Part shown: positions 1 through 64,000 of the stretch, one piece after another
Numbering within the stretch: the stretch's first letter is position 1
Layout: every line of letters starts with the position of its first letter
Notes under the pieces: generated by a model
What the model was told of the DNA's origin: nothing
Seen by the model: the letters and a program-made list of their open reading frames with translations, nothing else
Databases searched by the model: none
DNA from: a virus
Taxonomy: Duplodnaviria > Caudoviricetes
DNA: 64,000 bases
IMG/VR virus record: IMGVR_UViG_3300022695_000065
Span: 5,937 to 69,936 of that record
Strand: one strand, 5' to 3'
Position numbers and translations under genes: made by a program

Positions 1-3000
1 TCTGCATTAAATAATGCAGTTAGTTCTGGGCCTTTTAATATATGGGTTGCTTATGCTGATGATGCTTTAGGAACTGGTATAACTACTAACCCTATTAATA
101 AAAGTTATATTGGTTTAGCTAATAATCAAACTACAAATATAGTAAATACATCAAACCCAAGCGTTTTTAACTGGTCATTAATGCGTGGAACTCCAGGTTT
201 AGATGGTGTAGTAGGTTCTAATGGTACTAATGGTATTCCAGGACTTAATGCTTATATTCATCAAGCATACGCTGATTCAGCTAATGGAGCTACAAATTTT
301 AATTTTACTACTGGTAAATATATTGGAATACTAACTAATAATACATCTACAGTTTCAAATTTATATAGTGACTATACATGGAATATTCTACAAGGAACAG
401 GTACTCAAGGCTTACCTGGTTTAGTAGATATTCAATTACCTACTGTACCAACTAATCTACAAGCGTTTGTAAATCAAAATACAGTTAGGTTGACATGGGA
501 TACCCCACCTTATTCAGGACATTGGTACACTAAAGTATATAGAGTATTATGGGATGGGTCTAACTTAGTTAATTTTAGTGAAACTTTTCTAGTAGCAGAA
601 GCAGGAGCTGATTTTATTGATGTTGGTTTATTATCTAATCAAAACTATTTATATTGGGCTAGACATGTAAATTTAAATTCAGTAGCATCTGTTCTTGCTA
701 ACAGTGGTGCAGGATTACAAGTAATTACTCTTACCTCTCTTATAGATACATTTAATTGGGTAGATACTGCCCATCTTAAAGCAGCTATAAGAACTAGATT
801 AGATAATATAGATACTACTTTAATTGATGGAAAATTTGGATTATTAGGTGCTCATGTAGCATTAAAAACTTCACATGATTTACTTAATATAAGTCAAAAT
901 AATTTATCGAATACTGTAGGTGATGTTAATTCAGGATTAATTAAAGCTCATAATGATTTACAGATAGCTCATAATTTATTAAGTACAATTGTTGGGGATA
1001 ATGTTGGTGGTTTAGTACAATTATCTAATAGTTACGGCACTAGAATAACTACAGTAGAAACAAATTCTACCACTAATATAACTAGATTATCTTTACTTGA
1101 AGCTAGTACAAAACCTTTAATAGATTCATGGGCAGGACCAGCAGTTACTTTAGCTCAGAATGAAAATTTAACTACTGCTACTTTTAATATTACTCTAAAT
1201 GCTACACAAGATACTCAAGGATTACTTTTATTACAAATAACTAATGGTAATTTAGGTTTTCATGTAGCATTTAATGGAGTTGAAATAACAGAAATAACAG
1301 GATTTATAGGAGCATCCGCTACTATTGCATGGTATAATTTTGCTGTTGATGTAATATATGATGAAATTAATTCTACTGGTTTAAATATTATAAAAGTATG
1401 GTCTGATGATTTTGACCAACCTATAATTAATAAAATAGAATTAAGAAAAGGATTAGGTGGAGCATATAGTAGAATAGCTAGTTTAGACAATTTAACTAGT
1501 ACACAAGCTGTTAAATTATCTTCTTTAGGTGTTTGGGGAGGAACTTCATATTCAACTATAGATTCTCTATTAAGTGCTAAAGCAGATCACACTACAAAAT
1601 TAAATTCATTAGGAACATTTACAGGTAATTCATTTTCTGTAATTGATAATTTAAACCAAACAGATATAAATAATGCCAGTGCTATTACAGCTTTAACTAC
1701 TACAGTTAATACTGCTAATGTTAATTTAATGATTAATTTTAATTTTGAAGGTACAAATATTAGTCATCTTGTTACTGGAGTTATTGATACTGTTATTTTT
1801 GAAAGTGGATTAAAATCATTAAAAATATCTACGGGGAATCAATTTGCAGAAATATGGATACAAGAAACTATAGATGGATTCTCTAGTTTTACTGCTGGAC
1901 AAGCTTATACAATAGGTTTCTGGGGTAGAAACTCTGATAGTAATCCTAGAACATTTGGTTACCCTGACAGTGGATCAGGATATGGTAGTATAACTATACC
2001 AGCTAATTCCATTACATGGACATGGTACACAACAACTTTTATAGTACCTCTTGGATTTACTACTAAAACTGATATAAATGGTATTAGTTATTGGCCTTTT
2101 GAATTATTATCTTCAACTATTGCATGGGTAGGCCAAGTTAATTTAGATCGTGTTGTATTAATAAGAGGCAATCAAACACTTAATGGTTCAGAAACATTTA
2201 CTACTAATGAAGCAGCAGCAGCTTCTGCATCTGCCATTGATGCTTTAAATACAAAAGTAAATACTGTAAATGGAATTCTTACTCCTTTAGCCAGTCATAC
2301 AGCAAGTCTTGGTACATGGACTGGTACTGGTTATGCTTTAATAGAAACTCATAGTTTTAGTTTAGGAGGATTACAAGCGCAGAAAACTATTAAAATAGAT
2401 GTTAATGGTAATATAGCTGGTTACGGTTTAGCTACCACTACAAGTGATTCTGGCAATATAACCAGTGCATTTACTGTATTAGCTAATCAATTTAGTATAG
2501 CTAATCCTACTATAAGTAATCCTTTAGGATTTTCAACCCCATTTCTTGTATCAGGTGGTGTTGTAACAATGGATACTGCTTTTATACAAAATCTTACTGC
2601 TTCTAAAATAACAGGAGGCACAATAGGTGCTAATGATATATTTATAGGAAGTAATAATTTAGCTATAAGAGGAGCTAAGTTTGGTGTTGGTAAAGGTTCT
2701 ATAGTAGCTAACGATGGTATTAATGATATACTTACATTAGGATTTATTGATTCAACTAACATTGGATTATTAATTAAAGATAATACTGGTAGCACAGTAT
2801 TTAAATCTTCTGTAGATACAGCTAGTGTTATAAGAAATACATCACAACAATGGGTTGATATAGGAGGTATTGGTAAACCTATCGATAATGCTGATGTAAC
2901 TGCAAATAATACTGCTGCTAATATAGCAGGACAAGGAGCACTTGCTACACAAAATAATATTGCACTTACTACACAAGTAACAGGTTTTCTTAATTCAGCA

Positions 3001-5469
3001 AATGCAGACGCAGGATTAATTAATTCAAATATATTTCTTTTAGCTAACGGAACTTTAACAGGTGCTGGTGGTGGAATTATTAATGCATTGAATCTTTTAA
3101 ACGGACCAGCAGTACCCGGAGCTGATGTTTCAGGTACTCTTTCCATCGTCGGCTCCACTGGAATGACCCTAGTCGGAAATACAGTTGAGAAGACAGGGGG
3201 CGTAACTGCTGTATGGGATGAGCAGGTTTATTCTACAAACCCCTTTACAGGTGGTGCTGTCGTGTCGTTCAAAGCGGCACAGGATAATAAAGGTTTGATG
3301 CTGGCGCTTAATACCGATCCTTTATTCGATGCTAGCTTTACTTCACTCGATTATGCTTTCTTCTTAACCACAGCAGCGGCAGTTATAATTTATGAGAACG
3401 GCTCTAGTGTAGGGAATTTCGGGGCTTATAATACCCTCACTGAATTCTCAATTATCTATGACGGTTATAATGTAAAATATTATAAAGATGGGATCGCTGT
3501 AAGGACAGTAACTGCTGGGATAGGTAAAATATTTTACCTTGATAGCAGTTTCAGTGACATAGGGGCAAAAGTAACACACATTCAATTTTTACCTTATAGT
3601 CCCTCAGACTGGAACGCATTTGATAGTCGCCCCCTCGAACTCACCGATGGTCGTGTGGCTGCGGGGCTTAGTTCGCTCGGTTTCCTTGATTTTTCAAGAA
3701 CACATATTAACAAATCTCTAGCCAACGTTGATCTTGCCCAAAATACAAAGCTCACGGGGATAGCTCCCTTAGCTACAGTTGGAGCCACAGTTGGAACAAA
3801 TATATTAAATGCTGACGGGACTAATTTGAATCAAGCAGCTTTATCCGCTGGCAGTATTTATGTATTTGAGAGGGAAAAGACCTATAGTCTATCCGCTAAT
3901 GATGGGCAGTCCATTACAGACACGGCGGCAACTATAGGAAAGGCACTGCAAATATGGTCCGGATGGACGGCTAATGTAACTCTTAGTAATTCCACCTTAT
4001 CCAATATTGATCTGTCTTTGGTCATAGGAAAAAAATATCGTATTCTTATACGCGCGAGATCAGTTGGCTCGATTAATTTATCTAATATGACTTTTGGGAT
4101 TTATAATGCCACTCAATTAAATTTTCCGATAAGTACCAATTTCGTAGGGAAAGGCTTATCTGTCCCATATCAAGTGTTTGATATGGGGATATTTATTTCA
4201 GATTGGCTATCCACAGATATGGTGATAACTTACTTTATAAACAATGATCTGAATGTCGGGCATAGTGCTGCAAATTCATTTGTTATTGACTGGATTCATT
4301 TTCAAGAGGTTGACGCCTCTGTTGGGGCCACTGTTGGGGCCAGGCAGGGAACAAACCTATTCAAGTCTGATGGCACTTCCGCCTATACAACAGGAGAGAT
4401 TGAAAACAGTAGAATAGCCCTCGATGCAAACGGTGTCCCAATCAACACCGGCATCACAGTTCCTGTTGAAAATGCTCATACCACACCAGCAGATATTGGA
4501 TATACCGGTGCATTAAATGCAAATTACATCACAAATTCTAATCAATTAATTGATGGTGCAAATTGGGGTGGGACAGCTACATGGGCAACAGTAATAAATA
4601 GACCAACTAACTTAGCAGGGTTAGATAGCCCAGCTAGTGTAAAATTAGGATTAATTTATACCGGAGTTGGTGCATTTTCTACTTTAGTTGGAACAATGAA
4701 TGCTACTAATATTTCTACTTATATAACTGGAGCAGCTATAGGCACAGCTTTAATTAAAAATGCAGCTATTACAAATGCTTTGATTGCAGATGCTGCGATT
4801 AGTAATGCTAAAATACTTGATGGAACTATACTTAGTGCTAAAATAGGAGTAGCTCAAATATTAGCTGCTAATATTGGCTTACTTCAAGTAACTAATGCAC
4901 ATATTGCAAATCTTACTGTTGATACTCTTCAGATTAAAGATGGAGCAATTACAACTCCAACGCAAGTACTTACTCCTTCAACTCAAGTTACTGCTAAGAC
5001 AGGTGCCATTTATCCAGTTTGGTCAGTTAACAGTGCCTATAACACTGGAGCTAAAGTTAATTATAACAATAATGCCTATATAGCTCAGACATTTATAAAT
5101 TCAGGTGGTTCTGATCCAGCCGCTGGTGGAGCTTGGTCATTTTTATCTACTTACCCTATTTCTGATGATCCCTTCCAAGCCATGTCACCTATTACAAGTG
5201 CGTTCCTCGCTAACACAGCTAGTGAGATTTTTGTCTCTATTGACTCTACAGCGAATTACAAATGGGATATTATTATTACTGATAACTCCGATGTGTTTAT
5301 TGAAACATTGGGTTCAGGCTTAGGAAGCGTGGGGAGACTGAACCTTTTTTTTGCGAAGATATATTCATTGGCTATTACACGAAAAGTTAAATTTCGGGCA
5401 TTATCTATATTTGGGGAAATAAACGCCTTCCTAACTACTGATATAATTTTACTCCAATGGAAAAAATAA
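1..5469 (+). CDS. Large mosaic tail fibre / host-specificity protein, 5'-truncated (frame is open from base 1; ORF track starts at 181)
   Basis: Frame 1 reads SALNNAVSSGPFNIWVAYADD... without a stop into the called ORF. Contains collagen-like GxxG repeats, an FN3-like segment (PTVPTNLQA..VRLTWD), a lambda-J/DUF1983-like segment (IKIDVNGNIAGYGLAT..FTVLANQFSI), lectin/CBM-like modules, AxITNAxI repeats and a ChtBD3-like module. Confidence 0.85.
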   Translation, partial: SALNNAVSSGPFNIWVAYADDALGTGITTNPINKSYIGLANNQTTNIVNTSNPSVFNWSLMRGTPGLDGVVGSNGTNGIPGLNAYIHQAYADSANGATNFNFTTGKYIGILTNNTSTVSNLYSDYTWNILQGTGTQGLPGLVDIQLPTVPTNLQAFVNQNTVRLTWDTPPYSGHWYTKVYRVLWDGSNLVNFSETFLVAEAGADFIDVGLLSNQNYLYWARHVNLNSVASVLANSGAGLQVITLTSLIDTFNWVDTAHLKAAIRTRLDNIDTTLIDGKFGLLGAHVALKTSHDLLNISQNNLSNTVGDVNSGLIKAHNDLQIAHNLLSTIVGDNVGGLVQLSNSYGTRITTVETNSTTNITRLSLLEASTKPLIDSWAGPAVTLAQNENLTTATFNITLNATQDTQGLLLLQITNGNLGFHVAFNGVEITEITGFIGASATIAWYNFAVDVIYDEINSTGLNIIKVWSDDFDQPIINKIELRKGLGGAYSRIASLDNLTSTQAVKLSSLGVWGGTSYSTIDSLLSAKADHTTKLNSLGTFTGNSFSVIDNLNQTDINNASAITALTTTVNTANVNLMINFNFEGTNISHLVTGVIDTVIFESGLKSLKISTGNQFAEIWIQETIDGFSSFTAGQAYTIGFWGRNSDSNPRTFGYPDSGSGYGSITIPANSITWTWYTTTFIVPLGFTTKTDINGISYWPFELLSSTIAWVGQVNLDRVVLIRGNQTLNGSETFTTNEAAAASASAIDALNTKVNTVNGILTPLASHTASLGTWTGTGYALIETHSFSLGGLQAQKTIKIDVNGNIAGYGLATTTSDSGNITSAFTVLANQFSIANPTISNPLGFSTPFLVSGGVVTMDTAFIQNLTASKITGGTIGANDIFIGSNNLAIRGAKFGVGKGSIVANDGINDILTLGFIDSTNIGLLIKDNTGSTVFKSSVDTASVIRNTSQQWVDIGGIGKPIDNADVTANNTAANIAGQGALATQNNIALTTQVTGFLNSANADAGLINSNIFLLANGTLTGAGGGIINALNLLNGPAVPGADVSGTLSIVGSTGMTLVGNTVEKTGGVTAVWDEQVYSTNPFTGGAVVSFKAAQDNKGLMLALNTDPLFDASFTSLDYAFFLTTAAAVIIYENGSSVGNFGAYNTLTEFSIIYDGYNVKYYKDGIAVRTVTAGIGKIFYLDSSFSDIGAKVTHIQFLPYSPSDWNAFDSRPLELTDGRVAAGLSSLGFLDFSRTHINKSLANVDLAQNTKLTGIAPLATVGATVGTNILNADGTNLNQAALSAGSIYVFEREKTYSLSANDGQSITDTAATIGKALQIWSGWTANVTLSNSTLSNIDLSLVIGKKYRILIRARSVGSINLSNMTFGIYNATQLNFPISTNFVGKGLSVPYQVFDMGIFISDWLSTDMVITYFINNDLNVGHSAANSFVIDWIHFQEVDASVGATVGARQGTNLFKSDGTSAYTTGEIENSRIALDANGVPINTGITVPVENAHTTPADIGYTGALNANYITNSNQLIDGANWGGTATWATVINRPTNLAGLDSPASVKLGLIYTGVGAFSTLVGTMNATNISTYITGAAIGTALIKNAAITNALIADAAISNAKILDGTILSAKIGVAQILAANIGLLQVTNAHIANLTVDTLQIKDGAITTPTQVLTPSTQVTAKTGAIYPVWSVNSAYNTGAKVNYNNNAYIAQTFINSGGSDPAAGGAWSFLSTYPISDDPFQAMSPITSAFLANTASEIFVSIDSTANYKWDIIITDNSDVFIETLGSGLGSVGRLNLFFAKIYSLAITRKVKFRALSIFGEINAFLTTDIILLQWKK

Positions 5470-5470
5470 A

Positions 5471-6211
5471 ATGATTGAAGGAACGCTATATAATAACAAA
5501 ACAGGCGAAGCAATATCTAGTTACCACGTCAGTGATCAAGGGCAATTAGCGGCTCAAGTATCTTCGGCAGATCATTCTATGCTTATTAGCCCAGTGGCTG
5601 ATAATGAGTATGTTGACCTTGCTACTACAACTGTAAAAGTAAAAGTTCCTTTCATAATTACAGCAGATAAAACTGATATATTAAATGATGGGACTGATGC
5701 TGCTACACTAACCCTACCGGACCCCTGCTGGATAGAAATCCATAATGTTTTAATACAGGTAACTGGTGGCAGTCATACAATTACTTCTGCTGTTCCCGAC
5801 ATGATAGCAGTGGAATTGAAGGGAGCTTATAGTGGAACTATTATTATTGTATCCCACAGTTTAGTTTCTGCTAAAACTAGCAAAGCAACTGAAATTCAAA
5901 ACAATTATCTCATTGCCCTGCACAGTGGATTTACCTATGCAGGCAATACCTATGACAGTGATGAAACCAGCATGAATATGATTTCTGGTGCAGCAGGAGA
6001 AGCAGCAAGATCAGGTGTGCCTGCAGGATTTGTATGGAAAACACAGAATAATCAACTAATCCCAATGAGCAAGGCTAATTTGAACGGATTAGCTGCTGCG
6101 ATGTTCGCGCATATTAATACTTCATTTGGGGTCAAGGAAACTAAAAAGGCTCAGCTTGCCAGCCTAACCCTGTTGGCGGATGTTTTAAATTTTAACACTA
6201 CGATTGAATAA
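5471..6211 (+). CDS. Tail fibre assembly/chaperone protein with DUF4376-like C-terminus
   Basis: Directly follows the fibre; C-terminal GFTYAGNTYDSDETS..FVWKTQNNQLIPM pattern typical of DUF4376. Confidence 0.7.
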   Translation: MIEGTLYNNKTGEAISSYHVSDQGQLAAQVSSADHSMLISPVADNEYVDLATTTVKVKVPFIITADKTDILNDGTDAATLTLPDPCWIEIHNVLIQVTGGSHTITSAVPDMIAVELKGAYSGTIIIVSHSLVSAKTSKATEIQNNYLIALHSGFTYAGNTYDSDETSMNMISGAAGEAARSGVPAGFVWKTQNNQLIPMSKANLNGLAAAMFAHINTSFGVKETKKAQLASLTLLADVLNFNTTIE

Positions 6212-6512
6212 AATAATGAATAAAATTATAACATGGCTTGAACACAAAGCTTTAAATCATGCTGCTATAGTATTATTAAGTATGTACCCATTTATTAAAT
6301 TCAATGAACTGATTGGATCAAATGAGTGGGCAGCAGCTTTTATGTTAATATTTATATATTATTCCAGAGAAGTTACATCAGCTCAAAAATCAGGTAGAGA
6401 TGTAAAAGCATTCTGGCCGGGTAATTGGCCTACTAATCATGATAAGCTGCAAACTCTTTATTTAAGTATTGTAGCTCTATTATGGGCCTTCATATATAGC
6501 TTGATGCTTTAA
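6204..6512 (+). CDS. Hypothetical membrane protein
   Basis: Three hydrophobic stretches; overlaps the previous stop codon. Confidence 0.55.
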   Translation: MNKIMNKIITWLEHKALNHAAIVLLSMYPFIKFNELIGSNEWAAAFMLIFIYYSREVTSAQKSGRDVKAFWPGNWPTNHDKLQTLYLSIVALLWAFIYSLML

Positions 6513-6593
6513 GCTCTCTGTGATAGAGTTTGAGCCAAGTCCACAGTCGGAAAACATTAATAATACATAACCAATATAGAAAGAGTATATAAA

Positions 6594-6851
6594 ATGAATC
6601 AAGATAATAATAATGATATTATGCAAGCTAATGCAAATACAACAAATTCACAAAGTAGAGCTTTTGAATTAATATCTCAAATTTCATATGAAAGAGATAA
6701 TTATAAAGAAACTATTCTACAATATGAAAAGGTTATGAAAAGTTTAGCTACTATATTAAATATTGAAGATAATACTCCTCAAGCTATTTCTAGTGAAATA
6801 CAAAAACTTAAATCATCACAATTATCAATGAATTTAAATAATGTAGAGTAA
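6594..6851 (+). CDS. Hypothetical coiled-coil protein
   Basis: ORF with a purine-rich upstream sequence; heptad-like composition. Confidence 0.55.
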   Translation: MNQDNNNDIMQANANTTNSQSRAFELISQISYERDNYKETILQYEKVMKSLATILNIEDNTPQAISSEIQKLKSSQLSMNLNNVE

Positions 6852-6858
6852 TACAATT

Positions 6859-7041
6859 ATGTTTAAATATATTAAACAAATATGTAAATCATGGACTATT
6901 AATTTTGGTTTACTATTACAAGTAGTAGCAATATTACAAACATATATTAATGGATTAGGTAATCCTGAACTTACAGCAGGTATAGGTATTATAGTAATAT
7001 TATTAAGGTTTAAAACAACTAAAGCGGTGCATGAAAAATGA
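6859..7041 (+). CDS. Putative holin (two TM helices)
   Basis: 60 aa, two hydrophobic segments, basic C-terminal tail, first gene of the lysis cassette. Confidence 0.6.
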   Translation: MFKYIKQICKSWTINFGLLLQVVAILQTYINGLGNPELTAGIGIIVILLRFKTTKAVHEK

Positions 7042-7319
7042 GTATTATATTAAGTTTTATAATGAGTCATATAAGTTCTATCCTACCTTCTATACTAGTA
7101 GTAGTAACTGGCTTATTTGCTATGATTAAAACCAATCAACTAAAAAATGAAAGAATTAAAAGTTCTTTAGTTACTAAAAAAGCTGAAGGTGAAAAGAAAA
7201 GAGCAGATATTGCTGTTAATGCAATTAAAATAATTAATAATAGTAATATTAAAACAAAGAAAGATATTAAAGATGCTATTAAAAAAGCTAAGCTTGATCG
7301 TACTGATTTCTTTAATTAA
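7038..7319 (+). CDS. Putative i-spanin (Rz-like)
   Basis: N-terminal TM segment followed by a charged helical domain; overlaps the downstream lipoprotein gene. Confidence 0.6.
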   Translation: MSIILSFIMSHISSILPSILVVVTGLFAMIKTNQLKNERIKSSLVTKKAEGEKKRADIAVNAIKIINNSNIKTKKDIKDAIKKAKLDRTDFFN

Positions 7320-7542
7320 TGGATGTACTTCTGCACCTATAGCAATACCTACTGTAATTCCAGTACAGAAAGCACCTGTACCTATATTACCTGCATTAAC
7401 ACCAGAACAAAAAAATTCTATTAGAGAAGATGTATTTATAATTTTAATACAAAGAGAATTACTCCTTAAAGAAGAAATAAAATTACAAGATAAATTAATA
7501 GATAATCATAATAATAGTAGTAATCCAACTATTGTTAAATAA
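7273..7542 (+). CDS. Putative o-spanin (Rz1-like lipoprotein)
   Basis: Signal peptide with lipobox LING-C followed by a Pro-rich linker; 47-nt overlap with the i-spanin gene. Confidence 0.7.
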   Translation: MLLKKLSLIVLISLINGCTSAPIAIPTVIPVQKAPVPILPALTPEQKNSIREDVFIILIQRELLLKEEIKLQDKLIDNHNNSSNPTIVK

Positions 7543-8017
7543 TTACTTTATTGAGATTACATATATCCCATGAACTATAAAATTTATCTTTAGTAGCAGC
7601 TCCGTATTTAGTATTATATATTCTTTTATAATATTTCCATATAGCTTCTTTATCAGTATGATAAGGAAGTTTTTCTTTATCCATAGAATATTTTAATCTA
7701 GCCATAGCGCAAGCATACATAGGACTAGTTATTAAATGATTTATTATTTTATTTATTGATTTAAGAGAATGTATGTCTAACATAAATTCTTTATTTTTTA
7801 ATGCGTCACTATTAGTATTAATATCAGCACATGTATCTGGTTCCATTTGCCATATACCTTTAGCTGGCCCATATACTTGAGATATATAATAACCACATCT
7901 ACTTTCTATAGCAGCAGTAGCTAGTAATAACATAGAAGCATCCTTACTATTATAGTTACCATTCATATATATTAGTGTTGGTTTAATAATAAAATCTAAT
8001 AATTGTTGGCTATCCAT
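7535..8017 (-). CDS. Putative endolysin (lysozyme-like/lytic transglycosylase fold)
   Basis: LLLATAAIES (catalytic Glu) ... GPAKGIWQMEP motif; adjacent to the holin/spanin genes. Confidence 0.65.
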   Translation of the reverse strand: MDSQQLLDFIIKPTLIYMNGNYNSKDASMLLLATAAIESRCGYYISQVYGPAKGIWQMEPDTCADINTNSDALKNKEFMLDIHSLKSINKIINHLITSPMYACAMARLKYSMDKEKLPYHTDKEAIWKYYKRIYNTKYGAATKDKFYSSWDICNLNKVII

Positions 8018-8105
8018 ACAGTTATCCTATAAATAATTATTTACTTATACTTAATTATGTATAATAATAGTATAGTTATATTTAAAATAGATCAAGGTAT
8101 TACTA

Positions 8106-10259
8106 ATGGAAGCTATTACTGATTCAAATAATAATATTAATCAGAATAATTTCAGTAATGAAGAAGATAATTTAAATACAGTTCCAAAAAAATTAACTAA
8201 TTGGGCTAATGAGCCAACTGTATTTAATTTTAAACAGGATTTAACAGATGCTTATTCAGATACTTATACTCATATAGATAAAATTGATAAATGGTTAGAT
8301 TATTTAAATATAACTGGCAATGTTAGAGTAAAAAGAACTAAAAATAAATCTAGTATAATGCCTCAACTTATACGAAAACAAGCTGAATGGAGATATGCTT
8401 CATTAACAGAACCTTTTCTTAGTGCAAGAGATATATTTGATATTAATCCAGTTACATATGAAGATAAAAAAGCTGCTATACAAAATGCATTAGTTTTGAA
8501 TAACCAATTTAATACTAAAATAGATAAAGTAAGATTTATTGATGATTATGTTAGAACTGTAGTAGATGAAGGTACTGTTATTGTTAGAGTTGGTTGGGAA
8601 TATGAAGAAAAAGAAATAAATAAAGAAGTATCTGATTATAGATTTGATCCTATAAATAACCCTCAACAAATACAACAAATACAACAAGCTAGCCAATTAT
8701 CTAATTCTGACCCAGCAACTTTTAACCAATTGCCTGATAATGTAAAAGAAAGTGTAAAAGCAAGTATATCTAATAATACACCTATTATAGCTACTCAAAT
8801 TGGTTCACATATTGAAAAAGTTATTAAAGTAATTAAAAACTCTCCCACAATAGAAGTAGTAAATTATAGAAATATTAGTATTGACCCAACTGCTAAAGGA
8901 GATATAAATAAAACTGGATTTTTAAGTTATAGTTTTGAAAGTTCTTTATCAGCTTTAAAAAAAGATGGTAAATATCATAATTTAAATTTAATTAATACTG
9001 TTAATAATTCTATTCTAACTGTACCTAATCATACTAGCACTGATCAAAGTAATTTTAATTTTACTGATAAACCAAGGAGAAAATTTGTAGTATTTGAATA
9101 TTGGGGAGAATGGGATATTGAAGGGGATGGGGAAGTAGAACCTATTGTTGCTTCATGGGTTGGAGATGTATTAATTAGATTAGAAAGAAATCCATTTCCA
9201 GATCAAAAAATACCTTTTGTTATAGCTCAATATTTACCTGTACGTAGGTCTATGTATGGTGAACCTGATGGTGCTTTACTTAAAGATAACCAGGAAATAG
9301 TAGGTGCTGTTACTAGAGGTATGATTGATACTATGGGTCGTAGTGCTAATGGACAAATGGCTATACGTAAAGATGCTTTAGATTTAACTAATAGAAGAAA
9401 ATTTGATAAAGGGTTAGATTATGAATTTAATGCCGGAGTAGACCCAAGACAAGCTTTTTATATGCATACTTATCCTGAAATACCTCAATCAGCTCAATTT
9501 ATGTTAAATTTACAAAATAATGAAGCTGAGAGTCTTACTGGAATTAAAGCATTTAGTTCTAGAGGTATTACAGGTAATGCACTTGGAGATAGTGTAGGAG
9601 GTATTAAAAGTGCTATGGATGCTGCTGCTAAAAGAGAATTTGGCATTCTTCGTAGATTAGCTAATGGCATTAAACAAATAGGTAGAAAAATAATTAGTAT
9701 GAATGCTGAATTTTTATCCGATGTAGAAGTTATTAGAATAACTAATGAAGAATTTGTAAAAGTACGTAGAGATGATTTACCTGGTAATTTTGATTTAATA
9801 CTATCCATAAGTACCCCAGAAGCTGATAATGAAAAAGCTTCAGAATTAGCTTTTATGCTACAAACTATAGGTCAAACAATGGGACCAGAGTTTAGTCAAA
9901 TTATATTAAGTGATATAGCTAGATTAAGAAAAATGCCTGATCTTGCTAAACGTATTGAAAAATACCAACCTCAACCTGATCCATTAATTCAGGAAAAAGC
10001 TAAATTAGAAATAGAATTATTAAAAGCTAGAGTACAAGGTGAATATGCTAAAGCTCAAGAAAATGCTTCATTAGCTGAATTAAATAAAGCTAAAACTAGT
10101 AATACATCCAGTGATACTGATATGAAAGATTTAAATTTTGTAGAACAACAAACTGGTACTACACAAGAAAGAGCACTTCAAAAACAAGGAGAACAAGCTA
10201 GAAGTAATATACAATTAAAAATGGTTGAAAATAAATTAAACCAACATAAACCTAATTAA
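8106..10259 (+). CDS. Portal protein (N4 gp59-like)
   Basis: KLTNWANEPT, QLIRKQAEWRYASLTEPFL and NEAESLTGIKAFS motifs; size and position upstream of the capsid gene. Confidence 0.9.
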   Translation: MEAITDSNNNINQNNFSNEEDNLNTVPKKLTNWANEPTVFNFKQDLTDAYSDTYTHIDKIDKWLDYLNITGNVRVKRTKNKSSIMPQLIRKQAEWRYASLTEPFLSARDIFDINPVTYEDKKAAIQNALVLNNQFNTKIDKVRFIDDYVRTVVDEGTVIVRVGWEYEEKEINKEVSDYRFDPINNPQQIQQIQQASQLSNSDPATFNQLPDNVKESVKASISNNTPIIATQIGSHIEKVIKVIKNSPTIEVVNYRNISIDPTAKGDINKTGFLSYSFESSLSALKKDGKYHNLNLINTVNNSILTVPNHTSTDQSNFNFTDKPRRKFVVFEYWGEWDIEGDGEVEPIVASWVGDVLIRLERNPFPDQKIPFVIAQYLPVRRSMYGEPDGALLKDNQEIVGAVTRGMIDTMGRSANGQMAIRKDALDLTNRRKFDKGLDYEFNAGVDPRQAFYMHTYPEIPQSAQFMLNLQNNEAESLTGIKAFSSRGITGNALGDSVGGIKSAMDAAAKREFGILRRLANGIKQIGRKIISMNAEFLSDVEVIRITNEEFVKVRRDDLPGNFDLILSISTPEADNEKASELAFMLQTIGQTMGPEFSQIILSDIARLRKMPDLAKRIEKYQPQPDPLIQEKAKLEIELLKARVQGEYAKAQENASLAELNKAKTSNTSSDTDMKDLNFVEQQTGTTQERALQKQGEQARSNIQLKMVENKLNQHKPN

Positions 10260-10284
10260 TCTCTATTACTTAAATAAATAAGTA

Positions 10285-10653
10285 ATGAGGACACAATATA
10301 GAAAGATTATAATTATGAATAATAATGATATTAAACAAATTGAAATTAGTATTGAAGAAGCTAATATTGCTGTAAAATTAGCTAAAGCTTTAGTACGTCT
10401 TGAAAAAAATAAAGATTTTAAACAAGTTATTACTGAAGCATATTTTAAAGAAGATGCACAAAGACTAGTATTACTTAAAGCTGCTCCCGCAGCACAAGAA
10501 GAACGTATTCAAAAAGCTATTGAAAGTGATATGAATGCTATTGGTTCATTATTTCAACATTTCCATAAAATTAAGCAATTAGGCTCAATGGCAGAAAAAG
10601 AGTTAATATCTGCTGAAGAAGAAAGATTAGAACTTATTGAGGAGGATGAATAG
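10285..10653 (+). CDS. Conserved N4-like head-region protein (gp58-like); true start possibly 10315
   Basis: Position between portal and gp57-like gene; ALVRLEKNKDFKQVITEAYF pattern. Confidence 0.65.
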   Translation: MRTQYRKIIIMNNNDIKQIEISIEEANIAVKLAKALVRLEKNKDFKQVITEAYFKEDAQRLVLLKAAPAAQEERIQKAIESDMNAIGSLFQHFHKIKQLGSMAEKELISAEEERLELIEEDE

Positions 10654-11836
10654 TATGGCTACCTCTGAAGAATTGAATGAAGAAGAAGTAAATGCTGAAA
10701 ATAATAAAATAGATGAAAATAATGATACTACTACTTCTGAAGAACAACCTAATGCTTTAAATATGTCTGATGAAGATTTTAATAAACTTCCTTCAGTACT
10801 TGAATCTAATATGTCTACTAATGTTGAACCAGTAAATGAAGACACAGATAAGGATGTTAATGATGAGAATCAAGAAATTGATTCAGAAACAAAAACAGAA
10901 GAAGATAACGATAAAAAAGTATCTGAAGACATTGATGAAGAAAAAAATAAATCAGAAGAAACATTAGATACTGAAGATAAAAAACCTTCAGATGAAAATG
11001 CTGAAAAAGAATTTGATTATGAAGCTGAATATAAAAAAATATTAGCTCCATTTAAAGCTAATAATACAGAAATGCATGTAGAAAATGTAGAAGATGCTAT
11101 TACCCTTATGAAAATGGGGGCTAACTACAATAAAAAAATGCGTGGATTAAAACCTCATATGAAAATTATTAAAATGCTTGATAATAATGATTTACTTGAT
11201 GAGGATAAACTAAATTTCTTAATAGAACTGGATAAAAAAGACCCAGATGCTATTACTAAACTAATCAAGGATAGTGGCATAGACCCACTCAATGTTGATG
11301 TAGAAACTAAAACTGATTATCAACCTAAAACTTACACTGTTGATGATAAAGAAGTGGAACTGGATGCTGTTCTTGAAGATATTCAAGATACTCCTGCATA
11401 TGCAGACACTATTGATATTATCAGTAATAAGTGGGATCAAAATAGTAAACAACTGTTATTTAATGAGCCAGCTATTATTAAAGTTATTAATGAACACGTA
11501 GAATCAGGTGTATACAATGAAATAGCTTCAGTAATGGAACGTGATAAAGCGTTAGGCAAATTAAATGGTGTATCTGATCTGGAAGCTTATAAAATTACAG
11601 GTGAACGTATGCAAGCCAATAATGAATTCAATTCACAGAAAAATTCGTTAACTAATGTTACTAATAACACCGAAGTACCCAGTCAAAAGCAAGACCCTGC
11701 AATACGAGATAGAAAGAAAGCTGCTAGTAGCACTAAAAATTCTCCAACCAATAAAAAAGATATGAATAATTATAATCCTCTAGCTTTATCTGATGAAGAA
11801 TTTGAAAAAATGACTGCTAACACTTTCTTACGTTAA
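10637..11836 (+). CDS. N4 gp57-like protein (acidic, scaffold-like)
   Basis: Acidic N-terminus; ILAPFKANN..LMKMGANYNKKM motif; immediately upstream of the capsid gene. Confidence 0.8.
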   Translation: MRRMNSMATSEELNEEEVNAENNKIDENNDTTTSEEQPNALNMSDEDFNKLPSVLESNMSTNVEPVNEDTDKDVNDENQEIDSETKTEEDNDKKVSEDIDEEKNKSEETLDTEDKKPSDENAEKEFDYEAEYKKILAPFKANNTEMHVENVEDAITLMKMGANYNKKMRGLKPHMKIIKMLDNNDLLDEDKLNFLIELDKKDPDAITKLIKDSGIDPLNVDVETKTDYQPKTYTVDDKEVELDAVLEDIQDTPAYADTIDIISNKWDQNSKQLLFNEPAIIKVINEHVESGVYNEIASVMERDKALGKLNGVSDLEAYKITGERMQANNEFNSQKNSLTNVTNNTEVPSQKQDPAIRDRKKAASSTKNSPTNKKDMNNYNPLALSDEEFEKMTANTFLR

Positions 11837-11877
11837 TCACAATGTAATTTTAAATGTTAATATGAAAGTTAAATAAT

Positions 11878-13407
11878 ATGCCACAGATTTATAATGATCC
11901 CGCAGGTGGACTTCCATCCACTGTCGGTAAACAGTTTCGTACTGATTTTTATCAGAAACGAGCTTTACTTGAAGCTAAAAAAACTCAGTTTTTTGGACAA
12001 ATGGCTGATACAATGAATATGCCCAAAAATATGGGTAAAACTATTAAACGTTATCATTATCTTCCTTTACTTGATGATGCTAATATTAATGATCAAGGAA
12101 TTGACGCAAATGGTGTAACTACCGTACGCGAAGTATCTATCGCTATTACTAGTATTGATGGTATTGCTCGTATTCCTAATCATGGACGATCAGTAGGTAA
12201 TATCACTTATTTCGTAGGTGATGGTGCTAATGCTACGGCTGCTGAAACAGCCGCAGTTCTTACACTAATTAACTGGGCACAGGCTCCTATAGTAGCAGGT
12301 GGTCTTGGACTAACCCTTGTTGGTATAACAAATGATTTGAAATTTGCAGATGCAGTTAATTCTACAAATGGGCAAGCTTACCTTAAGGGTTACCGTTTTA
12401 TGCAGCCTGATGGTATTACTGTTATACAAGCTGCTGCTGGTGCATTAGCAGCTCAAAGTGTACCCGCTTCTGGTAACCTCTATGGTTCATCTAAAGATGT
12501 AGGATACATTGCTGGTAAACTGCCACTTATATCTGAAACTGGTGGATTTAAAAATCGTGTTGGCTTCAAACGTATTGAAGTTACAGGCACTCTTGCTAAA
12601 TTCGGTTTCTATGATGAATACACTCAAGAATCTATTGATTTTGATACAGATGCAGAACTAGAAATGCATATTAATAGAGAAATGGTTCTAGGTGCTAGTG
12701 AAATGACTGAAGATGCCCTTCAGATTGATTTACTTAATGCTGCTGGTGTAATTCGTTTTGGAGGTATAGCAACACAGACCTCTGAAATTACTGGTGAAGG
12801 AGCCAATGTCTCTACTATTAATTATTCTGACTTAATGCGACTAGCTGTTGATTTGGATGATAATAGAACTCCTAAAGATACTAAACTTATTACTGGTACT
12901 CGTATTATAGATACACGGGTAGTTAATGCAGCCCGGTATATGTATGTTGGTTCTGAACTTACTTTGATGCTTAAAGAAATGACTACTAATTTTGCTGGTG
13001 CTCAGGCATTTGTTTCTGTTGAAAAGTATGGTGCTGCTACTACTATTGCAGTAGGAGAAATTGGTGTAATTGACCAGTTTAGAATTATTGTTGTACCTGA
13101 AATGATGCATTGGGAAGCTGCTGGAGCTACTGCTACAGGGGCTAACATTGGTTACCGTGAAACTAATGGTAAATATGATGTATTCCCAATGCTTGTTGTT
13201 GGTTCAGGGTCATTTACTACTGTTGGGTTTCAGACAGATGGTAAAAGTGTTAAGTTTAAAATTAAACATTCTAAGCCTGGTTCTCCAGAATCGTTCGCAA
13301 GTGATCCTTTCGGTGAAACTGGTTTCATGAGTATTAAATGGTACTATGGAACTATGATACTTAGACCAGAACGTATTGCATTAGTTAAAGTAGCTGCTAA
13401 ATGGTAA
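11878..13407 (+). CDS. Major capsid protein (N4 gp56-like) with internal insertion
   Basis: YLPLLDDANINDQGID, GNLYGSSKD, EYTQESIDFD and DPFGETGFMSIKWYYG match the N4 MCP motifs. Confidence 0.95.
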   Translation: MPQIYNDPAGGLPSTVGKQFRTDFYQKRALLEAKKTQFFGQMADTMNMPKNMGKTIKRYHYLPLLDDANINDQGIDANGVTTVREVSIAITSIDGIARIPNHGRSVGNITYFVGDGANATAAETAAVLTLINWAQAPIVAGGLGLTLVGITNDLKFADAVNSTNGQAYLKGYRFMQPDGITVIQAAAGALAAQSVPASGNLYGSSKDVGYIAGKLPLISETGGFKNRVGFKRIEVTGTLAKFGFYDEYTQESIDFDTDAELEMHINREMVLGASEMTEDALQIDLLNAAGVIRFGGIATQTSEITGEGANVSTINYSDLMRLAVDLDDNRTPKDTKLITGTRIIDTRVVNAARYMYVGSELTLMLKEMTTNFAGAQAFVSVEKYGAATTIAVGEIGVIDQFRIIVVPEMMHWEAAGATATGANIGYRETNGKYDVFPMLVVGSGSFTTVGFQTDGKSVKFKIKHSKPGSPESFASDPFGETGFMSIKWYYGTMILRPERIALVKVAAKW

Positions 13408-13434
13408 TTTACTAATTACTTAATATAATCATAT

Positions 13435-13461
13435 AAACTACCCCTGTAATGGGGGTAGTTT
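13435..13461 (+). terminator. Intrinsic terminator after the capsid gene
   Basis: AAACTACCCC / GGGGTAGTTT 10-bp stem ending in a T run. Confidence 0.75.
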
Positions 13462-13505
13462 AACTTAATTAAAATTTATCAAATAAACAAATAAAGAGAA
13501 ATATC

Positions 13506-14099
13506 ATGACAGACCAAAATGCAGAAGTAACTGTAACTGCACAAGATGAATTAATTTCATTAAAAAAGCAGGCAGATATAATGGGATTAAAATATCATCC
13601 AAGTATAGGATTAGGAAAATTGAGACTTAAAGTAAAAAATACTTTATCAGATGAACCTGTTGTAGAAGTTGAAGAGCAAGCCGGGGTAGCCATTAAACTT
13701 GTTGAAGAAGCACCAGTAAAGGAAACTCACCTACAAATGGTTAAAAGACTTCGTAAAGAGGCTACAAGGTTAATACGTGTTAGAGTAACATGTATGAATC
13801 CAGGTAAGAAAGACTGGGGTGGGGAAATATTTACAGCATCAAATAGTGTCATAGGTACTATTAAAAAATATGTACCATTTGATAATGATGAAGGTTGGCA
13901 TATACCAGTTATTATATATAATATGATTAAAGAACGTAAATGTCAGTTATTTAGAAAAGTTAAAGATTCTAAAGGCAGTAATATTACTTCAACTAAATTA
14001 ATTTCAGAATTTGCTGTAGAAAAAATGGATAATCTAACTTCTAAACAATTAGAAGATTTAGCCCAAAGACAAACTATTTCCGGTTCTGTAAGAAATTAA
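13506..14099 (+). CDS. N4 gp55-like conserved protein
   Basis: LKKQADIMGLKYHPSIG..LIRVRVTCMNPGKK pattern; position after the MCP gene. Confidence 0.75.
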   Translation: MTDQNAEVTVTAQDELISLKKQADIMGLKYHPSIGLGKLRLKVKNTLSDEPVVEVEEQAGVAIKLVEEAPVKETHLQMVKRLRKEATRLIRVRVTCMNPGKKDWGGEIFTASNSVIGTIKKYVPFDNDEGWHIPVIIYNMIKERKCQLFRKVKDSKGSNITSTKLISEFAVEKMDNLTSKQLEDLAQRQTISGSVRN

Positions 14100-14117
14100 T
14101 AATTAAGGAATAATTTA

Positions 14118-14999
14118 ATGGCTATTATTAATACTACAGATATTACTACTAAAGATATTGATGGTACTGGTGTCTTTGATGATTTAATGGTCACTGTACA
14201 AGTAAGACTTGAAGAAGAATTTACTAAAAATCGTATTCAAGGTACAGATTATTCTAAATTATACCTTGGAGCACTTACAGCAGTACTTCAAGAATCTATC
14301 CAATTTGTGCTAACTAAACAAACAGCAGATAAACAAGCTGATTTATTAACTGCTCAAATATTAAACGAAACTATTAAAGGTACTTTACTTACAGCAGAAA
14401 TAGCTAAAACTAACTCAGAAAAATTATTATTAGATCAAAATATATCTAATGCTCTTATTCAAGGAGCTAATTTAACTAAACAAGGATTAGAAATAGTAGC
14501 TCAAACTTCATTAATAGGGGCGCAAGAAACTAAATTAACAGGTGTAGACACTATTCTAGTTACAGCACAAACTAATAAAATTAATTCTGAAAAATCTTTA
14601 ACAGATGATGAAATTTTAAAAACTATACAGGAAACTGCTTTATTATCTCAAAATACAGCTAATGCTTTACTTACTGCCAGTATTATACCTAAACAAGGTA
14701 ATAAACTTGATACAGAAAAAGCATTACTCACTCAAAAAATAGATAGTGAAAAAGCACAAATATTAGATGTTATTAATTTATTGCCTGTTACAGGTGTTAT
14801 AGGTAAGCAGAAAAGTTTATTCTCTGCACAAATAGCAGGATTTGATAGAGATGCTGAACAAAAATTAGCTAAAATTGCTGCTGATGCATGGGCTGTAGAA
14901 GCTTCTATTGATAATACAGTTATACGACCTGTTGGTATTACTGATATAGATGTTACTAACATTATGGCTAAAGCCAGAGCTGGAATAGGTGTTGTATAA
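14118..14999 (+). CDS. N4 gp54-like virion structural protein
   Basis: DGTGVFDDLM..NRIQGTDYSKLYLGALTAVLQ; internal TxLxxAQ-type repeats; gene order. Confidence 0.75.
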   Translation: MAIINTTDITTKDIDGTGVFDDLMVTVQVRLEEEFTKNRIQGTDYSKLYLGALTAVLQESIQFVLTKQTADKQADLLTAQILNETIKGTLLTAEIAKTNSEKLLLDQNISNALIQGANLTKQGLEIVAQTSLIGAQETKLTGVDTILVTAQTNKINSEKSLTDDEILKTIQETALLSQNTANALLTASIIPKQGNKLDTEKALLTQKIDSEKAQILDVINLLPVTGVIGKQKSLFSAQIAGFDRDAEQKLAKIAADAWAVEASIDNTVIRPVGITDIDVTNIMAKARAGIGVV

Positions 15000-15020
15000 A
15001 TAAACATATAAAGGTTAACT

Positions 15021-17288
15021 ATGGGAATATTTAGTGGAACAGATGTAGTATCAGTTTCTGTATCTGTCACTAAAATGATAGATAAACCAGTTAATATAAT
15101 ACAAGAATCTATAATAAATTCTGTAAGAAATAATAAATCAATAGCTTCAAATTTAGTAGTTGATGTAGCCACAAGTTTTACTAGTAATGTAGCATCATAT
15201 GTAAAATATGCTCAAAAATTTACTAAAGATGGATTACCTACTTCTAAATTTAATGGAGTATTTGGTACTTACGCTAATATAAATAATATTACTCCAGCCC
15301 AAGAAAATATAATTAAAGGTATAATAGAAACTAATGAAGGTACTACAGTTACAATAGATACTGCTGTAGTTTCATTATCTAATTTAAAATTTTTTGCAGA
15401 AGATTATTTAAATAAACAACCTCAAACTTTTTGGGATAATTTAAAAACTAATTTTAGTTTAGATAAATTAACCCATGGTTGGGTTATAGGAAAAGTTTAC
15501 TATAAATTAAATAATCCATATTTATTTATTGATTTAATCCAAGCAAATATAATAACAAGTTTTAATGTAGTAAATAAACCACCTTTAATTACTACCATAG
15601 AAACTAATATACCTTTTATAAATCCTAGTGATGTATATTATTTTATTAGGTATATACCTGATAATGCTACTACTACAATCAATGGAGCTGTATTCAAAAA
15701 TAACTTATTAAAAGGATATTATATACTAAAAAAGCATTGGATATACAGATTATTAGATGGTACTTATCCTCAGTTAAATAGTATTACAGACCCAATAGAT
15801 AGTGATGCTTATTTACCTATAGCTCCTATAAGACGTAATAAAGTAAATATAGTAGATATGAGTAACTCTGATCCAACATTAGTAAAATCTACAGAGGAAT
15901 TATTAAAAAAAATAAGTATTAAGTTAGATAATTTTACTAAAAAATTAATTGATCCTAATAACCCCACTAATATAGATAATGTTGATGAAGTTTATATAAT
16001 ATTCGCTATGGATGTTAATTCCAATAAACAAATATCTTTACAATATTTATATGAACATTTTAGAGAAAGTCATTATAAAATAGCTACAATGTATAATGGA
16101 ATAACAGGGCATTTCCCTGATCAACAAGATTGGATTAATAATTTACCTTTTGATACTAATATAAGAGGTCCAAGAAGTACTACTATATCAAGTCCTTCAT
16201 TTCACGCTACTATAAGTTATAATTATACTTCATTAGAAATAAAAACAGGGTTAATAACAGATACTCATCCTAATATTAATCCAATGGTTATTGTCCCTGT
16301 TATAGCCAATATAGATAATAATAATTATGGAAATAATATTATTAATAAACAAATTATATTAGGAATTAATCCAAGGAACCATATACTTATTTTAAGAAAA
16401 CAAATAACTTTAACCACTTTTACTGAATTAGTAATACATGGTTTACAAATAGAATACGCAGTATTTGAAGGAAAAAATCAAATAAATAATAGTGATTATT
16501 TAGCACCTAAATCGTTTTTTAGAAACTTATCTACTATGAATGATGGTGGTTTAATAGTTCCTGTAATTTATAGTATAAGTCAAAAATTTAATGCTAGTTC
16601 AGAAACAAGTATATATTATGAAAGCCTTAAAACTGTAGTACAAGCATTTCAAATACAACATTTAAGTTTTTTTCAAACAGGTATATTTAAAGCTTTAATA
16701 TCTATAGTTATAATAGTTATAAGTATTGTAACTAATACAGAAGCTTTTGTAGGGCCATTATTATCTGTTGTAGAACATCTATTTATTAATTTAATAATAA
16801 CTGCTATTATTGGATTTACTATTACAAAGATATTAACTATTATAATAGAAATAGTTGGTGCAAAAATAGGATTCTTACTTGCTGTAATAGCAGCAGTAGC
16901 TTCTATATATTATGGTAAGAATGATGGATTATTTAAATTATTTAATGCTGAACAATCATTAGCTTCAGTATCTGTTGAGTTAGCTAGTGCTACCACTACA
17001 GTAATAAATGATGAAGCATTAAAATTAATACAAGATAATGAAGATTTCTTAAAAACAGTAAAAGAAAAACAACAAGAAATTGACACAACTAATAAATTAT
17101 TAAATACTGGTGTATCTTTTGAATTATATAATATTATTAGAGCACCAATTAGGAATAATTTTAATGAAGGTCCAAATGCTTTTTATAAAAGAACAATACA
17201 TAATATGAATCCTGGAGCATTAACTTTAGATGTTATTAGCAATTATACTAATATTGCATTACAATTACCTAAACCTAAATCTATATAA
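15021..17288 (+). CDS. N4 gp53-like virion/ejection protein with C-terminal TM region
   Basis: Gene order; long hydrophobic stretch near the C-terminus. Confidence 0.65.
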   Translation: MGIFSGTDVVSVSVSVTKMIDKPVNIIQESIINSVRNNKSIASNLVVDVATSFTSNVASYVKYAQKFTKDGLPTSKFNGVFGTYANINNITPAQENIIKGIIETNEGTTVTIDTAVVSLSNLKFFAEDYLNKQPQTFWDNLKTNFSLDKLTHGWVIGKVYYKLNNPYLFIDLIQANIITSFNVVNKPPLITTIETNIPFINPSDVYYFIRYIPDNATTTINGAVFKNNLLKGYYILKKHWIYRLLDGTYPQLNSITDPIDSDAYLPIAPIRRNKVNIVDMSNSDPTLVKSTEELLKKISIKLDNFTKKLIDPNNPTNIDNVDEVYIIFAMDVNSNKQISLQYLYEHFRESHYKIATMYNGITGHFPDQQDWINNLPFDTNIRGPRSTTISSPSFHATISYNYTSLEIKTGLITDTHPNINPMVIVPVIANIDNNNYGNNIINKQIILGINPRNHILILRKQITLTTFTELVIHGLQIEYAVFEGKNQINNSDYLAPKSFFRNLSTMNDGGLIVPVIYSISQKFNASSETSIYYESLKTVVQAFQIQHLSFFQTGIFKALISIVIIVISIVTNTEAFVGPLLSVVEHLFINLIITAIIGFTITKILTIIIEIVGAKIGFLLAVIAAVASIYYGKNDGLFKLFNAEQSLASVSVELASATTTVINDEALKLIQDNEDFLKTVKEKQQEIDTTNKLLNTGVSFELYNIIRAPIRNNFNEGPNAFYKRTIHNMNPGALTLDVISNYTNIALQLPKPKSI

Positions 17289-17306
17289 GTTTATAAGGAA
17301 TATAAT

Positions 17307-17843
17307 ATGTTTCAAATACAGCCACAATTAAGTTTCAATTCTTCTTTAGGGGATACTTTAACTAGCTTTGGTTCTACAAATCCAAGCAATATAGGAGGTA
17401 TTATTAATCCATCTAATAATTTTAATTTAGCAGCCACTGGTGCTAACGGAGTAGCTAATACTAATTTTGGGTTATCTTTACAGGATTTAGGTATAGCTCC
17501 AGTAGGGCTAGATAATCCTAATCTTAACCCTTCGTTTAAACCTAGTAATTTTTCTTCTGGTTTAAATTTTGATAATATATTTAAAGCTGGTAAACTTGGT
17601 TTAGGTTTAGCAAGTGTATTACAGTCATTTGGTCAATTAAGTGCTATTAAACAAAATAATAAATTTAATCAAGATTTAGCTAGTACACAATTACTTAGTA
17701 ATGCTACCTTAACTCAGAAACAGTTAAATGATCAAAATGCTACAAGAAAACGTAGAGATGCTAGAAATAATACTCATACTGCTGCTGCTGCACCAACAGA
17801 TATATTATCAGGTATCCAAGCTTTCACCAATAGTCATGGATAA
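17307..17843 (+). CDS. N4 gp52-like small ejection protein
   Basis: Gly/Asn-rich with an amphipathic GKLGLGLASVLQSFG segment; gene order. Confidence 0.55.
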   Translation: MFQIQPQLSFNSSLGDTLTSFGSTNPSNIGGIINPSNNFNLAATGANGVANTNFGLSLQDLGIAPVGLDNPNLNPSFKPSNFSSGLNFDNIFKAGKLGLGLASVLQSFGQLSAIKQNNKFNQDLASTQLLSNATLTQKQLNDQNATRKRRDARNNTHTAAAAPTDILSGIQAFTNSHG

Positions 17844-17876
17844 TCTTTTAATTAATAATATCTATAGGATAATATT

Positions 17877-20129
17877 ATGCCTCCAATTACATTTCAAAAT
17901 ATAGGTCAACTAGATAGTAGAGGTTTTAATGCAGGTCTTATTGCTGGCAATAAAAATCTTAATGATAGTTTTAAAGGTATAACTGATATTTTAAAAGGAT
18001 TCGCTACTGAACAAGCTAATAATAACTTAACTGATCAGAAAGCTATTATCAGTAAACTTGGTTTAGGACAAGCTCAAGCTGCTATAGATTCAAGTGCATT
18101 TGATAGAGCTAATCTTCCCGGTAATACAGATGCTAATGCTGTATTTACAGCACTTCAAAATAAAGTAGCTAAAAATAAAACTGATTTTATAGCTAATGAT
18201 GCATTTACTACTAAAAAGAATGCTATTCATAATAGACCTCTACTAGCAGATTTAGCAAGTCAACTTAATAAAAAAGATGTTTCTATTGTAGGAGTACATA
18301 AAAGTAATTCTTATATTAATTTAACTCCTGAAGCCAAAAGTAGATTTGATACTACACTGAGTAAAAGTATATTTGACAAAAAACAAGAACTTTTAAATCA
18401 AGTGCATAAAACAGAAAAACCTTTAGTTGATCAAGCTGTATATCAATTAGAAACAGCAAGCCTAGATAAAAGAAAAGCTATGATGAAAGATTTTGTAGGC
18501 TCAGGAAAATTTAGTTCTGAAGCTCTTCTTGCTCTTAATACTGCTCTCACTGGTTCATACGCTAAAGATCAATTATTAACTAATAGTAAACAAAAGAGTA
18601 CAGATTTAGCAGCAGAAAATAAATTTAAACCTTTTTTAAGTGATACTATATCTGGAGTAGGTAAAAGGGAAAGTGATAAACTTGATAAACAAAAATCAGA
18701 TATTGCTGCTAAATATAAAAATATTTCAACAGTAGAAAATAAAGATGGATCAATCTCACTTTCATATGGAAAAAATGTTCCACCTGAACTTAAACAAAGT
18801 ATCTCAAATACACTCGCTACAAGTGCTGAGAATTTAAGAAAAGGTAGAACAGATAGACAAACTTCAAGTACTAATGAATTTATAGCTAATTCAGGTGTAA
18901 GTATAAAGGAAGCAACTATATTAAGAAATGACGCTGTTCGTCAGATAACTGAAGCAAATAAGTTATCTCCAGCAGTATCTGCGGAAGTAAAAAATAAGCT
19001 AAGTACGGATATAAATGTTACTGATGCAACTAATAAACTTAGTGCTGCTAAAACAGAGTTAAATTTATTTGAAAAAGCTGCTAAAGACAATTCTACTACA
19101 CCTGCTAGTAGTGACGCAGGTTTGTCCCAAATAAAATCTATGTTAGATTCTACTAAAAATTTATCATCTTCAGTTAAAGCTAAAATTATAGATTATATTA
19201 GTGGTGCAAAATCTTTTACAGATAGTAATGGTAATATCATTACAGATGCTACAGGTAATCCATTGTTACCTACTGCTGCACAAGTAAATTTAGCTATATC
19301 AGCTTCTTTTCATGATGGTTTATTTAGTAGTGGTAATGATGTATTTAGTTCTGTAAATCTTAATAAAAATATAACACAATTATTAATTGGTACAGGGAGT
19401 AGAGCTGCATTTGTTAAAACTAGAAGATTAGCTCTTAATAAAAGTATAGGTGATGCAAGTACTAATTTAATAGGTATTACCTCTAAAGCCACCTCTAAAG
19501 CTATTAGAGATTCTAGAACAGCACTAGGCATTAAATCAGATAATCCTAGTGCTTCTAATATATTTAGAAATGCTAAAACTATATCTTCAGAAGTAGGTAT
19601 TAAAAATTTTAATATTGCAGCAGCTAAACAAGTTAAAAAAGATAAAGCTAAAATAGCTAAAATTATTTCTGCAAGAGATAATAAATCTAGAGTATCTACT
19701 ATAAACGATATACCTAATACTATATTAAATAAGGTAGGATCATCAAAAAATGCTAAAAAATTAATTAAAGTAATAAAAAGTAGGTCTGCTGATATTTATA
19801 ACAGTAGTTTTAAAGAAGCCACTAGAGAAATAACTAATTCAATTAAAAAAGTTAATAGTTCTATTGGGTTATCAATAAAATCTAATATAAATAAAATCTT
19901 TGTAAATAAGATTGTTAATGATTATAAAGATAAACTAAGAGCTATAACTACTCATTCTGGTACTGGTCGAATAGGTGTTTATGATTTTAAAGCTGTTAAT
20001 ACTTTAGGTAAAAAATTTGAAAAAAATGTATTTATTTTTCTTGAAAAAAATAAAAAACAACAACAAGATTTGATAAATAAAAGAAATAAAACTAATAATC
20101 AAATTAGAGATGCTCTAATAGGTAAATAA
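17877..20129 (+). CDS. N4 gp51-like ejection protein
   Basis: MPPITFQNIG N-terminus; helical composition; directly upstream of the vRNAP gene. Confidence 0.6.
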   Translation: MPPITFQNIGQLDSRGFNAGLIAGNKNLNDSFKGITDILKGFATEQANNNLTDQKAIISKLGLGQAQAAIDSSAFDRANLPGNTDANAVFTALQNKVAKNKTDFIANDAFTTKKNAIHNRPLLADLASQLNKKDVSIVGVHKSNSYINLTPEAKSRFDTTLSKSIFDKKQELLNQVHKTEKPLVDQAVYQLETASLDKRKAMMKDFVGSGKFSSEALLALNTALTGSYAKDQLLTNSKQKSTDLAAENKFKPFLSDTISGVGKRESDKLDKQKSDIAAKYKNISTVENKDGSISLSYGKNVPPELKQSISNTLATSAENLRKGRTDRQTSSTNEFIANSGVSIKEATILRNDAVRQITEANKLSPAVSAEVKNKLSTDINVTDATNKLSAAKTELNLFEKAAKDNSTTPASSDAGLSQIKSMLDSTKNLSSSVKAKIIDYISGAKSFTDSNGNIITDATGNPLLPTAAQVNLAISASFHDGLFSSGNDVFSSVNLNKNITQLLIGTGSRAAFVKTRRLALNKSIGDASTNLIGITSKATSKAIRDSRTALGIKSDNPSASNIFRNAKTISSEVGIKNFNIAAAKQVKKDKAKIAKIISARDNKSRVSTINDIPNTILNKVGSSKNAKKLIKVIKSRSADIYNSSFKEATREITNSIKKVNSSIGLSIKSNINKIFVNKIVNDYKDKLRAITTHSGTGRIGVYDFKAVNTLGKKFEKNVFIFLEKNKKQQQDLINKRNKTNNQIRDALIGK

Positions 20130-20133
20130 TATA

Positions 20134-23100
20134 ATGGCAACATCTGTATTAAATGCTATTTTAAACACTGGTTCAGGTAGTATAGAACAAAAAAATAAAG
20201 CTATAGAACAATTAACTACTTTATCTAATTTAGCTAAAGATCCAAATATTATCGAAACTGCTAATAAAAGGCTTAATCAATTACAGCCTGATCCTAACTC
20301 TATACCATTAGGTCAAGAGTTTAATCCTGCTTTAAGTGATACAGCTATTAATAATAACACTGGATTAGGTAATAATGATCCAGCAAATATACCAACAGCT
20401 TTAACACAACAAAGTATAGATTTTAAAAAAGCTAAGCTAGATTTAAAGTTAAAAGAGAAAACTTTAAAACTACAAACTAAAGTACCTGTACAGTCTCAAG
20501 CTATTCCAGCAGTATTTAACGATGTTCAAGCAACGAAAGTACCTAATGTATCTACCAGTACCAGAGAAGATACTATCGCTGCTCTACGGTCTAGTTTGCC
20601 TCTCCCTGATCAAGGGAAACAGCCTATAGATCCAACTATATTAAAGAACATTAGGAAATCTACAGTTAAACCTCCTGTAAAATCTGATAATTCAATTCCA
20701 CCTAAATTAAATAAAGAAGATATTAAAGCTTCATTACGTCCTCCTACAATATCTAATAAAATCACTAAACCAGTAATTAATAAACCAAAAATTACTAGTC
20801 CTATAAAAGATGTTATTAAACCAATACCTTTACAAAAAGGTGAAGCTATAGATGTAAATAGTAATCAAATAGATTTAACCAGACCTGTTATACATAATAA
20901 AGATGGCTCAATATCTACTGAAAGAACTATTACTGTAGCTGGTTCAGAACTTGGATTAACTGGTGCTAACGCTACTAAAGGCGTCAACTTGCCTCAGATT
21001 TTCGATGGAAAAATGCACACTCCAAAAGAGGCTATTCAGGCTTTTAAGGATGGTAAAAATCCTGCTGTAGGCGTATTTAAAGATATACCTACTGCTGATA
21101 AAGCAGCAGTACAGAGAAGTAAGAGTATAGGTCATTTTAGAGAACTTATGGCTAAACCACCTCTTGATCTTCCTCCTGATCCTAATATTAATATAAAAGC
21201 ATTAAAAGCACGTAGTGATGCATTAGATAAAAAGTATAAAGATAAATTAGATAAACTTACTAAAGATAGTCATGAACAATTAGTTAGATTATCAAATGAG
21301 AGAGAAGTATTTAGAACTGGCGGGGAAATTACTAAAGATACATTAGCATCTATAGCTGTAGGTATAGTAGATTTAGCTGAAGTACCTATAGTAATGAGTA
21401 ATATTGTAAGTCTTGGAGCAACTTCTAATATAAGTGCAGCAATAGACCCAGGAGGTAAAACTACTTTACAAAGAACAGCTCAATTAAAAAATTATGTTCA
21501 AAGTTTAAAATCTGATGCGTTTAAAAAATTACAGCAACAGTTTAATGAGAAATCTCAAGAAATAAATATTGCTAATCAGAAAAAGTATGGCAATACTTTT
21601 ACTAAAGAAGCAGCAGATTATAGAGATGCGTTCTTTCACTATTTAAGTGATCCTACAATGACCTTTGATGCATTAGCTAGGTCATTTCCTCAAATATTTG
21701 GTTCAGGTGGTATAGGTGGCATAGCTACTAAATTTGTAGCTAAAAAAATAATTTCCAATGCTGCAATAGATGCTGGTAAATTATTAGCTAAAAGAGAAGT
21801 AGTTGGTACTGCTAAAAAACAATTTACTAAAGAAATGGCTAAACAATTTACAACAAATTTTACTGCTAGAAAACTAGCTTCTAAAGCTTCTCAAGCAGCT
21901 ATTAGAAAAGCTAATAAATATGGAGCTATAAGTTTTGTAGGAGTTACTGAAGGTGCTAGTAATGCTGTACAAGTTAAAGTACAAATACTTAATATGTCAC
22001 CAGATGAATTAAAGAAAACTTCACCTGAATATAATAAATTAATTGATAGTGGCTTAACTCATAAAGAAGCTGTTCTTAAATTAGCTAATAAAGCTGAAGC
22101 TATAACATTTGTTGTTGCAGGTGTATTAGGAGCAGTAGCTACACATATTACTGGAGCTGCTGAACTTGAAGCTAAAGTAACCCAAAAAATAACTGGAATA
22201 TTCACTAAAGACTCTATTGGTGCTAAATTAATAAATAAAAGTGCATTCTTTAAAACTATAGCTAAAGATTCTGGTAAAGAATTTATAGAAGAATCATCAC
22301 AAGGAGCTTCAGGACAATTTGCGAGTAATCTTGGACAGCAACAAGCTCTTAAAGATAATACTCAACTAAAATCTGGAATAGGTGAACAAGCAGGTGCTGG
22401 TGGGGCTATAGGATTAGCTTCTGGGGTAAATCTAGGAGTTATTGATGGTATTGGCAAAACAACTAAAGCAGCAGTTAAATTAGCTGTAGATGGTGCAATA
22501 AAAGTAACTGGAGCTAAAAATATAGCTGCTGAAGCTAAACAAGCTAAGAAAGTAAGTGATGCTGTAAAATCAGGTGATATATCTAATATAACAGATGTAA
22601 AGGCTAAAGATTACAATCCTGAAAATGCTTTTAATGCATTAGCCTTAACACCTCTTAAGGATAATGCTACTCAGCAAGATGTAGAAACATATACTACTAA
22701 CTTATTACAACATGCTGAAAATATGAAACAAGATATTGTTGATAAGTTAAAACTTACTTTAAAAGATGGCAGACCTACTAAAGCTTCTGGACCATTACTT
22801 AAAAAGTTAAAACTTGCTATAAAAGCCGTACAAACTGTTGAAGCTGTAAATATACAGAAAAATCTAACACCTGATGAATTAAATAAAGCTATTAATACTT
22901 TAGCTTCTAATAAAACTACAGATCAAAAAGATCGTGTATTTACATCTATGAATTCACAAGATAATATTTCTATAGAACAAGCTAATAAATTAATAGAAAG
23001 TAATCAATTAACTCCAGAAGATAAAAAAAGAGTAGAACGTTATATAAAAGTTAAAGAAGCTATAAATGTAGTAGAATCCAATAAAACTGAAGCTAATATT

Positions 23101-26100
23101 AATACTGTACATAATGATATTATTAACGGTAGTAATACAGATAGAGGATTTAAAAGAGGATTAAAAGAATATAGGTCTATTATTGGTATAGCTGTAAATG
23201 GTTCAAATATAGAATTAGCTAAAACTTATTTAAATAATTTTAAAAAATTTGTAATTAATCATAATAATAAAAATGAATTAATACAAACTGCATTAGAAGC
23301 TTATAAAAATAATGATATTCCAGCATTACAAAAAGTCCAAAATAAGTTAAAAACTGATTTTGGTTTAGTATTTAATACTGACAAGTTAGCAAATATTAAT
23401 AGATTTAAAAAACTTGCTAAAACAGTTTCATTAGAAACTAATTTATTAAATCTTAGTTTAGCAGAATCTACTAGTTTAGTTAATGATGCTACACAATCTA
23501 AACCTGATGCGGGAGCAGTTTCTCCTCGGAGAAGCGCGACTAAGCCAGGTGACACTACTAACCCTATCTCTACCTCTACACCGTTAAATACCACAGAAGT
23601 ATCACCTGCTGTTGCGGGCGCAGCCAATACAGTAGGTGATACGAATGTGGTTAGTAATAGTAATAGTAATAGTAATAGTAATACAAATAAAAGCTCTGAT
23701 GCTACGCAATTGAATTCCAGTAGGAATTTTTCTGAGAATAAGCCTGTATCTTTACAGGCTAATACGAAGAAAATTACGAATGGAGTTTCAACTGCGTCAA
23801 GCCAGAGCGTAGATAATACTGATAACGCCAATACTATTAAAAATAAAATAGAATTAAAACAAAATCAAAATAAAATTCAAACTAAAATATCTGAATTAGA
23901 TACACAAATAAAAGATACACCTGTATCTGATACTATTACTATTGAAGATTTAAATAATCAAATAACTAATTTAGATAAAGAATATAACGATATTCAAGAT
24001 AAAATAAATATTATTAATAAAAATATTAATAATAATAAAAAAGTTAATATTAGCGATAAACTATTAAATACTGAAGAAATAACAAGTTTAAAAGAATCTA
24101 TTAAAAAAATTAATAAAGAAATAGATAATTTAGAAGAAGATAAAAAACACACTACAGATACTTTTGAATTACGATCTTTAGATGAACAAATAAATAAACT
24201 AGATGATGAAATTGTAAGTATAGATAATATAATTGATGGTACTGATACTTATAATTTAAATAACAGTATTTTAGGTAATACTATTATTGCGCCTGATCCA
24301 ATTAATAATACAATTTTAGATATTAATAATCTATTACAAACTACTAATAAAAATATTGATAGTTTATTACATAAAATACCTAATTTATTTGAAAATTATA
24401 GAAATAAAGATGAACAAACTTTAAATTTAATAAATGAATTATTAGATACACAAGAACTTAAAGTTTTAAAAAAATTATCTGATTTTGAATTAGAATTTAA
24501 AAAAGCTTTATTAGTAGGTAATAATAAAAATCCTGTATTAGGGTTAAGAAAAGCAAATAAATTTGTACATGAAGATTTAATACATCTTTTCTTTAAAGAA
24601 AATACTAAAGATTCAAATAAATTACTTGATCCTAATATGGTTAGTCAAATGGCTATAAATAGTCTTTTATGGTTAGGAACCAGAGGATTAAATACTATAA
24701 ATATGCCTGATAATGTAATTAACACTTTTCTTGGTATGGATACTAATGCTACTGTGAGTAATGAAGCTAAAGCTTTACTAGGTAATGCAGGATTGCATAG
24801 AGCAGTATTTGTTGAAAGTCTTGGTAGAGATATACTTAAAGAACTTGGTTTAAAAGCTATAAAAGATATTAAAGATGGAGCTTTTCAAGCTAAGTTAGAG
24901 ATAACTCTAGGACAAGTTTCTTTAGCTACATTAATACAATTAGATTTAGTTGAATTTAAAGTACTTGATGCTAAAGAAATACTTAATGTAACTCCAGTAG
25001 AATCTAAATTTTTTGATAGAAATTCAAAAATTGTATTTACAGCAGAATCAAAAACAAAAACTAAACGAGGAGATACTATTTATCCTTCCAGTTATTTTGT
25101 AAGAATTAAAACTACTGAAGTAACAGATACTATTGGTAAAGATAAAATAACACATGAAGAACCTATATCCAGCATAGCTGAAATAGTTAATGATATTAAT
25201 TTAATAGACACAGTTTCTAATAAAATATCAGGAACAGATAAAGCGTATAAAGGGGCTACATTTACTGAACCATTAAAAAATACTAATAAAATTAAAGGAT
25301 CTACTACAGAAATAACTAATGCTTATAAGCTTAATGTAGATAAATATCAAAATACTCCCCTTACTTTAAATAATGATAATATCTCTATATTAGAAAAATT
25401 ATCTTCAGGTGCCAGAATGTTAATTTTTGGGAGTAAACAAAATATAAAAGAAATTACAAATGTTAATACAAGAGAAGGCCACAAAGCTAGAAATAATAAT
25501 ATTAATAAAAATATTACTGAAACACTTAGTTTAGTAAATCAAATAGATAATAAAGATGATGGTTTAGGTAGAAATACGCCATTTTACGTAGGATCATCCA
25601 TAATAAATAATTTACGTGCTAACATGAATTCTAGTGGCACTAGTATTCAAGGTAATACAGTAGCTAGATTTTTATTAAGCCCAGAAAAATTTAAAATAAA
25701 AATAGATCTTAATAATAAAGATCATAAATTACATATGTTTTATTTTAAATTAGCTGTAGCTGAAGGTATGGGTATTGATACTAAAGATCAAATAAATTTC
25801 GTACATGCATTAGATGAACTTATGAATAGCGAACTAATGCAAAATGCTATTAAAGAAATTAATAAAGCTAAAAAAAGAGCTGTATTTAATGAAGCTATTA
25901 TAGTTGAAGCTATAAATAAAGCTGGTGGAAATGGGCATAGTTTCGCATCACTAATAGCATGGTCAAATTATCAAGAAGCTAAAAATAGTTTCTCTAATAG
26001 AACATTCAATACTGATATATTTACAGAAATTGATGGAATAAGTAATGGTACTATGATTGGACTTATTCAATTAATGGGAAATTCTAATCAACAAGAATTA

Positions 26101-29100
26101 TTAAAAAAATTAGCAAGAGTAGGAATATATATAAATCAACCATATAATAATGTAGGTGATTATTTAAGTAATGGCAATTTAGATACATATCAAAACATAG
26201 CTAATAATGTTGTTAATCATCTCACTGATTTTAAAAATCATATTGATGGTTTTAATAAAAATTTACCTACTATTACAAAAATAAAAAATTTAAATAATAA
26301 AAAAGATAAATTAATAAATAAAATTAGCAATAATGAAATTAATCCTAAAACAAATAAACCATATAAGTCAGGTAAGAAATTTAATGTTGTTAAACAATTA
26401 AAAATTTCTTTAGGAGAACTGGAAACTCAGTTAGCTTCCTTAGAAGGTATTTTATTAGCTAATGATTTTAACATTAATATTGATCCTGTAGTAGAAAATA
26501 ATGCTAATAGTTTTGTTAATGGTTTTAATAATATATCCAAAAATAATAAATACAATTCTACACAATTAGCTAATATAGTATTATCTGGTTTGAAAGGTAT
26601 AGTAGGACAATTATCTGAAAAAGATGCTGTATTAAATACTATTATTACAAAGCTTGGCAGAGATTTTAGTAAACCTGCTGTAATTAAAGGTAACTTTTTA
26701 GCTTCAGATACAACCATAATTGATGCTTTTGTAAGAGATCAGATAAAAGATATATATGAAAAATTATCTAAATTTATAGAAGCTGATGATATGTCTTCTA
26801 TAACTAAATTAGTTAATAATATTAATAAAGTTATTAATCCTGCTAATTTTGAAAAAGATAATGTTAGTATAAAAAATATACCTGAAGCTAAAAACTTTAA
26901 ATTTTCTGAACCTAACTTAAATAGTTTAAAAAAACATTTAAAAAATACTTATGGAGCTGCTTTATCTAAAGCATTAGCTGATGAGTTCAAATATCTTCAA
27001 TCTACTAAAGAATTATTATCAAGTAATATTAAAGTAGCTGGGGATATGTTTACTGTTATATTTAATAGAAAAATTAAAGAAGCTATTAAAGAAAAAGGTT
27101 CTGAATTAAATCAAATAGAATTTGATAAATTAGTAAAATCTTTAGATAAATTATTTCCATCATATCAAACTCTATTAACTAAAAAAGGTAATAGAACTGG
27201 CATTAGTGCTGTTGGTTTAACTTCTGAAAGACAAACTAATAATCCTAATTATGTAGCTTCTACCAGTGTAGCCCCTACAGGTAAATTTTTAAGAGGTACT
27301 TCTGGTAAAGGTCAAGGACTTGCACGTAAAGGATTAAATAAATTTAAAGATTATGCTTCTAAATTTATATTTAAAGATAAATCCCTTGCTGCCTTAGTTG
27401 CAGGTACTATTAGTATAGATGCTGCTATAATGTCTAAAGCTCTTGGTTCAGATATAGATATAATAAGTTTTTTTGATGGTGCTGGAGTTAGTGTAACTGA
27501 TGCAGCCCAATTAAAAGAACTACTTAATAAAGCTGCTATAGATGTTCTTATGAAAGATAATTTATCTGGAAATATAGCAGATATGGCTAAAAGAGTATTT
27601 GATGAATTCAATAAAATAGCTACTGAAGAAGATAAACATAATTTTATAACAAAAACTATAACTGAAGCAAATCCAGATGGACTTAAATTTTATGAAATAA
27701 ATAATAATATATCTGAATTAACAACTACAGCTAAAGATATATTTGAGAGAAAAAATGAATTACTTAAAGAGCATATGCAAGTAATTCATTATAATGATAA
27801 TACTTCCCCTATTGAAATTAATAAACCAAATAATGATACTAATAATATTATAGCTGAAGAAGATATTAATAAATATAATACTGTTAAAGAAAAATTATCT
27901 GAATTACCTAATAATGAAGATTTAAATAATCCTGATTCTGAACAATCTCAAAATGCTCAGCTTGTATTTAACTTTATGGAAGAAAATAAAGTTAAAGCAG
28001 AGATTGCTGCTAAAATAGATAAAGCAGCTTCTAATAATAGTAATACTAATAATAACAATACAAAACAGTCTTCACCTTTAAATATTGATGTTAATAATTT
28101 CAATGCAGATCAAACTATAGATATATCTAATAAATTAAGTGATATGTCTCCAACTGGTTTATTTGACTTATTAGATAATATTGGTTCTATACAAGAGAAC
28201 ACTATTCATAAGACACGGTTGAAGGCCTTTTTAAAAGTCCTTACAGACGAGGTAGTGGAACCCTTTAGGGTTAGACTTAAAAATGAAGAAACAGCAACTA
28301 GAGGAGCTGTAAAGGCCAGAGAGGTTTTTATTATAGCAAATGATGTTGCTGCTCTTAATGGTATAGAAATGTCACCACAAGAAGTGTACGTACATGAAAT
28401 TGTACATATGCTCACTGCATATGCTTTAGATAATAATACTTTTCTTAAAAATGAATTAAGAAAAATATTTAGAATAGTTAAAAATGATTCTAGAACTACA
28501 TGGAAATTATTCTTAGGTAAAAACGGTGATATAAATAATAAAAATGATGTAAAAGCTGCTAAAGCTAGATTTGATTATATATTCAATAATGATACAGGTA
28601 TAGATAAACCATCTGTTTATACAGATACTTTTACTAATACTAAATTTAGAGTTAATCCTAATAATTTTTTACATGAATTCTTAGCTCATGCTACTACTAA
28701 TGAAGCATTTATGGATCATATATCTTCATTAGGTATTGGTATTAATAATACTGAAACAAAAAATAATTCTAATAAATCTTTGCTTGAAAAAATATTCACT
28801 ATTTTTAATAGGGTACTTCAAACAATTACTCATATATTAGGTAAAACTAAAAAACTTAGATTAGATGATCGTATTATGCATTTAGCTGAACAATTAGCTA
28901 ATAATGATCATGAAACCAAGAATATTATTACTCAAAAGTTTGATTTTATTGATAAATTAGAAAATAAAGCTGGTAAGGCTATACAAGCTTTTATTAAAAA
29001 ACCTATTAAAGCTGCCGCTAAATCTAAATTTGTAAAGAATAGTAGAAGTAAAGCTTTACAAAATTTAGGTAAATTAGTTGAAGTATTACCTACAGATAAA

Positions 29101-31662
29101 TTTAAAGAAATGGGAGAATTATTATTAGATACCCGTAGAAGAATGGGCATAACCTCTAGAAATATAGTAGATTCTTTATTTATTGAAATGCTTGGAACTA
29201 CCCCTAATAATGCTGCATGGCATAAATTAAATACAGCAGCTAATAGAGATATAGATCAAGCACGTAAAGCAGAACAAAAAAATGTTACTAATTCAATAAT
29301 AGATAGCTTTGGTCCTGAAGGATTTACTAAAGAAGAAAGTATAGCTATGACTAAAGCTGTACTTAAAACTGAATTATATGAAATATATCATAAATACGGT
29401 TATGAAAACATAATAAAATTATTAAGCTCTGATCAAACTTATTTAGATATTAAAATTAAAGAAAATATAGATAAATTAACTCAATTTGGTAATAAGAATA
29501 AATTTTATTATCAAAAAATGGCTAATAGCTTAGGTCATTTTATGGTTACTGGTAATGAATTAGAAAATAGTACTCCTTTAAATGCTAAACTAATATCTCA
29601 ATTAGGTAATACAAATTTTACACAAACAGGTGATATTTCTATAGCTGAAAATATAATAGAAGAATTAGCTACTTTATACGCACTTAAATACACAGAATCA
29701 AATCATAAAGATAATGTTAGAGTATTAATGAAAAGAGAAAATACTATTAACACTATAGATAATGGCATTACGTTTACTATGCAAATGGCTCTTTTAAATA
29801 AGAGAGAAGCTAATAAACAATTATTTACTAATTCTGAAGGTCTTATGATAAAAGGTTATATTAAAGAATTATATGATCCTAACAGGGGGTTTAAAATAGG
29901 AACTATTCATGAAAAAGATGCTCTTTCAAAAGAAGGATATGTTTATTATTCCCCTGTACCCAAAGATAAATTAGACCCTACATATGGAGATACTGATAGT
30001 GATTTACATTTATATTTAAATAAAAATGCTATAATGGTTACTCGCAATCCAGGTATATCAAGTATTACCACTCAAACTCATAAAGGTCAGACTATTATTC
30101 AATCTCTTAAACAGTCTGATAAATTTACACCTGTATCTCTTGGATTTCAAAATGTTGCCGCAATGAAAGCAGCAAAAGATAAAAATTTAAACGCTGTATT
30201 TAGTTCTGCTGATACCACAGTTAAGGGCAATACTGCTATAGCTTTAAGAGATGCTAATGGTGAAGTAGTTTCTTATAGATACATGATTAATGAATTTAAT
30301 AAAGATACTCTATTAAATAAAAATAATTCTTTTGAACAAATAATAGGTCATACATCTGCATCTATTTTAGATAAAGTAGCAGGTAAAAGAATTAATGAAT
30401 TAATAGTAGATCAAGCTAAGAAAGACTTTGATAAAAGTTTTAGTAAAAATAAAGCTTCATTTACATTTATTGGTTTAAAATCTCCTTCTAAAAGACTTAG
30501 AGAAATATATCAATTAATGCCTAGAGATATACGTGAAAATGCTAAAAATACTTTTGGTGTTGATGGATTATATATAAGAGATAATCTTATTGATTTAGTA
30601 TTTGGTTATCGTAAATTTGAATTAATGGAGTTAAGAAAACATTTAAAAAAATTACATAATTCTAATATTAGAATATTAAACCATATTGGAGAATTATTAG
30701 ATAAATTTCTAGTTAATAACAAAAGAAGAATAGCTGGAGCTGCATGGACTGAATTTATACATGTTGTAAAAGACGCTCTTGTTATTAAATTTCTTAGCAC
30801 TATTAAAAATAATATTATTAGCAATACAGCTATTTTACTTGTAGATGGCGTTAAATTATCTGATTTAATTAGTTGGCATATTGAAGCTATTCTTGAATCT
30901 AAAAAGTATCAAAGAAACTTATCTAAAATAAATGCTTTAAGAAAGCAATTAAAAGCAAAAGATATACATAACTCTTCTAGTCCATTATTTAATATACAAG
31001 CTACTAAAGTATTAAAAGGTCGTATAGGTAGATTAGATTTTGATTTAAGTACTAGCCCTGTACGTGAACTTAATATGGCTGGAGTATATCAAACTATTGT
31101 AGAAGATATTGCTCCTGATGATGAGAATAGTACTTATAAAGGTAAGTTAGAAAACTGGGTTAGTCCTTATACTGCTAAAGTACCTGGGTTTCTAAAAAAT
31201 GCTGGTAAACAAGTATTTTTAACTCATGATACTCAAGCATATAAATTTCTTAGGGATGCTACTCAGATAAGTGACTTTGTAGCTAGATTTGTTATGCATA
31301 AAAATAACATAAAAAATAAAAATATGTCTTTTGATAATTCTGTATCAAAGATTATAAGAACTTTTATTAATTATGATTTACCTACACATAGAGGTATTCA
31401 ATGGGGGAATGATGTCGGATTACTATTCTTTACAAAATTCTTATTTAGAATTCAAAGAATAATAATAGAGCAAGGGAGGGAAAATCCAGGAAGGATGATG
31501 GCTCTACTAGGGTTACAAGCTTTACTTGGTAATTTTGCTGATATTACAGATACTAATTTACTTACTGGTCCTGGTTTAAATGTTATGGGTAATCCATTAG
31601 ATATGTTTGCCATACCTGCTGAAACACCCATAATAAAAATATTTATGGGGCTTACTGGTTAA
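20134..31662 (+). CDS. Virion-encapsidated RNA polymerase (N4 gp50-like), 3842 aa
   Basis: Motif A EIDGISNG (D at 26032-26034), motif B RDFSK (26659-26673), motif C FFDG (D at 27475-27477), HEIVH motif, C-terminal ISDFVARF..INYDLP; size and gene order. Confidence 0.93.
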   Translation: MATSVLNAILNTGSGSIEQKNKAIEQLTTLSNLAKDPNIIETANKRLNQLQPDPNSIPLGQEFNPALSDTAINNNTGLGNNDPANIPTALTQQSIDFKKAKLDLKLKEKTLKLQTKVPVQSQAIPAVFNDVQATKVPNVSTSTREDTIAALRSSLPLPDQGKQPIDPTILKNIRKSTVKPPVKSDNSIPPKLNKEDIKASLRPPTISNKITKPVINKPKITSPIKDVIKPIPLQKGEAIDVNSNQIDLTRPVIHNKDGSISTERTITVAGSELGLTGANATKGVNLPQIFDGKMHTPKEAIQAFKDGKNPAVGVFKDIPTADKAAVQRSKSIGHFRELMAKPPLDLPPDPNINIKALKARSDALDKKYKDKLDKLTKDSHEQLVRLSNEREVFRTGGEITKDTLASIAVGIVDLAEVPIVMSNIVSLGATSNISAAIDPGGKTTLQRTAQLKNYVQSLKSDAFKKLQQQFNEKSQEINIANQKKYGNTFTKEAADYRDAFFHYLSDPTMTFDALARSFPQIFGSGGIGGIATKFVAKKIISNAAIDAGKLLAKREVVGTAKKQFTKEMAKQFTTNFTARKLASKASQAAIRKANKYGAISFVGVTEGASNAVQVKVQILNMSPDELKKTSPEYNKLIDSGLTHKEAVLKLANKAEAITFVVAGVLGAVATHITGAAELEAKVTQKITGIFTKDSIGAKLINKSAFFKTIAKDSGKEFIEESSQGASGQFASNLGQQQALKDNTQLKSGIGEQAGAGGAIGLASGVNLGVIDGIGKTTKAAVKLAVDGAIKVTGAKNIAAEAKQAKKVSDAVKSGDISNITDVKAKDYNPENAFNALALTPLKDNATQQDVETYTTNLLQHAENMKQDIVDKLKLTLKDGRPTKASGPLLKKLKLAIKAVQTVEAVNIQKNLTPDELNKAINTLASNKTTDQKDRVFTSMNSQDNISIEQANKLIESNQLTPEDKKRVERYIKVKEAINVVESNKTEANINTVHNDIINGSNTDRGFKRGLKEYRSIIGIAVNGSNIELAKTYLNNFKKFVINHNNKNELIQTALEAYKNNDIPALQKVQNKLKTDFGLVFNTDKLANINRFKKLAKTVSLETNLLNLSLAESTSLVNDATQSKPDAGAVSPRRSATKPGDTTNPISTSTPLNTTEVSPAVAGAANTVGDTNVVSNSNSNSNSNTNKSSDATQLNSSRNFSENKPVSLQANTKKITNGVSTASSQSVDNTDNANTIKNKIELKQNQNKIQTKISELDTQIKDTPVSDTITIEDLNNQITNLDKEYNDIQDKINIINKNINNNKKVNISDKLLNTEEITSLKESIKKINKEIDNLEEDKKHTTDTFELRSLDEQINKLDDEIVSIDNIIDGTDTYNLNNSILGNTIIAPDPINNTILDINNLLQTTNKNIDSLLHKIPNLFENYRNKDEQTLNLINELLDTQELKVLKKLSDFELEFKKALLVGNNKNPVLGLRKANKFVHEDLIHLFFKENTKDSNKLLDPNMVSQMAINSLLWLGTRGLNTINMPDNVINTFLGMDTNATVSNEAKALLGNAGLHRAVFVESLGRDILKELGLKAIKDIKDGAFQAKLEITLGQVSLATLIQLDLVEFKVLDAKEILNVTPVESKFFDRNSKIVFTAESKTKTKRGDTIYPSSYFVRIKTTEVTDTIGKDKITHEEPISSIAEIVNDINLIDTVSNKISGTDKAYKGATFTEPLKNTNKIKGSTTEITNAYKLNVDKYQNTPLTLNNDNISILEKLSSGARMLIFGSKQNIKEITNVNTREGHKARNNNINKNITETLSLVNQIDNKDDGLGRNTPFYVGSSIINNLRANMNSSGTSIQGNTVARFLLSPEKFKIKIDLNNKDHKLHMFYFKLAVAEGMGIDTKDQINFVHALDELMNSELMQNAIKEINKAKKRAVFNEAIIVEAINKAGGNGHSFASLIAWSNYQEAKNSFSNRTFNTDIFTEIDGISNGTMIGLIQLMGNSNQQELLKKLARVGIYINQPYNNVGDYLSNGNLDTYQNIANNVVNHLTDFKNHIDGFNKNLPTITKIKNLNNKKDKLINKISNNEINPKTNKPYKSGKKFNVVKQLKISLGELETQLASLEGILLANDFNINIDPVVENNANSFVNGFNNISKNNKYNSTQLANIVLSGLKGIVGQLSEKDAVLNTIITKLGRDFSKPAVIKGNFLASDTTIIDAFVRDQIKDIYEKLSKFIEADDMSSITKLVNNINKVINPANFEKDNVSIKNIPEAKNFKFSEPNLNSLKKHLKNTYGAALSKALADEFKYLQSTKELLSSNIKVAGDMFTVIFNRKIKEAIKEKGSELNQIEFDKLVKSLDKLFPSYQTLLTKKGNRTGISAVGLTSERQTNNPNYVASTSVAPTGKFLRGTSGKGQGLARKGLNKFKDYASKFIFKDKSLAALVAGTISIDAAIMSKALGSDIDIISFFDGAGVSVTDAAQLKELLNKAAIDVLMKDNLSGNIADMAKRVFDEFNKIATEEDKHNFITKTITEANPDGLKFYEINNNISELTTTAKDIFERKNELLKEHMQVIHYNDNTSPIEINKPNNDTNNIIAEEDINKYNTVKEKLSELPNNEDLNNPDSEQSQNAQLVFNFMEENKVKAEIAAKIDKAASNNSNTNNNNTKQSSPLNIDVNNFNADQTIDISNKLSDMSPTGLFDLLDNIGSIQENTIHKTRLKAFLKVLTDEVVEPFRVRLKNEETATRGAVKAREVFIIANDVAALNGIEMSPQEVYVHEIVHMLTAYALDNNTFLKNELRKIFRIVKNDSRTTWKLFLGKNGDINNKNDVKAAKARFDYIFNNDTGIDKPSVYTDTFTNTKFRVNPNNFLHEFLAHATTNEAFMDHISSLGIGINNTETKNNSNKSLLEKIFTIFNRVLQTITHILGKTKKLRLDDRIMHLAEQLANNDHETKNIITQKFDFIDKLENKAGKAIQAFIKKPIKAAAKSKFVKNSRSKALQNLGKLVEVLPTDKFKEMGELLLDTRRRMGITSRNIVDSLFIEMLGTTPNNAAWHKLNTAANRDIDQARKAEQKNVTNSIIDSFGPEGFTKEESIAMTKAVLKTELYEIYHKYGYENIIKLLSSDQTYLDIKIKENIDKLTQFGNKNKFYYQKMANSLGHFMVTGNELENSTPLNAKLISQLGNTNFTQTGDISIAENIIEELATLYALKYTESNHKDNVRVLMKRENTINTIDNGITFTMQMALLNKREANKQLFTNSEGLMIKGYIKELYDPNRGFKIGTIHEKDALSKEGYVYYSPVPKDKLDPTYGDTDSDLHLYLNKNAIMVTRNPGISSITTQTHKGQTIIQSLKQSDKFTPVSLGFQNVAAMKAAKDKNLNAVFSSADTTVKGNTAIALRDANGEVVSYRYMINEFNKDTLLNKNNSFEQIIGHTSASILDKVAGKRINELIVDQAKKDFDKSFSKNKASFTFIGLKSPSKRLREIYQLMPRDIRENAKNTFGVDGLYIRDNLIDLVFGYRKFELMELRKHLKKLHNSNIRILNHIGELLDKFLVNNKRRIAGAAWTEFIHVVKDALVIKFLSTIKNNIISNTAILLVDGVKLSDLISWHIEAILESKKYQRNLSKINALRKQLKAKDIHNSSSPLFNIQATKVLKGRIGRLDFDLSTSPVRELNMAGVYQTIVEDIAPDDENSTYKGKLENWVSPYTAKVPGFLKNAGKQVFLTHDTQAYKFLRDATQISDFVARFVMHKNNIKNKNMSFDNSVSKIIRTFINYDLPTHRGIQWGNDVGLLFFTKFLFRIQRIIIEQGRENPGRMMALLGLQALLGNFADITDTNLLTGPGLNVMGNPLDMFAIPAETPIIKIFMGLTG
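23653..23682 (+). repeat. (AGTAAT)x5 microsatellite encoding Ser-Asn repeats in a vRNAP linker
   Basis: Read directly from the sequence. Confidence 0.9.
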
Positions 31663-31844
31663 CTGTGATTTTCATAATCATCAGTATCTTCTTTAGCCTC
31701 GTATGAACCATAAATTACTAATACTAAACCAAGGAATATTATAATTCCCATTAAAATAGGTACAGCTAATATACCAGCTATAATAATTGCAAAAATAAAT
31801 ATAGCCATAAATACAGCCATTATTTTATGAAATAGTTTAGTCAT
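31659..31844 (-). CDS. Small two-TM membrane protein
   Basis: Two hydrophobic helices and an acidic tail; convergent with the vRNAP gene. Confidence 0.6.
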   Translation of the reverse strand: MTKLFHKIMAVFMAIFIFAIIIAGILAVPILMGIIIFLGLVLVIYGSYEAKEDTDDYENHS

Positions 31845-31871
31845 ATTAAATCCATTATTTAATATATAATA

Positions 31872-32297
31872 TTAAGATGCAAATATTGGGTTATTATCAG
31901 GAATATCTTCATCAGATACAGTATCCGGACCAAACAAGTTTGAAGTAAGTGGAGGTGTATTAATTTCATCTTTTTCCGATGGTAAATCAGCGTCATTCTC
32001 CACCGCTAATGCGTCAACTGATTTTACAGGTACATTAGGTATCTCAGACTCTTTAGCCTTATTATTTGACCCTTTTGGCCGTCCGCGACCTTTACCTCTC
32101 TTAATTGGCTCAGTAGGAATTTCAGTAGTTTTAGTACCAATATTATCATTGATACTTACTATTGCTGAATTACCATTAACACCTCTACCTGCTACAAATA
32201 TAACTTCAATATCTTTATCTATAGCATTAATACCCGTATTTAAAATATATTCAGTTACTGCTTCAATAAGTTCATTATTTTTTAATGTAATATCCAT
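31872..32297 (-). CDS. Conserved N4-like hypothetical protein with an AT-hook-like motif
   Basis: N-terminal LIEAVTEYI..IEVIFVAGRG..SAIVSI pattern; KRGKGRGRPKGS; acidic tail. Confidence 0.65.
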   Translation of the reverse strand: MDITLKNNELIEAVTEYILNTGINAIDKDIEVIFVAGRGVNGNSAIVSINDNIGTKTTEIPTEPIKRGKGRGRPKGSNNKAKESEIPNVPVKSVDALAVENDADLPSEKDEINTPPLTSNLFGPDTVSDEDIPDNNPIFAS

Positions 32298-32322
32298 TTC
32301 TATAATCTTTCTTTAAATTAAT

Positions 32323-32802
32323 TTATGTTTTAAAAGTTTGTGATGCATAGTGAGCTATCATTAAAGCATCACTTTTACCATCTTGTAATCCACCTTTAGG
32401 CCCATAAATAGGAGCCTTGGGATATAATCTATTACAAATAAAAGCAACTTCTTTTTTAATTTCTTTCCCTTTTTTCTTAACACCCACAAATTTTTGCCAA
32501 ACTTTAGGTGTTACTAATTCAACACTATTACCTGTTACTAGTGATACAGCATTAATTATTCCTACATTTCTACCAAACTCAAAGTTAGATTTAGCTGAAG
32601 AACCAAAGATAGAATGAACATTTTCTATCATTATAACTACTAAATTATAACTAGACTCTATGGTTTTTAACCATTGATAAATAATATGAGGTTGTTCAAT
32701 GTTAGATAAAAAAGCTATTTGTTTAGTAGAAGGTGCTAAAAGACAAAAATATCCTTTAGCACCAGGGTCTACACCAATATATACTTTTAATCTATTACTC
32801 AT
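32323..32802 (-). CDS. RuvC-like Holliday junction resolvase
   Basis: YIGVDPG, VMIENVHS, FEFGRNVG, TPKVWQK and DGKSDALMIA motifs. Confidence 0.85.
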   Translation of the reverse strand: MSNRLKVYIGVDPGAKGYFCLLAPSTKQIAFLSNIEQPHIIYQWLKTIESSYNLVVIMIENVHSIFGSSAKSNFEFGRNVGIINAVSLVTGNSVELVTPKVWQKFVGVKKKGKEIKKEVAFICNRLYPKAPIYGPKGGLQDGKSDALMIAHYASQTFKT

Positions 32803-32805
32803 AAA

Positions 32806-33537
32806 TTATGAGAATAAATTATTATTATTATTGTTAGAAAGATTAGCTGAAGGTACACCGTTTACTACTCCACTATTATTATTATTTCCTTTAGCTCTAT
32901 TCTTTACTTCACCTTCCCATTTATCAGCCCACTTATCTTTAAATTCTGCTGTAGTAACACCAGAACGTACCTCTGATAATGTAAGACCATCTGCTGCTCT
33001 AAATAGTTTATTAATTTCATTAACTTCTCTGGTTTCACCAGAAGCAACATAATTACCATTATTATCTTTAATGGTTTTATCTTCTACTACTTTAATAAAA
33101 CCAACAGTAATAGGCTGATTAAGAAGCTCAGTAATAACTTTAGTAGTTTGGGGTATTTCTTTTTTTAAAGTAACATCCCATCGTTTAATAACTTTATCTT
33201 CATGATCTAATGTACTAAACTTTTTACCAAGAGTTAAAAGTGAAATAGCTTCAGCTTGATTATAACCAGGAAGATATTGTAACTTACCACTCTTATCTTT
33301 ATATGTACTTTTATTACCTTTCTTATCTCCAGATGTAACCCATAAAGTTTGACGTATTAAAGCTGAATTATTTTTAAAATGAAGATTTAAACTTAATGCT
33401 CCACCTGCTGACTTATCAAGATAAGCCATATCAATTATCATATTCTGAAGTCCTGAGTTAACTAAAAAAGATGTACCTAAACTATCTTTTAATTCACTCA
33501 CTACTTCATTAGATTCTAAACCACTTAATAAAGACAT
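32806..33537 (-). CDS. Single-stranded DNA-binding protein (N4 gp45-like)
   Basis: AYLDKSAGGA, RQTLWVTSG, YLPGY and REVNEINKLF motifs; gene order. Confidence 0.85.
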   Translation of the reverse strand: MSLLSGLESNEVVSELKDSLGTSFLVNSGLQNMIIDMAYLDKSAGGALSLNLHFKNNSALIRQTLWVTSGDKKGNKSTYKDKSGKLQYLPGYNQAEAISLLTLGKKFSTLDHEDKVIKRWDVTLKKEIPQTTKVITELLNQPITVGFIKVVEDKTIKDNNGNYVASGETREVNEINKLFRAADGLTLSEVRSGVTTAEFKDKWADKWEGEVKNRAKGNNNNSGVVNGVPSANLSNNNNNNLFS

Positions 33538-33565
33538 ATTATTTACTTTCTATTATTAGTATTAA

Positions 33566-34282
33566 TTATTTATAATAATCATGCAATCTATCTAAGATTA
33601 ATTGAACATCATTATCTATATAGGATTCTTTAATATCCCACATACCTAAAGAACTACGAATACGTTCGTTCACAGTTTCTTGAGTTAATTTAACTTGAAA
33701 ACAATATTTATATCCAAGCATTTTATCTTCATCAGTAATATTTAAATACTTTGAAGAATAATTATCTAATTTCTTAAGAGATATTTTCTTAGTACTTATT
33801 ACAGTAGAAAAACAACTTTCAACCCCTGTATTCATTAATGAACCTTTTACTTTAACTAAAGTTTCATTAATCATTTCAGCTTCATTTAAAATATCCATAG
33901 TATGCGCAATAAATATAATATTTTTATTTGAATTACCTACATACTGACTCATTAATCTTTTAAAGAATTGAGCATAATTACCCCAAGCCTTCATAGTATT
34001 ATCTGAAGATAATACATATACAGTTTCATACATATCCATCATGTAGGTTAGACTATCTATAATAATAGTATGTATGGTTTTATCTGTTTCTGCTTCAGTA
34101 AATTTTTCATATATCTGAGCTGGATCAGTTATAGTAAATTCTTTAAATTTACTTTTAAAAGGTAAACCTTTATTATTTTCACAATTAAGATAATATACTC
34201 CTTGAGGATTTTTTATATTTCTTAATGACATTGATTTACCAGTAGCACTTTTACCTGATATAAGTAATAAATTATTATTCAT
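33566..34282 (-). CDS. AAA-family ATPase (N4 gp44-like)
   Basis: Walker A GKSATGKS; Walker B IIIDS. Confidence 0.85.
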   Translation of the reverse strand: MNNNLLLISGKSATGKSMSLRNIKNPQGVYYLNCENNKGLPFKSKFKEFTITDPAQIYEKFTEAETDKTIHTIIIDSLTYMMDMYETVYVLSSDNTMKAWGNYAQFFKRLMSQYVGNSNKNIIFIAHTMDILNEAEMINETLVKVKGSLMNTGVESCFSTVISTKKISLKKLDNYSSKYLNITDEDKMLGYKYCFQVKLTQETVNERIRSSLGMWDIKESYIDNDVQLILDRLHDYYK

Positions 34283-34334
34283 ATTAACTTTTTCCTTAAT
34301 TTAAATAATCACATAACTCACCGGAAGGTAAGAG

Positions 34335-34472
34335 TTATTCAAGATCATTTCTATGTAAATAAATCATAGATAAACAAAATAAAATATATTTTATTGTTGG
34401 ATTAGCTACATCTGGTATTATTATAATAAAAGAAATTATTATAATACAGATTACAGTTAGAATGGATTTCAT
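34335..34472 (-). CDS. Small hydrophobic protein (45 aa), not in the ORF track
   Basis: MKSILTVICIIIISFIIIIPDVANPTIKYILFCLSMIYLHRNDLE, translated by hand. Confidence 0.4.
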   Translation of the reverse strand: MKSILTVICIIIISFIIIIPDVANPTIKYILFCLSMIYLHRNDLE

Positions 34473-34484
34473 GATTAATATTAT

Positions 34485-34566
34485 TGGCAGGAGGTGTAGG
34501 AACTACCCCTACTTCAAGTAATATACAGAATATTATATATTAACTTAGCACTTGCCAATACCTCCT
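34485..34566 (-). ncRNA. tRNA-like element / degenerate tRNA ending in GCCA
   Basis: 7-bp acceptor stem AGGAGGU/ACCUCCU, G discriminator, CCA end, 5-bp T-like stem; loops are non-canonical. Confidence 0.45.
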
Positions 34567-34576
34567 ATTTAATAAT

Positions 34577-34828
34577 TTATTTACATTTATTTGAATTATT
34601 TATGATAGCTAAATTATATTCTTCTGTAGCTATTCTTAATGCTCGTACAGCTTTATCAGTATCACCTAGATTTTTGCCTATATGATGCCCATTTAAACTC
34701 ATACCACCTATTAAATTTATAGATACGTCTGCTATTTTACCGGCAAGAATTAATAATTTTTTAGTATTATTACTCATATTTTTTCTCCAGTTCTTTATGT
34801 AGATCGTAAAGCTTTTTTGAACCGTCAA
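34577..34828 (-). CDS. Hypothetical protein (true start probably MSNNTKK at 34774)
   Basis: ORF track; overlap pattern with the upstream gene. Confidence 0.45.
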   Translation of the reverse strand: MTVQKSFTIYIKNWRKNMSNNTKKLLILAGKIADVSINLIGGMSLNGHHIGKNLGDTDKAVRALRIATEEYNLAIINNSNKCK

Positions 34829-35162
34829 CGTATTCTAAGAAAGCTAGTGATATACCTCTGCTTCTAAGATATTTCATCTGAAGTAATGTTAGCACTTCCC
34901 CAACGTACACCCTCAAAAATAATACAGAGCAATCATAAAAATCAAAACATTGATCTTCATAATTACCAAAACCAAGTTCAACTAAATCATCTTCAAACTC
35001 AGTAATATCATTATAATATTGGTTATCTATTTTAAGTATGGACGTTAACTTATTATTGTTTATAGGCTTATCTTTACGCTGATTATCAGACTCCTTTAAC
35101 ATTGTTTTAGCCTTGTTATACACATCTTTAAACCAGTCTTTTACTGTATTATCCATTTTCAA
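34770..35162 (-). CDS. Hypothetical protein
   Basis: ORF with codon usage like its neighbours. Confidence 0.55.
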   Translation of the reverse strand: MKMDNTVKDWFKDVYNKAKTMLKESDNQRKDKPINNNKLTSILKIDNQYYNDITEFEDDLVELGFGNYEDQCFDFYDCSVLFLRVYVGEVLTLLQMKYLRSRGISLAFLEYVDGSKKLYDLHKELEKKYE

Positions 35163-35563
35163 TTTCTTCTTTCAAAACTAATATTTCAAGTCTCTGATAT
35201 TCTATTAGAACATTAAGATTTATCTTGTTTCTTTCTAGCCTTGCTATATTGCCTTTAAGCTCGAAAATCTCAAGCTGCATGTCGGTGATTTGGCGGTTTT
35301 ATTCACTATCACCTGAGTGTCTCCATCTATTCAGCATAACCCTACGAAGTTAGAGCCATTAATTTCAAAGAGATTAATCTCTCTAGGTATGTCTTATTAA
35401 TTATTTATAGAATAATTATTAAATTTATCTTTTTTAATAAATCCTTTAATTAATAATCTTTCAAGTTTTGGTTTTATTAAATTTAAAGCTATTTTTTCTA
35501 AAGATATATAATTAAGTGAATAATATTTTAAATATATCAATATTTTTTTATCATCAATGTTCA

Positions 35564-36007
35564 TTATTTATTTTTACTCACATATCGTTTCAAAGACACC
35601 CTGTGTCCCCCTACATGTCCTTGTTGTGAGTTAAGTCCCAAAGAGTTTATTTCCCATCCATCAACTAAATAAGGTTGTACTAATTTAAATAATTTAATTT
35701 CTAATTCTTTTTTATTTAGTTTACCTAAATAACTCAATCTATTAAATTCTGGTATTAATATATCTTTGCATTCAATATTTTTACCAATATTTTTTATATT
35801 CACTTCATTTATAAGATGAGATATTTTGCAATCTCTATCACTTTGTCCTGATATAAGCATACCATATTCTTCTATGCTCAATTTAAGTCGCATAACACAA
35901 ACACCAGAACTTTCATCTTGAATAGTAATCATTATATTACTATTTTTAGGATTACTTGACATCCCACATTTGTTTATGGATATTTTACCTGATATATTAT
36001 TTTTCAT
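35564..36007 (-). CDS. Hypothetical protein
   Basis: ORF with an RBS-like AGAGG upstream. Confidence 0.6.
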   Translation of the reverse strand: MKNNISGKISINKCGMSSNPKNSNIMITIQDESSGVCVMRLKLSIEEYGMLISGQSDRDCKISHLINEVNIKNIGKNIECKDILIPEFNRLSYLGKLNKKELEIKLFKLVQPYLVDGWEINSLGLNSQQGHVGGHRVSLKRYVSKNK

Positions 36008-36156
36008 TTTTACCTCTTTTTAATACATGTTCTATATAATAAGTCTGACCACAGGGTTTATATTCATAAGTAGATATTATTCTATCAACATAATTACTAC
36101 CATTTCTTAACCATATTACCCATACTACTAATGCAATCCATCCTGCGCCATTCATT

Positions 36157-36312
36157 TTAAAATTTCTCCATCCATTGCTTTAGTAATTTACGAGTTTCTC
36201 TTTTATCAACTCCGAATTCATCTTCAAGGAATGCTCCAGCACCAAACATATTTGTAATACCAGATTCTCTAAGTTCATTTAAAAATTCTTCAATTTTTTC
36301 GTTATATTCCAT
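36157..36312 (-). CDS. Small conserved phage protein (51 aa, LRESGITNMFGA motif), not in the ORF track
   Basis: Translated by hand: MEYNEKIEEFLNELRESGITNMFGAGAFLEDEFGVDKRETRKLLKQWMEKF. Confidence 0.65.
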   Translation of the reverse strand: MEYNEKIEEFLNELRESGITNMFGAGAFLEDEFGVDKRETRKLLKQWMEKF

Positions 36313-36386
36313 TTTTAATCTTCTTTAATTTCATGTGCTGACATAGGTCTAAAAGGGAATAAAGGACAAGCTCCATAATTTAATCT

Positions 36387-36673
36387 TTATTCCCAACACC
36401 TATGTTTTTCATGGATAGATTCAATATCATCATAATCGGAAATAACCTAATCCACATTATCAGGTATTTCGACGATTTTTAATTCAGCAAGGTATCCGTC
36501 TGCGGCTTTACCTAATTTTTCAACCACTTTAATAAGAACAGGATCGTCCCTCCCTAAATTATCATATTCATATTCATCAAGATATTTAGTTCCTTTTTTA
36601 AAATTATAAAGGCTTTTGCTTTACCTGATATACCAAAACCACCATAACAATCATTGATAACAATCTTAGTCAT
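36387..36673 (-). pseudogene. Pseudogene of a conserved small phage protein (KIVINxCYGGF..RDDPVL..LKIVEIPD)
   Basis: Frameshift after about codon 21 and an in-frame TAG where Trp is expected (VD*VISDYD). Confidence 0.65.
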
Positions 36674-36764
36674 CTTAAAAATCCTCAAATATTATTTTAG
36701 CTAAAAGTATCATAATATTTCTTTCTAATTTATATCGTTTATATAATAATATAAATATTTATTT

Positions 36765-36953
36765 TTACTTTATATATTGTGTTTCACCTATAGTCACGCT
36801 ATGCACCGGCAAACTGTGAAACAGTAGATCATTTGGATAAAGCTGACCTCCCCAAGATTCTAGGGCTGCAATTACAAATGCGGCTATGTCACCGTGATCA
36901 GCACCTTCAGGATATTTATTTAACGTTACTTTAACATTACGTATTCTACTCAT
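36765..36953 (-). CDS. Hypothetical protein
   Basis: ORF; FVIAALESWGGQLYPNDLLFHSL pattern. Confidence 0.55.
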   Translation of the reverse strand: MSRIRNVKVTLNKYPEGADHGDIAAFVIAALESWGGQLYPNDLLFHSLPVHSVTIGETQYIK

Positions 36954-36969
36954 TTTAAAATCTTCTCGA

Positions 36970-37785
36970 CTAAATATGGCAATCTACTATACAAACCCAT
37001 TGATCAGGTTTTACTGTAGACATAATAGCATTAAATTGTTCCGCCCAAATCTGAATTTTTTTTCTATTAGAAACCATACCAAACCAACCCATACTGCCAT
37101 TCTCATACCACTCACCGTCTTTTAATACAGCAAAAGTACTGAATAAATATTCTTCGTTAGATATAGTCTCGGTAGTGTCAGTTTCTTTTATACCATACAT
37201 TACAGAAATATTTTTCCAGTTAGGTTTTTCCCCTTTTGGTAAATCTTGGTTCTTTTTTAAAACCTTGCAATAAGTTTCTAGCTTTCGTGACATATACGTT
37301 TTTTTCATAGCATCAAAATCAATATTTTTCATTTGAACCATATCAAAATTATTTTTAGATTGGTTACTTAAAAATGAGCCTTCACCTTGAATAGCTTCTG
37401 CATCATTTTTAGCATATAACATACCTTGCCACCTACCACCAATAGAATACCAATCCCACTTGGATTTAGGGTTATAAGTAGATAATAGATTTTTATCTTT
37501 ATCAAGATCACCATCGTAAATAAACTGATAACCATATTCTTCATCAGTCATAGATTCTGCTGATTTAATGCTTTTTTTAAGATAGTCACAATTATACTTA
37601 TCTTCGCAGTGAGACTCACTTAATTTATTACGCCATAAATCTAGATTTACTTTTCTTTCTGAAAGAATTTGTTTTCTAGTTTTAGAAATATACTCTAGAA
37701 CTTCTATATGCTCGCTAAAAGAGGCTAAAGCCTCTTCTAAATCATCAGGATTATCTAAAATAACTGTTACTGTAAAATGTGACAT
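36970..37785 (-). CDS. Conserved phage hypothetical protein (MSHF..NPKSKWDWYSIGGRW..VDCHI family)
   Basis: Recognisable N-terminal, central and C-terminal motifs. Confidence 0.7.
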   Translation of the reverse strand: MSHFTVTVILDNPDDLEEALASFSEHIEVLEYISKTRKQILSERKVNLDLWRNKLSESHCEDKYNCDYLKKSIKSAESMTDEEYGYQFIYDGDLDKDKNLLSTYNPKSKWDWYSIGGRWQGMLYAKNDAEAIQGEGSFLSNQSKNNFDMVQMKNIDFDAMKKTYMSRKLETYCKVLKKNQDLPKGEKPNWKNISVMYGIKETDTTETISNEEYLFSTFAVLKDGEWYENGSMGWFGMVSNRKKIQIWAEQFNAIMSTVKPDQWVCIVDCHI

Positions 37786-37791
37786 TATTTA

Positions 37792-37974
37792 TTACTTTCT
37801 TTTTTTAATCATAATTTCTATATCTGTAATAAGACTTTTATAGATATTTACTTCTTGTGGATCATTTGTATTATTCATAGTATTTTTTAATTCTTCTATT
37901 ACCTTATTTAATATAAATATAGTCTTAGGTAAGTAACTATCAGTAGACATATTAGAACCTTCTCCGAGCAGCAA
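37792..37974 (-). CDS. Small hypothetical protein
   Basis: ORF track. Confidence 0.4.
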   Translation of the reverse strand: MLLGEGSNMSTDSYLPKTIFILNKVIEELKNTMNNTNDPQEVNIYKSLITDIEIMIKKRK

Positions 37975-38080
37975 TACAAAACCCTCAATACACGAAAGCT
38001 ATATTCTAGGTACAAACGTACCAGAAATAATTTACGTTAATTCTGAGGGTTAAAATGCTTTAATTTAAGTATATATTTAA

Positions 38081-38365
38081 TTATGTTATTTCATAAGATA
38101 AATTAATATCTAATCTTGGTTCTTTTGTAATAAAGAAACCAATTCTATTAGATATATGGTAGCCATCAATAATAATTGTATCACCATCTTCTGATTCAAT
38201 AAAAGTCCATACTTTATTATATGGAGTGTTTTTTATAAATTCTAATTCTTCTCCATAAGTTTCAAACATAGTACCTTTAAATGATGCTCTATCATCTAGA
38301 TGATTTTTGATTGGCTCAAATGTATCAAACCAAGTATTAATACTTAATTCTATAACCCCACTCAT
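38081..38365 (-). CDS. Conserved phage hypothetical protein (FETYGEE..VWT..GYHxxNRIG)
   Basis: Motif recognition; coupled to the primase stop. Confidence 0.65.
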   Translation of the reverse strand: MSGVIELSINTWFDTFEPIKNHLDDRASFKGTMFETYGEELEFIKNTPYNKVWTFIESEDGDTIIIDGYHISNRIGFFITKEPRLDINLSYEIT

Positions 38366-40530
38366 GAATTTATATCTCTTTTATGAATTGCTTTAGATGT
38401 TGTTACCATAATAGTACTCATTATTTCTGTTTCATCCATTTTATCAGATAATTTATTATTTAAAGCTAATAGATTATTTTGTATAGAATCTATATTCATA
38501 CCTGAATCAACTAACATAAGAGCATATTTAATTAATTGATTACTTCTATTACCTGAACCAGTATTACTTACAAACCATCTTTCTAAATTAGACAATGATT
38601 GCTGGTTATTAATTATCTTCTTACGTTCTTCATTTTTAGTTGTTTTAGGAATAAATAAGAGTGCATTTAATAATTCACCATTATTATAAAAATAATTACC
38701 ATTATGGGTCATCCATTTTCTTGATCTTTGATCTGTTTGTTGATCAACATCGAAGGGAAGCCATTCATAAATATTATGTATAAATTCTTTAAAATCGTCT
38801 TTATCCATAGTTAAAGTATGACTTAATGGTAATATAATTCTAAATCTATTATTATTAACTGTATGTCTTTTAGTGGTATATATAAGATATTTATAATTTT
38901 GTAATAATAATTTAGCTGTATCTAATGATACACCATCATCAATATCTATTACCGCCATATTAAATCCAGGTATTACATTATCTTCTTTTCTGTAATTATC
39001 TAATAAATGATGTGATACCCAATGATAATTAGATAGTTGAGTTAATTTGTGTAACTCTTTAAATTTAGCTTTATTATTAATATAATCAGAAGCTAATTTA
39101 GTACTATATGAAATAATCATTTCATTAATATTGGTTTCAATTAATGATTCTCCTTTAAGAAATTCTATGCCATCAGTAATAATCTTTTTAATTATGATAT
39201 TATTTTTATAACCATAAGCTATAGCAAGACTCATCATTTCACGTTTTTGATTTTCTGGCCCTTTATAAAAAGGTAAATCTTCAATTATATCTGCATGAGT
39301 AACTTCTTTATTTACTGTAGCTATATAATTAGCTAATTTTACATAGTTTCTTTCTCTTGTTAAAAGTCTTTTAAAACTTTTACCTGATTCCTCTACTAAT
39401 TTAATAGCATTATATAAATGATCCTCAGTAAGACTTGGACTGTTATCAATAAATGCATAAGCACCAGCTAATTTAGTAGCTTTAAAGTATCTATGACTAA
39501 TTTCAGCTTTTTGTATTTCTTCATAGTCAGATAAAGAATTAGCTAATTTTTCACATATTAATTTATATTCAATTATTAAAAGACTTACACTTTTACTAAC
39601 TTGAATAAATGTATTAAAATTAGTAATATCAGCAAGATTCCCTAATTTATTAGATAAGTCTAATAAGAAATCATTAGCTTTATTATCTGTAAGCATATCA
39701 TAGATTTCATTGGGAGTTAATTTAGTATTTTTTGCTGATTGTTTACTATATCCAAATATGCATCTCCTTGCATAACCAGTTTCTAGCATAGTAAAGAATT
39801 CTTCTTCTACTTTACTGCCATTAAGTAATTTAGCTGGAGTACCAAATAACATCATATTAGTAGGAGTTTTACCTGTAATCTCTTCTCCACGAATATTTTC
39901 TGTTGTATTTTTAGTAAGTTTTTGTTTTACTTTACCTACATCAAATAATTCTAAAAAAGTATTTAATACATCAATATTACCTAATAAATTAGAACCAATT
40001 TCATCAATTTCCATATTCATGGAACCGGCATTAGCCATTAATAGTTTATGCCTCATTTGTTTAACAGCAGCAGTAGTACCACTATCAAAAGAAAAAGCTA
40101 AATTACCAAGTAATTTAAATTCTTTTTTTACATTTTCTAGTTCTACAAGTTCATCTATATTTTTCTTTATAGCTCTTTTATGAGCTAATTTTTCTAAATT
40201 AAGTTGTGCTGTTACTGAGAAAGTATCTTCTAAAAATACTTCTCTAAAAGTATTAATTACTTTTTCTTCTACTATATTAGTTGAGTGACCTTTTCCTTCA
40301 CCTGAAGAAGCTAAATTAATAGCATATAAGTTTACAGGTATATCTCCCCTATCATGTGTAGCTATTTTAGCTCTCATCATAGAAGCTAATTTTGCAAAGT
40401 AGTAAGCTACTAATATATGAAAGAATAATTTATTATTACTTTGAGTTTTTTGTACTAAAACATTCACTAATTTATTAGCAATAGGATGATAAACTATACT
40501 ATCAAAATTTTTCATTTTAATTATTTTCAA
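38362..40530 (-). CDS. DNA primase-like protein (N4 gp43-like)
   Basis: GEGKGHS, FDSGTTAAVKQMR, ETGYARRC, DIDDG and a C-terminal GNRSNQLIKYA PriCT-like segment. Confidence 0.88.
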   Translation of the reverse strand: MKIIKMKNFDSIVYHPIANKLVNVLVQKTQSNNKLFFHILVAYYFAKLASMMRAKIATHDRGDIPVNLYAINLASSGEGKGHSTNIVEEKVINTFREVFLEDTFSVTAQLNLEKLAHKRAIKKNIDELVELENVKKEFKLLGNLAFSFDSGTTAAVKQMRHKLLMANAGSMNMEIDEIGSNLLGNIDVLNTFLELFDVGKVKQKLTKNTTENIRGEEITGKTPTNMMLFGTPAKLLNGSKVEEEFFTMLETGYARRCIFGYSKQSAKNTKLTPNEIYDMLTDNKANDFLLDLSNKLGNLADITNFNTFIQVSKSVSLLIIEYKLICEKLANSLSDYEEIQKAEISHRYFKATKLAGAYAFIDNSPSLTEDHLYNAIKLVEESGKSFKRLLTRERNYVKLANYIATVNKEVTHADIIEDLPFYKGPENQKREMMSLAIAYGYKNNIIIKKIITDGIEFLKGESLIETNINEMIISYSTKLASDYINNKAKFKELHKLTQLSNYHWVSHHLLDNYRKEDNVIPGFNMAVIDIDDGVSLDTAKLLLQNYKYLIYTTKRHTVNNNRFRIILPLSHTLTMDKDDFKEFIHNIYEWLPFDVDQQTDQRSRKWMTHNGNYFYNNGELLNALLFIPKTTKNEERKKIINNQQSLSNLERWFVSNTGSGNRSNQLIKYALMLVDSGMNIDSIQNNLLALNNKLSDKMDETEIMSTIMVTTSKAIHKRDINS

Positions 40531-40533
40531 TAT

Positions 40534-40845
40534 TTATTTTTTAAGTTCAGTTGATTCTGGCAAAGAATTCCTATCTATTTTACCTTGCCATATTTTAGAT
40601 ATAGTTGTTCTCGATTTATTCATTTTAAATCTATGATTAACTAAATTAACTACTACATCTGTAGTTACTTTATTTTTAGGGTGTAACTTATTGTAAGTCA
40701 TAATATTATTATATTTATTCATAATATAATCATAGTGTAATTTTGTAAATTTAGTTAAATCATATTTTTTTCTTATAATTTTATTTTCAGTTTTAAACTT
40801 AAAAAATTTATAAAACCAATTTTTAATTAATTTAATTAAATACAT
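40534..40845 (-). CDS. Hypothetical protein with a possible C-terminal HTH
   Basis: KSRTTISKIWQGK resembles a recognition helix. Confidence 0.55.
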   Translation of the reverse strand: MYLIKLIKNWFYKFFKFKTENKIIRKKYDLTKFTKLHYDYIMNKYNNIMTYNKLHPKNKVTTDVVVNLVNHRFKMNKSRTTISKIWQGKIDRNSLPESTELKK

Positions 40846-40861
40846 TTTATTATCCTTTAAA

Positions 40862-41842
40862 TTAGATTATTAATGTTCCATTTAGTAAATATTCATCTTT
40901 TTGTTCACATATATTAAAAGCTTTACAATATCTACAAGCTACTACAGAGCCTTTAACTTCTTTTACAATCCCTATTCCACCATCTTCAGCTAATTTTGTA
41001 TTAGCAGCAGTAATATTATCAAAATTCTTTGTGCTTCTATTAGTATTAGCAGGATTTTTATAATATTTAAATATAGATGGTTTTCTCCATAAATCTTTTG
41101 AACTACAAGGCGGAATATTATCTTCGTTAGCATTTATTAAATTTTTAATTTGAATAGTTTTATTTCTTACATATTCTTCAGTTTCTTGAATAGATAATAA
41201 ATTTAAACTATCAGTCATTATAGCTTTAGGAGGATAATTTTTACTACTTTTTATTAATCCTTGTTTCCAATCTTTAAATAAATATTGTATATTAATCTTA
41301 TTACTTGTTATTTTATCCTGATTTAACCATCTATATATACTGCCTTGTAGAGAATGTTTTATACCCCCTGTTCTATGAATCCATGTATATACAGATGTTG
41401 TTTTAAAATCTTCTAATTTACCTTCAATAACAAAATCAAATTTACCTGATATAGTAAATCCATTTATTAATTTATTAGACCGTTGTTCCATATAAATAGG
41501 TATAATAGAATTATCATTTTTTAATTCTGTATCTGTTGGATTTAATTTAACTTTTTTAATTACAACATCAGGATAACCTAGTTCTTTCATTAATCTATCT
41601 TTATGGTTTAACCATGAATCTTCAATGCCACTATGTATTGCTGTTCCTATTCTATTAGCGATATTATCAGATATATCTTCTATAGAATCTACAGGTGTAA
41701 TACGCATACCAAGAATTATTTGTTTAAGAGATTTTATGATAGTAGTTACACTAATAGTATTAGACAATATAGCTGGTTCATAATGATCATGAGCTAACCA
41801 TAGAGCTAATGATAAAGAAATATTATCTTTATTAGTAAACAT
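40862..41842 (-). CDS. PD-(D/E)XK exonuclease (N4 gp42-like)
   Basis: ISGKFDFVIEGKLEDFKTTS; C-terminal CRYC..C; gene order. Confidence 0.85.
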   Translation of the reverse strand: MFTNKDNISLSLALWLAHDHYEPAILSNTISVTTIIKSLKQIILGMRITPVDSIEDISDNIANRIGTAIHSGIEDSWLNHKDRLMKELGYPDVVIKKVKLNPTDTELKNDNSIIPIYMEQRSNKLINGFTISGKFDFVIEGKLEDFKTTSVYTWIHRTGGIKHSLQGSIYRWLNQDKITSNKINIQYLFKDWKQGLIKSSKNYPPKAIMTDSLNLLSIQETEEYVRNKTIQIKNLINANEDNIPPCSSKDLWRKPSIFKYYKNPANTNRSTKNFDNITAANTKLAEDGGIGIVKEVKGSVVACRYCKAFNICEQKDEYLLNGTLII

Positions 41843-41858
41843 TTTATTTCTACTTTCA

Positions 41859-42125
41859 TTAATATATACGTAAATGAGTTATTAAAGGCATAGTTTTATA
41901 CACAACAAAATTTATTTTTATATCATTTTTACAAAAATATTTAATAGGTTCTTTTAAAGATATGGAATTAATAAAAATAAATTCTTCTTTACTACAATTT
42001 TTCTATTCATTTTTTATAAGAATTTCTATATTAGTAATTAAACTATTTAATTTTTTATGAGCAAACATTTTTTCTATATTAGGAATATTTTTAATAAATT
42101 TCTGTATAGAAATATTTTTATTCAT
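41859..42125 (-). pseudogene. Tandem paralogue of 42127-42474 with an in-frame TAG at codon 41
   Basis: MNKNISIQKFIKNIPNIEKMFAHKKL vs MINKQISIQEFIENIPDIEKIFAYNKL; the frame stays open after the TAG to ..THLRIY*. Confidence 0.6.
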
Positions 42126-42126
42126 T

Positions 42127-42474
42127 TTATTTTTTATCCCTTAATAAATCTAGTCTTAAAATAGTTCTTATATCCATATAATTAGATATATAAAAACTTA
42201 TAAAAATATTATTTTTACCTATATTTCTATTCATTATTATACTTGTATCTTTTTTTAAACTTGGTTTATTAAATAAAGCAATACTATCATCAGATTTCCA
42301 CCCGTCTATTTTAAAAGCTTCTTTAAGTAATTTATAATAATTACCCCGCCAATTATAATTTACAGAAATTTCAGTACCACTAGTTAATCTAGCTAATTTA
42401 TTATAAGCAAATATTTTTTCTATATCAGGTATATTTTCAATAAATTCTTGTATAGATATTTGTTTATTAATCAT
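42127..42474 (-). CDS. Hypothetical protein
   Basis: ORF; has a degenerate tandem paralogue. Confidence 0.6.
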   Translation of the reverse strand: MINKQISIQEFIENIPDIEKIFAYNKLARLTSGTEISVNYNWRGNYYKLLKEAFKIDGWKSDDSIALFNKPSLKKDTSIIMNRNIGKNNIFISFYISNYMDIRTILRLDLLRDKK

Positions 42475-42507
42475 AAAAACCCTTAAATTTAATTAATCAA
42501 TAAAAGG

Positions 42508-43749
42508 CTACGGAGTAGCCTTAGATGGTTTAAATTTATCAATCACTTTTAATATCTCTGCTTTAGATAATCTATTAGGTATTACACAACTCTCAGACCA
42601 ATCAGGATAATAAATATTTAATTCTCCTCCTAATTTAATCTTATTATGTCTAAGTTCTGGTAAATCTTGCCATTCCATACATTCAATTAAATTATCATTA
42701 ACCCATTTAAGACATCCTATTGAATCTTTAATTATGAAATACTGGGAATCATGTATCTGAGCTATTGGTTTAATATCTAAAGCATATTTTGAATTTAATA
42801 CTCTTTGTTGAAACTCTATTCCTGCTCTATTATTTAATAAACCATAAGACTGACCTAAAGCATTACCTGCTGATCTACTTTCAGCAGATGCTTCATATGG
42901 TGTATATGATTTATTTAAATAAGTTTGAGCTAATATAGGAGTTCTTACTCTTAATCCAAAGGCTACAGTAACATATCCATTTATTGTAGCTTTATTTAAT
43001 CTTGCTTTAACCCAATCATCAGATACTTTATATAATTCATGATATTGTTTTTCAATTCTTTTAGCTTCTTCTATAGGTAAACCTATATTATTAACTAATG
43101 TATGCCAAGTTCCCAAATAAGTAAGTGCAAAAGTTGGAGTTTTTGAATCTTGCCTTAATGCGGGATATTTTTGTTTAATTGAATTAATGCTTTCTACTGT
43201 ATTAATAATTCCTTTAAGTTTATTTTTATAATAAGAATAAGCTCTTAAACAATGTCCATCAAACCCTCTAATATAAACTTTTTGTTTATTAGGGTCTTTT
43301 GTTATTAGGGCTGATATTTTATCTTCTAATGAAGTAAAATCAGCTCCTACTAATATCCAACCTTTAAGAGCTGTAAAACATTGTTTTATTAAAGTACCGT
43401 AAATAGTACCTGTATTAGGTAAATTTTGAAGATTAACTTTAGAATTATGTACAAAAATACCATTAGCTAAGAAGCTGCTATCATCTTTGATTTCCAAGTC
43501 ATAAACTCGTGTAATTCCCACATAGTCAACTTGTTGTATATCTGACTCTTCGAGTGTAATCTGGCATGAGCTGCTCTGGTTAATAGAGCTAGATTTTTTA
43601 TAGAGTTGTGTGTTTTGTCGAAATCTACATGATGCACCTCGAATCCTAAAGGTATTTCCGTCATACCAAGGTTTTCGCAAATAACAATATGATGTTTGAA
43701 TACATATTTTGATCCAGTTTTTCCAGCGAACCAATTTGGTTTTAAACAT
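42508..43749 (-). CDS. Family A DNA polymerase, C-terminal half, preceded by the C-part of a split intein (ends ..VHN at 43444; Ser+1 at 43441-43443)
   Basis: Intein blocks F/G VYDLEIKDDSSFLANGIFVHN|S; Pol motifs GADFTSLE (A), RQDSKTPTFALTY (B), QIHDSQ (C). Confidence 0.9.
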   Translation of the reverse strand: MFKTKLVRWKNWIKICIQTSYCYLRKPWYDGNTFRIRGASCRFRQNTQLYKKSSSINQSSSCQITLEESDIQQVDYVGITRVYDLEIKDDSSFLANGIFVHNSKVNLQNLPNTGTIYGTLIKQCFTALKGWILVGADFTSLEDKISALITKDPNKQKVYIRGFDGHCLRAYSYYKNKLKGIINTVESINSIKQKYPALRQDSKTPTFALTYLGTWHTLVNNIGLPIEEAKRIEKQYHELYKVSDDWVKARLNKATINGYVTVAFGLRVRTPILAQTYLNKSYTPYEASAESRSAGNALGQSYGLLNNRAGIEFQQRVLNSKYALDIKPIAQIHDSQYFIIKDSIGCLKWVNDNLIECMEWQDLPELRHNKIKLGGELNIYYPDWSESCVIPNRLSKAEILKVIDKFKPSKATP

Positions 43750-44469
43750 TGTATGTAACCGTTTTCTGTTAAAAGCTCTCCTATAAAATTATGGTGTAAT
43801 TCACCAAATTTATTTTTCATAGGATTTAATTCTCCAGCTTTACTTCTACTATATGATAAAGAAGTTTTAGCTACCCACTCTTCTTTACTATAAGTTGAAA
43901 GAACTATTTGTTTAATTTTAGATCTTCGTATTTTTAATCGTTTACCAAGTTGTTCTGAAGTAGTAGTGTCTAAAGAATCTTTAAACCATTTAAGTATTGT
44001 AGGAGTTATTAATTTTAATCTATTTTCTTTTATTATTGCTAGTCGTAAAAGCTTACGCTCTTTTAATTCTTTAGAAGAATAATGGTTTTTAATTATAGGT
44101 GATATTACTTTACGTGAATATCCTAAACAAACACCTATTTCTTCTATATTTTTAAGAGAACCATCTTCGTATAAGTTTAACACCTTTTGAATAAAGTGAA
44201 GATTTTCGTGCAATGCCATAATTATTTTTTCCATATAATGAGTCTAAAGATAAAAACCCTTGAGTAGTTAATAACCTATGATTACCTGTACAAGTAATAG
44301 ATTTACCATTGCATAAAGTTATTTTATAGACTTTAGCCATACCTGAATCTACTACTCCCACTACTGGTTTCCAATTACCTTTATGGGTTAATACTTCGGT
44401 TCCTAGAGTGATATTTATAATATCTACTAAACCTTCCTTAGACTGTACCATAATTCCTTTAGGTAAACA
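43444..44469 (-). mobile_element. Split intein plus HNH element inserted at GRLSS/SKVNLQNLP of the DNA polymerase
   Basis: Removing the element restores the PolA-type GRLSSSxxNLQNLP motif in frame. Confidence 0.88.
43467..44234 (-). CDS. HNH homing endonuclease, out of frame, overlapping both polymerase/intein halves
   Basis: KYVFKHHIV..EVHHVDFDKTHNSIKNLALL..HARLH; NUMOD3-like KAGELNPM. Confidence 0.9.
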   Translation of the reverse strand: MEKIIMALHENLHFIQKVLNLYEDGSLKNIEEIGVCLGYSRKVISPIIKNHYSSKELKERKLLRLAIIKENRLKLITPTILKWFKDSLDTTTSEQLGKRLKIRRSKIKQIVLSTYSKEEWVAKTSLSYSRSKAGELNPMKNKFGELHHNFIGELLTENGYIQCLKPNWFAGKTGSKYVFKHHIVICENLGMTEIPLGFEVHHVDFDKTHNSIKNLALLTRAAHARLHSKSQIYNKLTMWELHEFMTWKSKMIAAS

Positions 44470-46170
44470 ACTAGATAGTCTACCACTTAATGCGCCGCCT
44501 ATATTAAAATTACCATGGAGATACCATAAACCATCATCTTTAAAAATAGTTTTATATTTAAAAGCTTCTATAAAAGTATTTAATATTATATTTGTTTCAG
44601 ATAAATGTATTAAAGCATTTATAATATCTAGTTTTTTTTTATCGGTAGTAGTATTTAATAATTTTTTTAATGTTTTATTGCCTACAGCAGCTTCACCAGT
44701 ATCTGTTTTATCTATTTCAGGTAACTTTAAAAAAGCATATAATAATCTTCTGGTTTGTAATGTGCTTTTAGGATTAAAAACAATATTTTTAAAACTTTCA
44801 AAAGGCTTAACTTTTACTTTTAATAATAAATTTTCTTTTATAAAAGCATCTTTTTGTAAAAATAAATTATAATCTTTAATTAATTTAGAATTATGTAAAA
44901 TAACCTCTTGTGTTGTTTTAATATTACTTAACTTATTTTCTGCTATAAATATTTTATTCATATTCATAGGCATACCAGATAATTCCATTTGTAATATAAC
45001 TTTTATACTAGGAATTAATATTTTATTATAAACATATTCTTGTTTATCTTTTATCATAATAGGTAGATTTTTATCTCTAACATACCAAGTTGATAAACAA
45101 TCAATTAAGTTATATTTTAATAATTCATGTAAAGGTATTTTTTTAATATCATTAATATCATCCTTTGCATAATTACCTGCAAATTCATGAGCATTTTCTT
45201 TAAGAGATAGATTATTTCCTGATGTAGAATTAGTAGCTAAATAAGTTATTATTTTTGTATCATCTATATTTTTAGTTAAAGCTTCTAATCCATTTATTAA
45301 ACCTTGTTGGTTTAATAATTCAGCTTTCATATATAATTCAAATATAATAATTTTTATATCATAATTAGCATTATGGTAAATTAATTTACCTTTATATGTA
45401 TTAAAGAAATTAAGTAGTAAATTACGTATTTTTATATTTATTACAAATATATCATAATTACCTGTTGAATAAGATTTAGCAACACTAGAAAGTTCTTTAT
45501 AATCACAAGCAAATGCTACACCATTATGCTTATCCCACGCAAATGCAATAGTAGCTATTCCTGCTTTATTAAACTCTAATGAAAAAGTTTCTATATCTAC
45601 TGTTAAAGCAGGATACTGATGTAAGCTTGCTAACGTAAGCGAAACTTCATCAACAGTGCTCGGAAAGGCTTCTGAGTGTATAATAGAGTCTCCGAGACTT
45701 ACATACGTTCCTTGCTGGTATTTTCTTAATGTACTTAATGAAAGATTAATTTTATTTTTTAATTTTGGATCATAGAATAATCTTTGATAATTTACTCCTA
45801 AGATTATTTTTAAATGCTCATATCCTTTAATTTTACAATTAAGTATATAGCCATAATAAGGTTCTACTTTTCTTACTTTTGTTAATGTTTTAAAATAATT
45901 ACTATCACAAACATATAATATATTTATTTCTAGATGTTTTATAGATTGTAATAAATTATTTAAATATTCTTTTATAAGTTTAGCTGGAGCTTTATTTTGA
46001 ATATTATATTTTAAACTAAAAGCAATAATATCATCATTATTTAATGATAAAGTAGAAAGATAATTATCTTCAATAAATTTCTTATGTAATGCAGCCTCTT
46101 TAATTAATAATGCTATTTTATAAGGATTATTCAATAAATAGTTTTTATCTCTAAATATTATATGTTTCAT
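44152..46170 (-). CDS. Family A DNA polymerase, N-terminal half (3'-5' exonuclease), followed by the N-part of a split intein (Cys1 at 44467-44469)
   Basis: Exo motifs TVDIETF, HNANYD, YNLIDC; GRLSS|CLPKG (block A); CTGNHRLLT (block B TxxH). Confidence 0.92.
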   Translation of the reverse strand: MKHIIFRDKNYLLNNPYKIALLIKEAALHKKFIEDNYLSTLSLNNDDIIAFSLKYNIQNKAPAKLIKEYLNNLLQSIKHLEINILYVCDSNYFKTLTKVRKVEPYYGYILNCKIKGYEHLKIILGVNYQRLFYDPKLKNKINLSLSTLRKYQQGTYVSLGDSIIHSEAFPSTVDEVSLTLASLHQYPALTVDIETFSLEFNKAGIATIAFAWDKHNGVAFACDYKELSSVAKSYSTGNYDIFVINIKIRNLLLNFFNTYKGKLIYHNANYDIKIIIFELYMKAELLNQQGLINGLEALTKNIDDTKIITYLATNSTSGNNLSLKENAHEFAGNYAKDDINDIKKIPLHELLKYNLIDCLSTWYVRDKNLPIMIKDKQEYVYNKILIPSIKVILQMELSGMPMNMNKIFIAENKLSNIKTTQEVILHNSKLIKDYNLFLQKDAFIKENLLLKVKVKPFESFKNIVFNPKSTLQTRRLLYAFLKLPEIDKTDTGEAAVGNKTLKKLLNTTTDKKKLDIINALIHLSETNIILNTFIEAFKYKTIFKDDGLWYLHGNFNIGGALSGRLSSCLPKGIMVQSKEGLVDIINITLGTEVLTHKGNWKPVVGVVDSGMAKVYKITLCNGKSITCTGNHRLLTTQGFLSLDSLYGKNNYGIARKSSLYSKGVKLIRRWFS

Positions 46171-46181
46171 TATATTAATAA

Positions 46182-46418
46182 CTATGTATTTTTAAATTTA
46201 GAGTTATTAGATAATCTTCTATTATACAATTTATTTTTTATTCTTCTTAAATCTGTATTAGATAATTTCCATTCTTCTTTATTATTATAGTATAATACTT
46301 TTGTTTTAAGTGCTTTCATTGCTGTATTTGAAGCTACAATAAATAAATCTTTTTTAAAACATATTTTTTTTTCTACTTTTATAACTATACCTTCAATTAT
46401 AAATTTTAAATTTAGCAT
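46182..46418 (-). CDS. Hypothetical protein
   Basis: ORF track. Confidence 0.5.
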   Translation of the reverse strand: MLNLKFIIEGIVIKVEKKICFKKDLFIVASNTAMKALKTKVLYYNNKEEWKLSNTDLRRIKNKLYNRRLSNNSKFKNT

Positions 46419-46434
46419 AAATTTACCTTTATTA

Positions 46435-46989
46435 TTACTTTATTAACATACTATATAAAATATAATCATTTAACTTATTTTCTAATTTTTTATGAGTTTT
46501 TCTAAAATCATTGATAGTTTTTTCATTTAAAGTAACAGGACTACCTGGTACGTAGTCTTTACAAATAGTAATTATAATATTATGAAAACTTTTAGGTAAT
46601 AATATAAACACATCACCAAATGTTTTAGATAACATAAATATACTTTTTATATAAAAAACTAAATCTTTTTTAGATTCTTTTATATATCTTGTTTCATCTA
46701 ATATTTTATACATTCTATTATGTAAAGAATTATCTAAAGGATAGGTTTTATACCAATCCATTCTACATTTATTATAATAAGTTACCCCATTAAAACGAAT
46801 TCCTTCATTAGTTTTAATTTGTAGTATTTTGCAATTTTCTACACATATATTATTAATTTTATTTTGAATAAATGCCATTCTTTCTGAATTAAAATAATCA
46901 ACTATATGATTATATAATGATAATTTAATTTTAGTATTAATTTCAGAATAAAAACTAGACACCTGAATATTTCCTTGGTAATTGCCCAT
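46435..46989 (-). CDS. Hypothetical protein (position of N4 gp38-like)
   Basis: Between the helicase and polymerase genes. Confidence 0.55.
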   Translation of the reverse strand: MGNYQGNIQVSSFYSEINTKIKLSLYNHIVDYFNSERMAFIQNKINNICVENCKILQIKTNEGIRFNGVTYYNKCRMDWYKTYPLDNSLHNRMYKILDETRYIKESKKDLVFYIKSIFMLSKTFGDVFILLPKSFHNIIITICKDYVPGSPVTLNEKTINDFRKTHKKLENKLNDYILYSMLIK

Positions 46990-48229
46990 AACATATTACT
47001 TTTTCAGAAGCTCTGGTAAATGCTACATGCAACATACGAGCTACAGTATTTGGTTGATTACATCTACCTATATCTGATAAATTTAAATACACATTTTTAT
47101 ATGTAGAACCTTGAGCTTTATAAACAGTACAAGCATATATGGATCTTAAATCCCCAAATTTTCTCTTAGTAGAAAAATAAATTTTCCAATCTTTATTTTT
47201 TGTACATTCTTTTGCTAGCTCTTTAAGATATATTTTTACATCATTTTGATTTAATGCTTGAAATACATTTATACCTATTCCTAATGAATAATTAATTCCT
47301 TTAATGCCTTGTAAATTATCAGGTAAAACTTTTCGTATAGTAACTATATTTTCTGTATTATAACCTTCAGAATTACCAATAGCTTCTATTGGCTTATTAG
47401 TAATAACTTTTTCACCAACATTAAATATAGGAGATAGATTTAAAGTTTTTCTTATATAATTATTGTAATCATTTACAGTATCATTAGTCCATGCAATGAT
47501 TTTAGATTTGTTACTATTTATTGTATTTTTAGAGAATTCTTTATCTATTGCTGTTTGGAATTCTGAACCATTCATATGAATAATGGTTTTATTATCATAT
47601 GTAATAGGAGTAAATATTCCAGTATCTATAGTTTTTCTAAATTTAGCTGCTTCTAAATCAATAGGTGTACCTTTAGTAAATCTTACAGATTCATTTAATG
47701 TACCTTTTAATTTAACACTACTTAGTACTGAATTATTTATATCATTAACTGATATTAATTGATATGAATCACCAATATATAATATTTTACATTTATGAGT
47801 AGAATCTCTTATAAGCTTTAATAGATGTTTATCTATATATGTGTATTCATCAATAATAATTAATACATTAGTTAGTACACGCCAATTAAAATTCTTTTTT
47901 ATAGATGTTGTGCCTGTGGCAAGATTTTCACTTACTTTTAATTTTAATAGAGAATGAATAGTTTCTGTTGGTTCATTTGATAAATTTTTTAATACACTAG
48001 CTGCTTTATTTGTTGTAGCTGTGCAAAATACTTTAAAATCATCAGTAGAATTACCTGTAATTAATTTTCTTAATTGTGCTGATTGATTAATCATTTTAAT
48101 TAAATATTTAGTTAAAAAACTTTTACCAGTACCAGGAAAACCTTCTATTAACATTTCACCATGAGTATCACTATGAAGAAATTTATTAAACATACCAGCT
48201 ATATTTTGCTGATCTGTTGTCAGAGCCAT
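46955..48229 (-). CDS. Dda/RecD-like SF1 DNA helicase (N4 gp37-like)
   Basis: GFPGTGKS, TATTNKAA, IIIDE, IGDSYQL, TVYKAQGSTY and VAFTRAS motifs. Confidence 0.92.
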   Translation of the reverse strand: MALTTDQQNIAGMFNKFLHSDTHGEMLIEGFPGTGKSFLTKYLIKMINQSAQLRKLITGNSTDDFKVFCTATTNKAASVLKNLSNEPTETIHSLLKLKVSENLATGTTSIKKNFNWRVLTNVLIIIDEYTYIDKHLLKLIRDSTHKCKILYIGDSYQLISVNDINNSVLSSVKLKGTLNESVRFTKGTPIDLEAAKFRKTIDTGIFTPITYDNKTIIHMNGSEFQTAIDKEFSKNTINSNKSKIIAWTNDTVNDYNNYIRKTLNLSPIFNVGEKVITNKPIEAIGNSEGYNTENIVTIRKVLPDNLQGIKGINYSLGIGINVFQALNQNDVKIYLKELAKECTKNKDWKIYFSTKRKFGDLRSIYACTVYKAQGSTYKNVYLNLSDIGRCNQPNTVARMLHVAFTRASEKVICYGQLPRKYSGV

Positions 48230-48245
48230 TGTATTTCCAATTATT

Positions 48246-48431
48246 TTATGGATTTAAATTTAAATATTTATTTAAAATAATGCATTGATTATCTTTTGAT
48301 AAGTTAAAATTACAAGTTATTGTTCTATTTTTTGATATATAAAAAAATTTACAATTTTTACATTCATCTAAATTCATATATTCATCAATAATTTTTTGTT
48401 TAACATCTATTTTTTTATTATTTTTATTCAT
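48246..48431 (-). CDS. Small hypothetical protein with Cys motifs
   Basis: CKNCKF..C..C. Confidence 0.5.
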   Translation of the reverse strand: MNKNNKKIDVKQKIIDEYMNLDECKNCKFFYISKNRTITCNFNLSKDNQCIILNKYLNLNP

Positions 48432-48438
48432 TTAATAA

Positions 48439-48738
48439 TTATACTTTCCTGTTAATAACACCTTTTGTTTTTAATTTTAAATATTCATTTTTAGATAATA
48501 GTTTAAAATTACAAGAATTATCTTCTGTAATTGATTGAATCATCCCATCGTTTAACATTTCAGCATTTTTAAATAAACTCAATATTCCAATACCTATTTC
48601 AAAATCTACTATATATTTTTGTAAATAACCAAATTCTATAAGCATATAACAAAAATTTTGATTTATAAGTTCTTTTTCAGAAGGTATAGTTATTCTTGGT
48701 TTACTTATATTTTCTTTATTTAAACTATTTTGTTTCAT
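48439..48738 (-). CDS. Hypothetical protein
   Basis: ORF track; overlaps the upstream stop. Confidence 0.5.
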   Translation of the reverse strand: MKQNSLNKENISKPRITIPSEKELINQNFCYMLIEFGYLQKYIVDFEIGIGILSLFKNAEMLNDGMIQSITEDNSCNFKLLSKNEYLKLKTKGVINRKV

Positions 48739-49849
48739 AATAAATTAATTTCCCAAAATTTACAGATGCATTAGGATTATTAACTGCAATCCATATAACA
48801 GGAAATCCAGGGTCTTCTATTATTTTACGACACTCTAGATCACTAAATATTATTAACACTGTAGGTGGATACTCTTTAAAATATTTAAATACAGGTTTTA
48901 ATTTAGTACCACCTCTGCCATTAAATTTAATATTACCCATAGATTCATCTTGGTTTAAAATATGAACATTATGAATTTTAGTATCAAAATCAATTATTGT
49001 AGTTAATACTGGATTTAAACATTCTCTCATATATTTTGTTTCAGAATAATAAGCATTAAATTCTTCATCATTTACAGAACTACTTGTATCAAAAGCTAAA
49101 CCAAGATCATTCATACTTTCACCATATAATGAAGGTAAATAAAAATCTGGCATAAACCTTTTATTAGGTCTTTTAAATGAATAATCAGTTTTAGCATAAG
49201 CAGTCATATGTTGCATAAGTATAGTAAACCAATCTAATTTAGGGTTACATAATTCATCGATAACTCGTTGAATATCCCCAGGTATAGTTCCTGCTTCATC
49301 TTTAAAGATTTTACTTTGAATAGACGCTTTTACTATTATACTTTTTATAGTAGCTTCTTTATTTTTTACTTCTTGTAAAGAATCTCCGCTAATAGGTATA
49401 ATATCACAATCATAATTATCTTTAGAACCATAAGGGTCATCAGGTAATTCCTTATATATTTGCTCAGTTGCCATTTTATCATATTTATGATTTATTAAAC
49501 CACCATCAGGTAATTTATAATTTTTATTAGTGAGCATATTATTAATTACATAATCTGCTGCTTTATTATATTTTTCTTTATCATAACCTACACCTCTAAC
49601 CATATGTTCAAAAGCTACATGCCAAGCTTCATGTGCTAATAAACCTATTCTTTGTGATGATGTTAAATTATGAAAAAAGTCAGGATTTATAAGAATATAT
49701 TCTCCATTAGTAGCTGCTGTAGGAATAGATTTTTCCCATCTTAATTTTAATGAAAATAATATAGTACATATAAAAGCACTGCTATGTACGCTTAATATTC
49801 CAATTTTAGCTTTATTAAGGTCTTTAGTTAATTGTTTAATATTTGGCAT
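48725..49849 (-). CDS. Zincin-like metallopeptidase plus VWA domain protein (N4 gp25-like)
   Basis: TAATNG..LAHEAWHVAFEH (HExxH); AFDTSSSV (MIDAS DxSxS); GRGGT. Confidence 0.9.
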   Translation of the reverse strand: MPNIKQLTKDLNKAKIGILSVHSSAFICTILFSLKLRWEKSIPTAATNGEYILINPDFFHNLTSSQRIGLLAHEAWHVAFEHMVRGVGYDKEKYNKAADYVINNMLTNKNYKLPDGGLINHKYDKMATEQIYKELPDDPYGSKDNYDCDIIPISGDSLQEVKNKEATIKSIIVKASIQSKIFKDEAGTIPGDIQRVIDELCNPKLDWFTILMQHMTAYAKTDYSFKRPNKRFMPDFYLPSLYGESMNDLGLAFDTSSSVNDEEFNAYYSETKYMRECLNPVLTTIIDFDTKIHNVHILNQDESMGNIKFNGRGGTKLKPVFKYFKEYPPTVLIIFSDLECRKIIEDPGFPVIWIAVNNPNASVNFGKLIYYETK

Positions 49850-49857
49850 AATATTTC

Positions 49858-50922
49858 CTAATCTAATAAAAGTCCTACATTACGCTCTCTCCATTTAACA
49901 ATAGCTGAACAATCTGCTAATGGTATATTTTTACGTACAGCATTATTTAAACAAGTAATTTGAAATTCAATAGGAAGTCTATCAATCATTTGAATAATAG
50001 TATCAACAGTAGTTTCCTTAATATGTTTAGCCACCATAAAACTAATAGCATATAAAATGCTTGGTTCTTCAGGAATATCCACACCTTTAGGATTACGCAT
50101 AATTTCTTGTATAGTAGGAATATCTTCAAATATACTACAATAAGGTATAAATTCATTAGCCATACCTTCACCTACTGTACCTGCTACAAGTGGCATTTTA
50201 TTCATAGATACAGTTTTCCATGGTTTAATAATTTTAGATAAAAACTCCCATGTTCTAGGACATGGAAATGTTTTATCAGAATGATCTGGATCAAAATTAT
50301 GGAGAGCTTCATTTTTAAAACTAATCCATGCCATAATTCTGTGATCAATACTATTATTATTAGCCCATTTAAGCCAATCTTTAACATCAGCCTCAAGCTG
50401 GAAATGAATCATTCTGGATTGCATAGCTGTAGATAATCTATTTACAATAGCTTTATCTGTATCAAGATTACCAGCACACATAATTACTACATTTTTATGT
50501 AAATTATATTGTCCTATTTTTCTATCTAATACGATTTTATACGCTGCTGCTTGTACAGCCATAGGTGCTGAATTAAATTCATCAAGTAATAGAAACCATC
50601 CATCATAGTTATCAGTGTTTTCTGAGCCAAGCTGCTCATCACTAACTGCCTTTAAAGGCAAGGAATCATTTTCTATAGGGAATATATCCATAGGTAAGTA
50701 AGTAGCTTTATTTAAAGCTTTATCTACATAAGGAAATCCATTTAAGTCTGTTGGGTCACATTGAGCTAATCTAATATCTATAAGTTTTAAGTTTTGTTCA
50801 TCAGCTATTTGACGCGCAATAGATGATTTACCTATTCCTGGTGAAGAAGTAAACATTGGTACTAGACCAGCTTTAAAAGTATCCATTATAAATTCTGGTG
50901 CTTGTGCTGGAGTTATAAACAT
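49858..50922 (-). CDS. MoxR-like AAA+ ATPase (N4 gp24-like)
   Basis: SSPGIGKS, LLLDEFN, STAMQSR and PCPRTWE motifs. Confidence 0.9.
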   Translation of the reverse strand: MFITPAQAPEFIMDTFKAGLVPMFTSSPGIGKSSIARQIADEQNLKLIDIRLAQCDPTDLNGFPYVDKALNKATYLPMDIFPIENDSLPLKAVSDEQLGSENTDNYDGWFLLLDEFNSAPMAVQAAAYKIVLDRKIGQYNLHKNVVIMCAGNLDTDKAIVNRLSTAMQSRMIHFQLEADVKDWLKWANNNSIDHRIMAWISFKNEALHNFDPDHSDKTFPCPRTWEFLSKIIKPWKTVSMNKMPLVAGTVGEGMANEFIPYCSIFEDIPTIQEIMRNPKGVDIPEEPSILYAISFMVAKHIKETTVDTIIQMIDRLPIEFQITCLNNAVRKNIPLADCSAIVKWRERNVGLLLD

Positions 50923-50950
50923 TTCTATATCCTTTCATATTTATGTTTAA

Positions 50951-51184
50951 TTATTTCTTTAAAGCTACTTTGAAAAATTCATTTGTAAGTTTTTTTAAAT
51001 ACTTAATATCTTTAAATGTAGTTTCTATAGTTAATTCTTTATCTTTCATTGTAAGAATAAAAGCATTATCAGATTCATCAATATTTTTTATTACATCGTA
51101 TAGTTTACTACTATTATTGGTACTATCTAAATTTTTCATGTAGAAATCTGGATTAATGATATTTTCTTTTTTATCTTTATTCAT
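50951..51184 (-). CDS. Hypothetical protein
   Basis: ORF with an AAGGA RBS. Confidence 0.55.
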   Translation of the reverse strand: MNKDKKENIINPDFYMKNLDSTNNSSKLYDVIKNIDESDNAFILTMKDKELTIETTFKDIKYLKKLTNEFFKVALKK

Positions 51185-51211
51185 TTTATTTAATATCCTT
51201 TATTTAAATAT

Positions 51212-51289
51212 TGGTGTCCGTAGCGGGACTCGAACCTGCACTGTTCAGATTTTAAGTCTGTTGTCTCCTACCGATTGGACTATACGGAC
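51212..51289 (-). tRNA. trnL: tRNA-Leu(UAA), short variable loop
   Basis: GUCCGUA/UACGGAC acceptor stem, anticodon loop CU-UAA-AA, TTCGA T-loop, encoded CCA. Confidence 0.85.
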
Positions 51290-51295
51290 TTTAAT

Positions 51296-51372
51296 TGGTG
51301 GGCATAGAAGGACTCGAACCCTCAACACCAGAAGTAGAAGTTCTGTGCTCTATCCAGTTGAGCTATATACCC
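51296..51372 (-). tRNA. trnR: tRNA-Arg(UCU)
   Basis: GGGUAUA/UAUGCCC acceptor stem, CAGAA-CU-UCU-AC-UUCUG anticodon arm, TTCGA T-loop, encoded CCA. Confidence 0.93.
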
Positions 51373-51484
51373 TTTATTTTACTAAAAAAAAAATAGGTAG
51401 ATGCTTAATTAAAAACACCTACCCATAAGTTTATTGTAACTACAGGGGTAAAACATGAAAGGACGTAGTTACAATTTAATTAAG

Positions 51485-51688
51485 TTAATATAATTTTTCT
51501 AAAGCTTCAATAGTATTATGCAATAAATTTATAGCATTTTGTATATTTTTCATATTAATTAAAAGACCTACTTTATTATCACTTGATAAACCTATTACAA
51601 TAGATTCATCTGCTTTTTCAACTAATTTATATATATCTTCATTAGATAATTTATTTGTTTTAATAGGAAAATCAATAATATTATTCAC
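51485..51688 (-). CDS. Hypothetical protein
   Basis: ORF track. Confidence 0.5.
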   Translation of the reverse strand: MNNIIDFPIKTNKLSNEDIYKLVEKADESIVIGLSSDNKVGLLINMKNIQNAINLLHNTIEALEKLY

Positions 51689-51689
51689 A

Positions 51690-52169
51690 CTATATATCTT
51701 TATCTGTTTTTGATTCTTTATAAATAGTTACTTCAACGCCAGCTTCTTTAAATAAATTTAAACCAAGTATAGCTGGTTCAGTCCAACTACTTTTACATCT
51801 TGAATCTGTTTTTATATAATGAACTATTCTTTTTATACCAGATTGTATAATAGCAATAACACATTGATTACAACTTGGTCCTACACCAGGAGGATAAACA
51901 TACATAATACAATCTTGTAAATTAATACGAGCTAATAAAATAGCATTTAATTCAGCATGTATTATTTGTTTTAATTTATTTTCTTTATTATTATAAAGAT
52001 CATAATTATCATTGCATCCAATAGGAAATCCATTAAAACCTGTACTTATTATACTTTTATCAGGTCTTACAATAACAGCTCCTACCTTAGTATTTGGGTC
52101 TTTAGACCATTTAGATATTTGTTTAGTTAATTGTAAAAATCTAATATCCCATTTTATTCTATTATTCAT
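51690..52169 (-). CDS. dCMP (deoxycytidylate) deaminase
   Basis: SKDPNTKVGAVIV, GFNG, IHAELNA and PSCNQC zinc motifs. Confidence 0.92.
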   Translation of the reverse strand: MNNRIKWDIRFLQLTKQISKWSKDPNTKVGAVIVRPDKSIISTGFNGFPIGCNDNYDLYNNKENKLKQIIHAELNAILLARINLQDCIMYVYPPGVGPSCNQCVIAIIQSGIKRIVHYIKTDSRCKSSWTEPAILGLNLFKEAGVEVTIYKESKTDKDI

Positions 52170-52172
52170 AGT

Positions 52173-52841
52173 TTAAAGCTCTATTAGAATTTTAAGTAAA
52201 CCATGATCATTAATATGAATTACCATATTATCACCTAATTCTTCTTTTCTTTTATTTATTAATTTAATTGCTTCCCTTAATTCAAAAGTATTATCTATTA
52301 AACTATCGTTATTATTTTCTGGTTTCACACATGTATTTATAGCTTTGGGTATATTAGAATAATTATCAAATAAACCTGGTAATTCATTAATATTTTCAGT
52401 AACTGTATTTATTAATTTTTCTCTGCTATATTTTGGTAAACCAACATATTCAGGTAAATTTGTATTTATCAAAGTTTTATTTACAGTAACAATACATTCA
52501 ATTAAATTTTTATTAGAAAAATAATGTATTTCATCAGGTTTTGTTCTTCTAAAAAAATAAGGATTAACTACTTCAGTATGAGATTTAGTTCTAAAGCTGA
52601 CTATAGGAAGAGGTTCCCTTTTATCAGATTTACTATAAATTATTTTAGTACCTCTTACTATTTCATTTTTATGAAGATTTTTAGGCTTAATTAATATTTT
52701 GTATTTAATATTTGATAATCTAATTACTTTAGCTACGTAAATATTATTAAATAAACCTAGTGTATTTTTAAATTTTTTTTCTTCTCCTGGTAAATTTAAA
52801 ACTACAATAAGACTGCTTTTAGCAGAACATCCTATCAGCAT
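52173..52841 (-). CDS. Hypothetical protein
   Basis: Long ORF in operon context; start codon uncertain. Confidence 0.55.
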   Translation of the reverse strand: MLIGCSAKSSLIVVLNLPGEEKKFKNTLGLFNNIYVAKVIRLSNIKYKILIKPKNLHKNEIVRGTKIIYSKSDKREPLPIVSFRTKSHTEVVNPYFFRRTKPDEIHYFSNKNLIECIVTVNKTLINTNLPEYVGLPKYSREKLINTVTENINELPGLFDNYSNIPKAINTCVKPENNNDSLIDNTFELREAIKLINKRKEELGDNMVIHINDHGLLKILIEL

Positions 52842-53001
52842 TTTATAATCCTTTTTAATATATTTAAAATAAGGCGGCTGTACTCATAAATTCTTGCTCA
52901 TCTTAAGAACTTAGTTACTTACAAGTTAACTATCTTATTTATAAAAATAATTTAGCATCTATGATTAAGGCCACAGCCAAGACCTGCAAAGGAGGCAGTA
53001 A

Positions 53002-53238
53002 CTAAGTGTCAATTATCATTTTACCAAAAGTATTGAATTTTGTTCTAATATTATCTGGTAAAATAAATTCACTATAATATATGTGCTTAGAGCTAGTATT
53101 ACCACTTACATATAATGCTATGTAACCAGTTCCCCATTTAGCATATAATTCATTATTATATTTGTAGATATTATTTATTTTGTATATACCTGCTTTACGC
53201 AGTAAAATAAAACTATCTTCAATTAATTCAAATTCCAT
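53002..53238 (-). CDS. Hypothetical protein
   Basis: ORF track. Confidence 0.55.
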   Translation of the reverse strand: MEFELIEDSFILLRKAGIYKINNIYKYNNELYAKWGTGYIALYVSGNTSSKHIYYSEFILPDNIRTKFNTFGKMIIDT

Positions 53239-53248
53239 TTTATTGCTT

Positions 53249-53434
53249 TTATTTATTAAATAGATTAGTATTTTTTATGATATTTTTACATTTATTTTTA
53301 TAGAACATAATTTCTTTATCTAATCTATTATTTCTAACTTTCCTTCCCATTAAAATATTTTTTAATTTTAGATCATTTAATTCTACAATTTTTCTCTGTA
53401 TAGTTACTAAATTTAATGGTTTTACGTCAAACAT
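53249..53434 (-). CDS. Hypothetical protein
   Basis: ORF with a GGAGG RBS. Confidence 0.5.
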   Translation of the reverse strand: MFDVKPLNLVTIQRKIVELNDLKLKNILMGRKVRNNRLDKEIMFYKNKCKNIIKNTNLFNK

Positions 53435-53530
53435 AATAAAATCAATAGCCTCCAGTTAATCTATAGTAGAAAAGTCACGGTTTTGATCAGTTAGTATCCC
53501 GTATTTGATTTTTTAGAACTTATATGAAAA

Positions 53531-53569
53531 ATATCATACAAAGGTGTCGGAGACACCCTCATATGATAT
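53531..53569 (-). terminator. Stem-loop downstream of the RNAP2 gene (terminator candidate)
   Basis: GGTGTC-GGA-GACACC core with outer ATATCATA/TATGATAT arms; T-rich downstream on the - strand. Confidence 0.5.
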
Positions 53570-53581
53570 TATTATTTATAT

Positions 53582-53766
53582 TTAACTTAGAGCATATTCA
53601 GCATCTATTATATTTTTATACAAGTTATTAGACTTCTTTTTAAGAACTCCAGAACTATTAGTTATTTCATTAAGAATATGTTCTAACAAGTTAGATTCAG
53701 CTATTCTAGCAAGTATATTATTATAGTTCTGTCTTACTTGGTTCATATAGTTAGGAGAAGCCCAGA
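53582..53766 (-). CDS. RNA polymerase II subunit 2 (N4 gp16-like), exon 2 (missed by the ORF track)
   Basis: After splicing reads (F)WASPNYMNQVRQNYNNILARIAESNLLEHILNEIT..EYALS*. Confidence 0.9.
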
Positions 53767-54761
53767 CATATGTTAATCAATTCGTTAAATTGACCTTATT
53801 TCCCATGATTTTTATGAAATGAGTATTTAATATTTGCTTTTTCACGAGATAACTCTGCTTCTTTTATTGAGTCAAACAACCCTAAATGTATTTGTTTGCC
53901 ATGAACCATTATATAAGCACGAAACTTATTTGTTGGTTTATGCAAACATACGCCTAATACTTTAGTTTTGCTATTTGAACTTAGAGACTCATTTAGATGA
54001 TTTTCTCTATTAGTTACTTCTCTTAGATTAATCCATCTATTATCATTACGAATATGGTTTATATGGTCTACTTGATTAGGCAAATAATTTAGTAAGTATA
54101 AAAATACTAGTCTATGTGCAAGATAGTCTATTCCGCCTATGCGTATAGTTAAATAACCAGCGCTATGTTTCATAGTAGCATTTTTATTAATAAAACCATT
54201 TATAGAAGTAAATTTATATGTCCATAATCCTGTAATTATATCATAATTAAACCAATATTTTAATATTGATTGATTTATGAAAAATACTTTTTTATTACCT
54301 TTTTTACATACAGGGCATAGATTTCCAATTTTACTTTTTTTAGAGGAGTATAAATCTTTAGTAATATATGTGGAACTACATCTATTACATTTGCATTTAG
54401 CTCCTATTTTACCTATTCGTTTAATGATATTAAGCACAGTACTTCCTAAATATGTATTTGGTTTTGATATTAACCTAATTAGGAATATAAGTCTATAATT
54501 TTCATTATAGTATCGGACTATATCTTCATCCTTTAATATATTTATATTAAATAGGATGCAAGGCACTTCGGATCTCACTTGAGTATCCTACGGACATTAT
54601 TGACCATAGTATTTATATGGCTTCTCATCCTAGTCTCTGAACCTTCTATAATATTACTACTATAGCTTGGCTGCTGATTGGCATAGGATTTCTCCTTTAG
54701 CTTTCCAGACAGTTCACCTCATCTTGACCTTATATTACTATAAGGCATCGCTCTTATTGGA
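53767..54761 (-). mobile_element. Group I self-splicing intron (IA-type core) in the RNAP2 gene
   Basis: P GAACTGTCTGGAAA (54702-54715), Q AATCAGCAGCCAAG (54666-54679), R GTTCAGAGACTA (54631-54642), S AAGATATAGTCC (54515-54526); P1 with a U.G pair; terminal G at 53767; in-frame exon ligation. Confidence 0.93.
53796..54578 (-). CDS. Intron-encoded HNH-AP2 homing endonuclease with an N-terminal Cys cluster
   Basis: YLAHRLVF..QVDHINHIRNDNRWINLREVT (HNH); GVCLHKPTNKFRAYI..HLGLFDS (AP2); CKCNRC..CPVC; GTG start with AGGA SD. Confidence 0.88.
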   Translation of the reverse strand: MRSEVPCILFNINILKDEDIVRYYNENYRLIFLIRLISKPNTYLGSTVLNIIKRIGKIGAKCKCNRCSSTYITKDLYSSKKSKIGNLCPVCKKGNKKVFFINQSILKYWFNYDIITGLWTYKFTSINGFINKNATMKHSAGYLTIRIGGIDYLAHRLVFLYLLNYLPNQVDHINHIRNDNRWINLREVTNRENHLNESLSSNSKTKVLGVCLHKPTNKFRAYIMVHGKQIHLGLFDSIKEAELSREKANIKYSFHKNHGK

Positions 54762-55578
54762 ACGAATCATGTATATGTAACAGATCAAATCCTTGTCTTT
54801 TACTATTACGTACCATTTCTCTTACTACATATCCATCTACACTATGAATTATATTAGCAGCTAAAGATAAACCACTTTCTTGAGCTTTATTTACATATAT
54901 TCTATGAGTAAATGTAGCATGATCTAATTCATCTATTTCAATTTTATGATCTTCTGGAACCATAACTTTAACATATGCTATATGGCCATCAGGCAAAGTC
55001 CATTGATGAATCTTTTTATTTGATTGCCAACATGATTGCATATCATTCATACATTCCATAGCTCCAGATAGTTCATTATTAAGAATATTATAGAAGTTAT
55101 TTAGTTCAGGGGTATTATCACCGAATATGTCTTTTGGTTGCTGAAGCGAACCGTAAAATGTGGTCATACAGGGGTATTTTACTATTGATCTAGGAAATAT
55201 CCTTCCGCATAGTTTCGACAGTTTTTCAGCAACAAATTGATACACATCTTCTCTTTTACTAGTATTAACAAGATTTACTCTTTTAGCTGTTTTCTTGCAT
55301 CCCATAAGACAAGCCATAATTTGAATACCTGAAGCAGTAGCATCAAGTCCCATTATGAATCCTGTAGGTATATGATTCTGAGCATCTCTATATGCTCTAA
55401 CAGCTTTTGCAAATAGTATTGGTTCATTAGCTAATTCAGTAATAGTTTCTAATTTATCCTTATTAGCATTTACAAACTCAATTCTATTATTCCAGTTTAT
55501 TTTATCTAATCCAAACTGATTAGCTATATCAATTTTGATATATTCTATACCTGTAAATTTAGTCATACTTTTTCTCAT
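54762..55578 (-). CDS. RNA polymerase II subunit 2 (N4 gp16-like), exon 1
   Basis: MTKFTGIEYIKIDIANQFGLDK; motif A GLDATASG; motif B RSIVKYPCMTTFYGS; motif C HIHDS truncated by the intron. Confidence 0.92.
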
Positions 55579-55590
55579 TTTATAGTCCTT

Positions 55591-55833
55591 TCATTTAGTT
55601 ATTAATTGTTTTAATTCATTCATTTTTCTTATTTTTAATATTTTAGTTAATACTTTAATCATATCTTTTGTATTTTTATCAGATAATGCAATTCCACATT
55701 TTTTCTTTTCCTCAAAACATTCTATAAATACACAAAATTTATTGTTGTATTTGTTACCTTCTTCTAATTCAAGACTATTCCCTTTTTGTTCAGTACACTC
55801 ATATTTAGCATGTATAATAATATCATTTTCCAT
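55591..55833 (-). CDS. Hypothetical early protein
   Basis: ORF with RBS. Confidence 0.5.
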   Translation of the reverse strand: MENDIIIHAKYECTEQKGNSLELEEGNKYNNKFCVFIECFEEKKKCGIALSDKNTKDMIKVLTKILKIRKMNELKQLITK

Positions 55834-55842
55834 TATTAATCC

Positions 55843-56082
55843 TTATTTAGTTACAGCCATATGTAGTTTTTTATTTAATATTACTTCTTCAAGTTTGCTA
55901 TTAAGTACACTTTCTGTATATGTCTCATCATTACAATTATCACAATAAGCATATTCTAATAAATCTTCTATTTCCCATAATTGTTTATCATAATTCCATA
56001 CAGCAATAGCATCTATTGAAACATATTCAGAACCACATTTAGAACATATAATATGTTCTTTATTATTTTTTGAAGTAGTCAT
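55843..56082 (-). CDS. Small zinc-finger-like protein
   Basis: CSKCGS..YCDNC. Confidence 0.65.
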   Translation of the reverse strand: MTTSKNNKEHIICSKCGSEYVSIDAIAVWNYDKQLWEIEDLLEYAYCDNCNDETYTESVLNSKLEEVILNKKLHMAVTK

Positions 56083-56318
56083 TTTATTAACATATCTTTT
56101 AACTTATTATCAGCTATTATAATAAGATAATTCTGTAAAACTTTTATAAGTTCTTCTATTTTATTTGTATCTAATAATACATTATCTCCTATAATATCAA
56201 GTTGTATAGCTGATACATTAATTTGTATTTCTAAAATATCATTATGATTTGCAGTACATTTTATAATATGAAAATCATCTGCAATATTTACTATTTTCTG
56301 ATGTTTAATTTTAGTCAT
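56079..56318 (-). CDS. Hypothetical protein
   Basis: ORF track; coupled overlap with the next gene. Confidence 0.5.
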   Translation of the reverse strand: MTKIKHQKIVNIADDFHIIKCTANHNDILEIQINVSAIQLDIIGDNVLLDTNKIEELIKVLQNYLIIIADNKLKDMLIK

Positions 56319-56346
56319 TTTGTAATTAAACCTTTTAATTTATTAT

Positions 56347-56532
56347 CTAGTAATTGTTTATCAATCCAGTTATTCCATTCATATTTTGGATCAGATAAGA
56401 ATATAAGATTACAACATGATTTGGAGCATGGCGTTGGTTAACGGTAGTTAGCCTAATTAACCAACCACCTATAACCTTAAGTCTTTCTGTATCAGTAGCT
56501 ATTTGTTCCCATTCTTCAGAATACTTCATCAT
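56347..56532 (-). CDS. Small hypothetical protein (WEQIATDTERLKVIGGWL)
   Basis: ORF; the TxRLKVxGGWL pattern is common in phage small proteins. Confidence 0.55.
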   Translation of the reverse strand: MMKYSEEWEQIATDTERLKVIGGWLIRLTTVNQRHAPNHVVILYSYLIQNMNGITGLINNY

Positions 56533-56541
56533 GGGTTATTA

Positions 56542-57438
56542 TTAAACTCCTGTTATTAAATGTTTTTCACTAAAATTAATTAGAGCCTTCTTGTAAGAAG
56601 TACTTTGAATATTTATATTATAGCCTTGGGAATATATTCTTCCTCGTTTATCATATTTATATGTAAGATGAAATTTATTACCTGATGATAAAATATCATA
56701 GTAAACTAGCTTTGATGCTTTAATAAACCTATCCCAATTAGATGCTTTTTCAGGTGTATCTAATGGTTTCTTTGGTTCTTCTATAAACTTTAAAGTTTCT
56801 ACATCTAAAGATAATTCTATGTCCTGAGATATACATAATACATCTAAAGCTTGATACATCTCATGATGATTATTTGAACCAAGTATAACAGACTCACTCT
56901 TGGTTAAATAACCACTAGATATATTACTAGTTACAGGTCTTGGCTTACATATCATTGGAGGTAAATATTTAGTATTTTCAATATACTGAAGAGTATGTTC
57001 TTCTAAACTATATTTAGATTTAATCATTATACTACCAGTATCACTATTTTTGGCAGATATAATATCAAACATATCTTCTTTACAAGCTACAGCTAATAAT
57101 TCACTAGCTGTTTTAATACCATCAAATACATTTTCATATTCAAATAATAAAGCTAATCTTGAAGCTACAGCTTGTATAGGTTGTACGCCATTATCAGGTG
57201 TTATTATTATAAACATTTCCATTACTATATCAGAAGATAATACAGGTCTTATTTTCTTAATTCTTTCTTGTTTACTTTCATAATATTCACCTTTTCTATA
57301 GTTCTTTATTGCAGTTATCACTCTTTGAGTAATAGCTTTTAAATTAGAATTATTAAGATCCTCTTCTATCTTATTTCTTATATTATGTTTGGAAAAAGTT
57401 TTTTCTATTTTATATTGTTTATTTATTTTGTCATTCAT
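56542..57438 (-). CDS. RNA polymerase II subunit 1 (N4 gp15-like)
   Basis: YLPPMICKP and YDKRGRIYSQGYNINIQSTSYKKA, i.e. the T7-like DxRGR motif at the split point. Confidence 0.92.
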   Translation of the reverse strand: MNDKINKQYKIEKTFSKHNIRNKIEEDLNNSNLKAITQRVITAIKNYRKGEYYESKQERIKKIRPVLSSDIVMEMFIIITPDNGVQPIQAVASRLALLFEYENVFDGIKTASELLAVACKEDMFDIISAKNSDTGSIMIKSKYSLEEHTLQYIENTKYLPPMICKPRPVTSNISSGYLTKSESVILGSNNHHEMYQALDVLCISQDIELSLDVETLKFIEEPKKPLDTPEKASNWDRFIKASKLVYYDILSSGNKFHLTYKYDKRGRIYSQGYNINIQSTSYKKALINFSEKHLITGV

Positions 57439-57513
57439 AATATATCTCCTTATTTTTTACTATTAAGTAAATCATAAATTAAATGCCGGAGGCATTTACT
57501 ATATTAAAAATAG

Positions 57514-57545
57514 TAATAGCAGAAGGTTTTACCCCTCTGCTATTA
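57514..57545 (-). terminator. Terminator-like hairpin downstream of 57554-57811
   Basis: TAATAGCAGA/TCTGCTATTA stem. Confidence 0.6.
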
Positions 57546-57553
57546 TATTTAGT

Positions 57554-57811
57554 TTAACCGAATTCAATATCTTTTTGTTCATCATCAGATACAACTGGTA
57601 CTACGGTTGCAACTAAATTAATTACAAAATCTTCACCTTTTCTTTCTCTGGCAACCAACATTTGATTGTCTTTGAAATTATCTGCAAACAGCCGTATAGT
57701 ACGGCCAAGTGAAGGGTTAGTGCCATCTTTAGTAACAATATTAATATTTAAATAACCATCAGGTTTACGGTTATCTTTATTATTATTATTAGTATTATTT
57801 GTATAAGCCAT
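57554..57811 (-). CDS. Early protein, possibly an N4 gp2-like transcription cofactor
   Basis: Directly downstream of a vRNAP promoter and upstream of RNAP1; RKPDGYLNI and an acidic-aromatic tail; the similarity is weak. Confidence 0.4.
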   Translation of the reverse strand: MAYTNNTNNNNKDNRKPDGYLNINIVTKDGTNPSLGRTIRLFADNFKDNQMLVARERKGEDFVINLVATVVPVVSDDEQKDIEFG

Positions 57812-57855
57812 AGTTTAAACTTTCTTTATTAACGTTAATAAATGGAAATTATTTT

Positions 57856-57876
57856 CCGTATATGTTCGGAGAACAT
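57856..57876 (-). promoter_or_regulatory. vRNAP hairpin promoter (template = + strand, leftward transcription)
   Basis: CC-GTAT-ATGTTC-GGA-GAACAT. Confidence 0.85.
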
Positions 57877-58116
57877 AAAAACGCTAAAAGGAAATAAAAC
57901 TATATAAATAAGAAGTATATAAACTAACCCCAGATATACTATTTTTGTGTAATCTTTCTTTGTGTAAATATATACCAACAGCTTACTGCTGTTGGTATAT
58001 TAATTTATAGTATTAGAGTGAATGCAATGAATATCCACAAGAAAACAGGTACTATAAAAAGTATTCCAAGTCTTATACATATTCTCATCCACATATGTTT
58101 ATCTTGATTAAGATAA

Positions 58117-58338
58117 TTAATGAAGGGTTTCATTATTATCCTCCATAAACATATCTTTATTATTATCTAAAGCTAATTTAATATCAGTACCAGTCATATC
58201 ACTAAGTAAACTCATTAGCTCTATTCTATTAATGAATTCTTCATTTTTTTCTTCAGCTCTAACTATTAATCCAGCACATTGATAAATAAAGAAAGCTAAT
58301 ACTTTTATTCGTTTTTTATAATATTCTTTATCAGTCAT
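58117..58338 (-). CDS. Hypothetical early protein
   Basis: ORF with an AGGAG RBS. Confidence 0.6.
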   Translation of the reverse strand: MTDKEYYKKRIKVLAFFIYQCAGLIVRAEEKNEEFINRIELMSLLSDMTGTDIKLALDNNKDMFMEDNNETLH

Positions 58339-58349
58339 AATATACTCCT

Positions 58350-58508
58350 TTAATAATAGTATTGTTCTTTAGGTTGTTGCCAATTATTAACCTTCCATTC
58401 ATTTGTACCTAACTCATCAGATACAAATGCATCGAAATCTTCTGAACCATTCTCTTTAAATTCTTCAAGTAGTTCATTATATTTCTCAATACTTACAGAC
58501 ACACCCAT
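58350..58508 (-). CDS. Small acidic early protein (52 aa), not in the ORF track
   Basis: Translated by hand; GGGAG RBS upstream. Confidence 0.5.
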   Translation of the reverse strand: MGVSVSIEKYNELLEEFKENGSEDFDAFVSDELGTNEWKVNNWQQPKEQYYY

Positions 58509-58568
58509 AATACACTCCCTGTAAGTATTAGAAGTAATACTCTATAAATGAGTATTTCTTTTCTTAAT

Positions 58569-58772
58569 TTAATTACTAGTGGTAACGACATTTTTATTCT
58601 CCTTTTCTTCTCTGATAAACTGTTTATAGATCACTACATCAAGATCTATTTCTGGTACTTCTAATTTATGGATATTTAATCCATATATATTAGAAATATA
58701 TTCAATCACTTGGTTCTTTTGACTAATATTAAACTCCCTATCGAGAGTAGCACTAATAGATTCTATAAACAT
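58569..58772 (-). CDS. Hypothetical early protein
   Basis: ORF with an AAGGAG RBS. Confidence 0.6.
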   Translation of the reverse strand: MFIESISATLDREFNISQKNQVIEYISNIYGLNIHKLEVPEIDLDVVIYKQFIREEKENKNVVTTSN

Positions 58773-58791
58773 TGTATTTCTCCTTCTTTAT

Positions 58792-59178
58792 TTAGGTTAC
58801 ATGTATTATCTTTACATTAGCTTTTCTAGCTAATCTAAGCATATGTTCAGTACCATTGTTACCACAGAAACCAATAACTAAATCAGGTTTATCTTCAAGT
58901 AACATTTTCTCATTTCTATCAAAACCTGCAATAGCATTATAAGGACCATAATTACCATATTTAATAATAGCTCCTGGTTTACTTATATTATTCCAATCAG
59001 GTTTATATATTTCAATAGGAATATTATGTTCTTCAGCATATCTTTCAGCTAATTTATCAGCTCCTTTACATCCTCCAGATATTATAGAGCTGATATTTAT
59101 TTTATCTAATGATTTAGCCAATAGTTCATAATCACTAAACCATCTCCCCCCACATATTAACACTTTAAGTTTATTCAT
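58792..59178 (-). CDS. SLOG-superfamily (DUF2493/YspA-like) protein
   Basis: VLICGGRWFSD..IISGGCKGADKLAERYA..NEKML..GTEHM. Confidence 0.8.
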   Translation of the reverse strand: MNKLKVLICGGRWFSDYELLAKSLDKINISSIISGGCKGADKLAERYAEEHNIPIEIYKPDWNNISKPGAIIKYGNYGPYNAIAGFDRNEKMLLEDKPDLVIGFCGNNGTEHMLRLARKANVKIIHVT

Positions 59179-59203
59179 AATTCTATCCTTTTATATGTAA
59201 TTC

Positions 59204-59224
59204 CCTCTTATGTTCGGAGAACAT
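59204..59224 (-). promoter_or_regulatory. vRNAP hairpin promoter
   Basis: CC-TCTT-ATGTTC-GGA-GAACAT. Confidence 0.85.
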
Positions 59225-59385
59225 CTTATTTATATACTTGATTGTGGTGCAAGCCGAGGCCTAAACAAGATCACAGAGAGCAGGAAGTAGTGTGAGTAGT
59301 ACCGTCATACCCAAGATGTGCTATCGTTGATCCTTGAAGAGATAATCATTAGAGGATTACGGAGTAATCCAATAAAAAATAAATA

Positions 59386-59409
59386 TGGATAAGGTTTTCA
59401 CCCTATCCA
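59386..59409 (-). terminator. Intrinsic terminator after 59416-59697
   Basis: TGGATA..TATCCA stem followed by a T-rich tract on the - strand. Confidence 0.6.
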
Positions 59410-59415
59410 CATATA

Positions 59416-59697
59416 CTATAACTTTAGAATAGCAATCCTATTGCCATTCTCATTACCCCATTTCATAATTCTATGGGATGTAAGGCTTATAATTAAGCCT
59501 TTTTCAGTTACAATATAGGATGAATCTTTATATGTAACTATTCTAGCAGGTTTAATATTCTCTAGTATTTTAATACTAGAGAATAATACTCTACGCTTGC
59601 AAGAAGGTTTTATGATACGTACATATGTACCATCATACTCTGTAACTATAAAGGTGTTACCTTTATAGGTTACATATGAACCAATTAAATTGTCCAT
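59416..59697 (-). CDS. Hypothetical early protein (two beta-rich repeats)
   Basis: YVTYKGNTFIVT / IVTYKDSSYIVT internal repeat; GAGGAG RBS. Confidence 0.65.
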   Translation of the reverse strand: MDNLIGSYVTYKGNTFIVTEYDGTYVRIIKPSCKRRVLFSSIKILENIKPARIVTYKDSSYIVTEKGLIISLTSHRIMKWGNENGNRIAILKL

Positions 59698-59740
59698 GGT
59701 ATAAACTCCTCAAATAATAGTTATACACAACGCATAACTT

Positions 59741-59761
59741 CCTGTTATGTACGGAGTACAT
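59741..59761 (-). promoter_or_regulatory. vRNAP hairpin promoter (covariant copy)
   Basis: CC-TGTT-ATGTAC-GGA-GTACAT. Confidence 0.85.
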
Positions 59762-59933
59762 TATTATTAATATTATTAATATTATTAATATTATTAGTAT
59801 AAATAACACTAAATTAGATACAGATAACTTCCTTAAGTGCTATCTTAGAAACCTTTGTGTAGGTTTGTGTAATCTTTTATGTGTAATTTTATACGGGAAC
59901 CAAGAGCATAGTGCTCCAGGTTCCCGTATATGT

Positions 59934-60161
59934 TTAGATGCGAGGCTTGAGGCCAAGCTGTTCAGCAAGTTCAGGATCAGATGCTAAGAGAGCATCATAG
60001 TCCTTTGCAAGCTCGAATTCCTGCTCCATAAGCATAGCTGATGAAGCACGTTCTGCCATCCTGGACAGGTTCTCTGCCACCTTGATACCGTTGGCTGACA
60101 CAGAATCAATCCCGTTTAGGACGTTTGCAATTAAGTTAGTTGCTGATGATAGTACTTTCAT
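59934..60161 (-). CDS. First early protein (start revised to MKVLSS at 60161)
   Basis: AAGGA RBS before 60161; the ORF-track start at 60209 lies at the promoter +1. Confidence 0.65.
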   Translation of the reverse strand: MKVLSSATNLIANVLNGIDSVSANGIKVAENLSRMAERASSAMLMEQEFELAKDYDALLASDPELAEQLGLKPRI

Positions 60162-60210
60162 TGTATTTTCCTTTGCAAAGAAATGGTTGATGTACACCAC
60201 GCACACCACT

Positions 60211-60231
60211 CCTGTTATGTTCGGAGAACAT
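60211..60231 (-). promoter_or_regulatory. vRNAP hairpin promoter (outermost)
   Basis: CC-TGTT-ATGTTC-GGA-GAACAT. Confidence 0.85.
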
Positions 60232-60928
60232 ATGTATAGAGGTGGGGTATATATATATATATTAGTGGGGGGTTTGTTCTCTTGTGTTACCTATTTCATA
60301 CAGAACTACCGTTATAAGCATTTATAATTTTTTCTGTAACCCTTTCATTAAAATATTATTATTATTATTAATATAATTTCGTAAGTATTTACAATTTTTA
60401 TAACCCTTTTTATAATAAAATATAATATTAAATAAATGCTAAACTATCTTACACATGTACTTGCTTGAATTTACCTCTTTATTCTTATTATTGGTTTATA
60501 TTATATATAATATTATTTCTTCCTCCACTCCGAGTGCAGCGGCTGACATGATTGAGTGAACCGCGAAGCGGTGCAGCGATTGAAATGTTGTTGCCGCAAA
60601 ACGCTTAAAACAAACTTTTTATTTAAATTATTTATATATATAGGGAGTATTATTTATTGGTTTATTATAATTATAATTAGAATGCCCCTTATAAATATAT
60701 AGCGCAGTTATATTTAATAAGGGGATTCCAATCTTCTTATTATGAAGCCGTGTATATTTATATACTAAATTAATTAATAAATCAATATACAGTGATTTAT
60801 TGTTAATTAGGTTGATTTAATTAGGAATATCTTTAGGGGGATTTAAGTAAAATTATGCGAAGCCTACTTAATCCCCTCGCCCCAACGGTAGAGGGGTATC
60901 TTCTTATATTTCTTATAGTCTTATATAG

Positions 60929-60993
60929 GTGCCCATATATGAACCCCATGTGAGTGCCCATATATGACTACTCTTAAGAGTGCCCATATATGA
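60929..60993 (+). repeat. Three direct repeats of GTGCCCATATATGA (period 25-26 nt)
   Basis: Copies at 60929, 60954 and 60980. Confidence 0.9.
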
Positions 60994-61029
60994 ACCATCA
61001 CTTTAATTTGAATAATTTACTTTATAAGT

Positions 61030-61058
61030 TTGACAATGAGTATATAATGATGTATAAA
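61030..61058 (+). promoter_or_regulatory. Sigma70-type promoter
   Basis: TTGACA-17 nt-TATAAA upstream of 61114. Confidence 0.75.
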
Positions 61059-61113
61059 GTCATTTATACAGAGTTTTCATACTCTTAGTGTTATTAAATA
61101 ATAAAGGTGAAAT

Positions 61114-61479
61114 ATGATAATTAGACACGCTCTGCCTACCCGTAAATTTACTAAAATAGACAGATTTGTATTTTCAAATAGAGCACTGAGTGATGGTGCT
61201 GTAAGATTATATGGATATTTATGTGGATTGAGAAATGGAGCTAACTTTAATGATGCTTATATTATAAAAGCATTAGATATGAGTAGAACTGTTTTAGGAC
61301 GTAGAAAAAAAGAATTAAAAGATAATGGATTGCTTCTGATAGAGCAATTAGGCCCAAGAGTTTATGTAGGATATATAGGTTATACTGAACAATCTGCCGA
61401 GGAAGTTAAAAATAGATGGGAAATGGAAGAAGATAAAATAAATAATGATATTATTAATAAATTTAATAAAGAAAGCTGA
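61114..61479 (+). CDS. Winged-helix/HTH protein resembling the N-terminus of phage replication initiators
   Basis: FTKIDRFVFSNRALSDGAVRLYGYL..SRTVLGRRKKELKDNGLL. Confidence 0.65.
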   Translation: MIIRHALPTRKFTKIDRFVFSNRALSDGAVRLYGYLCGLRNGANFNDAYIIKALDMSRTVLGRRKKELKDNGLLLIEQLGPRVYVGYIGYTEQSAEEVKNRWEMEEDKINNDIINKFNKES

Positions 61480-61484
61480 TTAAT

Positions 61485-61841
61485 ATGAGTTATGATGAAG
61501 TTATGGAAACTAGAGAAAAAATTAAACAAATTAAACCAATATTCTTAGATGGTTTTTATAAAACTTTTACCAAGGTAAGAATAGCACCTATGAATAATAG
61601 TACATATTGTGCATATAGAGGTTGGGTAATTCCCAGTTATGAAGATAATTCCGACGAAGGTTATTTAATAGAATATAGTTCAAAATCTAAATCTAATCAC
61701 AGAAACCATAAAGGAAGAATATCATGGATTAATAAAACAACGTTTATGAATGATTATATTGATGTTAAAGCTATAGAAGACATAGAATTACAAAATTCTC
61801 AAGATGTATCTTTAGCGCATCAAATAATTGATAATGTTTAA
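61485..61841 (+). CDS. Conserved phage hypothetical protein (DEGYLIEY..NH..ISW)
   Basis: Motif recognition. Confidence 0.65.
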   Translation: MSYDEVMETREKIKQIKPIFLDGFYKTFTKVRIAPMNNSTYCAYRGWVIPSYEDNSDEGYLIEYSSKSKSNHRNHKGRISWINKTTFMNDYIDVKAIEDIELQNSQDVSLAHQIIDNV

Positions 61842-61864
61842 ATTTAAATAGAAAGATTAAGACA

Positions 61865-62206
61865 ATGACTAAACCAAAAGGTAAAATTAATGTTGATATT
61901 ACTACTAAAGCCCTTAAAAATACAGATACAGATGGAACTTCAAAGAATGTTAGTAATCTTGTTAGATATGGTAATGCAGATAGTTTTAAGTTACTTTGTA
62001 AAGCTAGTAGTGAAGAAGAAGGTTGGATGAAATCAACTAAGGTATTAGCTATACCTGGTGTTGGTTGTATTGTACAAGTAACTACTCAACAACGTAATCC
62101 TGATGGTTCCTATGTTGTAGCTGAAGCTTTAACATTTGTACCAGGGGTTAAAGTAATATCCCATGCACAAAATGACGATGATATACATATTCTTGTAAAA
62201 GAATAA
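61865..62206 (+). CDS. Conserved phage hypothetical protein (WMKSTK..GCIVQVTTQQ..AEALTFVPG)
   Basis: Motif recognition. Confidence 0.7.
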   Translation: MTKPKGKINVDITTKALKNTDTDGTSKNVSNLVRYGNADSFKLLCKASSEEEGWMKSTKVLAIPGVGCIVQVTTQQRNPDGSYVVAEALTFVPGVKVISHAQNDDDIHILVKE

Positions 62207-62333
62207 TTATACAAAATTTAAATTACTTCTATACTAAATTAATAATATAGAGGTAATTTTTTATTTAAATAAATGACATTACTAAATTAATCATATAAGA
62301 TAATAATATATTTTAAATATAAGGGTCTTTTCA

Positions 62334-62564
62334 ATGGTTCAAACTCATTATCAAGTAACTTCTATGTCAAGTATTCTAGATTGGATTGAAAGGCATACTG
62401 CAAGATTACCTGAATTGAAACAAACTATAAAAGATTTTGATGTAAATAAAGATAAAGAAATTATTAATTCCTTTCAGAAAGAAATTAATGAAAGAGTGGA
62501 GCATCTTATAGAGTTAAAAATAATTCTGGAAGAATCTCTTAATAAAATAAATTCTATTCTTTAA
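62334..62564 (+). CDS. Hypothetical coiled-coil protein
   Basis: ORF track. Confidence 0.5.
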   Translation: MVQTHYQVTSMSSILDWIERHTARLPELKQTIKDFDVNKDKEIINSFQKEINERVEHLIELKIILEESLNKINSIL

Positions 62565-62593
62565 ATTAAAATTTTTTATAAAGGATTAACTCA

Positions 62594-63064
62594 ATGACTG
62601 CTGTAACATTTAACTTATATGATACATTTAGAAAAAATTTAAATAATGCAGGAATAACTTCTGCACTTAATATTAATGGTTTAGCTACTTTAAAAATAGC
62701 TATTGTTAGTACAAGTTATGTTCTTGTTCAAAATACTCATGAGTTTGCAACTAGTCTTGTATTAGCTTCTAATGAAGTAACAGGAACAAATTACACTGCT
62801 AGAGGTAATTCTTGTTTAAATGGTTCAGTTACTATGAATACTGCTGGTTTAGTTACAGTAAATTGTAATGACCCTGCTGTATGGGCACAGAGTGCTACTG
62901 GTTTTAGTAATGGTTCAAGAGCTATTTTATATAATGATACTGGAGTAGATACTACTAGTAGATTAATTGGGTATTCCGCACCATTCGCGACTGTACAAGG
63001 GAACGTACTTGGGGCATTCTCAGTTACTATAGGTACTGCTGGTATTTACACTATGGCTAGATAA
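62594..63064 (+). CDS. Virion tail-associated structural protein
   Basis: LKIAIV..EVTGTNYTARG..AILYNDT pattern typical of minor tail proteins. Confidence 0.6.
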   Translation: MTAVTFNLYDTFRKNLNNAGITSALNINGLATLKIAIVSTSYVLVQNTHEFATSLVLASNEVTGTNYTARGNSCLNGSVTMNTAGLVTVNCNDPAVWAQSATGFSNGSRAILYNDTGVDTTSRLIGYSAPFATVQGNVLGAFSVTIGTAGIYTMAR

Positions 63065-63074
63065 TAAGAATTAT

Positions 63075-63350
63075 ATGATGACTAAATATAATCCATATAA
63101 AGATGGTGGTATGCACGGTAGTATAACAATTAGAATATTACGTGCATTGGATCAATTATTAAATACTATTCTATTAGGAAATACTGATCAAACATTATCA
63201 GCTAGAAGTTATGAAGGTAGAATAACAGGGATAAAATGGTGTAAATATTCAGAAAAAATATTAAATATTATATTTTTCTGGGAACCACATCATTGTGAAG
63301 TGAGTTTTTTTACTGATCCAACTGAATTGACTTATACGAAAAAGGATTAA
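63075..63350 (+). CDS. Conserved small phage protein (DQLLNT..DQTLSAR..FFW..HC)
   Basis: Motif recognition; this type is usually near tail genes. Confidence 0.65.
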   Translation: MMTKYNPYKDGGMHGSITIRILRALDQLLNTILLGNTDQTLSARSYEGRITGIKWCKYSEKILNIIFFWEPHHCEVSFFTDPTELTYTKKD

Positions 63351-63353
63351 TAG

Positions 63354-63725
63354 ATGCCTATTTTAACTGCAAATGACCCACAAAAATACGCTAAACAGAA
63401 ACAGGTTGAAATTGATCAACTTGCTGTTCGTGCTGTTAATGTAATGGATAATCTAGTCGGACAGCTTGAGCAATTTACCGGCTATGCGTTTTCTGAATTT
63501 GCTAGTCCTAACGGACTCGTTGATCAGGGTGACTTGACAACTTTGACTGCTATTTTTGAAACCAAACGAAGTAAAGTTCAGATACTGATGGACCGGCTGA
63601 ATGCAATTTCTGCTATAGCCGGACCTAATGTATTACCAGCTAATATTCCTTCAAATGCTCAAGCTTTCATCACGGCAATCAGTTATAACCACATTACCTA
63701 TTCCGCCCAGTTTAATAAACCATAA
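63354..63725 (+). CDS. Hypothetical protein
   Basis: ORF track; GC higher than the flank. Confidence 0.55.
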   Translation: MPILTANDPQKYAKQKQVEIDQLAVRAVNVMDNLVGQLEQFTGYAFSEFASPNGLVDQGDLTTLTAIFETKRSKVQILMDRLNAISAIAGPNVLPANIPSNAQAFITAISYNHITYSAQFNKP

Positions 63726-63739
63726 GAGAGTGACTCCTT

Positions 63740-64000
63740 ATGCCTGTTGTTAGCGGCGCAGTTGTTGTCACAAGATACCTTGACGGGGCGAGTGCCGGAG
63801 GAAATGGCACGACTAATGCCTTGTCAGGAGCTAATGCCGCCTATAATTCATTCACCTCATGGCAGACGGCGGAAGTCACTGATCTTGTAACTGCCGGAGT
63901 CAATGTTCATCAGTTAATCTGTTCCGGAACCGGTGTCACAGAAGCCTTCACTCTTACTGGCTGGACAACGGATATTGATCACTTTGTTCAGGTGACAGTG
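63740..64000 (+). CDS. Tail fibre/spike-like protein, 3'-truncated by the window end
   Basis: Open frame MPVVSGAVVVTRYLDGASAGGNGTT..AYNSFTSWQTAE..TGWTTD to the window end. Confidence 0.6.
   Translation, partial: MPVVSGAVVVTRYLDGASAGGNGTTNALSGANAAYNSFTSWQTAEVTDLVTAGVNVHQLICSGTGVTEAFTLTGWTTDIDHFVQVTV

Follow-up and report, generated by a model that had tools for sequence, protein, structure and literature searches.

The window examined here, a 64,000-nt stretch of a Caudoviricetes genome (IMG/VR record IMGVR_UViG_3300022695_000065), probably holds a fractured family A DNA polymerase gene of an N4-like phage, in which a 1026-bp mobile cassette is spread by homing of an HNH endonuclease and the polymerase is restored by protein trans-splicing. 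The cassette sits between Ser567 and the next Ser of the conserved motif GRLSS/S(x)PNLQN (the slash marks the insertion point) and encodes three same-strand proteins: PolN with a 105-aa N-intein (IntN), a free-standing HNH_3 protein, and PolC behind a 102-aa C-intein (IntC). Within IntC, a leader of roughly 60 aa, which is overprinted on the catalytic core of the HNH ORF, is predicted to precede a 39-aa Hint core. IntN and IntC would associate and trans-splice, joining ...GRLSS to SKVNLQNLP... in a polymerase of 878 aa (computed length) with the predicted junction peptide ...LSGRLSSSKVNLQNLP... The HNH protein would cut the intein-free polA of coinfecting relatives near the motif, and repair would copy in the whole cassette.

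Layout and reading frames of the polymerase locus

The minus strand of the window carries, in order, an open reading frame (ORF) for PolN plus IntN (46170-44152; 672 aa), the HNH_3 ORF (44234-43467), and an ORF for IntC plus PolC (43749-42508; 413 aa). Across the intein borders, the first ORF reads ...GRLSS/CLPKG...TGNHRLL... and the last reads ...VYDLEIKDDSSFLANGIFVHN/SKVNLQNLP. The locus contains the following features.

44470..46170 (-), PolN extein: 567 codons that cover the N-terminal and exonuclease regions of a family A DNA polymerase and end in ...GALSGRLSS; partial match to PF00476
44152..44469 (-), IntN: 105 codons followed by a stop (44154-44152); starts with Cys1 (CLPKG), contains block B (TGNH), and has a basic tail of 25 aa
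43467..44234 (-), HNH_3 ORF, putative homing endonuclease: 255 aa, in the +1 frame
43789..44151 (-), decayed polymerase-frame linker: open in the HNH frame only
43561..43749 (-), IntC leader: ATG 43749 and about 62 polymerase-frame codons overprinted on the HNH catalytic core
43444..43560 (-), IntC core: ...SDIQQVDYVGITRVYDLEIKDDSSFLANGIFVHN, about 39 codons long, comprising blocks F and G and the terminal His-Asn; the HNH tail overlaps nearly all of it
42508..43443 (-), PolC extein: 311 codons plus stop, Ser+1 first (SKVNLQNLP...), palm and fingers part; PF00476, 73 bits
42504..42522 (-), hairpin resembling a terminator, T-rich in its tail (TTATTGATTA) and located at the stop codon of the polymerase; from a consensus scan only

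The insert (44469..43444) measures 1026 nt, or exactly 342 codons, so the PolN and PolC halves share one frame. The HNH ORF overlaps IntN by 83 nt and the IntC ORF by 283 nt. Within the insert, the polymerase frame contains 20 stops, every one of them in codons 106 to 227. A preliminary description of this DNA had given the same end of PolN and IntN, a 105-aa IntN, PolC in the same frame, both overlaps, and some 20 polymerase-frame stops beside an HNH ORF in the +1 frame; every coordinate and number agreed with ours, and its reading of the locus as a gene fractured by a split intein is supported by the evidence below.

Stop avoidance was assessed by synonymous codon resampling of the HNH frame (20,000 resamplings); for the split form, this frame-conservation test was based on the window sequence alone. 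Between ATG 43749 and IntC, 10.6 polymerase-frame stops were expected and none was seen, and the stop-free stretch over the 3' part of the HNH gene was reproduced in 0 of 20,000 resamplings. The three-ORF layout is beyond chance. Where the IntN tail overlaps the HNH ORF, 2.1 stops were expected and again none was seen (P = 0.008). In the middle linker, 19 stops were seen where HNH codon resampling predicted 16.3 (the remaining one of the 20, at 44154-44152, ends IntN); the linker is under no polymerase-frame constraint and has decayed. Sites at risk of forming a stop were preceded by T in 0 of 28 cases in the IntC leader versus 19 of 42 in the middle (Fisher P = 1.3e-5).

Tests on subintervals favored an IntC start at ATG 43749 or TTG 43734. 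They rejected GTG 43521, the start chosen by the gene caller, which would give a 26-aa IntC; both homology to solved inteins and stop avoidance extend upstream of it. Since the polymerase frame is held open from ATG 43749, IntC is probably made with the overprinted leader of about 60 aa. This ATG has at most a weak Shine-Dalgarno sequence. A scan for sigma-70 promoters gave chance-level matches only.

Intein halves and endonuclease

Both halves have the hallmarks of a class 1 intein. IntN begins with Cys1 (CLPKG...) and contains the block B motif TGNH, and IntC has blocks F and G and ends in His-Asn followed by Ser+1 (VYDLEIKDDSSFLANGIFVHN/S). Together the window's motifs are Cys1, TGNH, VYDL..., His-Asn, and Ser+1, and the same splicing residues were found in the relatives P0008, P0009, and P0002, the last of which is 88% identical to the window's IntC. 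In block F, the window has Ser in place of His (DDSSF, compared with DHSF in relatives). Among solved structures, IntN best matched the gp41-1 split intein (6qaz; E = 6e-7). The IntC core matched the C terminus of the Spl DnaX mini-intein (7cfv; E = 6e-6) in an alignment that starts at SDIQQ, upstream of the gene caller's GTG. The halves scored 17.6 and 21.4 bits against PF14890, below the cutoff of 35.8 because each holds only part of the intein domain; the unbroken inteins of two relatives, L064 and L065, scored 38.5 and 35.3. Both appended segments, the tail of IntN and the leader of IntC, are strongly basic, and the leader, with a net charge of +12, resembles off-frame text. Such like-charged segments would have no mutual attraction and might interfere with assembly. 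An AlphaFold2 (AF2) model of the L064 intein was of too low a quality for use (mean pLDDT, 37).

The HNH ORF matched PF13392 (HNH_3) with 32 bits (cutoff, 24.8). It encodes, in order, two helix-turn-helix modules, an HH..N..H core, and a conserved tail (..KLTMWELHEFMTWKSK..) overprinted on IntC. In relatives 41 to 67% identical (P0004 to P0006, L064, and L065), the catalytic core and tail are invariant, including H201, H202, D204, D206, N210, N214, H223, and H227; at identities as low as 41%, the homologues still have a complete N terminus and the tail that overlaps IntC. AF2 modeled residues 1 to 133 with a pLDDT of about 90 and the catalytic part with one below 50, too low for use. A scan of viral sequences with a single HNH query sequence returned no match, a degenerate DNA pattern for the tail (WELH[EQ]F..W) recovered only the contig of L065, and a scan of genome contigs found only a distant HNH. 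Cleavage of the element-free allele by this protein is suggested by the sporadic distribution of the intein, by the many empty sites, and by the presence of homologous HNH genes within PolA introns at this motif.

Relatives, origin of the split, and alternative explanations

Members of the same intein family occupy the same PolA site in many phages, mostly in unbroken form (260 to 283 aa). In P0008, a Logan sequence with 64% identity to the window in the PolN extein and 86% in IntN, and in P0009, IntN stops at the same position as in the window. We take the three-ORF layout to be real and no assembly artifact because these two relatives end IntN identically and the HNH relatives keep the IntC-overlapping tail. 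L064 and L065 have an unbroken intein at the same site, with an HNH gene overprinted at the same +1 offset (overprinting in contiguous relatives was read where DNA was at hand, that is, in these two). Their polymerase frame has been kept open: 13.7 and 9.3 stops were expected, respectively, and none was seen. In a tree of IntN sequences, the split clade (window, P0008, and P0009; support, 96/85) lies inside the contiguous forms. A second clade (L008) has split independently around a Vsr-like nuclease.

The nesting of the window's clade within contiguous inteins indicates that the split is a derived state. The preliminary description had suggested that a contiguous dual-frame intein has split, and the shared +1 HNH of L064 and L065 and this nesting bear it out. 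Its term "intermediate" held in part: the allele comes from a contiguous form, but the middle is at neutral stop density and hence no fresh break. Since the linker has decayed fully, the window's allele reads as a settled split form, kept across polymerases that have diverged to about 64% identity. The preliminary description had also called for a search for empty and occupied alleles, and both were found. Intein-free close relatives, 66% identical to the PolC extein, read GRLSSSKVNLQNLP unbroken, and 28 N4-like loci had an intact GRLSSS motif; the distribution of the intein is sporadic.

It is unlikely that the intein halves no longer splice, acting as noncovalent docking tags for PolN and PolC, or that they splice very inefficiently. 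Split polymerase and RNR genes can function unspliced (Aeh1 NrdA [PMC3045599] and T4-like gp43 [via PMC2677866]), and the Ser in place of the block F His and the basic character of both appended tails would suit such a role. A docking relic would, however, be expected to lose Cys1 or Asn, whereas the nucleophiles, TxxH, and HN are intact in the window, P0008, P0009, and P0002, and IntN is better conserved (86%) than the extein (about 60%). Trans-splicing to the 878-aa polymerase is likely because all splicing residues are intact. We give very little weight to a dead polymerase whose gene a selfish element has disrupted in a phage that is itself defective. No observation specific to this locus speaks for it: the genome has terminal repeats and is complete, the family A polymerase is the only one and is present as a single copy, and the split form persists to about 64% polymerase identity with conserved exteins.

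The break could also be bridged by recoding or exist only in the assembly or the DNA. Runs of A6 lie near both frame changes (GGAAAAAAT near 44226 and ATAAAAAAT near 43600), the second fitting an A_AAA_AAT heptamer in the HNH frame, and frameshifting or transcriptional slippage there would yield one cis-splicing IntN-HNH-IntC precursor. We rejected this very improbable route: the first run is not conserved (GKGN in P0008 and GVNN in P0009), and a shift at the second would truncate the HNH motif by its last His and helix, which are invariant in relatives. A-runs are common at 28% GC, and an IntN frame open to its own stop and an IntC frame open from ATG fit separate translation. The chance that an assembly or sequencing error hides a contiguous intein, in frame or dual frame, is slighter still. 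The source is a single metagenomic assembly of an AT-rich genome with homopolymers, but there are 20 polymerase-frame stops and not one, independent assemblies share the IntN stop position, the density of stops in the middle is that expected under neutrality, and the HNH start and end are its own and conserved. Just as improbable is removal at the RNA level, with the HNH region as a group I intron within the intein or polymerase gene. Homologous HNH genes do lie in group I introns 3 to 6 codons downstream in phages B2, PhAPEC7, and PS3. Nevertheless, a covariance search with Rfam RF00028 found no match in 42400-46300 at E values up to 10, while B2, the positive comparison, was matched (E = 0.016); on this result we rejected the intron. 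The HNH ORF extends 94 codons into the IntC coding sequence and so leaves no room for a ribozyme core, and intein blocks flank the insert exactly and in frame.

Comparison with known systems

The proposed trans-spliced polymerase with a homing HNH gene has two published parent layouts, and a preprint from 2025 predicted this outcome. In the fractured genes of Dassa et al. 2009 (PMC2677866), gp41-1 included, split intein halves flank a free-standing endonuclease gene. The window is similar: one phage replication enzyme is encoded by two adjacent same-strand ORFs, the first ending in IntN and the second starting with IntC, with a free-standing HNH_3 ORF, equipped with its own conserved start and stop, as the putative homing endonuclease between them. 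The 3' end of this ORF overlaps the start of the downstream half, and gp41-1 is the best solved match of IntN. That study reported only GIY-YIG and Vsr-like nucleases and overlaps of 6 to 69 bp, whereas the window has an HNH_3 nuclease, a 283-nt downstream overlap over nearly all of IntC, and an IntC leader of roughly 60 aa; in addition, contiguous ancestors of its intein family are identifiable.

Contiguous inteins with an out-of-frame endonuclease were published in 1998 and in 2025-26. There, too, a separate same-strand ORF lies in another frame of the intein middle, and unstructured filler makes up the in-frame linker. Exactly this layout is seen in L064 and L065, with an intein frame uninterrupted across the endonuclease gene. 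The window shares the same-strand ORF in an alternative frame inside the intein, at their +1 offset, but its intein frame is broken by 20 stops. The nuclease differs as well (HNH_3), as does the host gene, PolA of N4-like and T7-like phages of Gram-negative bacteria. The 2025 preprint predicted that such invasions often give split inteins, with no example from a dual-frame form shown.

The PolA group I introns of Shigella phage B2, PhAPEC7, and Providencia PS3 (compare I-PfoP3I [PMC3428280]) carry homologous HNH genes (35 to 45% identity) and are inserted in the same GRLSSSxPNLQN motif, 3 to 6 codons from the window's site. Unlike the window's cassette, they are removed as RNA (weak Rfam match in B2; joined coding sequence annotation), lack intein blocks, and encode an HNH without the IntC-overlapping tail. 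In Aeh1 nrdA-mobE (PMC3045599) and T4-like gp43, a mobile HNH gene likewise splits an essential replication gene whose halves are translated separately; those halves assemble without a splicing element, whereas the window has complete, apparently active intein halves.

A more tentative reading is also possible. The cassette may be a still-mobile three-protein homing element, with roughly one third of the 1026 bp serving two reading frames and a C-intein whose long leader is overprinted on the endonuclease core. With L064, L065, and P0010, it would form the first natural series from a contiguous dual-frame to a functional split intein, and the same HNH lineage would be found in an intein and, a few codons away in the same polymerase motif, in group I introns. 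An endonuclease of this kind would move between protein-level and RNA-level splicing elements.

Arguments about the origin of split inteins have so far come mostly from models. At this polymerase site, a single intein family occurs in several states: empty, mini-intein, contiguous with an overprinted HNH, and two independent split clades (HNH and Vsr-like). With these side by side, natural sequences can serve to test the gene-breaking route put forward in 2009 and once more in 2025. As a new trans-splicing reagent, too, the split pair is a candidate: it has Cys1 and Ser+1, an IntN like that of gp41-1, and an IntC whose long leader is unusual. The overlapping ORFs at this locus are a warning for annotation, since they led gene callers to shorten the HNH ORF as well as IntC, the latter to a GTG start at codon 77.

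Anatomy of the broken polymerase gene

The IMG/VR record of the phage is 69,936 bp long with direct terminal repeats, and the window (GC content, 28%) makes up most of it. The polymerase region shares 65-70% nucleotide identity with N4-like podoviruses (Schitoviridae), and the window encodes a 3,842-aa open reading frame (ORF) whose size, by analogy with N4-like phages, suggests what is presumably the virion RNA polymerase. The preliminary description had proposed a family A DNA polymerase (PolA) broken into PolN and PolC, each fused to an intein half (IntN and IntC), with an HNH endonuclease ORF between them. All three overlapping ORFs were reproduced, including their coordinates, the HNH overlaps (83 nt on the IntN side and 283 nt on the IntC side), and the common polymerase frame.

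Features of the polymerase cassette (slashes mark extein-intein junctions)
46170..44152, minus strand: PolN+IntN ORF, 672 aa; C-terminus ...GALSGRLSS/CLPKGIMV...TCTGNHRLLTTQGFLSLDSLYGKNNYG...RRWFS-stop
44234..43467, minus strand: HNH ORF, 255 aa, +1 frame; HNH_3, PF13392, 32 bits versus a cutoff of 24.8
43749..42508, minus strand: IntC+PolC ORF, 413 aa; M...ITLEESDIQQVDYVGITRVYDLEIKDDSSFLANGIFVHN/SKVNLQNLP...; remainder of PF00476
44469..43444, minus strand: intein insert, Cys1 to terminal Asn, 1026 nt = 342 codons

The insert contains 20 polymerase-frame stops, the approximate number first noted, confined to codons 106 to 227. Its computed excision leaves a polymerase of 878 aa, which agrees in length with the product originally proposed. 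Intein-free relatives (64-66% identity in PolC) have an uninterrupted GRLSSSKVNLQNLP, which fixes the insertion point. The cassette (43444-44469) has a GC content of 0.30 (0.35 in the dual-coded 3' part) versus 0.22 in the flanking PolN extein, consistent with either foreign origin or dual-coding constraint. A terminator-like hairpin (42504-42522, minus strand; 8-bp stem with 4 GC pairs and a T-rich tail) sits exactly on the polymerase stop codon. The source gene calls shorten both overlapping genes, starting IntC-PolC at GTG 43521, codon 77 (P0001, with a 26-aa IntC), and HNH at Val18, 44183 (P0003). The JGI protein P0002 is shortened like P0001, and same-strand overlap limits of gene callers are probably responsible.

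The closest solved structure to IntN is the gp41-1 intein (6qaz; E = 6e-7), which itself comes from a fractured gene. For IntC, the final 34 residues align with the C-terminal end of a mini-intein, Spl DnaX (7cfv; E = 6e-6), beginning at SDIQQVDY, upstream of the gene caller's GTG start. The splicing residues Cys1, TGNH, VYDL, His-Asn, and Ser+1 are all there, and the block F His is replaced by Ser. The IntN tail and the IntC leader have net charges of +7 and +12; these two basic appendages stand out as an oddity.

Genuine split and dual-frame selection

The same break is found in independent assemblies. A 663-aa PolN-IntN protein from a Logan assembly (P0008; 64% identity overall and 86% in IntN) ends at the position equivalent to the window's IntN stop (...YGKGNYGTTRKSSIYSRSVKFIRKRFY-stop), as does the IntN of P0009 (69% identical). 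In P0002, the window's IntC recurs at this site, fused to a PolC of 68% identity. Three HNH relatives (P0004, P0005, and P0006; 63, 67, and 41% identity) retain the N-terminus. Most telling in this sequence comparison is that all three also retain ..KLTMWELHEFMTWKSK..A[ST], the part of the tail that is overprinted on IntC block F. Taken together, the 20 stops, the independent assemblies, and the conserved dual-coded tail exclude two compensating indels, the alternative named at the outset. As for a group I intron, no Rfam match was found in 42400-46300, even at E values up to 10; for comparison, Rfam gave a weak intron match in Shigella phage B2, whose PolA is interrupted by a homologous HNH. 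Recoding at the two A6 runs situated near the frame changes was rejected, as P0008 and P0009 do not preserve the first run and a shift at the second would delete the last His and helix of the HNH motif, which are invariant in all relatives.

A polymerase-frame stop forms where a T-ending HNH codon is followed by one starting with AA, AG, or GA. Such stop-prone sites are preceded by T in 19 of 42 cases in the HNH middle versus 0 of 28 in the 3' part (P = 1.3e-5 [by Fisher's test]), where T still makes up 28% of third positions. When synonymous HNH codons were drawn by the phage's own usage (20,000 trials on the window sequence alone), 16.3 stops were expected and 19 seen in the HNH middle, and 10.6 were expected and 0 seen across 43788-43566. 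Avoidance held over the sub-intervals TTG 43734 to TTG 43680 (P = 0.019) and 43680 to the IntC core (P < 1e-4), as well as in the stretch upstream of GTG 43521 (P = 0.002). Protection was also seen for the IntN tail over the HNH start (P = 0.008). As judged by stop avoidance, selection is shown to act on the IntC frame and the IntN tail. The simplest reading is that IntC-PolC is translated separately from ATG 43749, or possibly TTG 43734. A start at ATG 43749, near which the Shine-Dalgarno signal is weak, would give a 102-aa IntC with its first ~60 residues as filler overprinted on the HNH core.

IntN and IntC would then associate and trans-splice to yield the 878-aa polymerase, and the HNH protein would cut empty alleles, allowing the cassette to home. 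The main rival, in which the halves assemble noncovalently without splicing, is disfavored by the conservation of the nucleophiles.

Intein family and origin of the split

Unbroken inteins of 278 and 271 aa occupy the same PolA motif in a metagenome contig with an upstream primase-helicase gene (L064) and an IMG/VR contig of 59% GC (L065). In both, an HNH ORF (42-44% identical) lies fully within the intein at the window's +1 offset, and a third contig (L066) has this layout over the part that it covers. HNH-codon resampling predicted 13.7 (L064) and 9.3 (L065) polymerase-frame stops, and none was seen in either, indicating that both frames are maintained. An exhaustive HMMER search (query, IntN plus 30 extein residues) returned many PolA proteins interrupted at GRLS(S)/C by an intein, mostly contiguous (260-283 aa); some were mini-inteins (122-179 aa), and a few terminated ~100 aa past Cys1. 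Several contiguous-intein linkers resemble off-frame HNH text (e.g., ..SYRQQSIKQ..), and we infer an overprinted HNH in these protein-only matches.

The IntN tree groups the window with P0008 and P0009 in one clade (support, 96/85). The sister of this clade is P0010, an N4-like polymerase whose 260-aa intein is contiguous, and L064 follows. This placement indicates that the split derives from the contiguous dual-frame form; the origin suggested in the preliminary description is thus supported, L064 and L065 carrying that very layout. The split has persisted as polymerase identity fell to 64%. A search of relatives, proposed in the same description, recovered both allele types: the site (GRLSSS) is intact in 28 further N4-like loci and occupied in L064, L065, and the many PolA proteins. 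None of the cultured phages of the collection carries the window's intein. The element is sporadically distributed, as expected of a mobile one.

A second supported truncated clade comprises L008, P0126, and P0136. L008 (IMG/VR; 1770-5336) has a PolA fractured in this motif, one codon farther upstream (GRMS/C...HN/SSDPNL). Its IntN belongs to the window's intein family in a separate split clade, and its 38-aa IntC begins at ATG. The gap ORF encodes a 317-aa Vsr/DUF559-like nuclease overlapping IntN by 47 nt and IntC by 31 nt, the classical fractured layout. The 2009 description of fractured genes carrying split inteins involved GIY-YIG and Vsr-like nucleases, with overlaps spanning 6 to 69 bp, and suggested a similar role for HNH genes (PMC2677866). 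A dnaX preprint traces out-of-frame endonucleases in contiguous inteins to Gorbalenya 1998. Preprints from 2025-26 report them in actinophage and cyanobacterial dnaX inteins, and one from 2025 predicts split inteins as a frequent outcome of such invasions. The window is therefore not a new kind of system. Compared with the 2009 cases, its fractured PolA is of the HNH type and has a dual-coded overlap of unusual length, and its contiguous ancestors can be traced.

The endonuclease and other insertions in PolA

The two N-terminal helix-turn-helix modules of the HNH protein were modeled confidently (pLDDT of about 90); the catalytic part gave no confident model, owing to an alignment of only four sequences. 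HNH relatives in cultured phages (~40-45% identity) are sited in PolA, and their matches never cover the tail. Homologs reside in group I introns that interrupt PolA in Shigella phage B2 (L005:2428-3200), PhAPEC7 (L071:1044-1700), and Providencia phage PS3 (L072:1036-1700); in the latter two, the polymerase coding sequence is annotated as joined across the intron. Their first exons end in GRLSSSKP, GRLSASEP, and GRLSSSNPNL, respectively, within the motif that holds the intein site and 3 to 6 codons downstream of that site. One HNH lineage thus appears to target this motif and occurs in both intron and intein contexts.

Other breaks occur elsewhere in the gene. Several close relatives (L048:2079-5149, L045 to L047, P0009, P0012, P0028, and P0032) have the polymerase broken ~65 codons upstream of GRLSS. 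In L048, a 500-aa PolN' and a 370-aa PolC' (starting MTKITRQEAI) are separated by a 149-aa ORF (3581-4030) of unknown function; no intein blocks were seen at this break. Unrelated HNH genes split PolA at a further site, before GYDGHSLRAF, in Pollock (L003:2500-3200), Vibrio phage JA-1 (L004:2400-3300), and L060. Several independent insertion hot spots exist in the polymerase genes of N4-like phages.

What the first reader, a model, noticed from the sequence alone, without database searches (positions are those of the whole stretch)
53767..54761. Group I intron splits the phage RNA polymerase II subunit at its catalytic motif C
The ORF track ends RNAP2 at HIHDSFQ*. Canonical P, Q, R and S core elements follow. 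P1 (UCGUUC/GAGCGA, with a U.G pair) places the 5' splice site after 54762, and the terminal G is at 53767. Ligation gives HIHDSFWASPNYMNQVRQNY.. and a 333-aa protein in frame. Established: phage group I introns favour conserved sites in essential genes. Inference: middle transcription here depends on self-splicing of a vRNAP-made early transcript. I do not recall a described intron in an N4-type two-subunit RNAP gene, but this needs a search.
Basis: partly seen in the sequence, partly recalled or inferred. Interest (0 to 1): 0.8.

Follow-up and report, generated by a model that had tools for sequence, protein, structure and literature searches.

The report
Mobile intron in phage RNA polymerase
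The gene for the catalytic subunit of this N4-like phage's second RNA polymerase is interrupted, two codons after its catalytic aspartate, by a 995-base self-splicing group I intron that carries its own homing endonuclease; this is a real but ordinary mobile element, and the same intron sits unannotated at this spot in several sequenced phages.

Summary
On the minus strand, RNAP2 exon 1 (55578..54762) stops at HIHDSFQ*. A complete group I core follows: Rfam RF00028, 77 bits, E 2e-19, with P1 UCGU|UC/GAGCGA carrying the U.G pair. After P9 comes a 213-aa HNH endonuclease gene. It starts at GTG 54437, not 54578. A terminal hairpin and the terminal G at 53767 close the intron.

Joining GATTCGT|TCTGGG gives a 333-aa protein reading ..IHDSFWASPNYMN... 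Uninterrupted metagenomic homologues of 329-334 aa read exactly this.

Nine related introns show strong covariation: 96.6% of cells are paired and 42 of 60 pairs have compensatory changes. Extra stems P7.1/P7.2 place the intron in subgroup IA.

The same intron plus a homologous HNH sits at this position in four metagenomic relatives, Pseudoalteromonas phage pYD6-A and Erwinia phage MIF8. It sits 3 nt upstream in ZC08, ZQ2 and Moonfish. None is annotated as an intron.

An RNAP2 intron at motif B was shown to splice in G7C-like phages (bioRxiv 10.1101/542787). This scan had already found RNAP2 introns, including a motif C one, on other DNA.

Splicing itself is untested here. Verdict: a new member of a known kind, of modest interest.

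The parts
54762..55578 (-). RNAP2 (N4 gp16-like) exon 1. It carries motifs A and B, and motif C up to His-Asp-Ser plus the first base of the Phe codon. The unspliced reading frame runs on into the intron to TAA at 54756-54754.
   Evidence: ORF list. phrog_2051 E 6.6e-99 and PF00940 E 1e-21. 46% identity to Klebsiella phage Pylas RNAP2.
53767..54761 (-). The whole group I intron, 995 nt, subgroup IA (IA2-like).
   Evidence: Rfam RF00028 at 77 bits. Splice sites fixed by the U.G pair in P1, the terminal G, P10, and colinearity with intron-less alleles.
54748..54765 (-). P1 hairpin: exon UCGU (54765-54762) plus intron UC pair with the internal guide GAGCGA (54753-54748), with U54762.G54751 at the 5' splice site. 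A54754-G54753-A54752 can pair with exon 2 UCU (53766-53764) as a 3-bp P10.
   Evidence: Sequence. The MFE and centroid folds both form this hairpin.
54493..54747 (-). Ribozyme core P2-P9, including P3, P4-P6a, the P7 pseudoknot GACUA/UAGUC, P7.1, P7.2, P8 and P9 with a GAAA loop.
   Evidence: Rfam alignment. RNAalifold and the pair counts support every helix with compensatory changes.
53796..54437 (-). Intron-encoded HNH homing endonuclease gene (213 aa plus stop). It starts at GTG 54437, 6 nt after AGGAAG (54446-54441). It has an N-terminal 4-Cys motif, an HNH_3 core (DHINHxRxDNRWxNLR) and an AP2-like C-terminal DNA-binding part. It lies 3' of P9.
   Evidence: PF13392 E 1.4e-10 and phrog_99 E 8e-53. 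Full-length alignment to five intron-borne homologues that start MLNI.. at ATG.
53777..53793 (-). Terminal hairpin (P9.2-like) UCAAUU-UAACG-AAUUGA, right after the HNH stop codon. It is followed by UUAACAUAU and the terminal G.
   Evidence: It is conserved in position, with different stem sequences, in L005, L007, L009, ZC08, pYD6-A, ZQ2 and MIF8.
53767..53767 (-). Terminal (omega) G of the intron, marking the 3' splice site.
   Evidence: Sequence. All relatives have a G at the equivalent place.
53582..53766 (-). RNAP2 exon 2: UC completes the Phe codon, then WASPNYMNQVRQNY...AEYALS and the stop codon.
   Evidence: tblastn with Pylas RNAP2 and with the C-terminus of P0002. phrog_2051 positions 348-401.
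56542..57438 (-). RNAP1 (N4 gp15-like) partner subunit gene, upstream on the same strand.
   Evidence: phrog_2166 'N4-like RNA polymerase', E 1.8e-75.
57862..57876 (-). Hairpin ATGTTC-TCC-GAACAT, one of four conserved copies and a candidate N4-type vRNAP early promoter, upstream of RNAP1/RNAP2.
   Evidence: Alignment of the four copies, one with a compensatory T-A to A-T swap. Function is not tested.

Best explanation
This is a mobile, self-splicing group I intron of subgroup IA (IA2-like). It is 995 nt long and sits in the gene for the catalytic subunit (gp16-like RNAP2) of an N4-like phage's heterodimeric middle RNA polymerase. It lies after the first base of the Phe codon of motif C (H-D-S-^F), 7 nt past the catalytic Asp codon. 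The pre-mRNA is probably an early transcript made by the injected virion RNAP. It folds into the P1-P9 core. Exogenous guanosine attacks after U54762, which is held in the U.G pair of P1. The freed exon 1 then attacks after the terminal G53767, which is brought in by the terminal hairpin and a 3-bp P10. This joins GAUUCGU to UCUGGG, and only the spliced mRNA encodes the full 333-aa RNAP2. The intron's 3' extension carries a 213-aa HNH/AP2-like endonuclease gene with its own Shine-Dalgarno and GTG start. During mixed infection this enzyme presumably nicks or cuts intron-less RNAP2 alleles near the motif C codons, so that repair copies the intron in (homing). Shown here: core structure, covariation, splice-site anatomy, in-frame restoration, and the spread of the same element at the same site in other phages. 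Inferred: catalysis, timing of transcription, and endonuclease activity and target.
For: The Rfam full-length match scores 77 bits, E 2.3e-19. The MFE fold reproduces P1, P2, P4-P6a, P7.1, P7.2, P8 and P9, with z = -3.27. Across 9 related introns, 96.6% of cells are paired, 42 of 60 pairs have compensatory changes, and 0 of 500 shuffles reach this; slid controls give 34-42%. The ligated product IHDSFWASPNYMN is identical to uninterrupted homologues P0002, P0003 and P0005 (329-334 aa). It is colinear at DNA level with intron-less alleles L011 and L012. It aligns with N4 gp16 (PDB 6DT7) LTVHDCFRCLPNY and with Pylas SIHDCFKCHPLYMN. The same architecture (exon 1, about 270-nt core, 210-215-aa HNH, hairpin, G, about 55-codon exon 2) with RF00028 hits of 56-94 bits occurs in L005, L007, L008, L009, pYD6-A, ZC08, MIF8, ZQ2 and Moonfish. 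The HNH proteins align end to end at 37-53% identity. Exon 2 alone has no Shine-Dalgarno before its first ATG (sequence). A related RNAP2 intron at motif B has been shown to splice in vivo (bioRxiv 10.1101/542787).
Against: There is no RNA evidence for this phage, so splicing is not observed. P3 in this copy has four G.U pairs and P10 is only 3 bp. The genome is a single assembled contig with no near relative in the isolate collection, so viability is unknown. Non-splicing endonuclease insertions that leave a polymerase in two working pieces do exist in N4-like phages: gp39 of phage 10Gb.
Confidence: 0.9

Rival explanations
1. Genes in pieces: the insertion is an endonuclease cassette that is not spliced out. 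RNAP2 is then made as a 274-aa fragment plus a separately translated 54-aa C-terminal peptide, and these assemble non-covalently.
For: A non-spliced insertion splitting the DNA polymerase of G7C-like phage 10Gb gave two separate working fragments. Exon 2 has an in-frame ATG at 53746.
Against: The complete group I core is kept under structural selection. The U.G pair, terminal G and P10 lie exactly where ligation restores the conserved IHDSFWASPNYMN. There is no Shine-Dalgarno before ATG 53746. The break would separate the catalytic Asp strand from the residues right after it.
Confidence: 0.05
2. Decayed intron: the ribozyme or the contig is defective, and RNAP2 is a pseudogene in a non-viable or misassembled genome.
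For: The genome is known only as one 69.9-kb contig with no close isolate. P3 is rich in wobble pairs.
Against: All core helices pair in this copy, and the score is well above the Rfam gathering threshold. The HNH ORF is intact and full length relative to its homologues. Exon 2 is intact to the conserved EYALS end.
Confidence: 0.03
3. Splicing occurs, but at a junction shifted from the one proposed, for example 3 nt upstream as in the ZC08/ZQ2/Moonfish subclade.
For: A sister clade of the same intron family does sit 3 nt upstream.
Against: In this sequence only U54762 faces a G in P1. Only the junction T|TC gives an open frame with the conserved spacing HD-x-F-x3-P. A 3-nt shift finds no terminal G and no matching exon 2.
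Confidence: 0.02

Closest known systems
g16 (RNAP2) group I intron of G7C-like coliphages Sz33 and N4G2 (Babenko et al. 2019, bioRxiv 10.1101/542787)
   Same: A group I-type intron with an internal homing-endonuclease ORF in the RNAP2 catalytic-subunit gene of an N4-family phage. Splicing was shown by RT-PCR, junction sequencing and mass spectrometry of the junction peptide.
   Different: It is inserted at motif B (junction peptide QAVMTAFYGSEAK), not motif C, and is about 800 nt long. Rfam gave those authors no hit, whereas the present intron scores 77 bits.
Unannotated motif C introns in RNAP2 of Pseudoalteromonas phage pYD6-A (second intron) and Erwinia phage MIF8, and of ZC08, vB_EcoP-ZQ2 and Moonfish
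   Same: RF00028 core (82-94 bits), a homologous HNH gene after P9, a terminal hairpin and a terminal G. pYD6-A and MIF8 have exactly the same insertion position (HDx^F).
   Different: The HNH is only 33-44% identical by tblastn. ZC08, ZQ2 and Moonfish carry the intron 3 nt upstream (HD^C), and their HNHs form a supported clade (95/95). These host RNAP2s have the roughly 75-aa insertion before motif C that the window's RNAP2 lacks. The ZC08 paper called it only an 'HE insertion' (PMC5418858).
Phage T4 td, nrdB and nrdD (sunY) introns, subgroup IA2 (from established knowledge, not tested by alignment here)
   Same: Phage group I introns with P7.1/P7.2, inserted in conserved codons of essential enzyme genes and carrying homing-endonuclease ORFs looped out of the core. 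In nrdD/sunY the ORF also lies in the 3' peripheral region.
   Different: The target genes are in nucleotide metabolism. The T4 endonucleases I-TevI and I-TevII are GIY-YIG enzymes, whereas this one is HNH/AP2-like.
Intron with a homing endonuclease in an RNAP subunit gene of jumbo phage PhiPA3 (reviewed in PMC12908238)
   Same: A mobile intron with an endonuclease inside a phage RNA polymerase gene. The endonuclease targets the intron-less allele of a co-infecting relative.
   Different: That is a multisubunit beta/beta'-like RNAP of a nucleus-forming jumbo phage, not a T7-like split single-subunit RNAP. A competitive advantage was shown there and nothing of the kind is tested here.

Membership tests
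Group I catalytic intron (Rfam RF00028) | Conserved core P3-P9 with the P/Q/R/S elements, scoring above the curated threshold | tested here: met
   77 bits against a gathering score of 50, model positions 1-253 of 253, E 2.3e-19. The hit is missed when the whole 64 kb is scanned.
Group I catalytic intron (Rfam RF00028) | P1 pairs the 5' exon end with an internal guide, with a U.G pair at the 5' splice site | tested here: met
   UCGU|UC pairs with GAGCGA, with U54762.G54751. The unconstrained fold forms it.
Group I catalytic intron (Rfam RF00028) | Terminal G at the 3' splice site and P10 pairing with the 3' exon | tested here: met
   G53767. Exon 2 UCU can pair with AGA next to the guide (3 bp). 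The equivalent G is present in all relatives.
Group I catalytic intron (Rfam RF00028) | Helices maintained by compensatory changes among relatives, including the P3/P7 pseudoknot | tested here: met
   13 helices, 96.6% paired, and 42 of 60 pairs with changes on both sides. P7 has 2 compensated pairs.
Group I catalytic intron (Rfam RF00028) | Exon ligation restores an intact, conserved reading frame | tested here: met
   The ligated IHDSFWASPNYMN equals the sequence of uninterrupted homologues, and the total is 333 aa against their 329-334 aa.
Group I catalytic intron (Rfam RF00028) | Guanosine-dependent self-splicing | not testable with these tools
   Needs in vitro transcription with GTP, or RT-PCR.
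Subgroup IA (IA2-like) of group I introns | Extra stems P7.1 and P7.2 between P7 (5' strand) and P3 (3' strand) | tested here: met
   Two hairpins at alignment columns 145-183 and 187-210, both with compensatory changes. The IA1 versus IA2 distinction was not tested formally.
HNH homing endonuclease (Pfam HNH_3, PF13392) with AP2-like DNA-binding domain | HNH_3 domain above the curated threshold with the catalytic His/Asn residues | tested here: met
   41.1 bits against a cut-off of 24.8. DHINHxRxDNRWxNLR and the following Asn residues are invariant in six homologues.
HNH homing endonuclease (Pfam HNH_3, PF13392) with AP2-like DNA-binding domain | AP2 domain | tested here: inconclusive
   PF00847 scores 14.5 bits against a cut-off of 33.3. 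The C-terminal segment is conserved among homologues.
HNH homing endonuclease (Pfam HNH_3, PF13392) with AP2-like DNA-binding domain | Site-specific cleavage of the intron-less allele, and homing | not testable with these tools
   This is only implied by the presence of the same element at one site in distant phages.
N4-type heterodimeric RNAP II, catalytic subunit (gp16/RNAP2) | T7-like palm with motifs A, B and C, a separate RNAP1 gene, and a giant virion RNAP in the same genome | tested here: met
   phrog_2051 E 6.6e-99. The close homologue P0002 hits N4 RNAP2 (PDB 6DT7) at E 3.6e-54. RNAP1 matches phrog_2166, and the 3842-aa vRNAP matches phrog_2206.

The most novel reading that the evidence does not exclude
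The motif C intron and its HNH form a specialised, widely travelled lineage, found from phages of 28% GC to Pseudomonas and enterobacterial phages, with two target positions 3 nt apart. Beyond parasitising RNAP2, it may give its carrier an edge in mixed infections by cutting the RNAP2 gene of intron-less N4-like competitors, as shown for the PhiPA3 RNAP intron. Its splicing rate may also gate the early-to-middle transcription switch.
Probability: 0.15. Interest if true: 0.6.

Novelty: new member of a known kind. Interest (0 to 1): 0.3.

Why it matters
The main value is for annotation and comparative work. The finding explains why RNAP2 appears truncated or 'in pieces' in this genome and in several deposited Schitoviridae records (pYD6-A, ZC08, MIF8, ZQ2, Moonfish). 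It fixes the true 333-aa product. It shows that default Rfam scans of whole genomes miss such introns.

It also defines a family of intron and HNH elements aimed at the motif C codons of T7-like split RNA polymerases. The family has two insertion positions 3 nt apart. That makes it a tidy system for studying how homing endonucleases and ribozyme guide sequences retarget together. It does not reveal a new kind of mechanism.

Tried and rejected
Searches that gave nothing useful:
- Whole-window Rfam scans at both the gathering and the E-value thresholds returned only two tRNAs. The intron appears only in short-range scans.
- Megablast of 24 kb of the window against the isolate phage collection found no match.
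- The search for related loci with exon 1 in viral contigs found no confirmed relative.
- The look-up of sequencing runs listed no run and no RNA holder, so no read-level test of splicing was possible.
- A PDB sequence search with the HNH protein gave only weak Argonaute hits, which I treat as spurious.
- P0105 looked like another truncated allele, but its contig simply ends there, so it is uninformative.
- DNA for the 77-kb intron-less relative P0011 could not be fetched.

Readings rejected:
- An intein reading fails because the insertion has stops in the RNAP2 frame and a ribozyme core.
- GTG 54578 as the HNH start fails because all homologues begin at the MLNI.. position, which corresponds to GTG 54437.
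- A 'missing 75 aa' between the exons was suggested by the PHROG profile gap. It is explained by an insertion present in N4 and Pylas but absent from this clade.

No further RF00028 hit was found in 36000-64000.

Full report
**What the window is.** The window is 64 kb of a single 69,936-bp contig with 28% G+C. It encodes a 3842-aa virion RNA polymerase (phrog_2206). It also encodes an RNAP1 gene (56542-57438, phrog_2166) and an RNAP2 gene (phrog_2051, E 6.6e-99). It is therefore an N4-like (Schitoviridae-type) phage. No near relative exists in the isolate collection.

**The observation.** All features below are on the minus strand.
- The RNAP2 ORF 55578..54754 ends HIHDSFQ*.
- A short-range Rfam scan gives a full-length Intron_gpI (RF00028) match at 54770..54493: 77 bits against a gathering score of 50, E 2.3e-19.
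- The two whole-window scans missed it. That is a filter effect, not evidence against the intron.
- The sequence shows P1 as UCGU|UC pairing with GAGCGA, with U54762 opposite G54751. An unconstrained MFE fold of the core forms this hairpin and also P2, P4-P6a, P7.1, P7.2, P8 and P9 (z = -3.27).
- Downstream of P9 lies an HNH endonuclease ORF (PF13392 E 1.4e-10; phrog_99 E 8e-53).
- Then comes a hairpin at 53793-53777, the sequence UUAACAUAU, and G53767. Exon 2 starts UCUGGG at 53766.
- The exons of 817 + 182 coding nt give 333 codons.

**Is the junction right?**
- The uninterrupted RNAP2 of Klebsiella phage Pylas aligns SIHDCFKCHPLYMNNVRQNY with HIHDSF|WASPNYMNQVRQNY at identical spacing.
- N4 gp16 itself (PDB 6DT7) reads LTVHDCFRCLPNYGN.
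- A protein search found many uninterrupted homologues of 329-334 aa at 60-65% identity. They read ..LLTIHDSFWASPNYMNEVRQNY.., which is the predicted ligated peptide residue for residue.
- At DNA level the ligated exons CATGATTCGT|TCTGGGCTTCTCCTAAC are colinear with the intron-less alleles L012 (CATGATTCCT TTTGGGCTTCGCCTAAC) and L011.
- The gap of about 75 profile positions in the PHROG hit comes from an insertion that N4 and Pylas carry before motif C. This clade lacks it. Nothing is missing from the gene.

**Relatives of the intron.**
- The few homologues of about 270 aa that end at IHD.. proved to be interrupted in the same way. L005, L007 and L009 show exon 1, an RF00028 core (58-87 bits) and a 213-215-aa HNH_3 gene. 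In L005 and L007 a 54-55-codon exon 2 follows; L009's contig ends 10 nt into exon 2. L008 is cut by its contig end inside the core.
- Among isolates, RF00028 introns interrupt RNAP2 at motif C in five phages. These are Pseudoalteromonas phage pYD6-A (its second intron; a first one lies before NVIHSIDG), Pseudomonas phage ZC08, Erwinia phage MIF8, E. coli phage vB_EcoP-ZQ2 and Shigella phage Moonfish. In the records these are annotated as separate 'RNA polymerase', 'HNH' or hypothetical CDSs.
- I worked out each junction from P1 (U.G pair), the terminal G and the frame.
 - WIN, L005, L007, L008, L009, pYD6-A and MIF8 are cut after the first base of the Phe codon (HDx^F).
 - ZC08, ZQ2 and Moonfish are cut one codon earlier (HD^C, U|GU).
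- The HNH proteins of the upstream-site group form a supported clade (95/95) in a tree of ten sequences. This suggests a single 3-nt retargeting within the family.

**Structure.**
- An alignment of nine introns was made (A1). A structure of 13 helices was counted on it, including the P7 pseudoknot and P8.
- 96.6% of cells are paired and 42 of 60 pairs have changes on both sides. None of 500 shuffles reaches this. Sliding the partners by 1-3 columns drops pairing to 34-42%.
- Two covarying hairpins lie between P7 and the 3' strand of P3. These are P7.1 and P7.2, the hallmark of subgroup IA, to which the classic T-even phage introns belong (established knowledge).
- The terminal hairpin after the HNH stop is conserved in place, with different stem sequences, in all relatives.

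**The endonuclease.**
- The six intron-borne HNH proteins first compared align end to end. The five relatives are 37-53% identical to the window's protein.
- They share an N-terminal CxxC...CxxC motif, the DHINHxRxDNRWxNLR core, and a conserved C-terminal AP2-like part. The Pfam AP2 hit is below threshold.
- Three homologues (L005, L007, pYD6-A) begin MLNI.. at an ATG, and all begin at the aligned position. In the window this corresponds to GTG 54437, 6 nt after AGGAAG.
- The longer ORF from GTG 54578 merely reads through the ribozyme core. This contradicts another first-stage note on this genome.

**Mechanism and what is inferred.**
- The anatomy fits the standard two-step guanosine-initiated pathway. 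Only spliced mRNA can encode the strand that follows the catalytic Asp and the C-terminal EYALS 'foot'.
- Exon 2 has no Shine-Dalgarno before its first ATG. A genes-in-pieces solution is therefore unlikely, although one is documented for the DNA polymerase of phage 10Gb.
- Four conserved hairpins (ATGTTC-TCC-GAACAT, one with a compensatory swap) lie upstream on the same strand. The nearest is at 57876-57862, before RNAP1. They resemble N4 vRNAP early promoters.
Neither transcription timing nor splicing could be tested, because no sequencing runs were listed.

**Prior knowledge.**
- Babenko et al. (bioRxiv 10.1101/542787) showed by RT-PCR, junction sequencing and mass spectrometry that an 800-nt insertion in g16 (RNAP2) of G7C-like phages is a spliced intron, at motif B.
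- Amgarten et al. noted an 'HE inserted within RNAP2' in ZC08 without calling it an intron (PMC5418858).
- Wittmann et al. noted an interrupted RNAP2 in Achromobacter phages (PMC3915230).
- A td intron is described in N4-like pVa5 (PMC5746245).
- An intron endonuclease in a PhiPA3 RNAP subunit gene gives a competitive advantage (PMC12908238).
- I found no paper that describes the motif C intron.
- Earlier notes of this scan had already found RNAP2 introns at motifs A, B and C on other genomes.

**Verdict.** The observation and its interpretation stand. The element is a well-supported new member of a known kind, namely a phage IA intron with an HNH homing endonuclease. It belongs to a family already present, unannotated, in public phage genomes.

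Noticed in passing
window 53796-54578 (-): The 260-aa ORF from GTG 54578 overstates the endonuclease. Homologues start at MLNI.., which corresponds to GTG 54437 with AGGAAG 6 nt upstream. The first 47 codons are just the ribozyme core (P7.2-P9) read in frame.
   Followed up: yes
window 53530-53570 (-): A strong hairpin lies right after the RNAP2 stop (GGTGTC-TCC-GACACC inside a 19-bp stem, then a T run). Its TCC loop is the same as in the four promoter-like hairpins at 57856, 59204, 59741 and 60211, so it could be a terminator or another vRNAP-recognised hairpin.
   Followed up: partly
window 42508-46170 (-): The DNA polymerase is in two large ORFs with an overlapping 255-aa ORF between them. 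A sensitive Rfam scan of 36000-53500 found no group I intron there, so this interruption is of another kind. Another first-stage note suggests a split intein with an HNH.
   Followed up: partly
L001 2424-2725 (Pseudoalteromonas phage pYD6-A): pYD6-A RNAP2 carries a second, ORF-less group I intron (RF00028, 74 bits) inserted just before the NVIHSIDG motif. The gene therefore has three exons, and all are annotated as hypothetical proteins.
   Followed up: partly
L003 2432-2686 (Alteromonas phage vB_AmaP_AD45-P1): A related group I core (55.7 bits) follows a 276-aa gene of unknown function (phrog_22493) and precedes a homing-endonuclease gene (phrog_314). It is probably another unannotated intron in a different host gene.
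   Followed up: partly
window 54762-55578 and homologues P0002-P0120: This RNAP2 clade (about 330 aa) lacks the roughly 75-aa insertion between the HSxDG motif and motif C that N4 gp16 and Pylas (404-408 aa) carry. Its spacing there is like T7 RNAP.
   Followed up: partly
whole window: Method note: cmscan with default or window-scale filters misses a 77-bit group I intron in 64 kb of AT-rich DNA. The same model finds it when 20 kb or less is searched.
   Followed up: yes
L015 1801-2415 (Acinetobacter phage XC38): A full-length homologue of the intron HNH (33% identity) stands free between a hypothetical gene and the primase gene, not inside RNAP2. It is a free-standing relative of the intron-borne enzymes.
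   Followed up: no
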